Shown here piece after piece: positions 1-64,000 of a stretch of 64,000 nucleotides of DNA (position 1 is the first letter of the stretch; every line of letters begins with the position of its first letter). This DNA comes from Candidatus Moanibacter sp. (GTDB taxonomy: Bacteria > Verrucomicrobiota > Verrucomicrobiia > Opitutales > UBA2987): NCBI GenBank assembly GCA_965215885.1, contig CBDCEW010000105.1:320001-384000 (forward strand), given 5' to 3'. The notes under the pieces were generated by a model. That model was not told the origin of the DNA. It searched no databases and worked only from the letters and a program-made list of their open reading frames with translations. Made by a program: the position numbers and the translations under genes.

Positions 1-61
1 CAATCGGTAACACTTGGAACCGGTGGCGCAAACCGGCATTGCCTCGCACGCCTTGTTCGCA
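1..61 (-). other. attC site, truncated by window edge (cassette 7)
   Basis: R''-like TGCGAAC directly after the stop at 62; shares CAAACCGGCATTGCCT with the attC at 2028-2117. Confidence 0.75.
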
Positions 62-316
62 TCAGATATGGTCTGCATAGGTAACATCGACGACGTAGAT
101 TCTCTTCACTGCGTGATCCACATAGTATAGAACCGCGTACGCATTTAAGATAACACCGTGCAGGTTTCCCTCGTCGCCTCGATCCGAAAAATCGGGATCC
201 TTGAACGGATCTCTTCCGATCCGCTCAATTTCGAAAAGAAGCTTTGTCCCTTCTTTATTGCGTTCCGCGGAAAGAAATCCGATCGCCTTTACCGAGATAA
301 AGACCTCGTAGTCCAC
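62..316 (-). CDS. Putative RelE/ParE-fold toxin
   Basis: 84 aa; N-terminal YEVFIS strand and C-terminal YAVLYYVDHAVKRIYVVDV strands; downstream of a small partner gene. Confidence 0.6.
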   Translation of the reverse strand: MDYEVFISVKAIGFLSAERNKEGTKLLFEIERIGRDPFKDPDFSDRGDEGNLHGVILNAYAVLYYVDHAVKRIYVVDVTYADHI

Positions 317-320
317 AGTC

Positions 321-518
321 TTATTCTTCCGCGATCTGTTTCTTCAGCTTGTCAAGGCTGACCCAATGATCAGGATCCTTGTCGTCCAGACGCCGAGACA
401 ATTCCTTCCGATAATCCTCGTTCTCCCGCAGACGCCGAAGAACGAGATGAGACATTAGTCTCTTTCGATCAATCGGCTCCAACTTGTCGACTTCGCTGAT
501 GATCTCAGTGATGCCCAT
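321..518 (-). CDS. Putative antitoxin / addiction module protein
   Basis: 65 aa charged helical protein 4 bp upstream of the toxin-like gene; WVSLDKLKK tail. Confidence 0.55.
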   Translation of the reverse strand: MGITEIISEVDKLEPIDRKRLMSHLVLRRLRENEDYRKELSRRLDDKDPDHWVSLDKLKKQIAEE

Positions 519-580
519 TGCGATTCAATGCTATTTCAGTCCTCTGACCTGTCGAGCCGAAATTCCGCGCGCGCCAGCGC

Positions 581-644
581 GCGGAACGTCTGAGCTCTCA
601 TGCGAAGGGCGTTAGCCCAAGTTATGAGCAGCATCTTGTTATGC
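581..644 (-). other. attC site (cassette 6)
   Basis: Minus strand GCATAAC...GTTCCGC, 64 bp, imperfect palindrome, contains the GNAT stop. Confidence 0.9.
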
Positions 645-1433
645 TGACATTTCACCTCTGAGATCGATCTCGCAGTTAACCATATAAGATATCACACGGA
701 AGCCAATCTTTTCCAGGATCGGTTGGCTCGTGGGCATTGCTTCGACACACAAGAAACGAACTTCTCTGTCAATCGCTTCTTGGGCTCTTACCCCCACAAG
801 TGCAGAATAAAATCCCTGATTACGATAATCGGGGTGCGTTGATCCGCCCAACAGATAGGAAAACTGACTTTCCGGATGAAAGGTACAGCGCGCACAACTG
901 ACCGGCTGGTTATTCTTATGAGCAATGTAAACGCTCATATAGTCTGGATGACTGCTCAAGAAAAATTCCATGAACTTGGTTAACTTGTCGAACGGCTGAT
1001 TCCAAACAGCCTCTGAAACACTTCGGAATTTATGGAGATGTTGAGGGTCGGTGATTCGTCGAATGTCGTGTTTTGAGACCTTTAGCAATTGCTCGGGTCG
1101 ATCTTCCAGATCGACAACCATTACAGCGCAACGCGATGAGATTGAAAATCCAGTTCGCTTCAGAACGTCAAGTAGGTTACCAGGGGGTTCGTGTTCGTAA
1201 ACTTTCCATTCGAGTGTACGGTTTAAACTGCGCTCATAGTTGATCTCTCGCTCAATCCTTTTCTCCAACTCGGACGGTGAAATACAAGAGAACTTGATCT
1301 TGGCTTCATCTTCCATGCGTGAAAGGTGCCTTACAATATCAGGCGTCGCCTCTCTTCGCATGTGCGGATAAACCACCTCACGACGGTCGAGATCGAAATA
1401 GTCAAGAACCTCTTCACGTTCTAAGGTGCTCAT
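639..1433 (-). CDS. GNAT family N-acetyltransferase (cassette)
   Basis: GGSTHPDYRNQGFYSAL acetyl-CoA motif A; SQPILEKIGF motif B. Confidence 0.85.
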   Translation of the reverse strand: MSTLEREEVLDYFDLDRREVVYPHMRREATPDIVRHLSRMEDEAKIKFSCISPSELEKRIEREINYERSLNRTLEWKVYEHEPPGNLLDVLKRTGFSISSRCAVMVVDLEDRPEQLLKVSKHDIRRITDPQHLHKFRSVSEAVWNQPFDKLTKFMEFFLSSHPDYMSVYIAHKNNQPVSCARCTFHPESQFSYLLGGSTHPDYRNQGFYSALVGVRAQEAIDREVRFLCVEAMPTSQPILEKIGFRVISYMVNCEIDLRGEMSA

Positions 1434-1454
1434 ACGCGTTTTTGGCTAAATGAA

Positions 1455-1518
1455 GCATAACGTTCAAGCTCTGGCGCGGAGGCGCATGCCGACGTTGTCC
1501 AGAAGCGCCGTGTTCGCC
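1455..1518 (-). other. attC site (cassette 5)
   Basis: Minus strand GGCGAAC...GTTATGC, 64 bp. Confidence 0.9.
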
Positions 1519-1522
1519 GTCT

Positions 1523-1783
1523 CTATTGGGCTACGAGCGGGTACTTCTCCGGTTCGTCCAGGCTCTCCACGTCCAGATCGACATCCAGTGCTTCCCAAAA
1601 TAGGTGAAAATCATGGATGAGGCGTACGTCGCAAATCTGCTCTACCGTGGCCTTTCTGAACCACGGGAAATGGTCGTAATCGAGGAAATACTCTCTCCCT
1701 TGCAGGAATATCCAAATTCCGTGTGGAGAAATATTCTGAATCTCAACCCCCGAAGTGGCTTTTCCAACTGTCTCTGATTTCAT
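1523..1783 (-). CDS. DUF2442 family protein, putative antitoxin
   Basis: NISPHGIW...FPWF...LFWEALDVDLDVESL pattern; paired with DUF4160 gene; ATG at 1783. Confidence 0.8.
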   Translation of the reverse strand: MKSETVGKATSGVEIQNISPHGIWIFLQGREYFLDYDHFPWFRKATVEQICDVRLIHDFHLFWEALDVDLDVESLDEPEKYPLVAQ

Positions 1784-1982
1784 CGGCTCTCTCCTCCACA
1801 ATTTCTTGCAGTTCCCGAAGCTCCTTGTCCTTAAGTCCCTTATTTACTGCGAGTTCAATTTCAGGTTCAATCCAGTATTTCGCCTCTCCGTCCGGCGAAT
1901 ACACATGTACATGCATTCGATCCTCCTCTCGGGAGAAGAAATAGAATCGGTAACTTCCGATTCGAAATATCGTCGGACTCAT
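1743..1982 (-). CDS. DUF4160 family protein, putative toxin
   Basis: MSPTIFR..YRFYFFSREE..HVHV..GEAKYW..W..HF pattern. Confidence 0.85.
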   Translation of the reverse strand: MSPTIFRIGSYRFYFFSREEDRMHVHVYSPDGEAKYWIEPEIELAVNKGLKDKELRELQEIVEERADEIRDSWKSHFGG

Positions 1983-2027
1983 GTAAATAGCCTATCCGCC
2001 GGGTCGTCTGTCTCAATGTTATATTTC

Positions 2028-2117
2028 GGCGAACGCTGGAACGCAGGCATGCCGGCCAATTGGCTTCACTCTGAAACGGCGGCACAAACCGGCATTGCCT
2101 GGCGTGATTTGTTAGGT
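2028..2117 (-). other. attC site (cassette 4)
   Basis: Minus strand ACCTAAC...GTTCGCC, 90 bp, contains the stop of 2112-2372. Confidence 0.9.
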
Positions 2118-2372
2118 GCTTGTTTTTTTCTTTTCGATCGCTTCTTTTCCAATGATCAACCAACCCCTACGAGTCGAGTATATCAGGATCGCGGTTAAAA
2201 ATAGGGGCAGGCCCGTGATGTAAACGAGATAGGCACTCAATGTCCTAATTTTTTCCCATTCTGTCGGCTCAAACATCAAAATGGCCACCCCCATCGCGAA
2301 AATGCAGACATAGAGGCCGAAAAACAGATTCTCCGCTGGCGAAACATGTCTGTGTTCTGTTCCGGACTTCAT
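2112..2372 (-). CDS. Hypothetical two-TM membrane protein (cassette)
   Basis: Fills the cassette between core site 2384-2390 and its attC; two hydrophobic segments. Confidence 0.65.
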   Translation of the reverse strand: MKSGTEHRHVSPAENLFFGLYVCIFAMGVAILMFEPTEWEKIRTLSAYLVYITGLPLFLTAILIYSTRRGWLIIGKEAIEKKKTST

Positions 2373-2442
2373 GGAATCTCGCTACCTAACGTTAAAGCGC
2401 TAAGACGGCGGCACCTGCCGCCGTTCTAAGGAGCGTCTGGTT

Positions 2443-3357
2443 GTGTGCCGGGCAGGACCGACTGCTTAATGGTGAAGTTAACGTCAGAAGGAAATGACAC
2501 ATGAAGTAAACAAAGTCCAGACCCAGCCCGATGGAGGCGAAGGGTAGCCGATGGCAAGAGTATCGCAGCGATGAGGGCTCGAAGGAAGCTGGAGGCAAAG
2601 ACGCGTGCTGACGAACAGGTATGCCCCGCACCGGAAACGGTGGAGGGCAGGCAGATGAGGCGAGGGAAGACTGGGACGAGCCTGCAACACAAGATGAAGT
2701 CCTCTATCCATCAGAGAGTTGACCCGCGTATATCTGACGGTGGTGCGTCGAAAGTAGTCGGAATGACCCCGGGAGAGCCGCTATGTCTCCTGATTTTCAG
2801 GAGTGAGCAACCCGCAAGGGAAGCCTACCGCATAGGGGCAGTCAGCAGCCTGTCCTCCGAAGCTCGGAGAGCGAAGGACGGGAGGGCATAAGAGTCGTAG
2901 GAAACGAGCCGGGAGTAGTCGCCGACGGGAAACCCGTCCGACGACGAATCCGGAGGACTCACCCCGACAAAGGCCCGAACGGTGCCTGTGTCGAAGGGCA
3001 CAGGTAAATGAGAGTGGCAAGTAGGAAGAGCGACTAATGAACTCATTGCAGCAGTCCAGCTCAGAAGAGTTTGTTGCGTCGCGAATATCCAAAAGCCCGA
3101 CAGGACGGATCCGGCTCCTGGAGAGTATCCCGGAGCGGAAGAACATGCAGCACGCGCTGCACTTTGCCCGCTACGTCGACGACTGTGTCATCTTCGTCCG
3201 AAGCGAGCGAGCAGGGAAACGGGTAATGAAATTTCCAGTCATTCGGGAGCGTCTTCCCCTGGACCCGATCCTGCCTGATCAGCCGAACCGCCACTTACGG
3301 ACCCGTACGAGTGGTGGTGTGGGAGGGGCGCCCCGCGAGGGGCGTCCCTATCCCGAT
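2443..3357 (+). mobile_element. Group IIC (attC-targeting) intron, ORF-deleted, copy 1
   Basis: 5' GTGTG; short class C domain V GAACCGCCACTTACGGACCCGTACGAGTGGTGGTGTGGGAGG; 3' CCCTATCCCGAT; RT remnant HFARYVDDCVIFV. Confidence 0.92.
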
Positions 3358-3899
3358 GTGTGCCGGGCAGGACCGACTGCTTAATGGTGAAGTTAACGTC
3401 AGAAGGAAATGACACATGAAGTAAACAAAGTCCAGACCCAGCCCGATGGAGGCGAAGGGTAGCCGATGGCAAGAAGCATCCCACGGGAGTGGGATGCTAC
3501 GAAGAATCCGGAGGACTCACCCCGACAAAGGCCCGAACGGTGCCTGTGCCGAATGGCACAGGTAAATGAGAGTGGCAAGTAGGAAGAGCGACTAATGAAC
3601 TCATTGCAGCAGTCCAGCTCAGAAGAGTTTGTTGCGTCGCGAGTATCCAAAAGCCCGACAGGACGGATCCGGTTCCTGGAGAGTATCCCGGAGCGGAAGA
3701 ACATGCAGCGCGCGCTGCACTTTGCCCGCTACGTCGAGGACTGTGTCATCTTCGTCCGAAGCGAGCGGGGAGGGAAACGGGTGATGAATTCCCATCATTC
3801 GGGCTCGTCTTCCCCTGGACCCGATCCTGCCTGAGCAGCCGAACCGCCACTTACGGACCCGTACGAGTGGTGGTGTGGGAGGGGCGTCCCTATCCCGAT
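3358..3899 (+). mobile_element. Group IIC intron, further reduced, copy 2 (head-to-tail with copy 1)
   Basis: Same 5' end and domain V; RT remnant HFARYVEDC; large deletion in the 5' ribozyme domains and shortened domain VI. Confidence 0.9.
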
Positions 3900-3930
3900 A
3901 TACCTCCAATTCGGTAGCCCTGTTCTGAAA

Positions 3931-4745
3931 TCAATCCCGATTAGCCTCGATCCACCCTACAGCGAAGTCGACTAGTTCGCATTGTGGAAAGAGAACCGAT
4001 ACAGCGTAGCCCACTTTGCCTCGAACGACTTGGTTTGATGCACTTTCGTATGCCTGCCCAATCTGTGGAAAGTCATCCGAGCATGAGTCAATGTCCGAAA
4101 ACTCGGTCCAATAGGTGGCTCCGTCTCGGGAGATGGGCGCTCCATGCCTTACTATTTGTTTGGATGCGAAGCTTGCCCGAAACTCCGCCAGATGAAGCGA
4201 GGAATTGGAATCGTGTCCCACACCGATCAAAAGAACGCTTCCTCCACTTTCGTAGACCCTCGCCAGCGGCGATTGCTCGCCAAACGAACTTTCCAAAGCG
4301 TGGTCGCTGGTTACAAAGTCAGCTCTTGGACCGGAAGCAGCAAATGAAACGTGGGGGTGGTTGCTGCGCACCACGCTGTCCGCGCCTCGAAAGCACTCAG
4401 GGATTGCGCCCATACCCCGTGTGGGAGTGAACGGTCAAACGCCGGCATTGTTCGACGTATTGTTGGCCACCAAGTCGGATCGACTGGAGGATTACTCCAT
4501 CCTGCAGGATCGGTTAGGCCGCCCGAGTGAGTGGGCATTACCAATGTTCCCTTTGGTCCAAGTGCGCTTAGGAGAGCGTTGACGACCGCCACGGGACCGC
4601 CGGCGACCCAGCCGATCGAGCTGAGAGACGAGTGAACCAGCAAGGTCATACCATCCGTTACTCCCAGTTGGGTCAAGTCGCACACGAGGCGGTCCTGAAT
4701 GACCGGACCCGCGATCGAGTTACTGATGACATCTCGCTCAGTCAC
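3931..4745 (-). pseudogene. AAC(3)/YokD-family N-acetyltransferase, frameshifted near 4430 (cassette)
   Basis: LLVHSSLSSIGWVAGG..GTLVMPTH in one frame; TPTRGMGAIPECFR..RSNHPHVSF..NSSLHLAE in another; GTG at 4745. Confidence 0.85.
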
Positions 4746-4767
4746 TGAAGACCCTTTAATCCTGTAC

Positions 4768-4830
4768 GTATAACGATCGGTCTCACACGCGGCGGCGTTA
4801 GCCGGCGTTGTGTGAAGACACTGGTTATGC
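4768..4830 (-). other. attC site (cassette 2)
   Basis: Minus strand GCATAAC...GTTATAC, 63 bp, contains the higA stop. Confidence 0.9.
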
Positions 4831-5136
4831 CTTCGCCGTGGCCATAGAATGAACCTCCGATGCAATCTTCTTTCCGACCTCCCGCTCGGCCACTTCGAGA
4901 TCGTGTTCTCCTTGAAGCCCAACCCAGAATTCCGCCGTAGTCCCAAAGTATCTTGAGAGCCGCAAGGCGGTTTCAGCCGTAATCGATCGACGACCTTTTA
5001 CGATTTCAGTGATGCGCGAGGCCGGAATTCCGGTTTCGCGTGCCAACTGAGCTTGGGTTAGGCCCATCGGCTTGATGAACTCTTCGAGGAGGATCTCCCC
5101 CGGAGGAATAGTTGGTAAGCGATTTTTCTGCTTCAT
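4825..5136 (-). CDS. higA: HigA family antitoxin
   Basis: PGEILLEEF..LTQAQLA..ITAETALRLSRYFGTTAEFW HTH; ATG at 5136. Confidence 0.93.
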   Translation of the reverse strand: MKQKNRLPTIPPGEILLEEFIKPMGLTQAQLARETGIPASRITEIVKGRRSITAETALRLSRYFGTTAEFWVGLQGEHDLEVAEREVGKKIASEVHSMATAKA

Positions 5137-5141
5137 TGTGG

Positions 5142-5423
5142 TCAGTGGTAATCTATGATTCGGGCTTCTCGGACGGTTCCTTCCTTCCAGCGGAAAAGGA
5201 TTCTCCATTGGTCGTTGATTCGGATACTCCAGTGTCCCCGCAAATTGCCCCGCATTGCCTCCAGTCGGTTTGCTGGCGCAATCCTGAGATCCCGAAGTTC
5301 TCTCGCCTGATTCAGCATGCGCAGTTTTCGACGCGCACGATGCTGGATGTCATCCGGCAATCGGGTGGAGCGGATTCCCTGGTATACCTTTTTCGTCTCG
5401 CCATCACCGAATGATTCAATCAC
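5142..5423 (-). CDS. higB: HigB family toxin (plasmid maintenance killer)
   Basis: MIESF..NRLEAM.G...G.WSIRINDQWRI.F..DYH. Confidence 0.93.
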   Translation of the reverse strand: MIESFGDGETKKVYQGIRSTRLPDDIQHRARRKLRMLNQARELRDLRIAPANRLEAMRGNLRGHWSIRINDQWRILFRWKEGTVREARIIDYH

Positions 5424-5449
5424 GCGTAACGACTACGAGATGCCCACTG

Positions 5450-5479
5450 TTACGTCAAGCGTAATTACGAAATACGTAA
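5450..5479 (-). promoter_or_regulatory. Tandem palindromic operators over the higBA -35
   Basis: Two abutting TTACG-N5-CGTAA repeats (5450-5464, 5465-5479); minus-strand TTGACG inside the first. Confidence 0.7.
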
Positions 5480-5508
5480 TTTTCCCAGATGCGAATCAAT
5501 CCTTATTG

Positions 5509-5567
5509 GCATAACGCTGCGGATCACGCGCGGCTGCAAGCCGTCGCGTGCATCCGGCTTGTTCGCA
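5509..5567 (-). other. attC site (cassette 1)
   Basis: Minus strand TGCGAAC...GTTATGC, 59 bp. Confidence 0.9.
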
Positions 5568-5586
5568 CTCTCTCTGCCTGGTTCGG

Positions 5587-6660
5587 TCAGCCGATTCGCC
5601 ATTCGATGCGTTCAACGCCCCAATCACGGTCAGGTGCCTTCACGCTTTCGAATCCCCAGAACTCCGTGGTCGAGTCCGTGGTCTGCGGCTCACCAAACAG
5701 GGGGTCGCAAGGGGAGTAGAGCGAACCCAAGGGGAACACATTGTTGCTCTTTTCTATGGGCGCGAAATGTATGCCGTCTTCCGACCAGTGGATCCAACGC
5801 TCGCCTTTCTCGCCAGCCATGTCGCCGTAGTTGGGGATCATGAGCATGCCGTGCTTGTAGCGCCAGCAGAAATGCCCGTGCCCGATCAGAAGCGGATTGC
5901 CTTCGTATTTTCTGTACGGCCCCGTTAGAGCATCTGCGATGGCCACCCCGTTCTCGGTCGGCACGCCCGCGCGAATCCCCTTGTAGTACATGAACCACTT
6001 GCCGTCGAGATACACGTGCCTCGGGTTCAGAACTCTGTCACTGTCCCAGCTCTCTCCGTCCATTGCGGGTTCCACCAGGACGTCGACGCCGGGCGGCAGT
6101 GCCCATGGCCCGGCCGGCGAGTCGGCAACTAGGCAAGAGATGCCGACCATCCGATGCCCATATTTCTCGACATTGTTGGACCAGACCTCGGTGAACAGGT
6201 AGAACCTGTCCTGGTGGAACACAACGTTGGGTTGTTCCAACAGCAGGTCATAGCATGAACCGGCGGGGCCGAGCGGCAGATGGGCGTGTGCAGTCCAGTT
6301 ATGTGTGTCCTCCGAACTCAAGTAGAGGATGCGCGACGAGCGGGGCCTGTAGGCCTGGCCCTCGGGCGTCTTGAAGAAGTCGGTGTCGGCCCAGTAATGC
6401 GCTTCGGCGCAAAGGGAACGATCGAGATCGATCATCCACATGTGGTATTTGCCGCCGTGATAGATGATGCGGGACGGGTCAGACTGCCAGTTGTTGGGGC
6501 TGAGCGTGACGTCTTCGGGGTTGGCAATCCAGTTCATGTTTCTGGAGGTGCGAGTCTTTGTGATGCTTTTCAGTTCGGGCGGCCCGGTGTAACTGCCTTC
6601 TGCTGCACGAAAGTAGATTCCGTCCTCGCCCACTGTTCTCTTGTTCATGTCCCCATTCAT
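5587..6660 (-). CDS. Five-bladed beta-propeller glycoside hydrolase, GH117/GH43-like (first cassette)
   Basis: SDPSRIIYHGGKYHMW; WFMYYKG; GVAIADALTGPYRKYEGNP motifs. Confidence 0.75.
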   Translation of the reverse strand: MNGDMNKRTVGEDGIYFRAAEGSYTGPPELKSITKTRTSRNMNWIANPEDVTLSPNNWQSDPSRIIYHGGKYHMWMIDLDRSLCAEAHYWADTDFFKTPEGQAYRPRSSRILYLSSEDTHNWTAHAHLPLGPAGSCYDLLLEQPNVVFHQDRFYLFTEVWSNNVEKYGHRMVGISCLVADSPAGPWALPPGVDVLVEPAMDGESWDSDRVLNPRHVYLDGKWFMYYKGIRAGVPTENGVAIADALTGPYRKYEGNPLLIGHGHFCWRYKHGMLMIPNYGDMAGEKGERWIHWSEDGIHFAPIEKSNNVFPLGSLYSPCDPLFGEPQTTDSTTEFWGFESVKAPDRDWGVERIEWRIG

Positions 6661-6680
6661 GGCGTGCTTGGTCTCCCTGG

Positions 6681-6710
6681 TGCGAACAGTTTAATGGGCT
6701 CCACTCAGTC
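6681..6710 (-). other. Putative attI (outer boundary approximate)
   Basis: Minus strand CATTAAACT-GTTCGCA core site, complement of cassette 1 R''; no attC-like palindrome beyond it. Confidence 0.7.
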
Positions 6711-7086
6711 GTGGATATTATGGGTTAGGATAGCCAGAAATACAGCGATCTGGGGGAGAACTCCTACCATCGACATTCCTTTCCTAAGCTCAGGTTTCAT
6801 GCGGCTTGGAGTCGATACAAGCCTTAAATATCACCAAGGTTTCCGTACGACGCAACCATGAATTATCCGCCGACAGAAGCTTCACTCGAAAACCTTCAGG
6901 AGGTTGTCGATTCCGGCCAGAAGGCAAATGCTATACTCGGTCGTGGATATTATCCTTCATGCACCGTGCCGCTAAGGCCTACTGCTCGTCTGTATGTTGT
7001 TGGGTGGCAGTGACTAATCACTCTGTGCAAGTGTCGGCATGGAGATTATCCCAACTGCAGAACCTCAACTGAGTGGCGCATAACAC

Positions 7087-7108
7087 TTGACAACGGGAAC
7101 AAATGTTC
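7087..7108 (+). promoter_or_regulatory. intI promoter -35 and palindromic LexA-like box
   Basis: TTGACA at 7087-7092; GAAC-AAAT-GTTC at 7097-7108; ATG at 7125. Confidence 0.6.
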
Positions 7109-7124
7109 ACTGTGTGGTTGTCCA

Positions 7125-7938
7125 ATGAAAATCGTGCATTTCCCGCGCTGGGCGGAGATCCTGGAGCGTTCTGATGTCGACTCCCGTACGAGAGAATTCT
7201 ATCTCATTACCATCCGCTGGTATCTATCATGGTGTACGAAGGCAGGGCTCGCAGCAACTAATCGATCCGCCCAGGAATTTGTCGAGTGGGCTGCTCGCGA
7301 GAGATCCTCATCTGAAAGGACCGTAGCGCGATGGAAAGAGGCAATTCGCTGGTTTTTCGCCAACGGTGAGCGAAGGGAGATTCCAACCGATGGATTTGGA
7401 GCGGGGTCAGGTCGTTGTTCGATGCGGGAAGGGCGACAAAGACCGGATAGCTCCAATGCTAAAAGTTCTGGAAAAGGAGCTTAGAACGCATATGGATCAA
7501 CTGGCTGAGACGTTCGAATCTGATCGGGCGAGGCATCTTCCAAGAGTCTTCCTTCCGGGCGGCCTTGAGCGCAAATTCCCAAGGGCAGGGATCGAATGGG
7601 CATGGCAGTGGTTCTGGCCCAGCCGGGAACTCAGCATCGACTCAAGGAGTGGGATTAAGCGCCGGCACCATGTGCAACCGAACCACAATCAAGCCGCAAT
7701 CAAGCGTGCGGCACAAAATGCCGGCATCGGGAAGAGAGTGACCAGCCATGCCCTCCGCCACTCATTCGCCACGCACCTGTTCGAAGGCGGGGTGGATATC
7801 CGCACCGTTCAGGATTTATTGGGCCATGCGCATATCGAAACCACGCAGATCTATCTGCATGTAATGACTAAGCCCGGTGCGGGTAGTCTCAGCCCCTTGG
7901 ATCTGATGGCGTATTGTGCCGAAGGGAAAGAAATGTAA
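7125..7938 (+). pseudogene. intI: Integron integrase, internally deleted and out of frame
   Basis: GKGDKDR, integron insertion [39 protein letters not shown] present; core-binding domain and box I Arg absent; frame change near 7385. Confidence 0.9.
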
Positions 7939-8648
7939 ACTCGTGGCGCTCCGCTCCTCAATTTCTAGGAATCTCAATGGTCATCATCGGAAGCCGCTTC
8001 GGTCCCATCGAAGGAGGTGGTGCAACCCTCATCGTCAGGTTAACTGAAGGTCTGAAAAATCACCTCGGGTCCTTGGGATCAACCGCAAAATGGTCTTTTC
8101 AAATTGGAGCTTGGAGCGCGATTTTCAGCAGTCTCCCGGGTGTCTGGCAAAGCGTCCCCTACCTTTTCGCCGATTTCTGGCAACTGCGAAAGATCCAATG
8201 GCAGAGCGACACCCGCTTTTCCGTAAGCACGACATCGAGGCCTTATAACGCCTATCTACTAACCATCGTAATTAGGTGGTGCATTGCGATCATCACAACA
8301 GCAAGAGCAAGGCCCATCGTATGACAGGTCCGGAGCATGGAAAGCCTTATGAGGTGGTATCGGCTGATTAATGTTTTGCTGGCTATACTCACGACGTCAT
8401 CCGCCGTTTCGCAGTCTTCGGGGGTGACTGCTAACACTTCTAACACGGTCGCCGGTAACGCTTTCGGCGCCCTGTAGTGATGAGGCGAATAGCCGATCAG
8501 CGGCCTTTTTTTCGGGTCCTGAATCAGGAATAGTGCGATAACCACATTTTGAAGAAGCTTAGCTTTGAAAGGCAATGTATTGGATCGGTTTAGCCCGCAT
8601 ATTGCAAGATGTCGCTACGCTCGGTACACCGCTTTGGCGCAACCGGAG

Positions 8649-10037
8649 TTAAGTTTCCGCCTCGAAGAGGTTTGCGGCGAACTGTCTCCCCTCCTCGAGG
8701 GAGGAGAAGACGCCGTCGAGCTGGGCTTCGTAGCACTTATTAAGGATGGTTTTGAAGTGGGGGCCGGGGGTCTGGCCCAATTCGATGAGGTGACGGCCCA
8801 TGACGATGGGTTGGGGGGCGGAGTCCTTGACGGCGAGCGCTTCGGCGCGCTCGAGGAGCCAGTCACCGGCGGGAAAAGGATCACCCGGTAAAGGCGGGCG
8901 CCCCTGCATATCGGCGCGGGCGACGCGGACGAGGCGATCGATGCGGCGGACTTTTCGGGCGAGTCGCCGCACGGCGGAGTCCCCGGCCTCGACTCTGTGC
9001 AGTTCGATGGGTCGCAGGTGGGTGAGAACGAGGGGTACGACCGATTCAATGAGGGCCTTATGTTCGGTCATGCAGCCGAGAAAATTCCGAGTGGGTTGTT
9101 CCCCTTCGACGTCGTGGCGGGGCGAGCGGATGTGGTCCTTTTCAAAAATGGTAGTGGCGGGCTTTCCGAAATCGTGACAGAGGACGGCGAGACCGACGAC
9201 GAGGTCCTCCCAATCGTGGTTGAGCCGCTCACTGGCGAATGCGTCCATACAGTGCAGGGTATGGGTCCAGACATCGCCTTCGGGGTGCCATTCGGGGTCC
9301 TGTTGGCAGGTGGTGAGGGCTTCGAGTTCCGGGTAGTAGCGAATCCAGCCGCATTCCCTGAGAAAGTTGAGGCCCATGGAGATCTTCCGGCCCTTAAGGA
9401 TGAGCTTTCTCCACTCTTCGAAGATGCGTTCGGGAGGAAGATTCTCGGGATCGATCCCGGAACAGATCTCGACCGTGGAAGGGTGAACCGCGTATTGAAA
9501 ACGGGCGCTGAATTGCATGGCACGCAGGACGCGAAGCGGATCCTCTCCAAACCTTTCCGAGGTGTGCCGCAAAATGCCCTTCACAATGTCTTCCCGTCCT
9601 TTAAAGGGATCGATGATTCGGTTGTCGGAGGGGTCCCAGAGGATGGCGTTGATCGTAAAATCGCGGCGGGAGGCGGCCTCTTCTTCGCTCATATCGGGGT
9701 CCCCGGAGATGGCAAAGCCCTTGTGTCCGGCCGTTGTTTTGGCTTCGCGCCGGGGAAGGGAAATATCGATTTCCGCACCTTTGATTTTGAAGACGCAGAA
9801 GGCCTTACCCACGAGCTCTACGCGAAAATGGGCAGTGAGGAGTTCCTGCAAGCGGTCTGCGGCCAATCCGTAAACCTCGATATCGATATCCTTGATCGGC
9901 TCTCCGAGGAGAGCATCGCGCACGCAGCCGCCGACCAGGAGCGCCCTTCCGCCGGCGGAGGAAACGACGGAAAAGACCTCTCGACATTGTTGCTTGAGGT
10001 TTTCAGGCAGGAACTCGGACTGAAAGACAGCGCTCAT
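8649..10037 (-). CDS. cca: CCA tRNA nucleotidyltransferase / poly(A) polymerase family with HD domain
   Basis: LVGGCVRD, DIDIE, RRDFTINA, EDPLRVLR, HPEGDVWTH, LCHDFGK. Confidence 0.85.
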   Translation of the reverse strand: MSAVFQSEFLPENLKQQCREVFSVVSSAGGRALLVGGCVRDALLGEPIKDIDIEVYGLAADRLQELLTAHFRVELVGKAFCVFKIKGAEIDISLPRREAKTTAGHKGFAISGDPDMSEEEAASRRDFTINAILWDPSDNRIIDPFKGREDIVKGILRHTSERFGEDPLRVLRAMQFSARFQYAVHPSTVEICSGIDPENLPPERIFEEWRKLILKGRKISMGLNFLRECGWIRYYPELEALTTCQQDPEWHPEGDVWTHTLHCMDAFASERLNHDWEDLVVGLAVLCHDFGKPATTIFEKDHIRSPRHDVEGEQPTRNFLGCMTEHKALIESVVPLVLTHLRPIELHRVEAGDSAVRRLARKVRRIDRLVRVARADMQGRPPLPGDPFPAGDWLLERAEALAVKDSAPQPIVMGRHLIELGQTPGPHFKTILNKCYEAQLDGVFSSLEEGRQFAANLFEAET

Positions 10038-10062
10038 ATGCCGGGATCGGAAGCGATCGGGG

Positions 10063-10443
10063 CTAGGAATCCGTCGGACTTAGTATTCATGAGGCAGCCT
10101 TCGGCCGCAACCAAACTGTAAGACAGAAGAGGGGACACAGAGCGCCACAGAGAAGCATCACAGAGGCACACAGAGAGGACATGGGTGGACGATGTCCGTG
10201 TGAAGTTACGATTGTGCTTTGCTTCTCTGTGGCGCTCTGTGTGCCCGATTTACTCACGATTTAACCCTTTGTTCGTAGCTTACTTACCTAGCATATCTAC
10301 GCAAATTGCGTAGAAGTTATGGGATAAGACACTGACATCCTCGTGGTGAAGATTTCATGGTAACGGATCGACATTCCGACTCAGATGAGATCGACAGATT
10401 CCTTGTGTCTATGAGCCTGTCGGCAAGGGCTGACAGGCTGCTA
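10063..10443. repeat. Degenerate family A MITE-like ends and short repeats
   Basis: CTAGGAATCCGTCGGACTT at 10063; CGACAGATTCCT near 10392; AGCCTGTCGGC/GCTGACAGGCT hairpin 10414-10439; CACAGAG/CTCTGTG repeats between. Confidence 0.6.
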
Positions 10444-11002
10444 AGCGAAGGCGGCTTCGTGAGCGACGATTCCGGAAATGGCTATGACAAGCCCTACGAG
10501 GAGTCCATAGGCAAGATGAGCAAGGAGATGAGCGACGCCTACTGAGAACCCTGCTTCACGAAACTCCTCGAGAGGATGTTCTTCAGCAATGGCGGCGACA
10601 AGGCCGAAACAGATAAGAATGCCGTGGCAAAATCCAAGGAAAAGACCCACTTGAATAACCCTCTCGGCGGTCATGGGCGCCATAATTTCAAACACCAGGG
10701 TGTAGAGCATCCCGAAAATCACTCCGGAAATGACATGAAGAGTGGAGCCGACGAGGAGGGCGGACTCGGTCGAGCGGGTGAAGAGGCTCCCCACGGCAAA
10801 GACCATTCTGGCGTTCGCGATGCCCGATTTTGTAATAACGTAGAGCAGGAGAGTCATGCCGGCGGTACCGACGAGACCCGCCAGAATGGAATAGACGAGA
10901 AAGGGCAAGACCTGTGGTGAAGAGAGTCATGCCGGCGGTACCGACGAGACCCGCCAGAATGGAATAGACGAGAAAGGGCAAGACCTGTGGTAATTCGACC
11001 AT
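10441..11002 (-). pseudogene. His-containing four-TM membrane protein, 5' end frameshifted by tandem duplication (TTG restart at 10908 possible)
   Basis: Paralog of 31196-31678; ATG at 11002 reads MVELPQVLPFLVYS then leaves frame. Confidence 0.65.
10849..10991. repeat. Perfect 70-bp direct repeat, period 73
   Basis: GAGAGTCATG...CCTGTGGT at 10849-10918 and 10922-10991. Confidence 0.95.
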
Positions 11003-11274
11003 TTAATTTTGCAAATTTACTCGTAAACGGAAAGTAATCAATCCCTGATTGAAGTTCGAATGCTGGAAATTTTTGCCACGGATTTCCTGGCGGAGCGAAG
11101 CCGCAATCCCGCTGAGCGGGAAGATGAGTCAGCAACGAATGAATGAAGGGCAACGAATGGGGCCTGTTAGAGCTTTGAAAGCAACGGATCAAGGTAAGGT
11201 AACGGATACTTTTCGCACAGATAGCAAGTGGTTGCGATAAACCAAACTGGTAGTTGCTTCCGTGGAGAAGAGAT

Positions 11275-11330
11275 TTGAATCCCGGCGCGCCGGGAGAAAC
11301 AAAGATAAACGGAGGAGAATATGAGAGGAA
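11275..11330. repeat. REP-like repeat with TCCCGGCGCGCCGGGA palindrome
   Basis: TTGAATCCCGGCGCGCCGGGAGAAACA also at 13787; core also near 13851, 19720 and 53353. Confidence 0.75.
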
Positions 11331-11435
11331 GAAAAGCCCCACGGATTCGAGCCGTCTTCGCTTCGCTGCGCCGAGCCAGGGAAAATCACGGATTGAAGAA
11401 GAGGTGTCGAGACAACCGGAAAAAATCCAGAGACA

Positions 11436-12389
11436 ATGAGTGAGAGTAACTCTATCGCAAGAGACATAAAGTCCGACAGGCTGCTGGGTCGCGTGTACGG
11501 GTCGGTGGCCATCTTGCTTTTTGGGATCCTGATGGGATCGTGCAGGAAGGCGCCGGAGTCGATTTCTTATCCGATCCGCGGACAGGTAATCTCGCTCTAC
11601 TCGGAGAACAACGAAATCACTTTGAAACACGAGGAGATCGAGGGCTTCATGCCGGCGATGACGATGCCCATAAAAGTGAGAGACGTCAGGATCCTGGTGG
11701 GGCTGGTCCCAGGTGATCTGGTGGAAGGAACGCTGGTAGTAACGAGGATGGAGAGCTACTTGTCTGAATTAGAGAAAGTGGGTTTCGATCAGCTGGAAAG
11801 CGCGATTACCCACATGCCGTCCGGGGTTCGGCTGGTGCGCAAGGGTGAAACGGTACCGGACATCTCTCTGATTGATCAGAATGGCCGAGAGCGAAACCTG
11901 TCAGACTTCAGAGGCAAGCCCCTGGCGCTGACCTTCATCTATACGCGCTGCCCTTTGCCGAATTTCTGCCCACTGATGGATCGCAATTTTGTCCGGGTGC
12001 AGGCAGCGATCCATGAGGGAACGCGATTGAGCAGAGACACACAGCTCCTATCCCTTACCTTTGATCCCGACTACGATACACCGGAAGTGCTGCGGAAACA
12101 TGGAGAAGCTCTTGGCGCGGATCAATCGATCTGGAATTTCGTCACGGGAGAACGCCGTGAAATTATTCACTTCGGTGAGCAATTCGGAATTACCGTGGTT
12201 CCGGGGAAGGACGATTCGGTCGACATAACGCATTCCTTGCGCACCGTTGTTGTCGATGAGAAAGGAAACCTCGTAAAGATATATCGCGGTAACGAGTGGA
12301 CGCCCGAAGGGTTGATTGAGGAGTTGGGGAAGGTGAGTCCCGGCAGGCCGGGAAATGAAGGGCAACGAAAGGGGGAGGGAGAAGGATGA
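11436..12389 (+). CDS. CusF-like copper-binding domain fused to SCO domain, probable lipoprotein
   Basis: LKHEEIEGFMPAMTMP (CusF-like); FIYTRCPLPNFCP, FDPDYDTP, ITHSL (SCO); LMGSC lipobox; start uncertain. Confidence 0.88.
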   Translation: MSESNSIARDIKSDRLLGRVYGSVAILLFGILMGSCRKAPESISYPIRGQVISLYSENNEITLKHEEIEGFMPAMTMPIKVRDVRILVGLVPGDLVEGTLVVTRMESYLSELEKVGFDQLESAITHMPSGVRLVRKGETVPDISLIDQNGRERNLSDFRGKPLALTFIYTRCPLPNFCPLMDRNFVRVQAAIHEGTRLSRDTQLLSLTFDPDYDTPEVLRKHGEALGADQSIWNFVTGERREIIHFGEQFGITVVPGKDDSVDITHSLRTVVVDEKGNLVKIYRGNEWTPEGLIEELGKVSPGRPGNEGQRKGEGEG

Positions 12390-12398
12390 AGCGCAGGA

Positions 12399-12454
12399 GG
12401 AAGTATCTGCCGACGGATGGGAATTGCCCGCTAAACACGCGAAAATGCGCGAAA
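12399..12454 (+). repeat. Dispersed ~56-bp repeat, copy 1
   Basis: ATCTGCCGACGGATGGGAATTGCCCGCTAA.CACGCGAAAA.GCGCGAAA shared with 20460-20515. Confidence 0.85.
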
Positions 12455-12860
12455 GAGGGAGGTGTAGCAACGTGAGCTTTGTCGAGAGAGCGACAGAATA
12501 CCGCGACAAAGCTCACGACAAGGCTCGCGACAAAGAAACCCTGACGGGAAGAGAAGCTTCCTCTATCCTTCATCTTAAGCCTCCTCGAGAGAGCGAGAAA
12601 AGGCGACTAAGTTGACGACGAAGCTTACGACAAAGGTTTCGGTTGCATCCCCGTGTCTCCCCGTCTCCATTTTTCCCTCTCCGCCTTTTTTTGGTTGCGT
12701 CTACGCTGCGCTAGGATGATGGGAGGACGAAGACCGGAGACAGAGATTGGGGTTGAGGAAGCAGGAGGGAGAAACACAATCACTTTCTATTGTTCGTGGA
12801 GCGAGGTTTCACAGGTGATGAAGATTTCCCAGACTTTCGGGCGATGCGAACAATAGCACG

Positions 12861-13790
12861 ATGACGGAATCATCACAGATAAAATCATATTTCGATCTGG
12901 AAGGGGATGGCGGCTCGCATGTGATGGAGCAGGTCCTGTCCCAGAAGGCCGAGATCGAGAAGAAATTATCCGGTATCAAGGAGATGGTCGCGATAGCCTC
13001 GGGAAAGGGAGGAGTGGGGAAGAGCACACTGAGTATGCAGTTGGCGGTGGCGCTCAATGCGATGGGCAATTCCGTCTGCATCTTAGACGCGGATTTTAAC
13101 GGGCCCTCTCTTGCGCGGCTCTCAGGCCTTGGTGAAACGGCACTGATTCCGGGGGCGGAGGGCCTCATCGTCCCCCGGACAGAAAGCGGGATAGGAGTGC
13201 TCTCGATGGGGACAATCGTGCCGGAAACGAAAGCGGTGGATTTCACGAGCGTGGCCAGTGGTGAATCTCATGTGTGGCGTGCGACAAAGGAATTCTCGAC
13301 CCTGGCGGAATTTCTAAGAGGGACGGATTGGGGCGATTTGGATTTTCTTCTACTCGATTTGCCTCCAGGCGCTGAGCGCTGCTTTCAGTTTGCGGAGTTC
13401 TTTGGGAAGAAAACTCGTTTCCTGATGGTCACGATTCCTTCCGATGTGTCTCAAGGGGTGGTATCGCGATCGGTGGTGGCGGTGGAGAAAGCGGAGTCAA
13501 CGATAATTGGATACGTGGAGAACATGTCCGGCTTTTATTGTGCGGAGACTGGTGAATTGAGGCCGCTCTTCCCAAGGGGTGATCTGAAATTGGATTATCC
13601 TCTTCTGGGGCAGGTGCCTTTTGATCCGGAGTTGGCGCGGAATTGTGACAAAGGACGGACCATTGAAGATATGCCTGGTACTCCCGTGGCGAGTGCAATT
13701 TTTGAAATCGGGCGGGAGATTGTGAGGATTCTCTCACAGGAAGGAACCCCTTCGACGGGGCTCAGGGCAGGAGAGAGAAAAGAGAATTGA
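12861..13790 (+). CDS. Mrp/NBP35 (ApbC-like) P-loop ATPase
   Basis: ASGKGGVGKST, DADFNGPS, DLPPG, VENMS motifs. Confidence 0.9.
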   Translation: MTESSQIKSYFDLEGDGGSHVMEQVLSQKAEIEKKLSGIKEMVAIASGKGGVGKSTLSMQLAVALNAMGNSVCILDADFNGPSLARLSGLGETALIPGAEGLIVPRTESGIGVLSMGTIVPETKAVDFTSVASGESHVWRATKEFSTLAEFLRGTDWGDLDFLLLDLPPGAERCFQFAEFFGKKTRFLMVTIPSDVSQGVVSRSVVAVEKAESTIIGYVENMSGFYCAETGELRPLFPRGDLKLDYPLLGQVPFDPELARNCDKGRTIEDMPGTPVASAIFEIGREIVRILSQEGTPSTGLRAGERKEN

Positions 13791-14195
13791 ATCCCGGCGC
13801 GCCGGGAGAAACATAGAGAACGGAGAGAGATGAAGAGGGAGAGTTACCCATCCCGGTGCGCCGGGACTCCGCAGTACTACGAATTTCCTGGCGCAGCGTC
13901 GCCGCAACCAATCGACAAGCCAGCAGCTGTTTGCTTTCACCGAGGTGCTGTCGATCGTCAGCTTCCCGTTCGGGACAAGGTTCGCGACGAGGTTTGCTCC
14001 GCATAATCCGAAGCAGCCCTGCAGTGAGTGAATCGTCGCGTAAAACGGGATCGTCGAAGTCCTGCCGAACCCATAAACTGTAAAGGAAGTATCTAAGAGT
14101 GCGTGGCTAGATTATGAGTCCAATGAAAACGCTCCCTAATATCTTGAACTCTCTTAAGCAGGCGTTCAGTTTCTTGGGGCTCGGGAAGAGTGGTT

Positions 14196-14714
14196 ATGAT
14201 TTTTCTATGCGTTAGTTGCAACACCCAGATGAAGCTGGTAAAGGGGGACGGGAGCGTCACGCCGGATGAAAGGGGATCCCTTACGCTACGGTATGAATGC
14301 CCAGAGTGCTTAATGGAAGTCGCTATGCTGACCAATCCTTTTGAGACTCAGTTGGTAACTTCGATGGGCGTTGAGATCGGGGGCAAGACGGTTTCTGAGA
14401 CGGATGGAATTCTGATTGATGCGCAAGGTAAGGCAACCGGCGCGAAGAATTCGGAGATCTCTTCCTCGGAGGCTAAGTGTCCGTTTTCGCAAGTGGCGAG
14501 GGATGCGATAGTTGATGGCGCAGAAAGGACCGGCGCGACGAGTGAGGAGTTGATTATTCCCTGGACGGCGCAGGCCATGGTGCGGCTGCAGAACATTCCG
14601 GAGTTTGTGCGGCCCATGGCAAAGCAGGGGATCGAGCAATTCGCCAGGGAGAAGGGGTATCCGCAGGTCAATGAGAAGTGCCTGGACGAAGCCAAAGAGG
14701 AGTTTGGGATGTGA
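14196..14714 (+). CDS. Zn-ribbon + PCP_red-like domain protein
   Basis: CVSC...CPEC; C-terminal WTAQAMVRLQNIPEFVRPMAKQGIEQFAREKG; ATG at 14196. Confidence 0.8.
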   Translation: MIFLCVSCNTQMKLVKGDGSVTPDERGSLTLRYECPECLMEVAMLTNPFETQLVTSMGVEIGGKTVSETDGILIDAQGKATGAKNSEISSSEAKCPFSQVARDAIVDGAERTGATSEELIIPWTAQAMVRLQNIPEFVRPMAKQGIEQFAREKGYPQVNEKCLDEAKEEFGM

Positions 14715-14766
14715 GCCGCCGCCGCCCTACGGGCTGTGGCGAGCCAAGAAGTGGAAGGAAGAGTAG

Positions 14767-16113
14767 GTGGAGTCATTGACCAGATTTGAGAGGCCGTATG
14801 TTATTTCGTGGAATCTGACGCACCGGTGTAATCTGAAGTGTGAGCATTGCTATCTGGATGCCGGGGCTAAGAAGATTCAGAGGCTGAGTAGCGACGGATT
14901 TGAGGACCGCAGCGAGCTGAACACGGAGCATTGCCTGGCGATTGTCGACCAGATCGCGGAATTCGCGCCGGAAGCGCTAACGATTTTGACAGGCGGAGAA
15001 CCGCTCTTACGGCGAGATATCCTCGAAATAATCCGCTATGCGAGCAGAAAAGATCTGTGGGTGGTCTGCGGGACCAACGGGGTCCTGATAACTGAGAATC
15101 TTGCGAATATTCTAGGTGAAGCTGGGTTACGGGGTCTCTCGCTTTCTTTGGACGCTCTTTTGCCGGAGGTTCACGATCGATTCAGAGGCGTTGAGGGGGC
15201 GTGGCGAAACACGGTAAATGGGGCCGCTGTCCTGCGGAAGGCAGGGCTTTCATTCATCGTCCAGACAACCGTCGGCAAGCACAATGTGGGGGAGATCAGC
15301 GCCATTGCCGATTTCGCCTACAAAGAGATGGGTGCCAAGGTATTCAATCTCTACTTTCTCGTGCCAACCGGTCGTGGGCAATTTGTGTCGGATATTGCTC
15401 CCGAAGAATACAATTCAGTGCTGCGGACGCTAGCGCAGATTCAGACGAGGTACGATGGCCAGATGATTACAAATGCGAAGTGCGCGCCGCATTACGTAAG
15501 ACATCTATTTGAAAACGATCCCGATTCGAAATTCCTGAAGTCTTTTGCGGGTGGTGCGGGTGGGTGTCCGGCTGGTGCGCAGTATATGGGAATTCGCCCG
15601 AACGGCGATATGACCCCATGTCCCTACCTGCCACTCTACGGAGGAAATCTGCGGGAGCAAGCTATGGCTGAGATCTGGAACGAATCGGAGCTCTTCATTA
15701 ATATCCGCGCGCGTAGTGCCCTTGGAGGCCGATGCGGAGAGTGTGAATTCAATGGAAAGTGCGGGGGGTGCCGGGCTCGCGCTTTCGGAGTGACGGGTAA
15801 CTATATGGCGGAGGACTCACTCTGCGACTACACGCCGGGAAAATATGAGAGGGAGCAGCTGAATTTTGGTTCGGGTATGGAGTACGGCCTCGCCTATGAG
15901 ATGGATTCGAAGGATGAAATTCATTGGGATGAGAAGGCCCGCGAACGCATGAAAGAAATACCGGCATTCGTTCGTGGAATGGTGAAACGGAGCGTGGAAG
16001 GTTATTGCGCGAAGAACGGGATACTACGAGTGACACCCAAAGTATTGGCGGACATTCGCAGCCGGATGCCGACGCCGAAGATTTTTGGGAAGAAAGAGGA
16101 GAGTAACGGATAG
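14767..16113 (+). CDS. Radical SAM/SPASM protein, AhbD/NirJ-like, with C-terminal PCP_red-like domain
   Basis: WNLTHRCNLKCEHCY, TGGEPL, CAPHY, SPASM cysteines CGECEFNGKCGGCRARA; WDEKARERMKEIPAFVRGMVK. Confidence 0.88.
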   Translation: MESLTRFERPYVISWNLTHRCNLKCEHCYLDAGAKKIQRLSSDGFEDRSELNTEHCLAIVDQIAEFAPEALTILTGGEPLLRRDILEIIRYASRKDLWVVCGTNGVLITENLANILGEAGLRGLSLSLDALLPEVHDRFRGVEGAWRNTVNGAAVLRKAGLSFIVQTTVGKHNVGEISAIADFAYKEMGAKVFNLYFLVPTGRGQFVSDIAPEEYNSVLRTLAQIQTRYDGQMITNAKCAPHYVRHLFENDPDSKFLKSFAGGAGGCPAGAQYMGIRPNGDMTPCPYLPLYGGNLREQAMAEIWNESELFINIRARSALGGRCGECEFNGKCGGCRARAFGVTGNYMAEDSLCDYTPGKYEREQLNFGSGMEYGLAYEMDSKDEIHWDEKARERMKEIPAFVRGMVKRSVEGYCAKNGILRVTPKVLADIRSRMPTPKIFGKKEESNG

Positions 16114-16435
16114 AAGGAAAGAAGATTTCTCACGCAACGGTCTTCGACCCGCGAGCGGGACTTCGCCCTGTCAAGAAGTCGCAAAGACGCAAAGATTTGA
16201 ATGGTGGAAGGGTGGGACGGGAAGGTTGTAGGTTTTTGGTGGTTGGGTGTTCAGAGGTCGGTGTTGGATTTACTGAGCTCCTGAGATTAGAAATTGGTTG
16301 GGTGAAATTGGCGGCAATTCGTTGACAACCTGAGAATTAATTGGATGCTGGCGTCTGATGGAAAACCGTGTTGGGTAATCGTATTTGAGCACTATGGAAT
16401 TCCCAGGCGAAAAGAACAAATAGAAGGCAAGATTT

Positions 16436-18505
16436 ATGTACAAGTCCGTTCTGGTCCCGGTAGATAACTCAGAATATTCCAACCATGCCGTAAAGGTTGG
16501 TATCGAATTTGGAAAACGTTGTGATTCTAGGCTGACCGGTAATCACGTGTATGCCGCAAAGATGCATGATTATCGCTTCAAACAGATGGAGTTTACGCTA
16601 CCGGGGGAATACCTGCAGGAAGACGAACTGGAGCGACAGAGAAAGATCCATGACAGTCTGATCACGATGGGGTTGAAGCTCATTTCCGACTGCTACCTCA
16701 ATGACATGGATAAGCAGTGCAAAGAGGCGGGTGTGAAGATGGAGCGCAAGATGATGGACGGAAAGCATCATGTCGAACTTCTCAGGGACATCGAGGGTTC
16801 GAGCTACGACCTGACAATTCTGGGAATTAAAGGGATCGGGAAAACGAAGGACAGTCAGATCGGAGCAGTGTGCCACCAGATATCGAGCGAGGCCAAAGGT
16901 GATGTCTGGGTGGTAAAACATGTGCCGAAGGAGAATGAAGCGCCGAGGGACACGATTCTGGTCGGGATTGACGGAAGCCCGCAGTCATTTGGCGCTTTGA
17001 TGACGGCTGTCGATCTGGCCAGGAGATTCGAAAAAAAGCTCAGCCTGATTTCTGTATATGATCCCTACCTTCACTATATGGTATTCAATGGCATCGTTGA
17101 TGTGCTGACGGAGAGGGCGGCCAAGGTATTCAGATTCGAGGAACAGAATCAATTGCATGAGGAGATCATCGATACGGGGTTAGCGCAGATATATCAGTCG
17201 CATCTGGAGGTTGCGGCTCAGATGGCTAAGGATGAGGGAGTGGAAACCGACAAGGTGTTGCTTGATGGCAAAGCGTTCCAGAAGATGCTGGATTTTGCGC
17301 GCAAGAATCCACCTTGGGTTCTTGTTATAGGAAAAATCGGGGTGCATAGCGAAAACGGAACTTCTGGACTGGGGAGCAACACGGATAACCTTCTGAGACT
17401 TGCGCCCTGTGATGTTCTTCTGAGTTCGAAACTGGTGCATCCCAAACTCGATTTAAAAGCGGAAGAGAGCATCCAATGGACGCCGGAGGCTGAGGAACGG
17501 ATGGAACGCGTGCCCAAGCTGGTCAAAGGGATAGCGCGGACGGGCATTTTGCGACTTGCGGTTGAACAGGGGCACAGCGTGGTTACGAACTCGCTAATTG
17601 ATGAAGCTGTCGATCGATTTATGCCCAAAAGCGCAGCGAGGGCGACAAAGGACCTGGCGGAAGTCTTGGCGTTTGAAAAGGCGAGCCGAGGAGGCACAGC
17701 AATGTGCAGACACTGCGGCACGACAGCGACGGAAGAAAATCCCGTAAAATGTGCGGTTTGCGGAAATTCAGATTTTGAGCTGATTTCAGCCGAGATGGTT
17801 GACAAGATTGTGGCCTCGGAAGGGGGAAGCGAGGAGGAATCCACTTATGATGGGAAGAGACTCTCCTGGACGCGGGAGGCAAGGCGTCTCTTGCCTGCGA
17901 TAAAGGATAATTATCAAAAACGCCGTGCTAAGGCCTACATCGAAAAGGCTGCCCGCATACGCAAATTGAATACCGTAACTCTGGAATTCGCCGAGAAGTT
18001 CCTTGGGGAGCTTGGCCATGAAGAGAGCGTGAAAAGGCATCGCGAGGAGCGGGCCGATGGCGATTCGGCTGATTTGGAAGAATCGATCCTCGGAAACGGA
18101 ATGAAATTGATCGCTCGAGATAGTCAGAATAACCCGTTGAAGTCTGTCTTTGATTGGACGGAAGAGGCGGCGGAGCGCATTCTTCGGGTTCCTGCCGGAT
18201 TCATGCGCGACAGAGTGCAGAAAAAGGTTGAAGACATGGCCCTCGATGAGCGGATTTTTGAGATTGATCTCACTCTCATCGAGAGAGGAATTGCGGCCGG
18301 CCGGCAGATGATGGAAGAGATGCTGAAAACTGCCGGACTCGACCCGAATTCGGCCGGCAATGGAAATGGAAGGGAGGATGTTTCAGCGGTACCGGAGTAT
18401 ACCAGCACCCAGAGAAACGATTTCCCGCCTAATCATCCACCAAAAGAGATGATGAATGAAGAGGGAATCATGTCGGCGCTGGAGAAGAAGCGTTCAGGAA
18501 TGTGA
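16436..18505 (+). CDS. Tandem universal stress protein domains + three PCP_red-like domains + rubredoxin-like CxxC pair
   Basis: VLVPVDNS, ILVGIDGS, LGSNTDNLLRLAPCDVL; WTPEAEER, WTREARR, WTEEAAER repeats; CRHCG..CAVCG. Confidence 0.85.
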   Translation: MYKSVLVPVDNSEYSNHAVKVGIEFGKRCDSRLTGNHVYAAKMHDYRFKQMEFTLPGEYLQEDELERQRKIHDSLITMGLKLISDCYLNDMDKQCKEAGVKMERKMMDGKHHVELLRDIEGSSYDLTILGIKGIGKTKDSQIGAVCHQISSEAKGDVWVVKHVPKENEAPRDTILVGIDGSPQSFGALMTAVDLARRFEKKLSLISVYDPYLHYMVFNGIVDVLTERAAKVFRFEEQNQLHEEIIDTGLAQIYQSHLEVAAQMAKDEGVETDKVLLDGKAFQKMLDFARKNPPWVLVIGKIGVHSENGTSGLGSNTDNLLRLAPCDVLLSSKLVHPKLDLKAEESIQWTPEAEERMERVPKLVKGIARTGILRLAVEQGHSVVTNSLIDEAVDRFMPKSAARATKDLAEVLAFEKASRGGTAMCRHCGTTATEENPVKCAVCGNSDFELISAEMVDKIVASEGGSEEESTYDGKRLSWTREARRLLPAIKDNYQKRRAKAYIEKAARIRKLNTVTLEFAEKFLGELGHEESVKRHREERADGDSADLEESILGNGMKLIARDSQNNPLKSVFDWTEEAAERILRVPAGFMRDRVQKKVEDMALDERIFEIDLTLIERGIAAGRQMMEEMLKTAGLDPNSAGNGNGREDVSAVPEYTSTQRNDFPPNHPPKEMMNEEGIMSALEKKRSGM

Positions 18506-18586
18506 TCCGCAGTCCGAAGATTTTGAGGATCTCCGGACAGAAAGAGTGTTACCTAACGCGCTTTCGAATCAGGGTTTGTATCAGAA

Positions 18587-18618
18587 GAATCCGTCGGTCC
18601 CTAAGTCCGACAGATTCC
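18587..18618. repeat. Family A TIR-only hairpin
   Basis: GAATCCGTCGG..CCGACAGATTC. Confidence 0.65.
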
Positions 18619-18646
18619 CAATTTAGGTGCCTGTCGAATTTCGCTC

Positions 18647-19522
18647 ATGGCCTCTTTTCGATTTTGTCGGCCGGATGATATAGAGGAGTTGGTCGATGCA
18701 GTCAACCGGACCTATCTCGTGCATTTTCCGGGTCTGGCTCCTATGACTGTGGAGACTTTCAAGAGGGAGATAAAGGAACTCAACTTGTGGACCAGCTCGT
18801 GTATGCTGGCGACAGAGGATAGTGGACCAGTAGCAGTGCTGATCGCGGCGAAGCGACGGCGCTCCTCAGTCATACTTCGCTTGGGCGTTCATCCCGGATT
18901 CCAGCGATTAGGATACGGCTCTCATCTATTGGATTCTCTGCAGAGTAAGATGCACGTTTTAGGTCCCCCTTTGCTCACTGTAGAACTTGAGGAAAGGGAC
19001 GCCGAAAATTGCAGATTCTTTGAGAAACAAGGCCACCAGAAATTAGGGAGATTTACAGATTTTGAATTGAAGGGGAAACTCGAGCAGCCGGAACTCACTG
19101 AGCTCATAAGTGAGATATACATAGGAGATTTGGAAGACCGCTACCTGTTAGGGGAGGAGGGTGAGGAATTGGATGTAGACGAGGCGCTACCGTGGATTCG
19201 ACAGACGGAAACACTGCGGAACCGAATGGAAGAAATGAGAGGATTTGGTATACCTGATCTGGATGGAATTGCGGCTTATGTGTTTGCAAGGGACGCCTCT
19301 GAAGAGAACAAACGATTTGTTGATGTTTGTGCTCTCGGTTGCCGCGACGGAGAGAAAACGCCTCTATATATGAGCATCCTTCTTCGGTACGTATCGAAGA
19401 CGTTCGAAATGGGCGTCCGCATCCCCCGCCTTTCGGAGCGAGAGATTCCTTACGAAATCTTGGAAGATCTCGGATTTGAAAAGAGGCGAGAGTATATTCA
19501 GTATGGGATGCGGACGCAGTAG
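18647..19522 (+). CDS. GNAT family N-acetyltransferase
   Basis: LGVHPGFQRLGYGSHLL motif A; RFFEKQG. Confidence 0.8.
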   Translation: MASFRFCRPDDIEELVDAVNRTYLVHFPGLAPMTVETFKREIKELNLWTSSCMLATEDSGPVAVLIAAKRRRSSVILRLGVHPGFQRLGYGSHLLDSLQSKMHVLGPPLLTVELEERDAENCRFFEKQGHQKLGRFTDFELKGKLEQPELTELISEIYIGDLEDRYLLGEEGEELDVDEALPWIRQTETLRNRMEEMRGFGIPDLDGIAAYVFARDASEENKRFVDVCALGCRDGEKTPLYMSILLRYVSKTFEMGVRIPRLSEREIPYEILEDLGFEKRREYIQYGMRTQ

Positions 19523-19583
19523 TTTGGGGTTAGTTTCTCTATGCCTTCTGGTTTAATCACAACGTCCAACGTCCAATACAAGG

Positions 19584-19772
19584 CTAGCCCGAACATTTCA
19601 CAAATCTTCTGCTACGACCTCGGATGTCACTGCGTCTCAAAGCCTTCCCTTGTCCGGCGACCTCAGAGGGTTCCAACACGCTGTCGCCCGCCGTGCTGCG
19701 GAAAGGCACTGATACGCAGTCCCGGCGCGCCGGGACAGTCTCACTACGAAGTGTGTGAAATGTCCGGGCTAG
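19584..19772. mobile_element. 189-bp MITE-like element (family B), copy 1
   Basis: CTAGCCCGAACATTTCACA...TGTGAAATGTCCGGGCTAG; near-identical inverted copy at 53316-53504. Confidence 0.88.
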
Positions 19773-20018
19773 GAGAAGACTAACATAAAAGGAGAGAAAA
19801 GATGAGCAAAAAGAAATACAACTTATCCGGATTTTTTTCACCAGCATCCGTACGGCAAAAGAAAATTCCGATGAATAAAGAGTACAGCCACGGGCCTGGT
19901 CACCAGAATGTTGCACTTGGACGTTGGGCGTTGGATGTTGAGCGTTGAATATTCAGATTCGTCCCATTGGGCGGGACTTCGCCAAAAATAAAAACCCGAC
20001 AGTCCCATCGAACTTTCA

Positions 20019-20450
20019 TTGCACAGGTATAGACAAATAGCTCGAGACTGGCTCCTCCCAACGAGCGACGGTCAGTCCTATCATCGCGCTGCTGTGATCT
20101 ATTTCATCTACGGAATGGTGTATATGGGAGGAGCGATTGCGCAGCTTACACCTGAGCGCAAAGTAGACTTCTTCGGAACAGTGCCGTGGTGGACTTTTTA
20201 TATTTTCGGCGCGGTCGTCCTGGTCGGGTTTCCAATTCTGGTTTGGTTCCGCTTCAAATGGTTTACCAGGATAATTGCGTTCGGGCCATCTGCAAAAGCG
20301 ATCACCCTCATCGGCAGGGAAGTGCGATCGTTGATGAAAGGTGAGCCAATGAATCTGTTCTATTGGATCTTCGCTGTCGTTGCGGTTTGGGCCGCGGTGC
20401 ACCTTTTCCGGGCAGGATGGGGTAGGGAAAGGAGGAATGATGAAAGATGA
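20019..20450 (+). CDS. Hypothetical membrane protein
   Basis: Three to four hydrophobic segments; start uncertain. Confidence 0.6.
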   Translation: MHRYRQIARDWLLPTSDGQSYHRAAVIYFIYGMVYMGGAIAQLTPERKVDFFGTVPWWTFYIFGAVVLVGFPILVWFRFKWFTRIIAFGPSAKAITLIGREVRSLMKGEPMNLFYWIFAVVAVWAAVHLFRAGWGRERRNDER

Positions 20451-20459
20451 TGGGCAAAA

Positions 20460-20515
20460 GGAAGAATCTGCCGACGGATGGGAATTGCCCGCTAAGCACG
20501 CGAAAAAGCGCGAAA
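20460..20515 (+). repeat. Dispersed ~56-bp repeat, copy 2
   Basis: Matches 12399-12454. Confidence 0.85.
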
Positions 20516-20561
20516 TTGGAGGGAGAAGATGAAGGATGAAACGGCCAGGGACCAATCGCGA

Positions 20562-22208
20562 TCAGGCGGATTGGGGGGCGGGTTCCGGCGATCCAGTGTA
20601 TTTCCTGCGCACGAAAAAGATGATGAGGATTTCGGCGAGAAGGGTCAGGAATCCGTAGGTCAACATTGGCCCAATGGGAGATTGGGTATCGGCGGGAGTG
20701 AGGTAGATGCTGTACCAGGGAGTTATCCCCGTTCGAACGCCTGTTTCGCGGTTAAATCCATCCCAAACGAAAAAGGAGAGGGGCAGGAACTCGCCCTCGA
20801 CAAACGGTATTGCATCAGTCTGGTCCCGCCTTTGCTTGAAAATGACGGACCATTCACCGTTTTCGTATTTCGAGGAAACCAAAACACCGTTTGACTCGCT
20901 TGCGATGAGATTCTGAAAACCGTTTCCGGTATACTGCTTTACGGTCTCTCCCTGAGCGAGGTCGACGAACCATACGTTCACAGCATTCTTCGCGTCCCCA
21001 AAAAGAAAATACGGTTTCTTGAACCCCTCCGGCATCTTTTGCGGCCACTGAATCGCGATGGCATCGGAAAATTGCGGGTTCTCCTGGTCTTCTTCACTGA
21101 TTACACGGGACGTCTGGTGCAAGTCTTCCTCCCCCAGTGAAGCATCGGGTGCATTTTCTCCGGTTGTGTCAGCGGTCATATCGTGCCATGTTACAAGGAT
21201 GGCGAATTCCTCGGCGTTGTAGACGGCCTGCACTTCGATCGCGTTAGTCGATGGCGCGAGCAAGCGGCCCGGTTCAATAACCTGGCCAACGACCGGGAAA
21301 TGAGAAATGGTGGCGTTCGCGAACAATTCCTTTCCCCGCGCGGGATCTAAGTCGCCCTCGACAGGTTCAGCGACGAGCGTCGTTGAGAAATCAGTCTCAT
21401 CACGCTCCGAAAGGGAATAGATATAATTTACGAGGTCCCAACGCTCATTTTCGGGGATCGAGTCCTGGTAAGAGGGCATTGGGGTGCCGTTAAGCCCCGT
21501 TGTGAAGGTGCGATAGATGTCTTTGCGAGTGGGGCCGCCACGGAAGGACCATCGTTTTGTGAGGTCGGCGGGGCGGATATGGTACTTTTCCGGGCCGAAA
21601 TCATCCTCGAGTGTAGGCGCGGAAACTCCATCCGACCTGCCCTGATCTCCGTGACAGGTATAGCACTCATTCTTTACATAGAGGTCACGGCCGCGAGTTG
21701 CGGATTCTTCGGAGTACTTTGGAGCTTTCTCGAAATCGATTGGAACAGGCACGAAATCCGGGTCCTCGAAGTCTTCGTTAAACGTCTTCAGGTAGTAGAC
21801 AAGATTGGTAATCTCTTCATCGTTGAAGTTGGAAAACGCCGGCATGGCGCTGAATGGCATGCCGACACGGATGATATGCTTAATATCTCCCGTAGTGGGC
21901 AACTCTCCGCTCGGTGTGGTACGTACTTTGTACTTGCCGCTAGTGAAATCTCTCGGCTTCGGCGCGAAATGGAGGAAGGCGCTTCCCTTCCCGTCACCGT
22001 TGTCGCCATGGCAGTGGGCGCAAAAATCCTGGTAGAGTTCCTTCCCGGCATTTATCTGCGCTTCGGTTCCCAAATCTGTCCCCTGTGAGTGAAGGAGCGG
22101 TGATAAAAAGAGCCAGAAGGCAATCAATCCAAGATAGTAGCGAAAAGACGGTGGCGTGATTAGGTAGCCACTGCTTACTGAATATTGCCTTTGTCCGGGA
22201 GCAATCAT
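20562..22208 (-). CDS. Diheme cytochrome c with ethylbenzene-dehydrogenase-gamma-like heme domain and C-terminal TM anchor
   Basis: CAHCH and CYTCH; PRDFTSGKYK; FSDAIAIQWP..KPYFLFG..FFVWDG; ATG overlaps the upstream stop at 22208. Confidence 0.85.
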   Translation of the reverse strand: MIAPGQRQYSVSSGYLITPPSFRYYLGLIAFWLFLSPLLHSQGTDLGTEAQINAGKELYQDFCAHCHGDNGDGKGSAFLHFAPKPRDFTSGKYKVRTTPSGELPTTGDIKHIIRVGMPFSAMPAFSNFNDEEITNLVYYLKTFNEDFEDPDFVPVPIDFEKAPKYSEESATRGRDLYVKNECYTCHGDQGRSDGVSAPTLEDDFGPEKYHIRPADLTKRWSFRGGPTRKDIYRTFTTGLNGTPMPSYQDSIPENERWDLVNYIYSLSERDETDFSTTLVAEPVEGDLDPARGKELFANATISHFPVVGQVIEPGRLLAPSTNAIEVQAVYNAEEFAILVTWHDMTADTTGENAPDASLGEEDLHQTSRVISEEDQENPQFSDAIAIQWPQKMPEGFKKPYFLFGDAKNAVNVWFVDLAQGETVKQYTGNGFQNLIASESNGVLVSSKYENGEWSVIFKQRRDQTDAIPFVEGEFLPLSFFVWDGFNRETGVRTGITPWYSIYLTPADTQSPIGPMLTYGFLTLLAEILIIFFVRRKYTGSPEPAPQSA

Positions 22209-23044
22209 CAGTGTGCGAGTTCCATGTCGGCACGGGGTATGGTGTTGGTGAATCGATAAACAAACATCGTAACATCCCAAATTTCCTTTTCGGTGAGAAA
22301 TTTCTCCCAGGTCGGCATGGCGGAACTCCAGGGACCCGACTCGTCAGGGAGACCCGGTCCCCCTTTTGCGATTCGCCAGAATACGTAATTTTCCTGTAGT
22401 TGGGCGATGGTGCCGGAGTCGGCCAGATTGGCCGGAATGGGGTTAAACCCATGAGCAAAGAGACCGTTCCCTTCGAGCGTATCACCGTGACAGAAAACAC
22501 AGTTGTCATAGTAGACTTTACGCCCGTTTTGGACGTGCTTCATGAATTCGTCCGGATTCTCGACTTCCAGTTTTCGATACGGATTCTCGAAATCCGCGAG
22601 TTGGATTTGCTTCCCATCAAACGTAAACTGGGTGGGTGGAGCGGGGTGAATGGAGCGACCGAACACGGGCGCAACAATCTCAACCTGCATTCCGGCATAG
22701 ACTCTCCAGGCGACGAAGAGGGGAAGGAGAATAGTGACCAGGGTAAGTGGAATTCTAAACTTTCTGTTTACGATAAACTGGGTCAGAGAACCCGTAACTT
22801 CCTTCAGAATTCCTGTATCTGAGGAGATGAAAAAGAGCAGGGCAATTGTGATGATTGCCATGAACATCTGGACGATAGAGGCTGGGAGAGGCGGGATGAT
22901 TGAGAATCTTAAGATAACGAATAGTCCAATCCACCATGCCACGATCCAGAAGAGAACATTCATCCAAAATGGGCTTCGGGTCTTTCCATAAATGGAGAGG
23001 GCGACCATCACGCCTACAACACTGGCGAGGATAATGAGATTCAT
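22208..23044 (-). CDS. Membrane-anchored monoheme cytochrome c
   Basis: Four N-terminal TMs; CVFCH; PWSSAMP axial Met. Confidence 0.88.
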   Translation of the reverse strand: MNLIILASVVGVMVALSIYGKTRSPFWMNVLFWIVAWWIGLFVILRFSIIPPLPASIVQMFMAIITIALLFFISSDTGILKEVTGSLTQFIVNRKFRIPLTLVTILLPLFVAWRVYAGMQVEIVAPVFGRSIHPAPPTQFTFDGKQIQLADFENPYRKLEVENPDEFMKHVQNGRKVYYDNCVFCHGDTLEGNGLFAHGFNPIPANLADSGTIAQLQENYVFWRIAKGGPGLPDESGPWSSAMPTWEKFLTEKEIWDVTMFVYRFTNTIPRADMELAH

Positions 23045-23890
23045 TTATTCACCTGTCCTGGAAGCTAGAAAATCAACGATTGATTTAAGCTGTGCCGGTG
23101 TGATCTGTTCGTAAAAGCCGGTACCGTTCAATGTCGCAATCATAAGGCCCGGTTGATAGCCTTCGGTGAGGAAGGCATCGGGTTCGATGATGGATTCGTA
23201 AATCTCGCCTTTAGTCCGATTCGTTCCAATATCGTAGAGGCTGGGACCGAGCATCTTTACAGGAGCTGTATAGTTATGGCAAGCGATGCAGGCGTATTTT
23301 GTCATCAACTCTTCCGGTCCGAGATCCGCTGCCACCATCTCCGCGGGTGAATCCACTGCCTGTCCCGGTTCAGCGGCAACCACTTCGCCATCTCCTGCAG
23401 ATTCAGTTTCGTCACCACCGGCGAAATACTTGAGCATGGTATCGGGAGTCACCGTAGGGGTGCCGCCCAAGCTCTGCAGGTAAGCAATAACTGCGAGAAT
23501 CTCCGGTTCGGTAAGGTTGATCGGCGCCTTATTGACGGGTGTCATGATCGGATTGAATCCTTCCACGACATAGACGAGGGGTTCGAAGAGAGATTCGGCG
23601 AGGTAATCAATATCGTTGTATCCCTCCCGGCGGGTCGAGGCCCGCTGCCCGATTCCGGCGAGATCAGGCGCCCTGTTTCCGGGAGATCCGATTGTATGGC
23701 AGAGAGTACAGGTGCCTTTGGCGGATGCGATCTCCTGCCCCGCGGCGACCATATCATCCACGCTCATGTCGGCGCGAATTTCCGTGCTCTCGGGGGGGTG
23801 TGTCTCCTTCTGGGGAACCTGCTGCCCTACATACCAGTAGAAGAGGGTCGTGAAAATGGTGAGGAGGACGATTTTCAGAAGATTCGTCAT
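23045..23890 (-). CDS. Membrane-anchored diheme cytochrome c
   Basis: N-terminal TM; CTLCH and CIACH; YLAESLFEP. Confidence 0.88.
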   Translation of the reverse strand: MTNLLKIVLLTIFTTLFYWYVGQQVPQKETHPPESTEIRADMSVDDMVAAGQEIASAKGTCTLCHTIGSPGNRAPDLAGIGQRASTRREGYNDIDYLAESLFEPLVYVVEGFNPIMTPVNKAPINLTEPEILAVIAYLQSLGGTPTVTPDTMLKYFAGGDETESAGDGEVVAAEPGQAVDSPAEMVAADLGPEELMTKYACIACHNYTAPVKMLGPSLYDIGTNRTKGEIYESIIEPDAFLTEGYQPGLMIATLNGTGFYEQITPAQLKSIVDFLASRTGE

Positions 23891-25767
23891 GCTCTTTCGT
23901 CCACCGGTTTCCTGGGCTCCCAGTTCCTTCGGTTGTGGAGATCCGCCAGCCAGAAGTTCACAATAATGAATCCAAAAAATATGAGGACGACAATCGAGAC
24001 GACGGTGCTGGCGAAACCGAGCGTGGGCGTGAATGCATCCGCGGAGGTATCCTGCATGACTTCATAGACATGCCAGTGCAGGCGCAGGCCGGAGCGGACG
24101 TAGCCCATCAGCCCCATCAGCCAGGTAAAAGTGACAGCCAGGAAGAAGAGCGTGTACTGGGCGCGGTTGGAGATTTTCCCCCACCTGATTTTGCCAAACT
24201 CAGGCGCGTTCCGAAATATGACAATGTCAAGCGCGGTTGCCAGAATAAGCACCATGAGGACAGATGATACCTGAAGGACGGAGAAGCCGATGCGTATGGT
24301 TGCTTCGACAAAGTACCCGTAGATTCCGTAAAAAATAACGATACCGGACGAAAGGACAAATAGGAGCGCCTGTCCCCAGACACCGCGGCTCTGAAATGCA
24401 AGCACAAGTGCCGCGGTGATACCGATCGCTTCGATCAATATCAGCATCCAGGGATTGCGAAACAGGATTAGAAGGAGGAGAGTCAGAAGAGCTGTCAGAA
24501 GAAGCGCAATTTTAGAAGTAGTGGACTGTTGAGCCATCGGGAGGGGCTTGCCCTTATTGCCGCGGCGATACAACAGGAAACTGAGATAGGTGGTGAGGAT
24601 GAGAATGTTTACGGCGGTGTTCTTTGCCGACATGACCCCGAGGATACCGAGAACGGGGTGATGCGCGCCGCCCATCTGCCGCTGTTCCTGAACACTGGCA
24701 ACAAGCGAATGCGGGGTTGCCCATACGATGAAACAGATCGTGACGAGGCCGAGAAGATATTTTATGTATTTCCTATAGCGCTCGGCGCCTTCGATCCGTT
24801 CCATTCCAAGCCAAAGGTAGTAATTCGCGCCGAGGAAGAGCATGCCGATAAGGACGGCTTGGATGATAAATAACCAGGAGAATGCTCCGCCCATTAGAAC
24901 CATGCCCAATTGAGCGCGAAAGGCGTAAATCTCGCTACCCAGCCAGTAACCCGCAAAAGGGAGGGGAAGGAGGGCGCAGATGGCGATGAAATTTCCAACG
25001 TAACCCATCCAGTCGTAGTGAGCCCGCTCTTCGTCAGTAGTCGCACTGAGAAACTTGAAACCGCCATAAGCCGCGGCGATGGAACCGCCGAGGCAGAGGT
25101 TTGCGATGAGCCGGTGGATGTTGATAGGCATCCAGGTATAGTTGTTGACCGCGTCCCAGGTGCTGACGAGGTTTCCGGCCTCATCGATCCCGCTGGGTGA
25201 CATCATAAAGGAGAGCCAGGCGTTGGCGATAAACATAATAAGGGTACCCACGATATTAAGGCAGATACCGAGGAATAGATGCATACGCGGCGAGAACTTT
25301 CCCCAACCGTAATAGTAGCTGTAGAGAAAGACGGCTTCCCCGAAAAAGAGCAGACCGTATGGCCAAAAGGTGACGCTGAAAATTGATACGAGGTAGTTGG
25401 TGAACCTGGGGTAGAGGATCATCAACATGAAGGTGAGGAGGGCGCCCAGGGTGGCGGTAAAAGAAAAAGATACGGTGAGCAGGCCGGTAAACTCGTGGGC
25501 AAGTTTATCGTAACGTTTGTCGCCCGTCTTGTAACCGATGAACTCGATGAGAAGGGCAAACATGGGAACAGCCAGGACGAAGGCCGCATACATGAGGTGG
25601 AGTTCTCCTACGACCCAGATCGCGACACGACTTCCGATCTTGGGAAAGTCGCGGTATTCAGCATCAACTCCTGCTTCTGCCTGGGCCCAGAGACGGGTTG
25701 CACCCATTAGGAGGACGAGGAGAAGGAGCGAAAATCCAAGGAGCTTGCGATGCCGATTCAGTTTCAG
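23887..25767 (-). CDS. Cytochrome bd-like oxidase subunit I homolog (CydA-like, Nitrospira-type)
   Basis: ELHLMYAAFVLAVP, RYDKLAHEF, ANAWLSFMMSP, INIHRLIAN, MGYVRSGLR; first ATG at 25707 but frame is open to CTG 25767. Confidence 0.8.
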   Translation of the reverse strand: MKLNRHRKLLGFSLLLLVLLMGATRLWAQAEAGVDAEYRDFPKIGSRVAIWVVGELHLMYAAFVLAVPMFALLIEFIGYKTGDKRYDKLAHEFTGLLTVSFSFTATLGALLTFMLMILYPRFTNYLVSIFSVTFWPYGLLFFGEAVFLYSYYYGWGKFSPRMHLFLGICLNIVGTLIMFIANAWLSFMMSPSGIDEAGNLVSTWDAVNNYTWMPINIHRLIANLCLGGSIAAAYGGFKFLSATTDEERAHYDWMGYVGNFIAICALLPLPFAGYWLGSEIYAFRAQLGMVLMGGAFSWLFIIQAVLIGMLFLGANYYLWLGMERIEGAERYRKYIKYLLGLVTICFIVWATPHSLVASVQEQRQMGGAHHPVLGILGVMSAKNTAVNILILTTYLSFLLYRRGNKGKPLPMAQQSTTSKIALLLTALLTLLLLILFRNPWMLILIEAIGITAALVLAFQSRGVWGQALLFVLSSGIVIFYGIYGYFVEATIRIGFSVLQVSSVLMVLILATALDIVIFRNAPEFGKIRWGKISNRAQYTLFFLAVTFTWLMGLMGYVRSGLRLHWHVYEVMQDTSADAFTPTLGFASTVVSIVVLIFFGFIIVNFWLADLHNRRNWEPRKPVDERA

Positions 25768-25996
25768 GTATCCTTATACAAGAGGGTTAGGAATTGATCG
25801 TTGAACCAATGCAGATAATGGACTTCGCGGCAAGTCGAGAGTGCGAAATCTGGGAAATGGATTGCTCGCACAAAGAGCAGCGAGTATCGAGGTGCCTGGA
25901 CCGCGTCGCGAGACCACTGATGACTCTCTTTGCTAGGTACTTGAGTACTGAATTCCGGGCGAACAATACCGGGCAGGAACCCGGCGCGACGGATTT

Positions 25997-26788
25997 CTAC
26001 CAGACATCCTCTTCAGCGGTAGCCTGGGCCTTTGCCACTTCCGCAGCCATCCAATCGTCGAAGCTGTCCTGTGACATGACTTCGATAAAGCCGCGCATCG
26101 CGGAATGCCCGTTACCGCAGAGTTGGCTGCAGGCAATAAGATACTTTCCTTCCACGACCGGCTTAAAAGTAACGGGAATGCTGACACCTGGAATAGCGTC
26201 CTGTTTTACTCGCATGACGGGTATTCCGAAACTGTGAATCACATCTTTCGAACTCAGGTGTACCACAACCGGCTTGTCTACCGGGAGATTCAGTCTCTTT
26301 GCTGTGACATCGTCCTTGGCATTGGGATCGTTGGTATCGAGACCGAGGATATTAGTCTCAAGATCGATTAGTTCCGGCTTTGTGTTTCCAAAAACACCGT
26401 CGGGACCCGGATAGTGGTAACTCCATGTAAACTGTTCGGCCACGACGCGAACGACGACAGAATCTTCCGCGGCTGGGAAATCCTCAGTCCATTGGGCCCA
26501 GAGGGGAATCGAAAACCCGCCGAGGAGGATAATCTCCGCGACGATTACTACGACCTCAGTAATAGATCCGATCTTGGATTTGGTCCCTTCATAATCCGCT
26601 TTGGGATTACGTGACTGCCGAAAGCGCACCAGGACGTAGATGAAATACGCAGTCCAAGCTATAAAGAGAAAGAGCATCAGCCAATGGACGATCAGGTTTA
26701 GCTGGTCTAATGCGGCTCCGTGCTCGGAAACGTCAATGGGCAACCAGGGAAACCCAAAGAAATCTTTCATCGGTTGTTCCATAATCAA
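25997..26788 (-). CDS. coxB: Cytochrome c oxidase subunit II
   Basis: Two TMs, EQFTW, DVIHSF, DAIPG, CuA motif CSQLCGNGHSAM. Confidence 0.95.
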   Translation of the reverse strand: MIMEQPMKDFFGFPWLPIDVSEHGAALDQLNLIVHWLMLFLFIAWTAYFIYVLVRFRQSRNPKADYEGTKSKIGSITEVVVIVAEIILLGGFSIPLWAQWTEDFPAAEDSVVVRVVAEQFTWSYHYPGPDGVFGNTKPELIDLETNILGLDTNDPNAKDDVTAKRLNLPVDKPVVVHLSSKDVIHSFGIPVMRVKQDAIPGVSIPVTFKPVVEGKYLIACSQLCGNGHSAMRGFIEVMSQDSFDDWMAAEVAKAQATAEEDVW

Positions 26789-27066
26789 TCTCCGCCCGTG
26801 TTTGTATTACTTTGAAAGTGATCACCAAGAGATTGGTGAAGGTGATAAGCCTTGGAGCGTCTCCAAAGGTAGATAAAGAATGCCGCGAATCCCCCCAATA
26901 CGGAAGTCGTGACGCCGAGAAGAAGAACCAACGCCAAATTCAATCCTTGGGCGAGATCACCATTTACTTTTCCAAAACAGACGGTGCAAGCTGAGAGGGA
27001 GTTCGTCGCCGACAACAGGACTGCGAACAGAATGAAAATCGGCAGAAGTGGAGAGGTATGCTTCAT
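26785..27066 (-). CDS. Small exported/membrane protein with ACxxC motif
   Basis: Signal peptide, ACTVCFG, one TM; in the cox operon. Confidence 0.65.
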   Translation of the reverse strand: MKHTSPLLPIFILFAVLLSATNSLSACTVCFGKVNGDLAQGLNLALVLLLGVTTSVLGGFAAFFIYLWRRSKAYHLHQSLGDHFQSNTNTGGD

Positions 27067-27071
27067 CGTAT

Positions 27072-27260
27072 TCACAGATTCTGCATCTTGTTGAGAAAGT
27101 AATTGCCGTAGAAAAAGAGGGCGATACCGGCGGCAAACGACGACATGCCGACTAGCAGGTAGGGCCCTGATTGCCGAACGGACCACCATCCGAATCCGAA
27201 GCAGAGGATGATGGAAATCGTAATGAAACAGATATGGAAGATCTTCAGCGACACGGCCAA
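27072..27260 (-). CDS. Small two-TM protein in cox operon
   Basis: SLKIFHICFI; fills the gap between neighbours. Confidence 0.65.
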   Translation of the reverse strand: MAVSLKIFHICFITISIILCFGFGWWSVRQSGPYLLVGMSSFAAGIALFFYGNYFLNKMQNL

Positions 27261-27265
27261 TATCC

Positions 27266-27583
27266 CTAGTGCCGGACTTCAACTCTCAGTGTGGTAATGT
27301 CCTGATCCGTTGCGATGGGCAGAACCATTAGGACGAAAAAGAATATCACAGTTAGCGAGAGCGACCAGAAAATGAGTTTCTTTTCCGATATGAGGTGCAT
27401 GAAAAAGGAGACCACCATCGAACCTTTTACCAATGCGATACTGAGGGCGATGCTGATGGTTGCCGGCACTGAGAGGTCGAGATAGGAGACTGCGACGGTG
27501 ATCAGTGTGAGGGCCAGGAGAGCAACGAATATTCCGATACAGGTCCGGACGTGCTGATCCAGTTCTTCAAGGTTTTCTGCCAT
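27266..27583 (-). CDS. Cytochrome c oxidase subunit IV family
   Basis: FVALLALTLITV..IALVKGSMVVSFFMHL; ATG at 27583. Confidence 0.88.
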   Translation of the reverse strand: MAENLEELDQHVRTCIGIFVALLALTLITVAVSYLDLSVPATISIALSIALVKGSMVVSFFMHLISEKKLIFWSLSLTVIFFFVLMVLPIATDQDITTLRVEVRH

Positions 27584-27600
27584 TTTTACAATACTCCCTT

Positions 27601-28206
27601 TTACATGAGATAGAGAACAGGGAAGAGAAAAATCCACACAAGATCGACGAGATGCCAGAAGAGGCCGGCGCACTCGACCCGGCCCGTGAAGCGCACCGGT
27701 TCAGTCTTCCACATTTTGGAACCGGGCCAATGCAGGTAAGCGAGCGTGCACATGCCGCTGAAGACATGAAGGCCATGTAATCCGGTAATGGTAAAGTAGA
27801 TTGCGAGGAAGGTGCTGCTGGAAGGATAGAGATGGTGATCGAATTTCGCGCTGTATTCGAAGTATTTTACAATGAGGAAGATGAGGCCGCAGGCCAACGT
27901 CGCGTAGTTATAGAGGCGATATTTGTTGAATTCTCCTCTAACCAGCGAAGCCCACGCCAGGACCATCGTGATACTGGAAGTGATCAGAACCACAGTGTTG
28001 ACTGTGGCGAGAGGGACGTTCAGAATGCTTGAACCCACCGGCCAGACTTCGGCACCGACTCGGAGAAGGACGTAGGAAGAAAAGAGTCCGCCAAAGAGCA
28101 TTACTTCGGAGGCGAGAAAGAGCCAGATGCCGAGCTTGGCATTGGTGAGGCCGGTATCCGGCCTCGGCGTATCAACATAGGGTATAACAATGGCAGACAT
28201 ACTCAC
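27601..28206 (-). CDS. coxC: Cytochrome c oxidase subunit III
   Basis: WLFLASEVMLFGGLF, TGLHGLHV, FWHLVDLVWIFLF. Confidence 0.95.
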   Translation of the reverse strand: MSMSAIVIPYVDTPRPDTGLTNAKLGIWLFLASEVMLFGGLFSSYVLLRVGAEVWPVGSSILNVPLATVNTVVLITSSITMVLAWASLVRGEFNKYRLYNYATLACGLIFLIVKYFEYSAKFDHHLYPSSSTFLAIYFTITGLHGLHVFSGMCTLAYLHWPGSKMWKTEPVRFTGRVECAGLFWHLVDLVWIFLFPVLYLM

Positions 28207-30018
28207 TCACTCCTGGGCTTTTTGTGGCTTTGAATCCTTTTCAAACTGTGGGCTGAAATCGCGAGAGGCGCCGGGAACGCTGTATTCGTAGGGGCCGTGA
28301 TATGCGGCGACCGGGGTTTCAAAGTTGCCGTGGCCGGGAGGAGAGGGGGCGGCCCATTCGAGGGTGGTGGCCTGCCACGGATTTCGGTCGACCGATTTTC
28401 CTTTTCTGATGCTCCAGATCAGGTTAAAGACGAAAACGATTTGAAAGAGACCCAGAAGCCAGGCGGAGTGAGACATCACCTTGTTCAGATGGAGCAGATT
28501 CGCGGCATGTGAATAGAAACCAGGGTCCAGCACCGCGGCCTGATCGGCATAGGCGGCCCCACCGTCATAGAGCCTGCGATTGATACCTGCCAGACCCTGG
28601 ATCATCATGGGAAAGAAGACGAGGTTCATGCAGACGAGGGAACCGAAGAAGTGCACTTTACCCAGCATTTCGTTCATTTGGCGTCCGGTTATCTTCGGGA
28701 ACCAATGGTAAATTCCCGCAAAGAGGGCAAAGAGCGTCCCAGGAGCTACGACGTAATGAAAATGTCCAATAACGTAATAGGTATCGTGAAGATGGATGTC
28801 GGCGGCACTGAGGCCGAGAGGCAATCCCGTCAATCCGCCAATACCGAACATGGGGAGGAAACCGAGGGCAAAGAGCATGGGCGTATTAAAACGGATGGAG
28901 CCGCCCCACAGGGTAATAAAGAGGCAGGAGAGGATGATCACGGAAGGTATGGAAATGATCATCGTGGTGATTTGGAAAAAGGCATTCATTGTTGTTCCCA
29001 TCCCGGTAATAAACATGTGGTGCGCCCACACGCCGAAAGACATGAAGCCTAGAAAGATGAGCGAGAATACGATCGACTTGTAGCCCCAGAGCGGCTTGCG
29101 CGTATTGGCCGTAAGAACCTCCGTGACAATGGCGAAACCCGGCAAGATCAGGACATAGACTTCCGGATGCGCCAGGAACCAGAAGAGGTGCTGCCAGAGG
29201 ATGGGACTGCCTCCCCCGCTGATCTCGGCGACCTCGCCGCTCACAACGAGTCCGGTGGGAAGGAAGAAACTGGTGTCGGCCAATCGATCCATCAACATGA
29301 GAACGGCGGCTGCTTCGAGCGGAGGAAAGGCGAGGAGGAGCAGGAAGGAGGTCACAAACATTCCCCAGACGAAAAAGGGCAGGCGCATAAATGTCATGCC
29401 GTCAGCGCGCAGTTGAATGGTGGTAACGATGAAATTGATGGCGCTTAAGAGCGACGAGGTAATCAGAAAGACCATACCGAAAAGCCAGTAGGTCTGACCG
29501 TGACCGGCGTCGATATCGGCGAGTGGCGGATAGGAGGTCCACCCCGATTTGGCGGCGCCTTCGGGAAGGAAAAAGCTCGCAACCATGATAACACTGCCGA
29601 CGAAAAGGCACCAGTAGCTGGCGGCGTTAATCTTGGGAAAGGCCATATCGACGGCGCCGATCTGCAGGGGGAGGACGTAGTTGGCGAATGCCCCCACAGC
29701 CAGGGGGACGACTCCCATAAAGACCATGATGGTTCCGTGCATGGCGCCCAATGTGTTGTAATTATCGGGAGTGATGGCGCCGCCTGAATCTCCAAAGAGA
29801 AATCCGAGAAACGGCACCGCCTGGTCTGGATAGGCCATGCTCCAACGCATGAGCATCATGAGGCAGAACCCGAAGAGGAGAAAGGATCCCCCGGTTATGC
29901 CGTACTGCAGGCCGATCATCTTGTGATCGGTGGCGAAGATGTATTTTCGCCAGAAGGCCAGCTCGTAATGGTGTTCGGCTTCGGTCGCTTCGGTAGTGGT
30001 GACGGTATCTTCAGACAT
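28207..30018 (-). CDS. coxA: Heme-copper oxidase subunit I, A-family-like
   Basis: DHKMIG, MHGTIM, DMAFPKIN, HPEVY, WAHHM, HDTY, HFHY, RR. Confidence 0.96.
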   Translation of the reverse strand: MSEDTVTTTEATEAEHHYELAFWRKYIFATDHKMIGLQYGITGGSFLLFGFCLMMLMRWSMAYPDQAVPFLGFLFGDSGGAITPDNYNTLGAMHGTIMVFMGVVPLAVGAFANYVLPLQIGAVDMAFPKINAASYWCLFVGSVIMVASFFLPEGAAKSGWTSYPPLADIDAGHGQTYWLFGMVFLITSSLLSAINFIVTTIQLRADGMTFMRLPFFVWGMFVTSFLLLLAFPPLEAAAVLMLMDRLADTSFFLPTGLVVSGEVAEISGGGSPILWQHLFWFLAHPEVYVLILPGFAIVTEVLTANTRKPLWGYKSIVFSLIFLGFMSFGVWAHHMFITGMGTTMNAFFQITTMIISIPSVIILSCLFITLWGGSIRFNTPMLFALGFLPMFGIGGLTGLPLGLSAADIHLHDTYYVIGHFHYVVAPGTLFALFAGIYHWFPKITGRQMNEMLGKVHFFGSLVCMNLVFFPMMIQGLAGINRRLYDGGAAYADQAAVLDPGFYSHAANLLHLNKVMSHSAWLLGLFQIVFVFNLIWSIRKGKSVDRNPWQATTLEWAAPSPPGHGNFETPVAAYHGPYEYSVPGASRDFSPQFEKDSKPQKAQE

Positions 30019-30127
30019 TTATGCGATGGAGCGTTTAAGGCAGACAGTTGATTAAATCTCCTTGTGGAGCAGCAAGATTAGAGAGCATCTGAATTTCGGG
30101 AATTTGGCTATGTTCCTGAAATGGGAG

Positions 30128-30940
30128 CTACTCTCTGGAAAAGGCGAAATTGACGGTCTGTGCCTCGTTGGCTGCCACAGTTACGGTGGCGACCCGAGTA
30201 CCCATCTTTTCGTGCCAGGCTTCCACTTCATAGGTACCGGCCGCGAGTCCGCTGATTTCGAATGATCCATCTTCGCCCGTGACGGAGAAAAACGGGTGTT
30301 CCATAACCGCGGCATACGAGTTCATCCATGGATGTTTGTCGCATTTCACCCGGAACATCGATTCGACCTTCTTGAAGGACCTAGGTTTCGAATTCTTCAT
30401 ACTGCCGGGCATGGCGAGATTGAATTCGCGATTTTTCTTGGGCAGAGCATGGACGTTGTGCAGGACTCCGTCGGAGTTTTTGAACACGATATTCTGCCCT
30501 TTCATCAGTGCGAAAACGTGGGGAGCGTATTTACACCCGATCTGATCGATCACCACAGGGTCCGAGGGCGGTATGTAGCTTGCCGCGCCGTGTCCACTCT
30601 TTACCGAGACAAAAATGTTTCCCAATGAGTTTCCCTCTCCCAGCACGAGCGCCTCGCTCCTGGGTGAGTGCCCTTTCTTTTCCCACCGGCCGACGCAGAC
30701 AGGTTCATCGGACATGTCAATCTCCTTCAACTTGGGAGCATCTCCTTCGAATTTAACGATCCCTGATATCTTGGCCCCGCCGGTCGGAATTGGAATGGCG
30801 CCTTCGGGGGCGGCGCTGGCTGGAGAGGGAGCGGCTCCCGTATCAGCAGTCTCACCACCGCCACCGCAGCCGGCCATAAACAGCAGAATTAACCCAATGA
30901 AGAGGAATGAAGGAAACCGGAAAGTATTAGCAAATCTCAT
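30128..30940 (-). CDS. Lipoprotein with cupredoxin-like and carboxypeptidase-regulatory-like domains
   Basis: MAGC lipobox; DQIGCKYAPH, HNVH, CDKHPWM. Confidence 0.8.
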   Translation of the reverse strand: MRFANTFRFPSFLFIGLILLFMAGCGGGGETADTGAAPSPASAAPEGAIPIPTGGAKISGIVKFEGDAPKLKEIDMSDEPVCVGRWEKKGHSPRSEALVLGEGNSLGNIFVSVKSGHGAASYIPPSDPVVIDQIGCKYAPHVFALMKGQNIVFKNSDGVLHNVHALPKKNREFNLAMPGSMKNSKPRSFKKVESMFRVKCDKHPWMNSYAAVMEHPFFSVTGEDGSFEISGLAAGTYEVEAWHEKMGTRVATVTVAANEAQTVNFAFSRE

Positions 30941-31125
30941 ATGCTGTCTCCCAAAGTATAAATAATAGTTTTAATTTAGTCCGCCGCAAAGGAACTGTCT
31001 AGTCGGTGCCGTGTTTGGGTTGGAACCCTTGAGGACGAGAGTAAGTCAACGGGCAGGTATCTATTAGTCGTGATTCGCTTCTGTCAAATTATATTCACGA
31101 AATAAATCAATACCTGTTTCCCGGG

Positions 31126-31199
31126 CTGGCAACCTGTCGGACTTTGCCGACAGGTTACTAGCAGGAATCTGACGGACCATAAGTCCGATAGATTCCTAG
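31126..31199. repeat. Two adjacent family A TIR-only hairpins
   Basis: AACCTGTCGG..CCGACAGGTT-ACTAG then GGAATCTGACGGAC..GTCCGATAGATTCCTAG. Confidence 0.75.
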
Positions 31200-31678
31200 T
31201 AGGTGGGCGCCGCGGCGATACCGGAAAGCGCGATCACGACGCCGACAAGCACGCCGTAAATGATGTGTCCCACGAAATGAGCCAGAGCGACACTGTAGCC
31301 GGCATGACGAAATTCCTCCAGAGGATGCTCCTCGGCAATTGCTACCATGAGGCAAATACTCGTTACAAGACCATGAAGAAAACCGAGACCGAGACCGATA
31401 CCGATTATTAAACCGCCCGATTTTGGGCCACCGGCAATGAAAACGAGGGTGTAGAGCATGGCAAATACGATACCCGATATGGTGTGGAGAATCGCACCCA
31501 CGAGCAGAGCCGAGTCTAGCGATTTCGTAAAGAGGCTGCCTATCGCCACTACCATTCGTGCATTTGTGATGCCGGCCTGCGTGACGATGTGGAGAAAGAC
31601 CGTCATCCCCCCGGTGCCGATAAGGCCCGCCAATGTGGAAAAAACCAGAAAACTGAGTATTTGCGATAACTGGTCCAT
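31196..31678 (-). CDS. His-containing four-TM membrane protein (paralog of 10441-11002)
   Basis: NARMVVAIGSLFT, AIAEEHPLEEFR shared with paralog; ATG at 31678. Confidence 0.8.
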   Translation of the reverse strand: MDQLSQILSFLVFSTLAGLIGTGGMTVFLHIVTQAGITNARMVVAIGSLFTKSLDSALLVGAILHTISGIVFAMLYTLVFIAGGPKSGGLIIGIGLGLGFLHGLVTSICLMVAIAEEHPLEEFRHAGYSVALAHFVGHIIYGVLVGVVIALSGIAAAPTY

Positions 31679-32177
31679 GCCTGTTGGCTTTTCTAAAGGC
31701 AGCCGGATTATTCTGGTGTAAGCGTCACGAGGCAAGGACGTTTTTCCCGATGTTGTTTTGAGCTCTATTAAACTGACCCTTTTTGCGACCCCGTGGTCGA
31801 CTTCAGAATATGAGAAAATGGGTGTCTCGGAATTTCTTGCAGTGACTGTCGGAGAGGCCTACAAGGGAGCGAACATAGCTCAGTGAGTCGCGTCTCTAAC
31901 CGAGTTTGAGGATCACGAATCATCGCTGATGGATTCAGGACGGTTCTGGTTGATCAGGAGGAATGCACTGGACGGGAAGGGCCCGTCTGTTGAGACGTTC
32001 GGATGATAAGGTGTGTGCAACCGCAATGGGGCCGCTCCGAGAAGCTCGTTGAGCGTCTTCTTCATTGTTGGCATCTATCATGCTAGCGGTTGCCGCTATC
32101 TATTCCAATATTCCATCAGCCGAATAGTGTAGACAACAGATTGTTCAGTTGAGCGCAGTAGGGGCCAAGATACACAT

Positions 32178-33749
32178 ATGAGTCCGTTCAGAGAGGACAG
32201 AAAGCCTACCATCCTGGTTGTAGACGACGACCCTTCCGGCCTCTCATTCTTTCGGCTAAGTCTGAAGAGGCTCAATTACCGGGTCTTGACTGCTCAAAGT
32301 GTGAGGGAGGCGCAGTCGAAGATTCGAGGGGAAGGGATTGATAAGATCGACTGTATCCTTACGGATTTCCGAATGCCGATCCAGTCCGGACTGGATTTGT
32401 TGGAATGGGTAATGAGGGAGGATGACAGCCTCTCGACGATAATCGTAACCGCCCAAGGGGAAAAGAACCTGGTGCGCGATTCTCTAAGAGGTGGCGCCAG
32501 TGATTTTCTGGAGAAACCTGTAAATCGAAAGACGCTCGCCGAAGCGGTTTCACGGGGAGTGGTGGAGACGGAACGCAGCCGCCAGTTGCGGGCCACTGAT
32601 GAGGAGGTCAAGGCAGTGGGGAGAATGGAGCAGATATTTCAGGCTGTTCGAGCACCGGAGATCGCCCCCTTCTTGCGGTATTATTCTCGACCCCTTTATG
32701 AAGTTGGAGGCGATTTCATAAATGTGCTGCCAATGGGAGAGAATCGTTGCGTATTTATCATTGGAGACGTCTCAGGACACGATGTAAGAGCAGCATTCGT
32801 ATCCGCCTATTTCCAGGGAATGGTGAGGGGTTTGCTTGAACATGAAGCTTCCCTCGAGGAAATCTTCCACAGTTTTAATAGGACACTGAGCGATGAATGG
32901 GCACCGACGGACGGAAATGATGGAAGCAGTGGTATCAAGATACAGGTATCCCTGGCAGTATGTGCTGGAATGGTTGATCTCAGGAAAAATAGCATATCGT
33001 TACTTAGCTGCGGATTTCCCCCCTATTTGATTTGTTACAAGGACGGAAGGTGCGCGTTTTCGAAGATCCGAAATCCTCCTTTGGGGTGGTTTGCTTTGGA
33101 CCGTCTTTATGAGGAAGTCCCATTGCTGGAAGGAGGGGACTTCCTCTGTGTCGCTACCGACGGTCTTACGGAATATGCGGCACATTTAGAGATTGATTCA
33201 TGTAGTCTGATTTACAAGCTGTTGGCTCCAGTAGAGCAGACACGTGATCAGTTTGTTATTCATCCTCCCGACGACATACTGGTAATGGGTATTCAATTGG
33301 ATAGAAGTGCGAAAGTGGACGACCTCTTCCAACCGCTAATATACGAGCAGTATTCAGGTGAGGAGATCAGTAATGTGGATCGCCTGCAGGGTTTGTGGCG
33401 GCGCAGTCTTCAATATGCGATATCTGAAGAGCTTGAGGACCGTATCTACGACTTGCTCCTTTGCTGTCGTGAGGCGGTCATTAATGGCCTGGTTTACGGG
33501 TGCGATGAGTCATCCGACAAAATGTGTACTCTTCAGATCACATTTAGTCCTGGCTTGGGTATTGTGCGTGTGAGAGTGGATGATCCGGGCCATGGACACC
33601 GTTTCGATCTTTCTGAGAGGTTGACGAGACTGGATCCGACCGATGGAACACACCTGGGGATGGCCATAATTCAAAACTTGAGCGATACCTTTGAAGTGAA
33701 AAACGACGGAGCGACGGTAGTATTCGAATTCCAATTGCGTAATGAATAG
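32178..33749 (+). CDS. Receiver + PP2C/SpoIIE phosphatase + RsbW-like kinase fusion
   Basis: VVDDD..TDFRMP..KP; VGGDF, GDVSGH, TDGLTE, DD; REAVING..VDDPGHG..LGMAII. Confidence 0.85.
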   Translation: MSPFREDRKPTILVVDDDPSGLSFFRLSLKRLNYRVLTAQSVREAQSKIRGEGIDKIDCILTDFRMPIQSGLDLLEWVMREDDSLSTIIVTAQGEKNLVRDSLRGGASDFLEKPVNRKTLAEAVSRGVVETERSRQLRATDEEVKAVGRMEQIFQAVRAPEIAPFLRYYSRPLYEVGGDFINVLPMGENRCVFIIGDVSGHDVRAAFVSAYFQGMVRGLLEHEASLEEIFHSFNRTLSDEWAPTDGNDGSSGIKIQVSLAVCAGMVDLRKNSISLLSCGFPPYLICYKDGRCAFSKIRNPPLGWFALDRLYEEVPLLEGGDFLCVATDGLTEYAAHLEIDSCSLIYKLLAPVEQTRDQFVIHPPDDILVMGIQLDRSAKVDDLFQPLIYEQYSGEEISNVDRLQGLWRRSLQYAISEELEDRIYDLLLCCREAVINGLVYGCDESSDKMCTLQITFSPGLGIVRVRVDDPGHGHRFDLSERLTRLDPTDGTHLGMAIIQNLSDTFEVKNDGATVVFEFQLRNE

Positions 33750-33819
33750 ACCCCATCATTTCAAACGGCTTCTTAAGGGCGGGTGATCTCGGGTTTTTGA
33801 AACAATGGGGTAAACTCCG

Positions 33820-34161
33820 ATGGTTACGGGAGAGCTAGACGAAGAGCAACGAACGTTATCCATCAGAGTAAGAGGCGATATTCTAAGCACCAATGCCGAG
33901 GCCTGCCTCTCTTCCGCAAGCGATATACTGCGGAAGGAAAGGGCCAAGGATTGGGAGAAGCTGAGCCTGGATCTCAACTCCGCGCGAATGGTCGACTCAG
34001 TCGGGCTCAATGCGATCATCGGTCTCGTTAAGAATCTGCAGGCACAGAACAAGCCGGTAACGGTGTATATATCGAGCGCCGCGGTTCATCGTGTTTTCCT
34101 TTTTTCACGATTGGATACGATCGTGAATATCGTCTTTAAAGCAAAGCGCCGCCGCCGTTGA
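33820..34161 (+). CDS. STAS domain anti-sigma factor antagonist
   Basis: LDLNSARMVDSVGL phospho-Ser motif. Confidence 0.88.
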   Translation: MVTGELDEEQRTLSIRVRGDILSTNAEACLSSASDILRKERAKDWEKLSLDLNSARMVDSVGLNAIIGLVKNLQAQNKPVTVYISSAAVHRVFLFSRLDTIVNIVFKAKRRRR

Positions 34162-34270
34162 AGGCGGATCCAGAGGTAGACTCTTAGCCCGCTTTCCAAT
34201 GCGTGACCGACCTGTTCTGAATCTGTCTGGGAAATCTGAATTCATCGATCGTTCAGATTATATAAACAGT

Positions 34271-35589
34271 CAGTACTGTCCGGTTATAAGTCAAACAACT
34301 CCAACTGTTTAGGAATGCGGTGTTCATTGAAAGTGTAATCGGTTTCTGTAAGTAGTTCAGTCATAGGAGTTTTCTCAAATAGGGTGAAGCTGAGAATCTG
34401 TAGGATTTTGTGCAAACTGATCTCCAGGCGAAGGCGTTTGCGGATGATGGCGATGAGCACATAGACGCTGACGGCAATCCAGATTTGAGTCTTCACAGCA
34501 TTCTCGGAGGTGCCGAAAAAGCTCTTGATGCGCAAGTGCTGTTTGATCCATTTGAAGAACAATTCGATCTGCCAGCGTAAACGGTAAATCTGGGTGATGA
34601 TTATGGCTGGGAGGGCAAACTGGTTGGTGAGAAACACGAAGCGCTCGGAACTGTCGGGGTCGAGGTAAGTGATACGCCGGAGTCTTTCGGGGTAGGCCTT
34701 GGCAGGATAGAAGCTGACCAGGGCAACGGTCTGGTCCGAACGCAGACCGGTTGATTTGTCGACCTTTTGAGAGTAGAGGCGGCGAAACTGAAAGCCGCGG
34801 CGGGCGCGTGTGACGAAGAAAGAACCGCATTGTGCGATCCGATAGAGGCGCTCGTAATGCAGATAGGCTCGGTCCATTACATAGTAAGCACCGGCCTCGG
34901 GGATGATGAGATCCAGAATGTTTACGTCGTGAACTTTTCCATCGGTAATCTCGATAAAATAAGGGATAGAGCCTCTGAGATCGAGAAGCGTATGGACCTT
35001 CACCGCCCCCTTGTGCTTGCGGAAACGTGCCCACGGGAAGAGTGATAGACATAGATCGATCGTGGTGGAGTCCAGAGCGTAGAGCGTATTGTCCAGGTCG
35101 ATGCCCAGATCCTCGTTTGAATACAAAGGACGAGCCATTGCGATGAGGACCTGTGCAAAGTCGGCGTAGATGCGCCAGTCTCGTTTCTCGTTGGCATCGG
35201 CGAGCGTGCTTTTGGATACTCCGCTTCGAATCCCTGCGTGGTATAGTTTTGGTTGTACTGCCCGCAGGCAGGTTTCGATGTCGCGCAGACTCTCCCGGTA
35301 GGTCAACTCGGCAAAACCCATGCAGAGAAATTGTTCGAAGCAACTGAACTTTTGAACTTTGTAGTCGCCTCCGTAGCGTTGGACGCAACGATGGAACTGA
35401 TGGCGCGGAAGATAATCTATGATTTGAGAAAAAACGAATCGACCTGTATACATGATTTGGACCCTCGAAATTTTTGAGAGTCCACAAGGCTTTTTGCAAT
35501 TTCAAGTCGAAAACAGCAGAAATCATATGTAAAATGTTGGTTATCAATCGATTAACCTGCGTTCCTAGAAAAACAACCGGACAGTAGTG
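34271..35589 (-). mobile_element. IS4 family insertion sequence, intact
   Basis: TIRs CAGTACTGTCCGGTT / AACCGGACAGTAGTG; perfect 9-bp target duplication ATAAACAGT (34262-34270, 35590-35598). Confidence 0.95.
34284..35453 (-). CDS. IS4 family transposase
   Basis: ALDSTTI, VMDRAY, YRLRWQIELFFKWIKQ (YREK). Confidence 0.95.
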   Translation of the reverse strand: MYTGRFVFSQIIDYLPRHQFHRCVQRYGGDYKVQKFSCFEQFLCMGFAELTYRESLRDIETCLRAVQPKLYHAGIRSGVSKSTLADANEKRDWRIYADFAQVLIAMARPLYSNEDLGIDLDNTLYALDSTTIDLCLSLFPWARFRKHKGAVKVHTLLDLRGSIPYFIEITDGKVHDVNILDLIIPEAGAYYVMDRAYLHYERLYRIAQCGSFFVTRARRGFQFRRLYSQKVDKSTGLRSDQTVALVSFYPAKAYPERLRRITYLDPDSSERFVFLTNQFALPAIIITQIYRLRWQIELFFKWIKQHLRIKSFFGTSENAVKTQIWIAVSVYVLIAIIRKRLRLEISLHKILQILSFTLFEKTPMTELLTETDYTFNEHRIPKQLELFDL

Positions 35590-35666
35590 ATAAACAGTCT
35601 GTTCTGAGAGGGAACCTTTTTGCCGACGGGATGGATTGTCGCTCCGCAAAAGAGTTCAGTGGCGGG

Positions 35667-37235
35667 ATGCCGAAAAGACTAGAGAATATCTCGATTGTGG
35701 CTGCCGCAACCGTAGGTTCGCGCGTTTTGGGATTGTTGCGTGACATTCTCCTCTTCGCGCTACTGGGTGCCTCGGCGCTGAATTCCGCCTTCTTAATTGC
35801 CTTTACTCTGCCCAATCTGTTTCGAAGACTGTTAGGCGAAGGCGCGCTTAGTTCGGCCCTGGTTCCGATGTTGTCGGAAGAACTGGAAGAGAATGGAGAG
35901 CAGGGCGCATTTCGCCTGCTTAATCAGGTATTTGCCCGGGTGTTTCTTGTTCTCCTGGTAGTGATAGTTCTGGGTTGCCTGACACTCTTGCTCCTGGGAT
36001 ACATCCCGGGTCTGTCGAATCGTTGGTATCTGTCTTTCGATCTCGGTATCGTTCTTCTTCCCTATGTGATATTTGTTTGTCTGGCAGCTGTGCTCGCGGC
36101 CGGATTAAACGTTTTGCGCCGTTTTGCCATCGCCGCCCTCTCTCAAGTCTGGTTGAATCTGGTAATCCTCTTTGCTTTGGGTTTTCTGGGCTACCTCCTG
36201 GCGGAGGACAATGTGGAGCTTGTCGGTTTTCTTTGTGGCGGAGTCCTGGTGGGTGGGCTATTGCAGCTTCTAATACCGGCTGTGGCACTGCGGAGAAGCG
36301 GATGGAGGCCTTATATAAGTATGGGTGGGTCCGATCGCCTGAAGCAGGTTTGGAAACTGTTTCTGCCCAGTGCGTGGGGGGCGGCGATTCTTCAGGTGAA
36401 CTTCATGGTCTCGCGATTGATTGCGTTGGCTTTGAACGATGAGGCGGTATCCATACTCTATCTCGCCAATCGTCTGGTTGAACTACCTCTCGGTATATTT
36501 GTAATCGCTGTCACAACCGTGGTTTTTCCTGAATTGGCCAAAGTTGCCGCAAAAGGAAATCTCCAAGAGTTCTTCGTTGCGTATCAAGAAGGAGCACGCC
36601 TGATACTGGCGATAACGCTGCCGGCAGGTTTGGGCCTATACCTCTTGAGAGAACCGATCTTAAGCCTTCTTTTCAAGTGGGGATCATTCGGAGTGAATGA
36701 TGTGGCAAACACCGTGCCTGTATTAACCGTTTTCGCAATTGGACTCCCCTTCTACGGTTTGGCGGCCATCGGCACGCGCGGGTTCCATGCCTTGAAGGAC
36801 ACGCGGACACCGTTCCGGTTGGCAGTGGTTAACTTCGTTCTGAATATAGGATTCAGTCTGCTTTTGTTCAGGCCATTTGGCATCGTGGGTTTGGCTGTAG
36901 CAAATGTCTCCGCCATAATGGTACATAGTTTCGCCATGCAGATACTCTTAAGGAGAAGATTTCGGCGGTCCGGAAGGAGCGGGGGATTTGCTCCCCTTCT
37001 GAAGATCTGTGGAGCCGCGATACTGATGGCGCTGGTTACCGATCTGGCGTGGGCGCTAGTGAGTGTCCTGGAACTGACCGGGAGAGCGAAATCTTCGATC
37101 GCCGTGTTTGTAATCGTTCCGTTTGCGGTGATACTGTATTTCCTGACGCTCCGTGCCTTTGGTCTCCGCGAGGTAAATGATTTGCAAGAGATGGTTCTCG
37201 ATTTCATTTCGAAGGTGTTCAGGCCACGTGTTTGA
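35667..37235 (+). CDS. murJ: Lipid II flippase MurJ
   Basis: SRVLGLLRD, PNLFRRLLGEGALS, ANRLVELPLG, DTRTP. Confidence 0.95.
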   Translation: MPKRLENISIVAAATVGSRVLGLLRDILLFALLGASALNSAFLIAFTLPNLFRRLLGEGALSSALVPMLSEELEENGEQGAFRLLNQVFARVFLVLLVVIVLGCLTLLLLGYIPGLSNRWYLSFDLGIVLLPYVIFVCLAAVLAAGLNVLRRFAIAALSQVWLNLVILFALGFLGYLLAEDNVELVGFLCGGVLVGGLLQLLIPAVALRRSGWRPYISMGGSDRLKQVWKLFLPSAWGAAILQVNFMVSRLIALALNDEAVSILYLANRLVELPLGIFVIAVTTVVFPELAKVAAKGNLQEFFVAYQEGARLILAITLPAGLGLYLLREPILSLLFKWGSFGVNDVANTVPVLTVFAIGLPFYGLAAIGTRGFHALKDTRTPFRLAVVNFVLNIGFSLLLFRPFGIVGLAVANVSAIMVHSFAMQILLRRRFRRSGRSGGFAPLLKICGAAILMALVTDLAWALVSVLELTGRAKSSIAVFVIVPFAVILYFLTLRAFGLREVNDLQEMVLDFISKVFRPRV

Positions 37236-37535
37236 ACTTGATCATTCCTGTCCTTCGGCAGGATTCTCCGAAACCCCACCAAGAGGCGGGAAATAGGCCA
37301 AAAAGGGGTTGTTCAATTTCGAAATTATGAAATTCTATAGAAGTTAGGCCGGGATGAGAAATTCTCGGTGGCCAAAGCATCTGCAGATTTGACCGTTATG
37401 AGGGAAATTCGGAGCAGTGTCCTTCTTTTGCCAGAAAATGGAACTTGCAGAAAAGGGCTGAGCCTTGTATTCTCTTATTGGTAAAAAGCTTTGGTGTGCA
37501 GTAGATTACTTAACTTATTACTTATTGGAGCTTAA

Positions 37536-37913
37536 ATGGATACGATTTATTTAGTAGAAGATAACCCGGATAATGCCGATCTGGTAGTGGACATGCTATC
37601 GGGAGACTTCGATGTTACCCATTTTGTGAGCGCGTTGGATCTGTTGGATTTCCTGGAGAAGTCCGAGAGTGTCGCACCTGCCGTATTTATCCTCGATATC
37701 AGCCTGCCCGGAATGGACGGAGTCGACCTTTTAAAGGCACTTAAGGAGGATGAGGAGTATAATAGGATACCCTCTTTGGCTCTGACAGCCCATGCTATGA
37801 AAGACGACAAACGGAGATTTCTGGATGCAGGGTTCGACGCCTATATGAGCAAACCGATAGTCGATGAAGAGGCATTGATAAGCGAAGTGAAGAGGCTTGC
37901 CAATTCGCCTTGA
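37536..37913 (+). CDS. Single-domain response regulator (DivK-like)
   Basis: VEDN, LDISLPGMDG, ALTAHAM, SKP. Confidence 0.92.
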   Translation: MDTIYLVEDNPDNADLVVDMLSGDFDVTHFVSALDLLDFLEKSESVAPAVFILDISLPGMDGVDLLKALKEDEEYNRIPSLALTAHAMKDDKRRFLDAGFDAYMSKPIVDEEALISEVKRLANSP

Positions 37914-37916
37914 TCG

Positions 37917-40556
37917 ATGAAATTGAGGAAACTGCTACCGAGATTTACGCTCTGGGCGCTGCCTTTGGTGTTGCTTGTGTTTGTCTTGGCGATTCTCGCC
38001 TTTCCCAAGCAACTATCGAGTGAATTGATTAGTAAAGAGCAGGCGATCTTTACGCTCACCAGCTGCATAGTAGTCGTAATTCTGTTTCAGTTTAACCGCA
38101 CCGACATGCGTTTGAGCAGGCTTTCTCGGGTGGCGAATTCCATTGGCAAGGGGAATTTCAGAGCGCGTTCAAACGACCCTGGGGATGATTCGCTCGGACG
38201 GCTGTCCAACTCCGTGAACGAGATGGCAGAGAGGATCCAGATAGCCATTGATGATTTGGAGGAATCGCAGGAGCAGTTGGAAGTGTCGGGCGCCAAACTT
38301 GAAAAGCAGAACGAGGAGTTGTCTCTGGCAGTGGGGCGGCAGGAGCAGTTTGGCGAATTTCTCTCCCAGATCTCCTCTATCGAAGTAAACGTCATAACGA
38401 ACGCCGCGATCGATTCGCTCACACAACTGACGAATTGTCAGGTAGGCCTTTTCTATCTTTACGATAAGCAGCGGAACGAATTGAACTGCATAACGAAAAG
38501 GAGCGTGGACCAATCTTTTCTGAGGAGTTTTTCGGGTGGCGGGGCGATGGATGGCCTTCCGGGAGAAGTGATCAGCAGGAGGGAGTGGATTTCGCTCGAA
38601 GATATGGATGAGGAAGCGCTGCCGCAGATAAACCTGGGCTTGGCTCGTGCCAAGATTCGCTGTCTCTATGGTATTCCCGTGATCTTTCAGAAGCGTTTAC
38701 TCGGTGTCGTTATTCTGGCCGGACTGAAGAGCATGGATTCGTCGACGAGACAGGTGCTCAAGAACCAGATCGATGCCTTGGCCAATTCCATTTCCAACGC
38801 CATAACCTACAGCTCGGTGCAGAAACAATCGATCCTTCTCGAAGAAGCTAATCAGGATCTCTTAACGGCGCACAAACAGAAGAGCGAATTCGTTGCCAAT
38901 ATGAGCCATGAGTTGCGCACACCCTTAAATTCCATCATCGGCTTTTCCGGTATTTTGCTGAAGAACAGAAAGGACAATCTTAAAGAGGCGGAGCTGAGCC
39001 GGGTGGAAAAGATTAACCGCAACGGTAGACACCTGCTAAGCCTGATCAACGACATCCTCGATCTCTCGAAGATTGAGGCTGGCCGGATGGATTTCGTCTT
39101 TGAAAATACCGATCTTATTATGGTGATCCGAGATGTGGTCGAAATGCTGCAGCCGCAAGCCGAGACAAAAGATATCGGGCTGGATGTCGAGGTCGCAGAT
39201 TCAGATATGATTGTTGCGGAGACCGATGGTCACAAACTCAAGCAGGTATTGATCAATTTAGTTGGGAATGCCATCAAATTTACCAAGACAGGATCGGTTA
39301 CGGTGCGTTGTGGCTGGCTAGATGCTTCTATGGGAAAGATTCGGCTCGAAGTCAACGATACCGGAATCGGGTTGCGCCGAGAGAGTGTCGAACAGATTTT
39401 TCAAGCATTTTCCCAGGCTGACAGCAGCACCTCTCGAGAATACGGGGGGACCGGTCTCGGTCTAACTATCTCGCGTTCCATGATCGAACTCTTGGGGGGC
39501 AGCTTGGAGGTAAGCAGCGAGGGTATCAACAAGGGTTGCACCTTTTCGATGATTCTGCCTGTGAAGAGAGGAGCAGCCGAGGAATCAAAGCGAAAGAAGG
39601 AGCCGCAAGAGAAGCCTGCAAGAGTGGCAGTCGAGGGAGGTGGCGACAAACAGGTAGAAGGAGAGAAGAAAGAGAAGGAAGAGAAAAAAGAGGAGAAAGT
39701 CGCAAAACCGGATTTGGATAGCAAAATGCCGGAGGACGCCGCCGCTAATTCCTTCAGAAAGCTGGTTACCTCTTCGGCGCCTCGACTTTCGACAGTTGAA
39801 CAGGATTCAAAATTGGAGTTGAGAAATGTACTTCCCATCCAGCCGGGAAAACGGATCCTGGTGGTTGATGACGATCCCGATGCGCGCGAGTTTATTATTC
39901 AGTATGTGAAGGAACTCGGTGCCGATTATAAAGAATGTGGTGAACCTCTCCAAGTCGTCGATCTTGTAAAAGAATACCATCCTGACCTGATTACACTCGA
40001 TATCATGATGCCCGAGAGTAACGGTTGGGAAGTACTGGCTAAGCTCAAGTCTGATACCGATGTTTCCGATGTTCCGGTGGTCATAGTGAGCATGGTGGCG
40101 GATAAGACGAAAGCAATATCTCTGGGAGCGGTGGATTCCTTGACGAAACCGGTCTTGCAGGATGATTTTCTGGCCTGCGTTAGACGATCGATCAATTCGG
40201 ATCAAATAGCTAACCGCAAGATTCTAATAGTTGATGACCAGGAAGATTATCAGGAGCTGATGAAGCTGTGGCTGGACGATAGTATTAACGAAATACGAAC
40301 AGCGGGCAACGGACGGGAAGCACTCGACATGCTCGAGACTTTCCGGCCCGATGTGATATTCCTGGATTTAATGATGCCGGTCATGGATGGTCTGAGTTTT
40401 CTCCAGGAATTTCGATCGAATGACAACTACGCGGGAATTCCAGTTATCGTCGTAACGGCCAAAAATCTCTCCCTGGAAGAGAGAAAGTTTCTCGAAACAC
40501 GATCCGAAAAGATACTTCACAAAGGTGAAGAGATATTTAATGAAGTCGTGCGGTAG
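37917..40556 (+). CDS. Hybrid histidine kinase (HAMP-GAF-HisKA-HATPase-REC-REC)
   Basis: [31 protein letters not shown]; two receiver domains. Confidence 0.93.
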
Positions 40557-40593
40557 AGAGGTGCAGAAAAATCTCCAGGAAGAGCTCTTGCGG

Positions 40594-41694
40594 ATGAACA
40601 TCCTCGTAGTCGACGATTTCGAGGATAATCGTGATCTCATCGTGACCCTCCTGGAGGATCAAGGATACAAGAATTTCCTTGAGGCGGAAGACGGGAAAAA
40701 GGCTGTGGAAATACTGGAGAGCAATGAGGTCATCGATCTCGTTCTACTCGATATCAACATGCCGAAAATGAACGGCTACGAGGTTCTCGATTATATGAAG
40801 AGCCACGATCAATTGCTCCCTATTCCAGTGATAATGGTGACGGCGGTCGATCAACAGGATAGTGTACTGAGGTGTATAGAGAAAGGGGCTGAAGACTATC
40901 TGACGAAACCGGTCGAGGAGACGCTCCTGTGGGCTCGCGTTCATGCCAGTCTCGAACGCAAATATCTGCGCAATAAGGAGCGTGAGTTACTTAGGCAGGT
41001 GCAGTCGGAAAAGAGGAAGACAGAAGAGATCCTCGATCACGTAATTCCGGAGAGCGTTGCCGAGCGTCTGCGTAGAGGTGAAGAGAGTATCGCCGACACG
41101 ATCGATGACACCACGGTGCTTTTCGCCGACCTTGTGGGTTTTACCGCCCTGTCGGCGACCGTAAACGCTGCCTCTTTGGTCCACATGCTCAATTATGTAT
41201 TCAGAGCCTTTGACGAGTTTGGGAAAGAATTGAAGTTGGAAAAGATTAAGACAATTGGTGATTCATATATGATCGTCGGAGGCATCCCACCGAATACCGA
41301 GGATCACGAGATTCGATGTATGCAATTCGCAAACAAAGCTTTAGATCATATCGACGTTTTTAACGAGGATCACCGGATGAATCTTCAACTGAGGGTCGGT
41401 TTACACAGCGGTCCCGTGGTTGCCGGTGTCATCGGCCAGACCCGGTTTACTTACGATTTATGGGGAGAGACGGTAAATCTTGCCAGTCGAATGGAGACGC
41501 TGGGAGTTCCAGGGAGAGTGCAAGTGACCCTTTCGACTTATGAGAGATTGCGGAGTCGTTTTGATTTCGAGCCGCGCGGTAAGATCGAAGTAAAGGGTAA
41601 AGGTGAAATGGAGACTTACCTTTCTCTGGCACCTTCTTTAACCGAAAGCGCCAGGATGAGTCTACAAGAACCGGAGGCTACCGCTTCCCATTAG
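40594..41694 (+). CDS. Receiver-domain class III adenylate cyclase
   Basis: VVDD..LDINMP; FADLVGFT, KTIGDSYM, YDLWGETVNLASRME; start uncertain. Confidence 0.92.
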   Translation: MNILVVDDFEDNRDLIVTLLEDQGYKNFLEAEDGKKAVEILESNEVIDLVLLDINMPKMNGYEVLDYMKSHDQLLPIPVIMVTAVDQQDSVLRCIEKGAEDYLTKPVEETLLWARVHASLERKYLRNKERELLRQVQSEKRKTEEILDHVIPESVAERLRRGEESIADTIDDTTVLFADLVGFTALSATVNAASLVHMLNYVFRAFDEFGKELKLEKIKTIGDSYMIVGGIPPNTEDHEIRCMQFANKALDHIDVFNEDHRMNLQLRVGLHSGPVVAGVIGQTRFTYDLWGETVNLASRMETLGVPGRVQVTLSTYERLRSRFDFEPRGKIEVKGKGEMETYLSLAPSLTESARMSLQEPEATASH

Positions 41695-41719
41695 TCCGGA
41701 AATCTCCGAGATTTTCGGA

Positions 41720-42841
41720 CTAACTAATAATTCTTTGCCATTGTCGCTCTTTCGCTTGATTGGCGGCTTTCAGTGCACCATTGGCGACGTGCTGCTTATA
41801 ATTCTCTCCGATGGAGCGCACCTTCGGTTCAGCAAAGCCGTCATTTTCAAGCAATCTCTGGAGAGTTGGAGCGATATCCCGAATACGGCTGCCACCTCCG
41901 GTCAGAACAATGTTCTGAAGCAGTTCCGATATGCTGTCGCCGTCGGCTTTGCCAATTAGATTTCTTACCTTCTCAAAAATGCGATTGAGCAGCTCATTGC
42001 AGGCAGTTGCGATTTGCTCACCAACTTGGAGTCTACGAGATTTTCCTCCTATAATCACATCTACCTCGATCGTGGGATCCGCTTCTCCGACGTAAGAGAA
42101 TTCCTCTTTGAGTTCCCGGACACGGTTGAGTGACAGCTGGCAGTCCGGGTAGGTCTGTAGGATTTCCTTCAAAAGGAGCTCATCCACCGCGTCGCCGGCG
42201 AAATCAATGCTGACTTGATCATCAGTGAGGGGAAAGTACCCCTGAACGAGACAGATATCGGCACTTCCCGCGCCGATGTCGATAAACATGGAGTTTCGGA
42301 CCGGGTCGACGTAATCCGGATCGTCCAGTCGGGACTCATCCCGGTAGCCGAGTGCCGCCAAAAAGGGTTCGGGAATAAGGATCACTTTGTCGAACACGCC
42401 CGTAACTGCAGTTCTCACGTTTTCACGGGAAGCGCTATCGGCCTGAGCGGGTACCCCGACGACCGCACGAATTTCAGATCCGTTCTCGATATTCAACCTC
42501 GATCTGAGGTGCCGGGCAAAATCGCGAGCCGGTTTCAAGTTCTGTATGATCCCTTTTCGGAGCGGCCGCTCCATATTGAGGTGTAGGCGCTGTTCAAGGG
42601 CTTCGATTCCAAAGAGAGTCTTATCGCCCCTCGGAAGGATTCCATCCAGGATGCCTTCATTGGCGTAACCGACAATGGTGGGAACGATTGTGTCGACCTC
42701 CGTCTGCTCGGAACCGCGAAATGATGCCTGGAGGCACGAGGTGTTGGTTCCCAAGTCGAGTCCGACCATCACGGGACGTTGCTGAGTGAGTTCCGAATTA
42801 GAACTCGAGATGGGTTTTGTGGTTTTGACTTTCTTAGACAT
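41720..42841 (-). CDS. MamK-like actin family ATPase
   Basis: GLDLGT, AVVGVPA, EPF, DIGAG, DQV, LQNIVLTGGGSRIR. Confidence 0.8.
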   Translation of the reverse strand: MSKKVKTTKPISSSNSELTQQRPVMVGLDLGTNTSCLQASFRGSEQTEVDTIVPTIVGYANEGILDGILPRGDKTLFGIEALEQRLHLNMERPLRKGIIQNLKPARDFARHLRSRLNIENGSEIRAVVGVPAQADSASRENVRTAVTGVFDKVILIPEPFLAALGYRDESRLDDPDYVDPVRNSMFIDIGAGSADICLVQGYFPLTDDQVSIDFAGDAVDELLLKEILQTYPDCQLSLNRVRELKEEFSYVGEADPTIEVDVIIGGKSRRLQVGEQIATACNELLNRIFEKVRNLIGKADGDSISELLQNIVLTGGGSRIRDIAPTLQRLLENDGFAEPKVRSIGENYKQHVANGALKAANQAKERQWQRIIS

Positions 42842-42861
42842 GGTGCATCTGAGATTTCGGG

Positions 42862-43404
42862 TTAGGTAAATGCTCGCAGAGGGCTTAGAGATCGTGCCAT
42901 CGGTTCGAATTCTTCCGCATTGAGCGCATCTATCATATCTCCGATATTGTGTAGAGGAATCTTCCTGCGTGTTGTAAAGAGTGGCATATGGTTTGTTTCT
43001 CGCGAGTCATCATCGATAGGCAATGCGGAGTCTGATTCTCTCTTTACGGCCGGATTACTGATTTCATTAATGGCTTTATTTGATTCGGTCGGATAGGGCA
43101 GATCATTCGTGTAATTCGTCATTTTCGGCAGCACATGTTTTGCCACGTGGTCGATCACTATTTGTTGGATTTTTTCTGCCTCGGTTATCTTGCGATATTC
43201 ATCAGAAATCATAGCGCGTACTCTAAGTTTACATTCCTCAGTACTCATTTCTGTAATATCGGCCCATTCGGAAATGAGGTTGGGTAGCTCATCTCGCATC
43301 AAAATACGCATCGCATCGCTTTCGCCCTCCCTGTAATGTATACAGGCTTCACGATAATGCGAAACGATCTCAAACCATAATATCTCAACCTTTTCAGTTT
43401 GCAT
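42862..43404 (-). CDS. Hypothetical protein upstream of the MamK-like gene
   Basis: 180-aa ORF ending 20 bp before the actin start. Confidence 0.65.
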   Translation of the reverse strand: MQTEKVEILWFEIVSHYREACIHYREGESDAMRILMRDELPNLISEWADITEMSTEECKLRVRAMISDEYRKITEAEKIQQIVIDHVAKHVLPKMTNYTNDLPYPTESNKAINEISNPAVKRESDSALPIDDDSRETNHMPLFTTRRKIPLHNIGDMIDALNAEEFEPMARSLSPLRAFT

Positions 43405-43781
43405 GTCTTACGTTGGTGTTTGGTTAGAAGGTAATCCGCGAATAGCCCTGCTACCAACAGTTTCACGGAAAAATTCGACAGCCGTTCGAAATCCACGCGC
43501 TTGGAGGACAGACTTGAAGCAACTAGTGTACCAGGGGCATTCCGTTTGAACGTGACGTCGGTTAACACTGAGTATTTACCTTTACGATATTGAAAAGGTT
43601 GGAGTAGGTCCGACAGGCTGCCAGGAGCGCTGTGCGGAAAAAAACTCCGGAAATTTCAACGTTCAGGCGGGAAATTCCTCCCTCACACCTTTTTCTTCAC
43701 GTAGGTTGGTGGGCTCTTATCAAAACCCCACTTTCGACTTCGAATGCAACCGGCCAGGGGCTGAGAGAATTTTCTCTACAG

Positions 43782-43858
43782 TGGCACACCCGGAGGGACT
43801 CGAACCCCCAACCTCCTGGTCCGTAGCCAAGCGCTCTGTCCAATTGAGCTACGGGTGC
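43782..43858 (-). tRNA. tRNA-Arg(ACG)
   Basis: GCACCCGTAGCTCAATTGGACAGAGC..CT-ACG-GA..GGTTCGAGTCC..CCA cloverleaf, 77 nt. Confidence 0.97.
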
Positions 43859-43983
43859 TTGAATTCGAATTGCGTTCGAAGAATTAAGAGAATCGGGCCG
43901 CCCTTTTCAAGTCGAACTTTTAGCCAGGAAAATCATCCGATTTCCTGGCCAGGAGCCCGTCGTACTTTCGATCCGACAGTTTC

Positions 43984-44358
43984 CTAAGCTGCCGACACTT
44001 TGGGAAGTTCCGAAGGTATATCGACTCCGTGGGGGTGTTTGCGCTTTACTTTCTTAAGTCGAGACCGCCTACGCAGCATCCGGTCCAGTTTGACGACCAG
44101 CTGATCAATTGACCTGTAGAGATCGTCCGTTGCGACCGAAGCGATCTTGGGCGGACCGTTTATTTCGATATGCCCTTTAGCGATATATTCATTCTGTTTG
44201 GAATTATGAGCATTGTACTCAAGTTCCACCCTTATCCTGATAATGTGACCCTCGTGACGAAACAGTTTGTCCATCTTTTCGGTAACGGCACTCTTAAGCG
44301 CCTCCGTGAGTTCGAGATGCACACCTGATATAATCAATTCGTCACTATTATCACTCAT
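43984..44358 (-). CDS. hpf: Ribosome hibernation factor HPF/RaiA
   Basis: ISGVHLELTEALK..DLYRSID..KLDRMLRR; ATG at 44358. Confidence 0.9.
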   Translation of the reverse strand: MSDNSDELIISGVHLELTEALKSAVTEKMDKLFRHEGHIIRIRVELEYNAHNSKQNEYIAKGHIEINGPPKIASVATDDLYRSIDQLVVKLDRMLRRRSRLKKVKRKHPHGVDIPSELPKVSAA

Positions 44359-44569
44359 TTGTATAGCCTTTCTTTTGGTTATTAGAGGAATAATCAAAAA
44401 TTCCTCGTTGAATAATACGCCGTTTGAAGCGAATTTCTGAAATTCGCCAAGCATATTGTAGTAGTGCAGGCCCTTCGATCTTCTGTGCAGAAAGTCTTCT
44501 CAAAGCTTCTCTAAACCTATACTATGAATCGCTTATTTGCAACATTCCTTTTCGAACAGGCTCTAACCA

Positions 44570-45427
44570 ATGCCGGATAACCGAGAACCCCCAGTAGGAA
44601 TCGGCCCGGAACCGGATCTTATCTCGTTGGAAGAACTCCGCGGTTGGATTCTTTTCGAGGATGAGAATTATCTCGTAGTAAACAAGCCGGGTTGGGTTGT
44701 TTGCCACCCGTCTAAGAGAGGTCCGTATTCAAGCCTGGTTGGAGCGTGCAGAGAGTATACCGGACTTGAGGTACTTCGGCTGGTGAATCGTCTCGATCGT
44801 GAAACCAGCGGTGTTGTCGTCTTCGCCAAGAATAGAATATCGGCGCGAGACTGCCAGAAAGCCCTGCAGGAAAGGCGGGTCGATAAGATTTACTGCGCCA
44901 TTCTCGATGGTAGACTGCAGGAAAGTATGATGATCAACAAGCCGCTCGCCCGCGATATTGAAAGCCCCGTCTATATCAAACAGACGGTTCGCAAATCCAA
45001 TAGCGCCCGGCGGGCCCGATCGTACTTTGAACCGATGGTGTCGCGAGAGGATTTCACTTTGACGAGAGTCTCGATCTTTACCGGTCGAAAGCATCAAATA
45101 CGTGCTCATGCCGAGTGGATGGGTCACCCAATTGTTGGAGACAAGATGTACGGGCCCGATGACACGCTCTATCTGGAATTTATCGAAAATGGATGGACGG
45201 ACCGGATGGAGACGCTCTTGCCCATTCATCGGCAGGCGATCCATGCGGCGTTGCTTCGATTCAGGCTATCTGACCGTACGCTGCAGTTTTCCGCCCCTCT
45301 CCCGGAGGATATTTCATACTTCTGTGCTGAGAAAATGCAACTGACAGAGATTGATATGAAGAATCTGGAGGCGAAACTTATTGGCGTGATTGGCGAATGC
45401 GGAGGAGCGAACAGATTGCCGCTTTGA
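44570..45427 (+). CDS. RluA family pseudouridine synthase
   Basis: NKPG, RLDRETSG, TGRKHQIRAH, HPIVGD. Confidence 0.92.
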   Translation: MPDNREPPVGIGPEPDLISLEELRGWILFEDENYLVVNKPGWVVCHPSKRGPYSSLVGACREYTGLEVLRLVNRLDRETSGVVVFAKNRISARDCQKALQERRVDKIYCAILDGRLQESMMINKPLARDIESPVYIKQTVRKSNSARRARSYFEPMVSREDFTLTRVSIFTGRKHQIRAHAEWMGHPIVGDKMYGPDDTLYLEFIENGWTDRMETLLPIHRQAIHAALLRFRLSDRTLQFSAPLPEDISYFCAEKMQLTEIDMKNLEAKLIGVIGECGGANRLPL

Positions 45428-46181
45428 CCGTTGCAACATGGGAATCGACTTGAACTTCGAATGGTACGTTCGATGGGGCTTCAAACGTGTAGACGAGGGG
45501 AGAGTGGTGTGCCAGAAGATAACATGATTCAGGCCAGTGGGGCCGAATATCGAGTACCAGAGAGGGGTAGAGGACACCGTTCCTGGAGGGATAGCCTTCG
45601 ATGATTGGAGATGGATCGATGCCGACGATAGGTTCGACCTCGGCGAGGGCGGATTCCGCCACGGAGGGGCGTTCGTCGGGATTCAATTCGTAGATATAAT
45701 ACCCCGTGGCATCGCAGTCCTCGTGCAGGCATATGGCGAGATCGAAGCTGGCGCGATGTTCCCTGAGCCAGGCAGTGTGGAGACGTGCTTCTCTTGTCGA
45801 AAGATGCCGATAGTCGCGATTGATGTCCTGGCCATCGGCATTGTCACGCTGATCGCGTGAGGCGCCTTCCGCGTTGAGAAGTGGAAAGAGGCACCAGTTG
45901 ACGTGGGCGGCGAAATCGTGATTTCGAAGGAGACGTAGAAGACTGAACGGTCCAGCCGTTTCGTTACCGTGAATACCGGCGGATAAGTATATGGCAGGGT
46001 CTTTGCGCTTAGACCGTCGAGTCAGTGTCACAAGCGGTGCCGCTCCGTCGTCACCATTGTGATGGATTTGAAAACGGGCACCTTTAGCGGCCTCTTCAAT
46101 ATCGGTAAGGTATCTGCTGAGATTGAGCTTCAACTGCCTTAATCTGGTATTTTCCCGCGGGATTCCACGGGCAGTTTTCAT
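45378..46181 (-). CDS. M14 family metallocarboxypeptidase / desuccinylase-like
   Basis: AGIHGNE, DINRDY, LHED, TFEAPS. Confidence 0.85.
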   Translation of the reverse strand: MKTARGIPRENTRLRQLKLNLSRYLTDIEEAAKGARFQIHHNGDDGAAPLVTLTRRSKRKDPAIYLSAGIHGNETAGPFSLLRLLRNHDFAAHVNWCLFPLLNAEGASRDQRDNADGQDINRDYRHLSTREARLHTAWLREHRASFDLAICLHEDCDATGYYIYELNPDERPSVAESALAEVEPIVGIDPSPIIEGYPSRNGVLYPSLVLDIRPHWPESCYLLAHHSPLVYTFEAPSNVPFEVQVDSHVATVKAAICSLLRIRQSRQ

Positions 46182-46305
46182 TTTGCTCGAAATTCACCCT
46201 TAAACGTATAGATATGGACCCAATTGGAAGGTGGTCGCAATGTTCGATTGCCCGTTACTTTCGGGAATTGCCGAGAGTTGAACATAAAAATTACGCTTTC
46301 TTGTT

Positions 46306-47625
46306 GTGGTAAGAGTACGATTCGCACCGAGCCCGACGGGCAGTTTTCATATTGGCAGCGCGCGCACGGCGTTGTTCAACTGGCTATACGCGCGGCATAC
46401 CAAAGGTGAATTCATATTGCGAATAGAGGATACCGATAAAGAGAGGAATACTCCTGAGGCGCTGCAGGATCTTTTAAATGGGATGCGCTGGCTCGGGCTG
46501 AATTGGGATGAAGGTCCCGAAGCTGGAGGGGAGTCCGGACCCTATTTCCAGAGCGAGCGAACGCATATTTACCGTGAATATCTTGAGAGGCTTCGGGAAA
46601 GCGGTAGAGCCTACGACAGAGATGGCGCGGTCTACTTCAAGGTATCGAACGAGCCGCAGACTATCAACGATGCAGTACGAGGTGAGGTAACCCGCAAGGA
46701 AGAGAAGGATTTCGTGATTTTCCGGTCGGATGGCACCCCGGTATTTCACTTCGCCGTTGTGGTTGATGACATCACAATGAAAGTGACGCATGTTATCAGG
46801 GGAGAGGATCACTTATCGAATACGAGCAAGCATACAGAACTTTTCTCCGCTCTTGATGCGACTATCCCGGCCTTTGCCCACATCCCATTGATTCTCAAAG
46901 CGCATGGAAAGGGCAAGATGAGCAGTAGAAACGAGGGATTCCTGTTGGAGGATTACGAGAACCGTAATTTCCTCGCCGAATCCGTTCGAAATTATCTCTG
47001 CTTGCTTGGTTGGTCGCCTAAAGACGATCGGGAAATCATCCCAATTGATGAGATCATATCAATTTTTGATTTTCCCGGTATCAACAAGGATGGGGCGCGC
47101 TTCGACGATCGTAAACTGGCCCACATCAATACCACCTATATGCGAAAACTTCCGGTCGAGACCTTTGCCTGGATGGCGAGACCATTGCTTGAATCCGCGG
47201 GAGTAGTAGGGGAGGGGATCGGCGAAAATTACTATCAGAGCGTTGTTGGATTATGCCAGGAGAAGGTTCGTTCACTGGATGAATTGCCTGCCTATACCGG
47301 GTATTTCTTCAGCGAAGACTTCCCGATCGACGAAAAGGCACGCAAGAAAGTTTTTCGTAAGGGTGAACCCCTGGAGCGCCTGAAAGAATTGCTCACGGAA
47401 CTGGAGACCTTGTGCGATTTCGATGAAAATGAGCTTGAAGCAGTTGTCAAAAAGCTCTCTGAACAGAAGGATGTATATACCGGCGAGTATATTCATCCTG
47501 TTCGGCTAGCTGTCTCCGGAACGAGCGCCGGACCCGGCATTTACGGCCTCTTGCGTGTTCTTGGTAAGGAGAGAACGTTGACCCGAGTACGAAAATTCTT
47601 GCAGAACTATGGAGAAATTCACTGA
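46306..47625 (+). CDS. gltX: Glutamate--tRNA ligase
   Basis: RFAPSPTG.FHIG, LRIEDTD, VIRGEDH. Confidence 0.93.
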   Translation: MVRVRFAPSPTGSFHIGSARTALFNWLYARHTKGEFILRIEDTDKERNTPEALQDLLNGMRWLGLNWDEGPEAGGESGPYFQSERTHIYREYLERLRESGRAYDRDGAVYFKVSNEPQTINDAVRGEVTRKEEKDFVIFRSDGTPVFHFAVVVDDITMKVTHVIRGEDHLSNTSKHTELFSALDATIPAFAHIPLILKAHGKGKMSSRNEGFLLEDYENRNFLAESVRNYLCLLGWSPKDDREIIPIDEIISIFDFPGINKDGARFDDRKLAHINTTYMRKLPVETFAWMARPLLESAGVVGEGIGENYYQSVVGLCQEKVRSLDELPAYTGYFFSEDFPIDEKARKKVFRKGEPLERLKELLTELETLCDFDENELEAVVKKLSEQKDVYTGEYIHPVRLAVSGTSAGPGIYGLLRVLGKERTLTRVRKFLQNYGEIH

Positions 47626-47690
47626 TCTGCATCTCATCCGATATTTGACCGCATTCGCGCCAGATAATTCCAAATAATGTTGAATCCAGT

Positions 47691-49424
47691 ATGACTTCTG
47701 AAGAATCCGGAGTGCCAAAGCATTTTATCAGACAGGCTGTTTCTGATGATATGGAGAGTGGCCGTTGGAATGGTCGCGTGGTGACACGTTTCCCGCCGGA
47801 GCCGAATGGGCATCTCCATATCGGGCATGCCAAGTCGGTCTGTCTCAATTTTGGGATTGCCCGAGAGTTCGGAGGCACCTGCCATTTGCGTTTCGATGAC
47901 ACGAATCCGGAAAAGGAGGAAGCCGGCTTTGTCGAGGGGATTAAGGAAGATATCCGTTGGCTGGGATGGAATTGGGGTGAGCACCTCTATTTCGCTTCGG
48001 ATTATTTCGACACGCTGGCCAAATTTGCCATTCAGTTGATCGAAGCGGGAAAGGCATATGTCTGCGATCTCAGTAGTGAAGATATCCGAAAATATCGCGG
48101 CACTTTGACAGAGCCGGGGCGGAACAGTCCCTACCGGAACCGAACGATTGAGGAGAATCTCGATCTGTTCGGGCGCATGAAAGATGGCGAATTTGAGGAA
48201 GGGGCTCGGGTCCTGAGAGCAAAGATCGATATGTCGGCGCCCAACCTGAATATGAGGGATCCCGTGGTGTATCGGATCATCAAAATTCCTCACCACAGGA
48301 CCGGGGATAGTTGGCACATATATCCGATGTATGATTTCGCCCATGGGCAGTCGGATTCGATCGAGCAGGTAACCCATTCGCTCTGTACGATGGAGTTTGA
48401 AGACCATCGCCCGCTGTATGACTGGTTCCTCGATGCGCTCGAGATTTACCACCCGCAACAGATCGAATTCGCCCGACTCAATCTGAGCCATACGCTCCTG
48501 TACAAAAGGATGCTTTCGAGGCTTGTTGCTGAAGGTCATGTTGCGGGCTGGGACGATCCGCGTATGCCGACGCTTGCCGGGATGCGTCGCCGGGGCTATA
48601 CTCCGGAAGCAATCAGAGAATTCTGCGAGCGGGTCGGAGTAGCCAGGCGAGACAACGTGGTCGATTTTGCGCTTCTCGAGCATTGCCTTCGGGAGGACTT
48701 GAACAAACGAGCCCTTCGTGTGATGGGCGTTCTACATCCGTTGAAGTTAGTGATCGATAACTATCCCGAGGATCTGATGGAGGAACTTGATGCCGTCAAC
48801 AATCCGGAGGACCCGGCCGCAGGAACGCGCAAAGTGCCGTTTTCTCGCAACCTGTATATTGAGCGAGATGATTTCAGAGAGGAGGCTCCGCGAAAGTACT
48901 ATCGCCTCGCTCCCGGAAGAGAAGTGCGGCTACGCTACGGCTACTACGTTACCTGCACGGGAGTGAATAAAGACGGGGAGACCGGGGAAGTAACCGAACT
49001 GCGCTGCACTTATGATCCGAAGACACGTGGCGGACATTCGCCCGACGGCCGAAAGGTAAAGGCGACGATTCATTGGGTGTCTGCCGCACATGCGATCGAG
49101 GCGGAGGCGCGGCTCTATAGTCGACTGTTTTCCAGTGAAAAACCCCACCAGGCCTCAGACGGGAAAGACTTTATCTCGAATCTGAATCCCGATTCGCTGG
49201 AAGTTGCCAGATGCTTTGTTGAGCCGAGCCTGGCCGGGGCGCAGGGAGGTGGCATCTATCAGTTTGAGAGGCTGGGATACTTCTGCGTCGATACGATCGA
49301 CTCAAACGAGGAACGACTCGTTTTCAACCGGACGGTGACTTTGCGCGACTCCTGGTCGAAGATTGCAAGGAAACAGAGGAATCTTTCGGACGCATCTCCG
49401 TCGGAATCTCAATCCATCACCTAA
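47691..49424 (+). CDS. glnS: Glutamine--tRNA ligase
   Basis: [40 protein letters not shown]. Confidence 0.96.
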
Positions 49425-49478
49425 AAATCCGTACCTCAAGGGAGTTTCTAAAGCTGGTTTCGGCAGAATCCTAGTCCT

Positions 49479-49965
49479 ATGACATCTCCTGCAAAGGTTC
49501 TATTTCTTGGTCTGGATGCCGCCGACAAGGACTTGATCTTTCGATGGTGCGAAGACGGGTTTCTTCCAAATATCGAAGCGTTTCGAAAAGAGAGCCTCTG
49601 GGGGCTTACGGCGAATCCTCCCGGTCTCTATACGGGCGCCGTCTGGCCTTCTTTTTACACTGGCGTTTCACCGGCGCGGCATGGCCGGTATTTCCACACT
49701 CAGCTCAGACGAGGGACCTATAAGACCTATGACTTTCGGATCACCGATCTCAAGTGCGAACCTTTTTGGGACACATTGAGTCGAGCTGGTCTTCGTCTTT
49801 CCATAATTGACGTTCCCAAAGGCCCGCCGTCCAAGAAGCTGTGTGGAATTCAGATCTGCGACTGGGGCACGCATGATCCCGAATTCTCGTCGCCGCGATT
49901 CTTCCCGCCCTCTCTCGCTTCTGAAGTGACTTCACGCTTCGGCAAGGATCCTGTTGGGCGGTGCT
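49479..49965 (+). pseudogene. Alkaline-phosphatase-superfamily (phosphodiesterase-like) 5' fragment
   Basis: LGLDAAD..LPNI..WPSFYTGVSPARHG; homology stops near 49965. Confidence 0.7.
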
Positions 49966-50187
49966 TGCCGCTTCCATTCCTTGATGCACGGGAAGTTCGA
50001 TTACCTTTAAGGCGAGATCGGAAAAATCGGAAAGTAATGAGCGTGTAGTTTCGTCTGGACCGTCCTGAACTACTATAATTTCGATGTTGTTGATATTCTG
50101 TATCGTGATGCTTGCGATCGCCCGCATGAGGAGTTGCGGCCGATTGCGGGTCGGTATAACGACGCTCACGCTGGGAACTGCTGTCAT
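49965..50187 (-). pseudogene. GT2 glycosyltransferase 5' fragment
   Basis: VSVVIPTRNR..EIIVVQDG; ends before the DxD motif. Confidence 0.7.
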
Positions 50188-50268
50188 TCCTTGTCTTCGG
50201 GTTTTGCTGTTGAATAGGATGCTCGATTATGCATTCCTGTAAAATTGAAAAATCTGAAAGGCGAAATT

Positions 50269-51681
50269 ATGGTTAAGACACTGTTCGAAAAAGTCTGGGA
50301 GCGCCATATTGTCAGAGAACTGTCCAACGGTGAGTATCAGCTGTTTATTGGTACACACCTTGTCCACGAAGTAACCAGCCCCCAGGCCTTCGGCATGTTG
50401 CATGAGATGGGTCTGGGGGTGCCTTTTCCTCACCGAACCTTTGCCACGGTCGATCATATTGTTCCCACGGATGATACTAAAGAACCTTTCAGTGACGCTG
50501 TGGCTGATGAGATGTTGCGCTACTTGCGACGAAACTGCGAGGAATACGGAATAACCTTTTTCGATCTGCATTCGGGAAGGCAGGGGATAGTACATGTTAT
50601 CGGGCCCGAGCTGGGGATTACACAACCGGCTACGATGATCGCATGTGGAGACTCACATACTTCGACCCATGGCGCCTTTGGTGCGATTGCCTTCGGAATC
50701 GGGACATCACAGGTTCGCGATGTATTGGCTACACAGACACTGGCGATGGACAAGCTGAAAGTCCGCCGCGTCAATGTGGACGGCCAGCTTAGTCCAGGTG
50801 TTTACGCTAAGGATGTTATTCTGCATATTATCAGAAAACTTGGTGTTAACGGAGGTATCGGGTTTGCCTATGAGTACGGTGGCGAGGTGTTTGACCGCTT
50901 CTCAATGGATGAGCGTATGACGGTGTGCAATATGTCGATTGAAGGGGGTGCGCGTTGTGGATATGTGAACCCCGATGATAAGACGTTTGATTATTTGAAG
51001 GGGCGTCCCTTTTGTCCCTCGGGTAATAAATGGGAAGAGGCCGTTCGCGATTGGCGCGAAATGGCGTCAGATCCCAATTGCCGATACGATGATGTGGCGA
51101 CGTTCCGAGCGGAGGATATCGGACCGACCGTCACTTGGGGTCTCAACCCGGGGCAAGCTATCTTTATTGACGAAGAGGTTCCTTTTCCGGAGGAATTTCC
51201 CGAAGGGGAGAGAGCCAACGTCGAGGAAGCGCTGACCCACATGAAGCTCGCTTCGGGAAAGCCGATTAAGGGGACACCGATCGATGTCGCCTTTATCGGC
51301 AGCTGTACCAATAGCCGGCTCTCCGATCTCCAGGAGGCTGCACGCTTCGTGAAAGGGCGAAGGGTAGCGCCTGGAGTAAAGGCTCTTGTTGTTCCAGGCT
51401 CAAGTGGAGTCAGTGCACTTGCGGAGGAAATGGGAATTGCGGAGACATTCCGTGAGGCCGGATTTGAATGGCGTGGCGCCGGATGCTCGATGTGCCTGGG
51501 AATGAATCCGGATAAGTTGGTGATGGACCAGCTCTGTGCGAGTTCGAGCAACCGAAATTTTAAGGGAAGACAGGGTAGCCCTTCGGGGCGCACTGTGTTG
51601 ATGAGTCCGCTTATGGTGGCGGCGGCGGCAGTGGCCGGTGAAATCAGTGACGCACGCGAAGTGTTCGACGTCGCAAGTTAG
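50269..51681 (+). CDS. leuC: 3-isopropylmalate dehydratase large subunit
   Basis: [38 protein letters not shown]. Confidence 0.97.
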
Positions 51682-51719
51682 TCGGATTCCTGAACGAAAC
51701 TTTGCACTCCAATTCATAA

Positions 51720-52331
51720 ATGGCGCTAGAGAAAATCACCCAGATTACCGGAAATGGTGTATACGTTCCGGGCGATGATATCGATACGGACCGAATCATT
51801 CCGGCTCGGTATCTCAGGTGCATCACTTTCGATGGCCTGGGCGAGTATGCTTTTTGCGATGAGAGGAAGGGTAAGGATGGCAGCGACACATCGCACCCGC
51901 TGAACGATGAGCGCTTTGTTGGCGCTACCATTCTCCTGTGTGGCTCCAATTTTGGGTGTGGGAGTTCCAGAGAGCACGCGCCCCAGTCTCTTTTCCGCCA
52001 CGGTTTTCGGATTATTATTGGCGTCAGTTTTGCGGAGATTTTCTTTGGTAATTCCATCAAATTGGGCATGCCCTGTCTAACGGCGCCTCGTGATGAAATT
52101 GAAATTCTGGCTTCGGCGATCGAGAGTGATCCGAAACTGCGCGTAACCGTCGATGTTGGCAGCGGCAATGTCTCTTACAGCGACCACACGTTTCGTGGTG
52201 AATTACCCGAGGGAGCGCGAAACAGTCTCCTTGAGGGAAGGTGGGATCCCATTGCTGAGCTCTTGGAGGGGAGGGAACTTACGGATCGAGTTGCTTCGAC
52301 CCTATCCTATGTTGCTGATAAAGCGACCTGA
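51720..52331 (+). CDS. leuD: 3-isopropylmalate dehydratase small subunit
   Basis: DIDTDRIIP, NFGCGSSREHAP. Confidence 0.97.
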   Translation: MALEKITQITGNGVYVPGDDIDTDRIIPARYLRCITFDGLGEYAFCDERKGKDGSDTSHPLNDERFVGATILLCGSNFGCGSSREHAPQSLFRHGFRIIIGVSFAEIFFGNSIKLGMPCLTAPRDEIEILASAIESDPKLRVTVDVGSGNVSYSDHTFRGELPEGARNSLLEGRWDPIAELLEGRELTDRVASTLSYVADKAT

Positions 52332-52351
52332 CCGGTCGATTGGTATGAGAC

Positions 52352-52924
52352 ATGATCAACCTGGTTGAAGGGGCGGGAGTATTCATCTGGCCGCTGGGGA
52401 TATGCTCATTCCTGGCGGTTTTTATTATTGTGGAACGGCTCATCGCCCTCAGACCAAGCAGAGTAATCCCCAGGGAACTGATAGAGAGCTTTATCGAAGG
52501 AGAGATTCCTGAAACCGTGAATGAATCCGTCGGTGGAAGGATTCTGGAGTTTTACTCCCGGCACGATCGCGATCCTGAGCAGCTCAAAGCCTTTGCACGT
52601 CTCGAAGTTTCGCGGATGGAACGCGGATTGTTCATTCTGGAAATCGTCATCAGCGCGGCTCCCCTAATTGGACTGTTGGGCACTGTTACCGGGCTGATCA
52701 AGGTCTTCGCCAATATCTCCCCTGAGACGGGAATGCCTGACCCCGCTTCTTTCATCGAAGGAATTGCCCTCGCTCTTACTACCACCATGATCGGTCTCTC
52801 GATTGCTATTCCGGCTCTTGTCGGAAATAGCTTTTTGATTCGACGTGTCGATACTCTCGCCGCCCGCCTCGATGTGGGGGTAGAGAGACTGATCGATCTT
52901 AGAAAAATCAATACCGAAGCATGA
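52352..52924 (+). CDS. MotA/TolQ/ExbB proton channel
   Basis: APLIGLLGTVTG, GIALALTTT. Confidence 0.92.
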   Translation: MINLVEGAGVFIWPLGICSFLAVFIIVERLIALRPSRVIPRELIESFIEGEIPETVNESVGGRILEFYSRHDRDPEQLKAFARLEVSRMERGLFILEIVISAAPLIGLLGTVTGLIKVFANISPETGMPDPASFIEGIALALTTTMIGLSIAIPALVGNSFLIRRVDTLAARLDVGVERLIDLRKINTEA

Positions 52925-53319
52925 GTCTGGTCGACAGACCCCGTCGAAGGAGAGTGGAAATCAATATTGTTCCGCTTGTCGATGTCCTCACCGTCCTGAT
53001 TTTCTTTTTTCTTGTCTCTATGCAGTTTCGTAATGTCACCACGCTCAACCTGATTCTACCGAAAATAGAAACGGCAGGTAGAAACAGGGTCGTTGAACAA
53101 TTGGAGATTGCCGTGGATGCCGAGGGAAATCTTTACCATGGAGGTACCCCCGTTACAAAAGAGAAACTCGAGGCCGCTGTCAGATTTCAGGCTGAGGTCG
53201 ATAGAGACATTCCAGTCCTGGTTTTAGCCGACGAGGAGACTTATCTAAAGAATGTTACTTTTATTATGGACACGTGCCGCGCCGCCGGTCTTGAGAAAAT
53301 CCGGCTCCAATCCCGCTAG
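52921..53319 (+). CDS. ExbD/TolR family protein
   Basis: INIVPLVDVLTVLIFFF. Confidence 0.92.
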   Translation: MSLVDRPRRRRVEINIVPLVDVLTVLIFFFLVSMQFRNVTTLNLILPKIETAGRNRVVEQLEIAVDAEGNLYHGGTPVTKEKLEAAVRFQAEVDRDIPVLVLADEETYLKNVTFIMDTCRAAGLEKIRLQSR

Positions 53320-53504
53320 CCCGGACATTTCACACACTTCGTAGTGAGACTGTCCCGGCGCGCCGGGACTGCGTATCAGTGCCTTTCCGCAGCACGGCGG
53401 GCGACAGCGTGTTGAAACCCTCTGAGGTCGCCGGACAAGGGAAGGCTTTGAGACGCAGTGACATCCGCGGTCGTAGCAGAAGATTTGTGAAATGTTCGGG
53501 CTAG
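53316..53504. mobile_element. 189-bp MITE-like element (family B), copy 2
   Basis: Reverse complement of 19584-19772; left CTAG overlaps the exbD stop. Confidence 0.88.
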
Positions 53505-53578
53505 GAATCTGTCGGAGTTAGCTTTTGGAATGAATCCGAGTAACTCCTCCGAAAGAGGCATAGAGTCCGACGGGTTAG
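53501..53578. repeat. Family A MITE-like element sharing CTAG with the family B copy
   Basis: CTAGGAATCTGTCGGA..CGAAAGAGGCATA.AGTCCGAC, similar to 62749-62816. Confidence 0.7.
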
Positions 53579-53614
53579 TACCCGTAGAGGTAAGTCCGCC
53601 GCCATCCAGTCCCG

Positions 53615-54808
53615 TCAGGGTAGGGCGTAGGAAAATTCCACAACCGGATCGACATCGGCATCGTAGTCGACACCGTCGAGGCCGAATCCAAAGAGGCGCA
53701 GGAATTCGCTCTGATAGCCCGCGTAATCCGACATTTCATCGAGATTTTCGGAATTGACCTGATGCCAGTATTCCTTGGCCGCTCTTTGCACATCTTCCCG
53801 CATCTCCAGATCGTCGATGCGAATGCGTCCGTTGGCATCAAGTTTGGGACCACCTGCCGTATAGAGATGATCGTGAAAGAGACGATATATCTGCTCGGTG
53901 CATCCCTCGTTGATACCCTTTTCTTTCATTACTTTGAGCAGAATCGACATATAGAGGGGTACGACCGGGATAGCCGAACTGGCATGGGTCACTACGCCTT
54001 TATTGATAGATACGAATGCCCTGCCGTTTCCGTTTAGCATCCCATTTATCCTTCCAGCGGATTCCTCGAGATGCTCTTTGGCCAACCCGATTGTCCCATT
54101 TTTGTAAATTGGCCAGGTAACCTCCGGTCCAACGTAAGAATAAGCCACCGTCGTGCACCCATTCGCGAGGACACCCGCTTTGACGAGGGCTTCGACCCAC
54201 ATCTCCCAATCCTCGCCTCCCATTACGCCCAGTGTACCGCGAATCTCTTCTTCCATCGCGGGTTGTGTGGTTACCTCCCTGATCTCCTTTCGATCCGTGT
54301 CCAGACTCTTGCTTGTAAAGGGATTTCCTACCGGTTTCAGCGCCGACTTGAGCACTTCTCCGGTCTTTGGATGTGTCCTTCTCGGTGCCGCCAGACAATG
54401 AATAAGGAGGTCGATCGATCCGAGATCCTCTTTAATCGTTTCAACCGCCTTATTTTTTATCTCGTCGGAGAAAGCATCTCCCACAACGCTTTTTGCGTAA
54501 ATTCCCTCCTGATGGGCGGAGCGCTCAAATGCTACGGAATTGTACCATCCCGGGGAGGCAGTTCTTCCCCTTTCCGATGGCCTCTCAAGAAAGACGCCGA
54601 ATGTGGCCCCGCCGCAACCGAACGCGCTCACAATTCGAGTGGACAGTCCGTATCCGGTCGATGCCCCGATGATGAGGGCTTTTTTCGGGCCCCCGCTGAT
54701 TGAGCCAGCCGACTTCACGGCGGCAATCTGCTCGTTCACATTCGCCGCACATCCGGCTGGATGCGCGGTGACACAAATGAATCCTCTGATTCGCGGCTTT
54801 ATGATCAT
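53615..54808 (-). CDS. fabV: Enoyl-ACP / trans-2-enoyl-CoA reductase FabV
   Basis: MIIKPRIRGFIC, GASTGYGL, GDAFS, VMGGEDW, FGF. Confidence 0.95.
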   Translation of the reverse strand: MIIKPRIRGFICVTAHPAGCAANVNEQIAAVKSAGSISGGPKKALIIGASTGYGLSTRIVSAFGCGGATFGVFLERPSERGRTASPGWYNSVAFERSAHQEGIYAKSVVGDAFSDEIKNKAVETIKEDLGSIDLLIHCLAAPRRTHPKTGEVLKSALKPVGNPFTSKSLDTDRKEIREVTTQPAMEEEIRGTLGVMGGEDWEMWVEALVKAGVLANGCTTVAYSYVGPEVTWPIYKNGTIGLAKEHLEESAGRINGMLNGNGRAFVSINKGVVTHASSAIPVVPLYMSILLKVMKEKGINEGCTEQIYRLFHDHLYTAGGPKLDANGRIRIDDLEMREDVQRAAKEYWHQVNSENLDEMSDYAGYQSEFLRLFGFGLDGVDYDADVDPVVEFSYALP

Positions 54809-54981
54809 TATGCCTTCAATCTGTGGGATTTACAGTGAGGCGTAAACTCGAAATAGCTTGCTTCGAGCTGATTATCACTTTGTTTTCTCAATAGTTGGGC
54901 CCTTGGGATAGAGGACTCTTCCATATCCGGGAGCCCAAGTTGTCTTTTCGAGTCTAGCAACCCCTTTTTGAAAGTTATCGG

Positions 54982-56280
54982 ATGAATCCTCTGAGGTGGA
55001 AATTGCATTGGCAGATACTGTCGGCGCTCGGATTGGCGCTCATTATTTCGGTGATTGTTAAAGGGGCCTCGCTCGAGGGGAGCGGGTTTGCGGCGGGTCT
55101 GCTATCGACATGCGAATTTCTGGGCAGGTTCTTCATGAATGCGTTGAAGATGATCGTGGTGCCGTTGATCGTCTCCTCGATAATCTGTGGCATCATGGGT
55201 CTCGGGTCGGAGCGCAGTTTCGGGCGTATGGGCATCAAAGTACTGCTTTACTACACAGTCACAGGTTTCCTGGCAATTGTGGTCGGTCTGCTTATGGTCA
55301 ACACGGTCAGGCCTGGGGTCGTGGAACGGGAACTGGCGGAGCAAATCCTCGGTCAGGCGCAGCATCCCGAGGAGTTCATGCACAAGGTCGAAGGCAGGGG
55401 CTCAACCGACATTGTGAATATCTTTTTGCGGATGGTTCCACCCAACATCATTGCGGCAGCTACCGATAACGGCCAGCTCCTGGGGTTAATCACATTCAGT
55501 CTATTCTTTGGATTCTTCATCAGCAAGCTTCCAGAAAAGCTGAGGGATTTTCAGCAAAGTCTGTGGGAGAGCGTGCAACAGGTGATGATGATGCTGACCG
55601 ATCTCATAATCCGATTCGCCCCGTTTGGTGTGTTTGGTCTGGTGACCCCGATACTGATACGGACTGGGTTCAGCGCATTCGAGCCGCTACTGTGGTTCTT
55701 CTTAACTGTTCTGGCGGGACTGGCCTTTCACATTTTCGTCAGCCTCGCGATCCTCTTGAAATTTGTCGGAAACGTTAGCCCCTTGCAGCACTACCGGGCG
55801 ATGGCCCCTGTTCTTCTGACCGCTTTCTCCACCGCCTCGTCGGCTTCGACACTACCTGTGACAATGGAGACGGTAGAGAAGAATGCGGGGGTGTCCGACC
55901 GGACGGCCAGTTTTACGCTACCTCTTGGAGCGACCGTGAATATGGATGGCACGGCGCTCTATGAATGCGTAGTAGTAATATTTATCGCCCAGATATATGG
56001 CGTTCTGCAGGGATTCGAGATAGGAATCGCGACTCAGTTTACAGTCCTTCTGCTGGCGCTTTTGACTTCGGTTGGGGTGGCTGGAATTCCGGCGGCGAGT
56101 CTGGTGGCGATCACCGTAATTCTGGGGGTTGTCGGGCTGCCCCTCGAGGCGGTGGGCTTGGTCTGGGTGACGGATCGCGTACTCGACATGTGCCGTACCT
56201 CGGTAAATGTTTTCAGCGACACGTGTGGGGCCGTAATCATCGGGAAATCAGAGGGGGAAAAGTCGATTTATTCGGGCTGA
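54982..56280 (+). CDS. Dicarboxylate/amino acid:cation symporter (DAACS)
   Basis: [34 protein letters not shown]. Confidence 0.93.
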
Positions 56281-56368
56281 GACCGACCGTCTTCCGTCGT
56301 TTGTAAAGGCAGGCCGGGGAATTCGAACGGCCATCGACCGAACTTTCGGATTGATTGAGGGATGCACG

Positions 56369-58399
56369 ATGGAATTTAAGCTCCAAGCCGATTTCGTGCC
56401 AACCGGTGACCAACCGGAGGCCCTTGAAGAGTTGGTAGGCTCGGTGGAAAGAGGAAACCGGTACCAGACACTATTGGGAGTAACCGGGTCGGGCAAGACG
56501 TTCACGATGGCCAACGTGATTGAACGTTTGCAGCGACCGACCCTGGTAATTTCGCACAATAAAACCCTTGCGGCTCAGCTATATTCCGAGTTCCGAAACT
56601 ATTTCCCCGGCAATGCGGTGGAATATTTCGTGAGTTACTATGATTATTACCAGCCGGAAGCGTATATTCCGCAGACCGATACCTATATCGAGAAAGATTC
56701 CTCGATAAACGATGAGATCGAGCGCCTCCGCATTTCGGCAACGAGTGCCCTGATCAGCCGGCGCGATGTCATCGTGGTAGCAAGTGTTTCATGCATATAT
56801 GGCCTGGGGTCTCCGGAAGACTTCCGCGAGATGATGATTCCGCTACGGGTAGGCGAGGAGATAGGGCGAGATGAATTGCTGCGCCGGATGGTAGAAAATC
56901 TATATGAGCGCAACGATGTGAAGTTCTCCCGCGGACACTTCCGGGTTCGGGGGGAAATCGTCGATATATTTCCCGCCTATATGGAAAGTGCGATTCGATT
57001 GGAGTTCTGGGGTGATGAAATTGAGTCGATTCGCGAATTGGATCCACTGACCGGAAATACGGGTAACAAATTTGAAGCCTTTCAACTCTACCCGGCCAAT
57101 CAGTTCATCACGCCAAAACGCAGAGTGGAAAAGGCCTTGGACTGCATCCGCGAAGAGCTCGATGAACGTGTCTTGGAGTTTGAAAAGAATGAGCGATTGT
57201 TGGAAGCCCAGCGTATTCGCATGCGTACGGAATACGATCTCGAAATGCTGCGAGAGATGGGTTTCTGCAGTGGCATAGAGAATTACTCGCGCCACTTGTC
57301 CGGAAGAAGGCCCGGTGAGCGCCCGTGGTGCCTGATTGATTTTTTCCCTGAGGACTTTCTCTTAATCATCGACGAAAGTCATGCTACGGTGCCGCAGATC
57401 GGGGCGATGTATCGGGGGGATCGCTCGCGAAAGGAGAAGCTGGTGGAATTTGGATTTCGCTTGCCGAGCGCCTTGGACAACCGGCCCCTTAAGGCGGAGG
57501 AATTCCACGAGCTCACGGGGGTGACGATCTTTGCTTCAGCGACTCCCGCGGAGTATGAATTGAAGACGTCCAGTGTTATTGCTGAGCAGGTCATTCGGCC
57601 GACGGGACTGTTGGACCCACTAATGGAAGTTCGTCCCGCGCAAGGGCAGGTGGAGGACCTCATAGGGGAAGCGCGCAGAGCGGTGGCGGAAGGGGAGCGC
57701 GTTCTGGTGACGACTTTGACCAAGCGAATGGCGGAGGACCTTACACACTACTTGAGGGAACGGGAAGTTCGGGTGGAATATCTACATAGCGATATTGATG
57801 TGATTGAACGCATTGAGATCCTGCGAAATCTGAGAAGGGGCGACTTTGATGTCCTCGTCGGGATTAATCTCCTTCGTGAAGGGTTGGATCTTCCCGAAGT
57901 TGCCCTGGTAGCGATTCTGGATGCCGACAAAGAGGGATTTTTGCGAAGTTTAACGAGCTTGATCCAGACTGCGGGCCGGGCGGCAAGGCATGAAAAGGGA
58001 CGAGTAATACTATATGCCGATGTGATGACGGAGTCTCTTAAGTCGACCCTGAGAATCACGGACAACCGACGCAACAAGCAGATTATTTACAATCGTGAAC
58101 ATGGAATAACCCCAAAGGGGGTGAAAAGGGCGGTACAAGCCAGTCTGCATTATCATGACCGCAACGAAGATATCGATCCCGTCACCGTCTCTGAAGCGAG
58201 AGGGGATGAAGATGTGGCTGCCGTTATTGTGGAACTTGAGTCGGAAATGTTGGAAGCCGCAAACGGCCTCGAATTCGAGCGGGCTGCTCTATTGCGGGAC
58301 CAGATCGACGCTCTAAGGCGAGGCGACTTTGGGAAGACCGGTTCTCCCGCAAGAGGGAAGAGGAGAAGCTATGGTAGAGCTCGTTATCGGCGTAGGTGA
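56369..58399 (+). CDS. uvrB: Excinuclease ABC subunit B
   Basis: [33 protein letters not shown] at 56369. Confidence 0.98.
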
Positions 58400-58411
58400 G
58401 GGGCGAGTCGG

Positions 58412-58657
58412 TCACCCAACTTCACTTCCCACAGGAAGTTGACCGGGTTTGAGAAACGTCTTAATAAGCTCCCCTTCACCACAGACGGTTACACCCGGGA
58501 ATCTTTTGTGCCACTTTTCATCGGGTACATTCGGCTCGGAGTCGAGCCAGTCTGCAAGTAAACCCAATTGGTCTGCCGGGATTTCTCGCTCCTTGATGCG
58601 ATCGAGCAAATGGGTGAGCAAGGCGCGAGGAATGTTGTGGCGGCGGACCTTAGGCAT
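58412..58657 (-). CDS. Small hypothetical protein, toxin candidate
   Basis: 81 aa from ATG 58657; overlaps the upstream gene by 8 bp. Confidence 0.65.
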   Translation of the reverse strand: MPKVRRHNIPRALLTHLLDRIKEREIPADQLGLLADWLDSEPNVPDEKWHKRFPGVTVCGEGELIKTFLKPGQLPVGSEVG

Positions 58658-58871
58658 CGTCCCCGGTCCCGTAGAACCCACGGACGATCGCCTCGCGAAC
58701 TACGGCAGCTTCCCTCGCGTCACTGCACTTCGTCATCTGCTCCGCCAGCGCCGACAGTTCGTCACTTGTCAGCCTGCGTTCGGCGTCCAGCTTATACGCG
58801 AAGCGAATCACCTCTGCCTGTTCTTCCGGAGGCAGCCTTTGAATCTCTGCGATGATCTGCGTCAACGTCAT
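58650..58871 (-). CDS. Small helical hypothetical protein, antitoxin candidate
   Basis: MTLTQIIAEIQRLPPEEQ N-terminus resembles the 321-518 product. Confidence 0.65.
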   Translation of the reverse strand: MTLTQIIAEIQRLPPEEQAEVIRFAYKLDAERRLTSDELSALAEQMTKCSDAREAAVVREAIVRGFYGTGDDA

Positions 58872-59001
58872 AGTAATTCATATCTTACCTGACACACAAG
58901 CTTTGCGTCAAGCTCGCAGCACCTGACCACTTGGAGAGATGTCTCCGCAGCCCTGAATCCTGACACCCTAAGCCTATAGAACAACAGTCGAAAGCGAAAA
59001 G

Positions 59002-59877
59002 TCAGCCTTGGTAGATCGTGAAAAGAGCTTCCGCGATGGAGGAGGGAGTTTCCGCGACTGCGATATCAGCCTTGCGTAGAGCCTTTATCTTCGCCTCCGC
59101 CGTGCCGCTTCCACCGGATACTATTGCTCCCGCATGACCCATGCGGCGTCCTGGAGGGGCGGTCATGCCCGCGATAAATGCCGCCACCGGTTTTCGCACA
59201 GATTCCTTGATGAATTGCGCGGCTTCCTCTTCAGCGGTACCGCCGATTTCACCGATCATGATAATCGCTTCGGTATCGGGATCTGCGTTGAATGCTTTTA
59301 CGGCGTCAAGGTGAGTTGTCCCTACGACCGGATCCCCGCCGATACCGATACAGGTGCTCTGCCCGTGACCACGGGAAGTGAGTTGCCAAACAGCTTCATA
59401 AGTCAGTGTACCCGAGCGAGATATGACCCCAACTTTTCCGGGTTTGTGGATATATCCGGGCATGATGCCCATTTTACATGCTCCCGGTGTAATGATACCG
59501 GGGCAGTTGGGACCGATGAGCCGGGAATTGCTTTGCCCCAACTTCGCTTTCACGGCAGTCATATCGCGGACCGGGATTCCTTCGGTTATGCAAACGATGA
59601 GTTCGATTCCCGAGTCGATCGCTTCGAGGATTGAATCAGCGGCGAAGGGAGGCGGCACAAAGATGAGTGAAGCGTTTGCCTGCTCCATGGCAACCGCATC
59701 ACTGACACTGTCGAAGACGGGCACCTTGTCTTCAAACTTCTGCCCGCCTTTTCCTGGAGTGACACCGGCAACAATCGTAGGGGCGTATTCCATACATTGG
59801 TGCGCATGAAAGCCTCCCGCCTTGCCGGTAATGCCTTGGACGACGATTCTTGTTTCTCTATTTACAAAGATGCTCAT
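59002..59877 (-). CDS. sucD: Succinyl-CoA ligase alpha subunit
   Basis: [27 protein letters not shown]. Confidence 0.98.
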
Positions 59878-59906
59878 GGGAGGGGTCCTCCTACTCCCGC
59901 TCAGCG

Positions 59907-61487
59907 CATACGCGTAAACCTTATTTTCGCAACTTAGTCAGATTCAAAGACTTGCGAGGTATTTTGCGGCGGAGTATGAGGGTGTCTCTATCCTCGAGGT
60001 TCCACTCCATTTGTTCGCCCTTTTCTATTTGCTTCGTTTCGACCACAGCGGTGAGGAAATTCGCAGTTGAGCGAGTGCATTTTGGCCGGGTTATCTTCTC
60101 TACTTTTACCGTCTACCCCATTTTTTTTCACTTTGGCAGCATTTTATACTGTACATTCATTCATATATAGGATTTATCCTTCGGATGCAAAGTATAAAAA
60201 AAGCTGATTGTATCCGTCAAACCTTCCGTAAGTTGAACCTCACAGCCCTCGCTAAACAGAGTGGTTTTAGAGAGAGGAAATCGCGCAAGATCTCCCCTCT
60301 GAACTTTGTTTTGGCTTTGCTGGCGATGGCTTCTAAGGGGGCCTTGTCCCTTGGCAAAGAAGCCGAGCTTATTGGATTCTTAGCCAACCGCACCATTTCC
60401 AGACAAGCGGTCCAAAAGTGCGCCAAAAAAGCCACCGCTTTTATGACCTTAGTGCTCCTGAGGCTTTTAGAACTTAAAGCTTATGGGCCTGTGGGCAGAG
60501 CTGTTCCAAATTGCATGAGGAGCTTTGAACGGGTTCTCATTGCCGACAGCACCGATTGGCTTGCCTAAGGTCCCTGGCCCCCTTCTTCCCCGGAGGTCCA
60601 ATCAGACAGGCTCCAAACAGGCTCAACTGAAGATTCAGGCCTATTACGATCTGCGCAATGAATCCTTCGTTGACTTCAGCCTCAGTAGCTTCCGAAAAAA
60701 CGATCAGGCTGCTTCCAAAGACATTCTGCTCTCGCTCAACCCAACGACTTGATCCTGCGCGACTTAGGCTATTTTGTCCTCGATGTCTTTAAGCAACTCG
60801 ATCAGCGCGGCTGCCTTTGTGAGTCGTTTGACCGGCACTTGCCTTTTAGCCAACGAAGGCGATGAAGAGCTCGATCTACGCAAACTTTTACGTGGCCAAA
60901 AGCTTCTCGATATGCCCGTTCGGGTGGGTAAAAAAGCCAAGCTTCCGGTTCGTCTGATCGCCGTCAAACTCCCTCAGAAGGTGGCCCATAAACGCCGCCG
61001 CGAGCATAGACAAAACCGCGACAATAGACTTCGATATACCAGCCGCACCATTCCTTCTCGGTTTCCAAATCTTTATTACCAACCTCCATCAGAAAGACTT
61101 TAGCCCTAAGCAGATTCTGAGCTTTTACGGGCTTCGCTGGCGCATCCTTTAAGGCCTTTAAGCAACATCTTAATCCGCAGGTCAGACTACTCCCTACCAG
61201 GTTGAGCTTCTTATCTACGCCCGTCTCATCCTCATTACCCACTTACTCAACTTCGTCTATGGTCCCCTTAGACACTATTCGAATACCAGTTTGTCCTCTC
61301 CTCTGAGTATCCTTAAATTCTCCTACTGGTTTGGCTTCTTTGCTCCCTACTTCTTCATCCTCTCTCACCTTCCCAAAGATCAGATCATCCCCCGATGGCT
61401 CAAACAAATCCCCAAACACTGCACCTATGAAAAGCGTTCTCGTCTTGATTTCCTCTCTTGTTTCTTCTCCTTAGGTTAACGCAAATG
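59907..61487 (+). mobile_element. Degenerate IS4 family element, transposase broken by several frameshifts
   Basis: TIRs CATACGCGTAAACCT / AGGTTAACGCAAATG; 9-bp duplication CGCTCAGCG/CGCGCAGCG; fragments VLIADST, RDLGYF, YGLRW. Confidence 0.85.
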
Positions 61488-61527
61488 CGCGCAGCGGGAG
61501 TAGGACGATGTATGAGTGTGAGAATTG

Positions 61528-62715
61528 CTAGGCATTTCTGGCGAGGGCGACGATCCTTTCGGCCGCCTCGCTTAAGCTGTCCACAGAAGTGATGGTTAAT
61601 CCACTTTCGGCGAGAAGAGTCTTTCCTTGATCGACGTGTGTGCCTTCGAGACGTACAACAAGGGGAACTGAGATTTTGACTGCGTTGGCGGCCGCGATAA
61701 TTCCTTTTGCAATGATATCACAGTGCATGATACCGCCGAAAATGTTTACGAGGATGCCCTTCACTTTGGGGTCACTAAGTATGATTTCAAATGCCTTGGT
61801 GACTTGCTTTTCATCTGCACTGCCGCCGACATCCAGGAAATTTGCCGGATTTCCGCCAAAGTGTTTTATGATATCCATAGTAGCCATGGCGAGACCCGCT
61901 CCGTTTACCAGGCAAGCGATGTTTCCATCAAGGGCGATATAGCTGAGGGAATATTTCGAGGCCTCGATTTCTTTGGGGTCTTCTTCATTGAGGTCGCGCA
62001 GCTCCACAATATCAGGGTGCCGGTAAAGCGCGTTTTCGTCGAAACTGACCTTCGCATCGAGCGCCTCAATGTCTCCCTCTCGGGTCGTAATGAGGGGGTT
62101 GATCTCAACCATTGAGGCGTCTTTTTCGCAAAACAACCGATGGAGAGCCTGAAGGATCACAACCATTTGCTTGAAGACGCTTCCCGCAAACCCCAATCCG
62201 AAAGCTACCTTGCGAGCCTGGAAAGGTTGGAGGCCCATGACGGGGTCGATGAAGACTTTAACGATCTTTTCCGGAGACTCTTGGGCGACTTTTTCGATTT
62301 CGACTCCGCCTTCCGTAGACGCGATAATAACAGGTTGAGAAGTGGCTCGATCGAGCAATATTGCCAGGTAGTACTCCTTTTCAATCTGGCTGACCGCGTT
62401 GAAATACACCGTCTGGACCTTCCTCCCCGACGGTCCGGTCTGGTGAGTAACGAGAGTATTCCCGAGCATGCGGCGGGCACTGGCAAGGGCTTCTCCATGG
62501 GAAGGAGCTACGACTACGCCCCCCTTAACCCCGTCCACAAAGGTCCCTTTCCCTCTACCGCCGGCGTGAATTTGGGCTTTGACGACGACCGGTCCATCGG
62601 CGAATTCCTGAAGGGCGGTTTCGAAGTCTTCTTCACTTCGGACGGCGATTCCCTTCGGTACCGGGATACCGTAATCTTGAAAGAGCTGTTTTGCCTGATA
62701 TTCGTGTATATTCAC
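61528..62715 (-). CDS. sucC: Succinyl-CoA ligase beta subunit
   Basis: [39 protein letters not shown]. Confidence 0.98.
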
Positions 62716-62716
62716 T

Positions 62717-62816
62717 CTAGGAATCTGTCGGTCTTAGCATTTCTAACTCTAGCAGCCTGTCGGAATGAAAACGAGTAATATCTTCGAAAGAGGCATAAAG
62801 TCCGACAGGCTGCTAG
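62717..62816. repeat. Family A MITE-like elements; complete 68-bp unit at 62749-62816
   Basis: CTAGCAGCCTGTCGGA..TCCGACAGGCTGCTAG; further end CTAGGAATCTGTCGG at 62717. Confidence 0.85.
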
Positions 62817-63589
62817 GTTAAAACCTCGATATCTCCAGTTTCAGCACTTTTCGAAACGGGGGTTACGATGTTGTTCTGCATTTCGGTAATCTCCGATATT
62901 CCTTTCCGGGCGAGAGAAAGGATAGATTCGAGCTGTCTTTGAGAGAATGTTCCCTCTTCGCCGGATCCTTGAAGTTCGACAAACTCCAGGCTACCGCTCA
63001 TAACGACATTGAAATCGACGGATGCGACCTTGTCTTCGGCATAGTTGAGGTCGAGGATTTCAGTGCCGTCGCAGATCCCGACACTGACCGCGGCTATTGA
63101 GTCGAGGAATGGATTTTCTTTGAGTGCTCCTGAGCGGATCAGGTTGTCGACTGCCAATCTTGCCGCTACGTAGGCACCGGTGATAGAGACGGTGCGCGTC
63201 CCTCCGTCGGCTTGGAGGACATCGCAGTCTAACCAAAGTGTAGATGCCGGGAGTTTCCTAAGATCTGCGACGGCGCGCAACGATCTACCGATCAACCGCT
63301 GAATTTCAATTGTTCTTCCGTCAATTTTTCCGCGTGTGCTGTCACGGGCCTTCCTATACAGTGTGCTGTATGGCAGCATCGAGTATTCCGCTGTAATCCA
63401 TCCTCCATTGACGCCTTGCTGAGTCATCCACCTGGGAACCCTCTTTTCAAAGGTGACGGCGCAGATCACCCTTGTATTTCCAAAGCTCGCGAGTACTGCT
63501 CCGGCGGCGTAGGGGGCGATACCGGTCTCGAATTTAACATTGCGGAGTTCGCCGGTCTTGCGGCAATCAAGTCGTTGAAACTCGCTCAT
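62813..63589 (-). CDS. rph: Ribonuclease PH
   Basis: [34 protein letters not shown]. Confidence 0.96.
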
Positions 63590-64000
63590 GTATAGTTGGA
63601 AGCTGTAATGGCCTGTTGCAGATCTTCGGCATCATTGGTGCCGGCGGGAGGAAGTTCCCTATTCTTTTCGGGAGGTGGATCTGTCCATTTCCCTTCGTTC
63701 ACAATTAGTTTGATCAGCTCGTCAACCGCTTTCGCCTCCGGGATATGATAATCCACACAATTTTTCCCAACATAAAGATTCACTTTTCCCGGAGCGCCTC
63801 CCACATATCCGAAATCGGCGTCCGCCATCTCTCCCGGGCCGTTAACGATACAACCCATCACCGCGATGGTGACCCCTTTTAGGTGATTTGTCCTCTCCCT
63901 GATTTGCTGAGTTGTCGACTGCAAGTCGAAGAGTGTCCTTCCACAACTGGGGCAGGCGACGTATTCGGTTTTAGTGATACGAGCACGAGAACCTTGCAAT
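63586..64000 (-). CDS. ispG: HMBPP synthase IspG, C-terminal part (truncated by window)
   Basis: [32 protein letters not shown]. Confidence 0.95.

What the first reader, a model, noticed from the sequence alone, without database searches (positions are those of the whole stretch)
2443..3899. Head-to-tail twin of ORF-deleted group IIC introns inside one attC
Seen: two introns (915 and 542 bp) joined with no spacer (CCCGAT|GTGTG) on the attC bottom strand; removing both restores R''. Both share the same junction fusing the IEP N-terminus (LLESIPERKNMQ) directly to the RT5 motif (RYVDD/RYVED), so the ORF was lost before the copies separated. Known: IIC-attC introns target attC bottom strands. 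Inference: a non-autonomous mini-intron lineage mobilised in trans, with repeat homing or multimer insertion.
Basis: partly seen in the sequence, partly recalled or inferred. Interest (0 to 1): 0.7.

Follow-up and report, generated by a model that had tools for sequence, protein, structure and literature searches.

The report
Two gutted copies of a self-splicing mobile intron sit nose to tail inside one recombination site of a bacterial gene-cassette array, and the same nose-to-tail joint turns out to be common in environmental DNA, which points to introns repeatedly re-entering sites that are already occupied.

Summary
Window 2443-3357 (915 nt) and 3358-3899 (542 nt) are two group II intron derivatives joined head to tail without a spacer. 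They lie on the bottom strand of one attC of a chromosomal integron. Both carry the same protein-gene remnant, with RT0 fused to RT5 and the rest lost.

- Copy 2 is also ribozyme-dead. It lacks 381 nt of domain I and beyond.
- The same RT0|RT5 junction is in 25 of 32 fetched public protein clusters and in a second genome (G006), so this is an old, dispersed ORF-less lineage.
- The exact 3'-end|5'-end joint occurs in 83 metagenome stretches, with full-length and ORF-less units.
- Neither G000 nor G006 holds an intact cognate reverse transcriptase.

The best explanation is a second retrohoming into the occupied site. The attC hairpin and IBS1 stay intact, and the resident intron's first G serves as IBS3 opposite a candidate EBS3 uridine. 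This mechanism was shown experimentally in 2025 for a IIB1 intron.

Trans-mobilisation is inferred, not shown, and reads could not confirm the joint. I rate it a new variant of a known kind, of moderate interest.

The parts
2373..2442 (+). 5' exon. This is the attC bottom-strand hairpin, with the R' box at 2375-2381 (ACCTAAC on +, GTTAGGT on the cassette strand). It ends in the IBS1-like TGGTT (2438-2442), whose GTT is the first half of R''.
   Evidence: Sequence. The DNA fold gives an imperfect hairpin of -16.2 to -16.5 kcal/mol that is unchanged when the intron start follows it.
2443..3357 (+). Copy 1. An ORF-less group IIC-attC-type intron with a complete ribozyme (5' GUGUG, domains I-VI, 3' AU).
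2562..2762 (+). Domain I core of copy 1, matched by Rfam RF02001.
   Evidence: 59.3 bits, E 2.4e-09 and 6.5e-11.
2731..2731 (+). Candidate EBS3 uridine (copy 1 nt 289, in CGUA[U]AUCUGA).
   Evidence: It is U in 9 of 9 relatives of the GTT|R type and A in 6 of 6 relatives inserted at TTTGT|T. It is the only fixed U-to-A difference listed. This is an inference by covariation, not a structural proof.
3037..3231 (+). Remnant of the intron-encoded protein in domain IV of copy 1: start codon, RT0, then RT5. The RT0|RT5 junction is at 3159|3160.
   Evidence: BLASTP to P0001: 82% over residues 8-41 and 75% over residues 38-65.
3287..3318 (+). Domain V of copy 1 (CGC triad with a G-U pair, 2-nt bulge).
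   Evidence: RNAalifold on 22 sequences, with compensatory pairs.
3320..3355 (+). Domain VI of copy 1, with a bulged UA before the last helix.
3358..3899 (+). Copy 2. It has the same lineage and the same ORF junction, but lacks the domain I core.
3358..3474 (+). First 117 nt of copy 2, identical to the first 117 nt of copy 1.
   Evidence: 117 of 117.
3475..3498 (+). 24-nt hairpin standing in place of copy 1 nt 118-498. It corresponds to the variable stem-loop that precedes GAATCCGGAGG in other copies.
   Evidence: The identical hairpin is in G006 (L030).
3595..3789 (+). Protein remnant of copy 2, with the RT0|RT5 junction at 3717|3718.
3843..3874 (+). Domain V of copy 2.
3876..3897 (+). Shortened domain VI of copy 2 (tip of 14 nt missing).
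3900..3930 (+). 3' exon. ATAC is the second half of R''. The stop of the upstream cassette gene (3931-4413, - strand) follows.
7125..7938 (+). Integron integrase gene, read in two overlapping frames (7125-7484 and 7366-7938). It faces away from the cassettes and defines the array.
   Evidence: TIGR02249 at 214.8 bits, below its cut-off of 265, for the second frame only.

Best explanation
The 1457-nt block is two members of an old, dispersed, ORF-less lineage of attC-targeting group IIC introns. They were inserted one after the other at the same point of one attC.

Shown:
- Both are group II intron derivatives on the attC bottom strand.
- Both carry the same RT0|RT5 fusion.
- Copy 1 keeps a full ribozyme and the 5' part of domain IV.
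- Copy 2 has lost the domain I core.

Inferred mechanism: IIC introns read their target almost wholly upstream of the insertion point, through a DNA hairpin plus 3-4 nt of IBS1. Only one nucleotide downstream (IBS3) is read. After a first insertion, the hairpin and TGGTT are untouched, and the nucleotide after the insertion point becomes the resident intron's G1. This clade inserts at GTT|R and carries a candidate EBS3 uridine, which can pair with A or wobble with G. An occupied site therefore remains a target. The later copy lands upstream of the earlier one with no spacer, so copy 1 would be the later arrival.

The reverse transcriptase must have come from a full-length relative in trans. 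None is intact in this assembly now, so the pair is probably a fossil. The copies have since been reshaped by deletion and by recombination or gene conversion.
For: Identity and context.

Lineage:
- The same junction is in G000 copy B (C105:316901-319486).
- It is in G006 copies at 89-92% DNA identity sitting in different attC sites.
- It is in 25 of 32 fetched protein clusters. A further 6 of 32 carry an apparently older state, with the 19 N-terminal residues kept and 3 more residues at the junction.

Recurrence of the joint:
- The 20-mer across the joint is in 83 metagenome stretches, giving 76 distinct junctions.
- Only 9 of 78 loci have exact terminal overlaps that could be circular-assembly effects.
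- 14 loci show a non-intron 5' flank, then a complete unit, then the next unit. 10 show a complete unit after a joint followed by a 3' flank.
- 8 of 33 complete units next to a joint are under 1000 nt.
- Full-length|full-length pairs lie in 4.4 and 5.9 kb contigs.
- 9 of 21 comparable neighbour pairs differ in sequence.

Target rule:
- Among 25 non-tandem 3' ends found through the protein rather than through the joint, position +1 is A 12, G 4, T 6, C 3. All six T belong to the 59-62%-identity clade inserted at TTTGT|T.
- The candidate EBS3 is U in 9 of 9 versus A in 6 of 6.
- Of 49 units in tandems with the motif found, 45 have U, 3 G, 1 C and 0 A.

Precedent: the EcKTE56.groEL IIB1 intron integrates in tandem through an EBS3(U)-IBS3(G1) wobble. 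The rate was 22.4% of integrants for the ORF-deleted form against 4.2% for the full-length form (PMC12584367, passages read).

Domain IVa, the high-affinity protein-binding site that lies at the start of the ORF, is the part that engineered ORF-deleted introns retain (same paper). The natural remnant keeps that region.
Against: - No intact cognate reverse transcriptase was found in G000. The only RT genes are C92 (33% identity to P0001) and C37 (35%).
- None was found in G006 either. Its best copies are one in two frames and one lacking residues 1-169.
- Copy 2 cannot reverse-splice by itself, so at least one of the two did not arrive in its present form.
- Copies group by genome, not by form. 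Copy 2 is 97.8% like copy B and 95.9% like copy 1 in the 3' part, yet 117 of 117 like copy 1 at the 5' end. The G006 mini is closest to other G006 copies. Recombination has therefore blurred the history, and the order of arrival cannot be read from the sequence.
- The EBS3 assignment is a correlation between two clades that differ at many other positions. Copy B and a G006 copy have G at that position.
- EBS1 could not be pinned down by covariation.
- Four degenerate copies have C at +1.
- L100 may be a tandem in the other clade; this was not followed up.
- The joint in this very contig was not bridged by any laid contig. Only Logan contigs were on offer, and the best (X3, record 19) reaches 30 nt past the joint, one short of the tool's criterion.
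Confidence: 0.6

Rival explanations
1. Single-event multimer insertion. During target-primed reverse transcription, the reverse transcriptase reached the 5' end of one intron RNA and switched to the 3' end of a second intron RNA. One insertion event thus laid down a head-to-tail cDNA concatemer.
For: The joints are exact, and they join unlike units as well as like ones (9 of 21 pairs differ). The abstract of PMC3683930 (search listing) says group II intron reverse transcriptases have a proclivity for template switching.
Against: No test here separates this from re-homing. Template switching often adds extra nucleotides (recalled, not from a call), yet all joints found were by design exact, because the search pattern required it. 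The link between tandems and U at the candidate EBS3 is not predicted by this model.
Confidence: 0.12
2. Local duplication and decay. One inserted ORF-less intron was duplicated in place by unequal exchange or replication slippage. One copy then lost its domain I core.
For: The first 117 nt are identical. 12 of 21 neighbour pairs in metagenome tandems are identical over the part that can be compared. In L158 an 838-nt unit shares its first 300 nt exactly with the full-length unit next to it.
Against: - The 3' 320 nt of copy 2 are closer to copy B, 4 kb away (97.8%), than to copy 1 (95.9%).
- The same core deletion with the identical 24-nt hairpin is in G006 at another attC, so it did not arise here.
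- An exact intron-end to intron-start joint by slippage would need a repeat at the two ends. Only a single T is shared, yet the same exact joint recurs 76 times.
Confidence: 0.13
3. Assembly artefact. The two copies lie at different attC sites and were threaded together through the shared 117-nt repeat.
For: The genome is a 105-contig draft with 5.47% contamination. The intron family has at least six copies or fragments in it. No laid contig bridges the joint by the tool's criterion.
Against: - A graph assembler needs words that span CCCGAT|GTGTG, and those must exist in the reads.
- The unique 3' end of copy 1 (long domain VI tip) runs straight into the joint.
- The same joint is seen in 83 independent metagenome stretches and in one genome contig, L037.
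- In a run from another study, a contig covers 3003-3387 across the joint at about 97% identity.
Confidence: 0.05
4. The pair works as one composite intron. The 5' splice site and ribozyme of copy 1 can use either of two domain V/VI modules, so there are two alternative 3' splice sites. The ribozyme-dead copy 2 is carried, spliced and moved as the tail of a 1457-nt unit.
For: - Both domain V/VI modules are intact by covariation.
- An intron with repeated domain V/VI modules and alternative 3' splice sites is known: C.te.I1 (review PMC4424553, passages read).
- The core-less form exists in two genomes at different attC sites although it cannot move by itself.
Against: No second instance of the same copy-1-type plus mini pair was found. 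In G006 the mini stands alone. There are no RNA data. Spread of the deletion by recombination between copies explains the same facts.
Confidence: 0.08

Closest known systems
Group IIC-attC introns (S.ma.I2 type) of integrons
   Same: Insertion is into the bottom strand of attC at the R'' box, opposite to cassette transcription. The hairpin is read in place of IBS2. The ends are 5' GUGYG and 3' AY, and the protein lacks an endonuclease domain (PMC3001079 and PMC7923331, passages read; window).
   Different: The published consensus is TTGT/T (IBS1/IBS3) (PMC7923331). This clade sits one nucleotide further on, at (T/G)GTT|R. The two copies here have no working protein gene and stand in tandem.
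Tandem integration of the IIB1 intron EcKTE56.groEL in E. coli (Mob DNA 2025, PMC12584367)
   Same: The second copy enters between the 5' exon and the first copy, giving an exact 3'-end|5'-end joint. That paper explains it by EBS3(U) wobbling with the resident G1, and finds it more frequent for ORF-deleted introns.
   Different: That is a laboratory result for another intron class with a long sequence-specific target at groEL. Here it is a natural, widespread pattern in hairpin-targeting IIC introns, with unlike and degenerate units. The EBS3 is inferred only.
ORF-less bacterial group II introns served in trans by a related intron's protein
   Same: The ribozyme is kept, the protein gene is lost, and remnants of the gene remain (review PMC4424553).
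   Different: The review calls such introns rare in bacteria and says they nearly always share a genome with a related protein-coding intron. Here the lineage is in 25 of 32 fetched clusters, and neither genome examined holds an intact cognate protein.
Twintrons and the nested intron arrays of Methanosarcina acetivorans
   Same: There are repeated cycles of homing into DNA already occupied by introns, balanced by deletions through recombination (PMC4424553).
   Different: Those are nested, with one intron inside another. Here the units abut end to end, and neither interrupts the other.
C.te.I1 of Clostridium tetani (repeated domain V/VI modules, alternative 3' splice sites)
   Same: One domain I-III set is followed by more than one domain V/VI module (PMC4424553).
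   Different: In C.te.I1 the repeats serve different downstream reading frames. Here the second module belongs to a separate degenerate intron copy, and no coding exon follows on this strand.

Membership tests
Group II intron (ribozyme) | 5' GUGYG and 3' AY termini | tested here: met
   Both copies begin GTGTG and end GAT.
Group II intron (ribozyme) | Domain V: about 34 nt, catalytic triad with a G-U pair, 2-nt bulge | tested here: met
   The consensus fold of 22 sequences has invariant A-U, C-G, G-U and C-G pairs at the base and compensatory changes above them. Both window copies fit.
Group II intron (ribozyme) | Domain VI helix with a bulged adenosine near the 3' end | tested here: met
   A bulged UA lies 7-8 nt from the end. 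The helix is supported by compensatory pairs. In copy 2 the helix is shortened but kept.
Group II intron (ribozyme) | Domain I core | tested here: met
   Met for copy 1 only: RF02001 at 59.3 bits over 2562-2762. Not met for copy 2, in which copy 1 nt 118-498 are represented only by a 24-nt hairpin.
Group IIC-attC introns | Inserted in the attC bottom strand at R'', opposite to the cassettes | tested here: met
   Four other family copies in G000 also follow attC-like hairpins.
Group IIC-attC introns | Insertion at the consensus TTGT/T | tested here: not met
   Here it is TGGTT|A. Close relatives use (T/G)GTT|A or G, while the 59-62% clade uses TTTGT|T.
Group IIC-attC introns | Protein belongs to the monophyletic attC subset of class C | not tested
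   No tree with named reference proteins was built. Only similarity to P0001-like proteins (RVT_1 + GIIM) was shown.
Autonomous retroelement | Intact reverse transcriptase/maturase gene in domain IV | tested here: not met
   Residues 60-254 and 283-455 of the P0001 frame are absent from both copies.
Tandem integration by EBS3(U)-IBS3(G1) wobble | Exact joint between the intron 3' end and the next intron's G1 | tested here: met
Tandem integration by EBS3(U)-IBS3(G1) wobble | EBS3 is a uridine | tested here: inconclusive
   The candidate position 2731 is U and covaries with the +1 nucleotide between clades. No secondary-structure model placed it in the coordination loop.
Twintron | One intron nested inside another | tested here: not met
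   The units abut and neither is interrupted.
Circularly permuted group II RNA | Domains V-VI precede domain I within one RNA, with the excised segment between them and no protein gene | tested here: not met
   Each unit has the normal domain order, and there is no sequence between the 3' end and the next 5' end.

The most novel reading that the evidence does not exclude
A sub-clade of attC-targeting IIC introns that inserts at GTT|R with a uridine at EBS3 treats occupied attC sites as perpetual homing sites. It thereby builds head-to-tail arrays. Within such arrays a second tier of parasite has evolved: units that have lost not only the reverse transcriptase but also the ribozyme core, like copy 2. 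These survive and spread as the tail of a composite intron, spliced from the 5' splice site of a competent upstream neighbour to their own domain V/VI. Such an element would need both the protein and the catalytic RNA from others.
Probability: 0.15. Interest if true: 0.75.

Novelty: new variant of a known kind. Interest (0 to 1): 0.5.

Why it matters
[quoted passage not shown] It describes attC introns as single insertions. Here one ORF-less lineage with a fixed deletion junction is found in 25 of 32 fetched public protein clusters and in two genomes. End-to-end intron arrays are frequent in environmental DNA.

If re-homing into occupied sites is the cause, a one-nucleotide change in target reading (EBS3 U instead of A, insertion one base further on) turns a single-hit element into an array builder. 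That can be tested directly with existing mobility assays.

For integrons, each such insertion adds 0.5-2 kb inside R''. This is likely to affect whether that cassette can still be excised, and what is transcribed towards its neighbours.

Tried and rejected
- Reads. Only Logan contigs were available. In four runs (X1-X4) no listed piece bridges 3357|3358 with 31 letters on both sides. The best, X3 record 19, covers 3003-3387. This neither confirms nor refutes the joint.
- Rfam at E up to 1 on 2300-4000 gave nothing for copy 2, and no domain V/VI family hit for either copy.
- EBS1. The loop GAGC-NNN-CCGC always offers RRC opposite GTT, but its next position does not covary with exon position -4 (T, G or C) in 16 introns. 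EBS1 therefore stays unassigned.
- Helper in the genome. PF08388 and PF00078 scans and tblastn with P0001 found only two distant reverse transcriptases plus remnants.
- Phylum sample. Among 400 other genomes, none matched contiguously across the junction. Only two candidates per genome were scored, and G006 was not in that sample.
- Earlier notes of this scan: nothing.
- Literature. Six full-text searches found no report of natural tandem IIC-attC introns or of an ORF-less IIC-attC lineage. Key subscription or non-CC papers were not held (Leon and Roy 2009 RNA; Robart 2007 PNAS; Simon 2008 RNA), so a prior description there cannot be excluded.
- Protein-level selection on the remnant was rejected. 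Between copies 1 and 2 I count by eye about five amino-acid changes against two silent ones. Its conservation is better read as RNA (domain IVa).

Full report
WHAT IS THERE

Window 2443-3899 holds two copies of one repeat family on the + strand. Copy 1 (2443-3357, 915 nt) and copy 2 (3358-3899, 542 nt) each begin GTGTG and end CCCGAT. They abut without a spacer.

Copy 1 is a group II intron:
- Rfam RF02001 matches 2562-2762 at 59.3 bits, against a gathering score of 32.
- Its last 71 nt fold into domains V and VI, as do those of copy 2.
- In an RNAalifold consensus of 22 relatives, 12 of 28 pairs keep pairing through changes on both sides. The base of domain V has the invariant C-G, G-U, C-G triad.

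THE PROTEIN REMNANT

The ORFs at 3037-3384 and 3595-3834 are remnants of the intron-encoded protein. I compared them with a full-length 455-aa relative (P0001, RVT_1 + GIIM).
- Residues 8-41 match P0001 residues 26-59 (82-85% identity).
- Residues 38-65 match P0001 residues 255-282 (72-75% identity).
- RT0 is thus fused to RT5 at the same codon in both copies (3159|3160 and 3717|3718).
- The C-terminal 173 residues and 19 N-terminal residues are also missing.

CONTEXT

- The flanking cassette ORFs are on the - strand.
- A gene matching the integron integrase model TIGR02249 (214.8 bits, profile positions 139-314 of 315) lies at 7366-7935 on the + strand. Its N-terminal part is in another frame, 7125-7484.
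- The introns therefore sit on the attC bottom strand, antisense to the cassettes, as described for group IIC-attC introns (PMC3001079, passages).
- The 5' flank folds into an imperfect hairpin and ends in TGGTT.
- GTT before the pair and ATAC after it together give an R'' box matching 6 of 7 consensus positions. R' at 2375-2381 matches 7 of 7.

Copy 2 also lacks copy 1 nt 118-498. That span includes the whole Rfam-matched core of domain I. Only a 24-nt hairpin remains (3475-3498), which corresponds to the variable stem-loop that precedes GAATCCGGAGG in other copies. Copy 2 also lacks 14 nt of the domain VI tip. It cannot be a self-sufficient ribozyme.

A FAMILY, NOT A LOCAL ODDITY

In the same genome (G000, 105 contigs, 90.3% complete) there are four more members:
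- Copy B, just upstream of the window (C105:316901-319486), has the same RT0|RT5 junction and is interrupted by an insertion sequence.
- Three smaller derivatives (C105:315751 onwards, C80:62820-63105, C2 near 22526-22900) have other deletions.

All follow attC-like hairpins.

Among 40 related genomes, only G006 (same family, another genus) has long matches. It holds:
- two copy-1-type ORF-less copies at 89% identity;
- one copy-2-type unit at 92% identity, with the identical 24-nt hairpin and the same ORF junction, in a different attC.

In the 5.8-billion-protein collection, 34 short proteins match the remnant. Of the 32 I fetched:
- 25 carry the same direct junction;
- 6 carry what looks like an older state, with the 19 N-terminal residues kept and three more residues at the junction;
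- 1 is other.

One of them (P0016) reads across a tandem joint. The lineage is therefore old, dispersed and progressively reduced. In an even sample of 400 other genomes of the phylum, none matched contiguously across the junction (two candidates scored per genome).

NO HELPER AT HAND

- G000 encodes only two reverse transcriptases, 33% and 35% identical to P0001, plus remnants.
- In G006 (96% complete, 3 contigs) the best cognate copies are one split over two frames and one lacking residues 1-169 and domains V/VI.
- Full-length relatives at 74-79% protein identity exist in many environmental genomes.

THE JOINT IS COMMON ELSEWHERE

A 20-mer spanning 3'-end|5'-end occurs in 83 metagenome stretches, which give 76 distinct junctions.

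Of the 78 loci read:
- 9 have exact terminal overlaps of 41-425 nt, which might reflect circular assembly of a repeat;
- 14 show a non-intron 5' flank, then a complete unit, then the start of the next unit;
- 10 show a joint, then a complete unit, then a 3' flank.

Of 33 complete units next to a joint, 25 are 1865-2150 nt (full length) and 8 are 642-996 nt. L173 and L186 show full-length|full-length pairs in 4.4 and 5.9 kb contigs. Of 21 neighbour pairs whose 5' parts can be compared, 12 are identical and 9 differ.

Among 26 intron 3' ends found through the protein rather than through the joint, 1 is a tandem (L037).

MECHANISM

The literature gives TTGT/T as the usual IIC-attC site (PMC7923331, passages).
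- The 59-62% clade in my sample (L091-L098) fits that: TTTGT|T.
- The window's clade inserts one base further on, at (T/G)GTT followed by A (12) or G (4). C occurs three times, in two degenerate G006 copies (L030) and in L036.

In an alignment of domain I, the only fixed U-to-A difference between the two groups is copy 1 nt 289 (window 2731, CGUA[U]AUCUGA). It is U in 9 of 9 and A in 6 of 6. I take this as the candidate EBS3. A uridine there would accept A, and by wobble G. This includes the G1 of a resident intron.

Among units in tandems where the motif was found, 45 have U, 3 G, 1 C and none A. The motif was not found in 15.

This is exactly the explanation given, with experiments, for tandem integration of the IIB1 intron EcKTE56.groEL. 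In that work tandems made up 22.4% of integrants for the ORF-deleted form and 4.2% for the full-length form (PMC12584367, passages).

The assignment here is a correlation between clades that differ at many positions. Copy B and a G006 copy carry G at that position. EBS1 could not be fixed.

HISTORY OF THE TWO COPIES

- The copies are 117 of 117 identical at the 5' end.
- Over the 3' 320 nt, copy 2 is 97.8% like copy B and 95.9% like copy 1.
- The G006 mini is closest to other G006 copies, at 96.6%.

Forms thus do not group together; genomes do. This argues for recombination or gene conversion among resident copies, or for long co-residence. It argues against a simple local duplication. It also means the order of arrival cannot be read from divergence.

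COMPARISON WITH KNOWN SYSTEMS

The pair works like a IIC-attC insertion, and the tandem works like the 2025 groEL-intron tandems. It fails the TTGT/T site rule of classical IIC-attC introns. I did not place the protein in a tree with named class C references. It is not a twintron, because the units are not nested. It is not a circularly permuted group II RNA (PMC8637638, passages).

A review states that bacterial ORF-less introns are rare and nearly always share a genome with a related protein-coding intron (PMC4424553, passages). This lineage departs from both statements in the data seen here.

Six literature searches found no report of natural IIC-attC tandems or of an ORF-less IIC-attC lineage. 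Three key papers were not held.

VERDICT

- It is a new variant of a known kind.
- Interest is 0.5.
- The weakest points are the unconfirmed joint in this particular assembly and the lack of any functional test of trans-mobilisation.

Noticed in passing
window 7125-7938 (+): The integron integrase gene is read in two overlapping frames (7125-7484 and 7366-7938). Only the second matches TIGR02249, and it scores below that model's cut-off. The gene may be a pseudogene, or the split may be a sequencing error.
   Followed up: partly
window 3931-4946 (-): The cassette gene next to the intron pair matches aminoglycoside 3-N-acetyltransferase (NF033082). It is split over two overlapping frames, covering profile positions 3-90 and 96-261.
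   Followed up: partly
G000:C105:317197-318835 (L004/L002), just upstream of the window: An insertion sequence of about 1.6 kb with terminal inverted repeats interrupts domain I of intron copy B, right after the candidate EBS3 motif.
   Followed up: no
G000:C105:319393-319427; C80:63025-63058; C2 near 22600; G006 L030; one Logan contig of run X1: Several family copies carry an insertion of about 35 nt, itself a hairpin, in the terminal loop of domain V. Full-length relatives and the two window copies lack it. The sequence varies between genomes, and a longer version is in C105:315890-315980. A loop insertion at this spot would be expected to disturb docking of domain V, yet it recurs.
   Followed up: partly
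G000:C105:315940-315960 and 317565-317585: A short palindrome (TCCCGCTCAGCGGGA) recurs inside an intron fragment and inside the insertion sequence. It also resembles the insertion sequence's terminal repeats.
   Followed up: no
window 4825-5423 (-): This cassette holds a HigA-family antitoxin (TIGR02607, 99.8 bits) and an upstream small toxin-like ORF. Toxin-antitoxin cassettes are common in chromosomal integrons.
   Followed up: no
L100:1000 onwards: The intron 3' end is followed by GTACGCCCGGCA, which looks like a diverged intron 5' end. This may be a tandem in the clade that otherwise inserts at TTTGT|T.
   Followed up: no
L035, L039, L041, L044 and others, about 340 nt into the intron: Most full-length relatives carry an extra segment of about 165 nt in a domain I stem. 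Copy 1, the G006 copies and some full-length introns (L131, L143) lack it.
   Followed up: no
L114 and L163 (40 kb and 11.9 kb metagenome contigs): Both hold the exact 20-mer joint but show no other BLAST similarity to copy 1 or P0001 within 2.5 kb. They may belong to a more distant intron group with the same termini.
   Followed up: no

Follow-up and report, generated by a model that had tools for sequence, protein, structure and literature searches.

A conserved PCP_red gene module as a candidate haem-tailoring and hand-over system for a cytochrome bd-like complex

The question raised by this locus is what a domain known from the C-terminus of the DPOR subunit BchB/ChlB is doing on three unrelated proteins of a genome without DPOR, close to the genes of a cytochrome bd-like complex. 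The window, which is the whole stretch of 64,000 nt that was analysed, comes from Candidatus Moanibacter sp. (GCA_965215885.1, contig CBDCEW010000105.1, positions 320,001-384,000 of the forward strand), and all coordinates are positions in it. Comparison of 80 loci showed that the conserved unit consists of genes for an Mrp-type ATPase, a Zn-ribbon protein, a radical SAM enzyme and a tandem USP protein, the last three each carrying PCP_red, and of a GNAT gene. This five-gene module is cytoplasmic and conserved, and no description of it was found in our literature search. With a probability of about one half, we propose that it is a dedicated module for tailoring haem and handing it over to the OR-N bd-like complex.

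Make-up of the locus

The GNAT acetyltransferase (18647..19522, + strand; PF13508, 30.6 bits) is present in 74/80 loci and in 57 of the 58 that have room for it. Its gene lies outside the span 12861..18505 that an earlier sequence-only reading had delimited. That reading had included the neighbouring CusF-SCO gene, which profile search does confirm in the window and which adjoins the module in 5/5 near relatives but in only 1/80 distant loci (1/58 with room, against 57/58 for GNAT); we no longer count it as a member. A 143-aa membrane gene was also ruled out, being found in 0/80 loci. One locus (L104) keeps only the USP and radical SAM proteins with their PCP_red domains and lacks Mrp, the small Zn-ribbon protein and GNAT, which counts against the proposed hand-over function. 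The oxidase had been described as facing these genes; this holds in the window, but most other loci are co-directional, with the module behind the oxidase genes.

The PCP_red proteins

Five PCP_red domains over three genes had been proposed, and the PF08369 profile (cut-off 32.5 bits) bears this out: three score above the cut-off, one at it, and one is divergent. Whole-protein scores of 54.7 (Zn-ribbon protein), 46.1 (radical SAM) and 69.5 bits (USP protein) all pass. The individual domains, all on the + strand, are found in the Zn-ribbon protein (14562..14696, 54.7 bits), in the radical SAM enzyme (15925..16053, 46.1 bits) and three times in the USP protein (17477..17608, 44.3 bits; the divergent copy at 17867..~17995, 19.8 bits, E 8e-4, below the cut-off; and 18155..18283, 32.1 bits against 32.5). 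A genome-wide PF08369 search returned only the module copies, as four matches, the divergent copy being under the threshold of that search. When modelled with AF2, the small protein superimposes on the PCP_red NMR structures 2KRU (rmsd 1.0 Å, Foldseek E 7e-3) and 2L09 (rmsd 2.0 Å, Foldseek E 4e-3), in both cases over ~52 residues. The sequence profile and three-helix fold are thus those of the DPOR domain, although in DPOR the domain sits on BchB/ChlB and here it forms part of three proteins unrelated to one another. One genome (G163) has PCP_red but no module, which counts against the proposed function. A 258-aa Nitrospirota cluster combining PCP_red and rubredoxin gave an Atlas match scoring 0.81, and is mentioned as a lead only.

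The small protein (14190..14714, + strand, with ATG 14196 as the likely start) is composed of an N-terminal CxxC..CxxC predicted zinc ribbon, a variable linker and the C-terminal PCP_red domain. Its AF2 model has two confident domains separated by a low-confidence linker, and in structure comparison the N-terminal domain matches zinc ribbons only weakly (E > 0.4). Within the linker lies a Cys-Pro-Phe (14478..14486, + strand), a candidate CP-type haem-regulatory motif. The CP is found in 43/43 aligned rows (42 CPF, 1 CPV), and in a 34-row alignment C, P and F are invariant while the flanks do not align. CP is the classic motif for transient haem binding, and CP-to-His haem transfer has been observed in peptides (PMC11442138, PMC10377097). 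As in motifs of the Irr type, the Cys-Pro here sits in a flexible loop; unlike them, it occurs on a Zn-ribbon/PCP_red protein and on the USP tail, and its haem binding is putative. Fusions of the small protein were sought among longer proteins and not one of 703 candidates gave a score, which is weak evidence because the same search also missed the known PCP-bearing partners.

The third protein (16436..18505, + strand) had been read as a double-USP/rubredoxin-like protein, and we indeed found two PF00582 domains and a CxxC..CxxC knuckle. Each USP domain bears a His-bearing helical insert; they are followed by PCP_red, the knuckle, a further pair of PCP_red domains and finally a flexible tail. 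The AF2 model (pLDDT 74.8, pTM 0.56) matches the tandem USPs TTHA0350 and Rv2623, with a TM-score of up to 0.81 on the target. Those proteins also have two USP domains per chain; the module protein goes beyond them in its insert of ~50 residues per domain, its three PCP_red domains and its Cys4 knuckle. The inserts hold His44, His72, His213 and His241 (span 16565..17158, + strand), which form two symmetric pairs 28 residues apart. Each of the four is invariant in 120/120 homologues and is also retained by a short form with 36% identity, and the inserts are 87% and 92% conserved, against 53-77% for the USP cores. ATP-binding USPs are characterised by the motif G-2x-G-9x-G(S/T). The corresponding glycines (G130, G133, G143 and G299, G302, G313) are invariant in 120/120 homologues, with a spacing of 9 and 10. 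The duplicated PF00582 match, the glycine motif and the fold are those of the ATP-binding type. In the tail, the cysteines precede Pro in 34/34 and 7/7 cases, against 0-14% in four neighbour families, although this CP is optional (32/120 homologues).

The cofactor at stake had been given as a haem or Fe-S cofactor. The Cys-Pro and the His quartet are two haem-type signatures and add weight to haem, not to Fe-S as the product; judged by conservation, they are also compatible with other metals or with haem sensing.

The radical SAM enzyme and the Mrp ATPase

The radical SAM/SPASM enzyme (14767..16113, + strand) has both the Radical_SAM and the SPASM domain and belongs to a PCP_red-tailed clade related to AhbD and NirJ2. 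The best families are TIGR04545 (AhbD, 297 bits) and TIGR04055 (NirJ2, 294 bits), each with a cut-off of 500; TIGR04051 (NirJ) gives 155 bits against a cut-off of 515. Because the score is below both equivalog cut-offs, family membership does not fix the substrate and product. AhbD is a decarboxylase, while NirJ removes the ring A/B propionates (PMC7242693). With AhbD and NirJ2 the enzyme shares the Radical SAM and SPASM cysteines and the motifs FxLVPxGRG and CAPxY, and its CxxxCxxC and seven SPASM cysteines are invariant in 32/32 rows.

In a core-domain tree (FastTree, midpoint root, restricted to sequences with at least 300 aligned core residues) the 44/44 PCP-tailed enzymes fell in one clade (support 0.998). 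The AhbD-like enzymes found in genomes without the module group separately, in a clade that lacks the PCP tail, and 8/9 of the loci of that clade are beside hemE/H/Y; a hem gene is found in only 1/90 module-region loci. None of the 14 module genomes encodes AhbA/B, and 12 of them have another haem-finishing enzyme (HemF in 7, HemN in one more, a full-length ChdC-family match in 4 more; two of these 12 have O2-independent HemN), the other two having partial ChdC-family matches only. Thus, the suspicion that this might be a plain housekeeping AhbD is not borne out. By sequence, the PCP-tailed enzymes are a separate sister group of AhbD/NirJ2 that retains all cluster cysteines and, unlike those families, scores below the cut-offs and stands apart from AhbA/B and hem operons.

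The enzyme could still have AhbD activity, decarboxylating coprohaem without O2 to top up the general haem b pool, with the oxidase linkage reflecting shared demand. Its closest families, the presence of HemE, HemY and HemH in the window's genome, and the hemY inside the cluster in one genome (G032) and second ChdC ~10 kb from the radical SAM gene in another (G041) would agree with this. We consider it rather doubtful, given the haem-finishing enzymes that most module genomes already carry, the tail-less clade that accounts for the hem-operon AhbD type and the near absence of hem genes from the module region; it would also leave the USP, Mrp, GNAT and CP proteins unexplained.

The gene at 12861..13790 (+ strand) encodes, as proposed, an Mrp/ApbC/NBP35-type P-loop ATPase (PF10609, 184.8 bits; Mrp/NUBPL). 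Its deviant Walker A is intact and SGKGGVGKST is invariant in the orthologue alignment. The C-terminal CxxC is the defining cluster-ligand pair of Mrp/ApbC Fe-S carriers. It is kept in 47/47 distant orthologues, so that these share PF10609, GKGGVGKST and CxxC with the known carriers, whereas the lineage of the window has CxxT/S: the second Cys is gone in the window (CxxT) and in 4/5 near relatives (those whose sequences the motif script matched). This loss of the presumed cluster ligand counts against Mrp as an Fe-S loader. The window protein also scores below the NCBIfam MrpORP and ApbC cut-offs.

The absence of bch/chl genes noted earlier extends to the genome, which is 90.3% complete and in which no PF00148 match (BchN/B core) was found above the cut-off. 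The related analogy between Mrp and the L protein of DPOR is not supported. On that view, Mrp would dock on PCP_red domains and use ATP-driven cycles to pass on electrons or Fe-S clusters. In its favour, the small PCP protein directly follows Mrp in all 45 loci that have room (a strict gap rule gives 38 of these, the locus listing the other 7), and in Nitrospira marina the ids of a ParA/Mrp-type ATPase and of a PCP_red protein directly follow one another. However, Mrp reaches 19.1 bits against BchL (TIGR01281, cut-off 345), it has no N/B partner and, in the window's lineage, no second Cys, and the minimal locus keeps its two PCP proteins without Mrp. An Mrp-PCP relay of the DPOR kind is therefore very unlikely.

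The bd-like complex and the function of the module

On the - strand the window encodes a protein that joins a dihaem cytochrome c to an EB_dh haem-b domain (alt-NxrC-like; 20562..22280), two membrane-anchored c-type cytochromes (22208..23044 and 23045..23890, in 72/80 and 68/80 loci) and a cytochrome bd-like subunit I (23887..25707), the presumed client. The dihaem cytochrome c/EB_dh gene lies upstream of the USP gene on the same strand in 77/80 loci. PF01654 matches the N-terminal part of the bd-like subunit only (87.4 bits), and at least 12 membrane helices are predicted. Together with the gene context, this suggests a member of the OR-N family as defined elsewhere (10.1101/2021.01.16.426971). 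Seven His are near-invariant in this subunit; a copper-type His-His pair was ruled out, the first His being conserved in 1/62.

Co-occurrence of the module with the bd-like gene, which the sequence-only reading had called for, was observed. The USP protein and the bd-like subunit are held by the same 14/192 genomes, made up of the same 8/151 Acidobacteriota genomes (close subunit, E<1e-140) and the same 6/41 near genomes, counts which are not independent because the sampled genomes are related. The eight best radical SAM matches fall in the same 8 Acidobacteriota genomes (8/8). The bd-like gene is present, on the strand of the module, in 67/68 loci with room, and the one locus that lacks it (L049) counts against the linkage. 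None of the three findings named beforehand as damaging (a PF08369 mismatch, a lack of co-occurrence, a housekeeping AhbD) was encountered. In 33/80 loci an aa3 oxidase operon lies within 10 kb; it is a possible second client, which counts against a module dedicated to the bd-like complex.

The same membrane proteins, namely bd-like subunit, two c-type cytochromes and dihaem-c/haem-b protein, form the Nitrospira bd-like_3/alt_NxrC_2 cluster, which is TO_1 (OR-N) of Ca. Manganitrophus (PMC6606698, 10.1101/2021.11.15.468770), as judged by gene content and order. The passages of these accounts that concern the cluster cover the membrane complex and not the helper genes. According to the same sources, the complex ranks within the 40 most highly transcribed genes in Nitrospira moscoviensis and has been conserved in both Nitrospina and anammox bacteria. 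In the Mn oxidiser Ca. Manganitrophus, no other terminal-oxidase candidate reaches higher expression. In the supplement of PMC8115632, three N. marina PCP_red proteins, which are putative orthologues, are at the same level in air and low O2, and low-oxygen induction of the module was therefore discarded.

The sequence-only reading had pictured a complex that makes or delivers a cofactor for the oxidase. Its core is strengthened by the co-occurrence, the haem signatures and the non-housekeeping enzyme, and has lost CusF-SCO and the L-protein role of Mrp. We hypothesize that the radical SAM enzyme targets a propionate side chain on haem or coprohaem, with Mrp possibly loading its Fe-S clusters. 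The Cys-Pro arm of the small protein would hold the haem transiently; the USP inserts would take it over through their histidines and, controlled by nucleotide, let it go to the membrane subunit. The PCP_red bundles may offer a common docking surface, and GNAT may tune the module.

Two further readings compete with haem hand-over. The module may mainly sense haem, nucleotide or redox state and regulate or protect the bd-like complex, the radical SAM enzyme being one input and not the supplier. Such a role would suit the USP fold with its ATP-site motifs, the constancy of GNAT as a neighbour, the optional CP of the USP tail and the description of CP motifs as regulatory, micromolar haem sites (PMC11442138). 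It remains a tentative possibility, since profile search found a DNA-binding or kinase domain in no member, the radical SAM enzyme keeps every cluster cysteine and is present in all eight Acidobacteriota module genomes, and the putative N. marina orthologues stay at one level in air and at low O2 (PMC8115632). Alternatively, the target of the enzyme might be a protein, either the bd-like subunit or one of the module's own members, or the USP histidines might serve to deliver copper, iron or another non-haem metal to the oxidase. Many SPASM enzymes are indeed peptide or protein maturases, the best solved relative is PqqE, the bd-like subunit has its seven near-invariant His, and CusF-SCO is beside the module in the near relatives. 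Nevertheless, against peptide maturases the enzyme scores less than half of what it reaches with AhbD/NirJ2, in the tree its clade is nested among haem enzymes, SCO is all but confined to the near relatives and the CP motifs point to haem, which makes this reading improbable.

The haem hand-over reading can be taken further, in a version that we offer as speculative: OR-N complexes would use an undescribed haem made by the PCP-tailed enzyme, as NirJ leads to haem d1, with a Cys-Pro-to-His relay in which the USP would serve as a haem chaperone gated by ATP; PCP_red would be a docking tag common to tetrapyrrole enzymes. If the hand-over reading is true, the module tells which genes to co-express for an active bd-like enzyme, predicts a tailored haem in it and gives a practical route into a poorly understood complex central to nitrite oxidisers. 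It would also provide first roles for a large USP family (4,839 matches) and, outside photosynthesis, for PCP_red, and would set right a DPOR mis-annotation (P0004).

The module is covered by contigs from three metatranscriptome runs of one study, but this is no sign of its transcription, since the coverage of a control stretch is about as patchy (bins with depth: 26/17/23 against 26/17/17 of 30).

PCP_red genes and composition of the module

The span of interest comprises four genes on the plus strand, of which the first encodes an Mrp-type ATPase (12861-13790). It is followed by genes encoding a small protein of 174 aa (14190-14714), a radical SAM/SPASM enzyme (14767-16113) and a tandem universal stress protein (USP) of 689 aa (16436-18505). 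The PCP_red family PF08369 has a cut-off of 32.5 bits; its scores are 54.7 bits for the small protein, 46.1 bits for the enzyme and 44.3, 19.8 and 32.1 bits for three places in the USP protein, which agrees with the five domains over three genes recognized by the sequence-only reading. Nothing else in the genome (90.3% complete) matches PCP_red, and a search there for the DPOR core was negative, in line with the noted absence of bch/chl genes. The nearest named homologue of the USP protein, from Ca. Moanabacter tarae, is annotated there as DPOR subunit B.

The USP protein was found in 5 of 40 near genomes, all five carrying the entire block in unchanged order. Scanning species genomes turned up at least 564 relatives; among the best 80 of these, mainly from Acidobacteriota, GNAT is present at 74 loci, Mrp at 49, the small protein at 47 and the radical SAM enzyme at 39. 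In the same 80, the bd-like gene lies upstream at 67 of the 68 loci with room, always on the same strand, and a dihaem-c/EB_dh gene (alt-NxrC-like cytochrome c/b) precedes the USP gene at 77. The commonest order is bd-like, cytochrome c, cytochrome c, cytochrome c/b, USP, GNAT, Mrp, small protein, radical SAM. CusF-SCO occurs at one of the 80 loci, and a coxB match within 10 kb of the USP gene at 33. From this order and these counts, GNAT belongs to the module and SCO, previously counted as a part, does not. The facing layout of the oxidase in the window is a local rearrangement.

Members absent at a locus may lie elsewhere, since all three PCP_red proteins were present, at most about 25 kb apart, in the five whole genomes checked. 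The minimal locus (L104) holds a short USP-PCP and a radical SAM-PCP gene alone, behind oxidase genes. At L049, which has USP and GNAT, the bd-like gene is absent from the 10 kb upstream and other cytochrome-like genes are found there. A 143-aa membrane protein without a Pfam family (20019-20450) is shared by three of five near relatives and by none of the 80 distant loci.

The bd-like oxidase genes as presumed client

In an Acidobacteriota sample of 151 genomes (a centre genome chosen for its module and 150 drawn evenly), the USP core was found in eight. The identical eight carry the close bd-like subunit (E<1e-140), four further genomes having weak matches only, and the eight top radical SAM matches; PCP_red occurs in these and one more. 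Of 41 near genomes, counting our own, six have the USP protein and the identical six have the close bd-like subunit. The expected co-occurrence was therefore observed, with agreement both ways in 14 of 192 genomes, a figure given without a P value because the genomes are related and partly incomplete.

The four oxidase-side genes match in content and order the bd-like_3/alt_NxrC_2 cluster of N. moscoviensis, reported to be shared with Nitrospina and anammox bacteria and to have no known role (PMC6606698), and also the TO_1 cluster of Ca. Manganitrophus. For the OR-N family, the definition is that of 10.1101/2021.01.16.426971. The N. marina proteome tables include three PCP_red proteins, candidate counterparts of those in the window: one lies two identifiers from bd-like_2 in the bd-like_3 cluster, another adjoins a ParA/Mrp-type ATPase, and in these tables none of the three was altered at low O2 (PMC8115632).

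An aa3-type oxidase operon (25997-30940, minus strand) lies immediately upstream of the bd-like gene in the window, and two alike membrane genes (10441-10908, DUF6789; 31196-31735) bracket the whole respiratory block.

The radical SAM enzyme and the Mrp ATPase

The enzyme, with all cluster cysteines kept, scores 297 bits against AhbD and 294 against NirJ2 (cut-off 500). In a tree of 143 core domains without the PCP_red tail (320 columns, FastTree, midpoint root; a sample rich in near relatives of the query), all 44 PCP-tailed enzymes and five untailed or cut ones form one clade (support 0.998), separate from AhbD, AhbAB fusions, TIGR04053 and NirJ2. As a control, AhbD-like enzymes from nine loci of module-less genomes fall in another clade, eight of them beside hemE, hemH or hemY; a hem gene is present at only 1 of 90 module-region loci. 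AhbA/B was found in none of 14 module genomes, seven of which have HemF, one more HemN and four more a full-length ChdC-family match; the remaining two have partial ChdC matches only. The genome studied here has hemE, hemF, hemY and hemH, with no ChdC or HemN over cut-off. Because of its own clade, the lack of a hem operon and of AhbA/B, and the other haem-finishing genes, the enzyme looks dedicated and not like a plain housekeeping AhbD, the alternative left by the sequence-only reading, although it might provide a low-oxygen bypass from coprohaem.

A hemY gene is inserted in the cluster of one genome (G032; L019 12291-13658), and another genome has a second ChdC-family gene at a distance of about 10 kb from the enzyme (G041; C30:3160431). 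More divergent PCP-tailed copies (39-47%) occur at L034, L035, L055 and L111, upstream of USP in the first two and beside a second aa3 operon in the last. Six radical SAMs (P0124, P0125, P0132, P0139, P0141, P0156) have two to four PCP_red copies and an extra conserved helical tail segment.

Mrp is followed by the small protein at all 45 loci with room. Its proposed likeness to the DPOR L protein was rejected, the score being 19 bits. From family membership, Mrp would be the Fe-S loader of the radical SAM enzyme. The CxxC is present in 47 of 47 distant orthologues; the case for this role is weaker in the window's lineage since the second Cys is lost there and in the four near relatives matched. 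A REP-like palindrome, TCCCGG(C/T)GCGCCGGGA, occurs five times in the window (11280, 13792, 13851, 19720, 53353), twice in the 400-bp gap between the Mrp and small PCP genes, and 50 times on 38 contigs.

Candidate haem-binding signatures and possible roles

The small protein consists of a CxxC..CxxC ribbon, a linker variable in length and sequence, and PCP_red; in its AF2 model both domains are confident and the linker is of low confidence. The linker Cys-Pro is kept in 43 of 43 rows (CPF in 42). In the flexible USP tail the motif recurs optionally. Across 120 homologues all 34 cysteines of the tail precede proline, as do all 7 in a set of 73 locus proteins; by comparison, proline makes up 8% of the tails, and Cys-Pro is at 0-14% in four neighbour families. 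Each USP domain contains a helical insert, and nowhere in the protein is conservation higher than in these inserts (87% and 92%). His44/His72 and His213/His241 occupy equivalent places; all 120 homologues keep them, as does a distant short form. An insert-less USP paralogue exists. L109 (6163-7164), close to an SCO gene, encodes a short tandem USP in which the PCP_red tail is degenerate and the two His inserts are missing. Cys-Pro was the earliest recognised transient haem-binding motif (PMC11442138) and haem transfer from CP to His was observed in peptides (PMC10377097). These Cys-Pro and His residues may bind haem.

We favour, with a probability of about 0.5, a dedicated module that tailors haem and passes it to the bd-like complex. 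The USP protein has the predicted fold of ATP-binding tandem USPs, and a role in sensing or regulation is possible, if rather unlikely. General supply of the AhbD type has the AhbD-like scores on its side and the separate clade against it, and we consider it somewhat less probable still. Protein modification or delivery of a non-haem metal appears doubtful next to the Cys-Pro motifs. A DPOR-like relay is very improbable in a genome where the DPOR core search was negative. PCP_red might be a docking tag, a proposal prompted by the way it recurs on partner proteins, among them enzymes that bear as many as four copies.

The literature open without subscription on PCP_red/PF08369 with radical SAM, and on Nitrospira bd-like/USP, gave no account of the module. 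As far as searched, every part is of a known family and their combination is undescribed.

Elsewhere in the window, a transposase-like ORF (34284-35453) was judged by eye. Eleven small indels (60552-61183) relative to contigs of RNA runs reflect either a different strain or errors in the assembly of the window.
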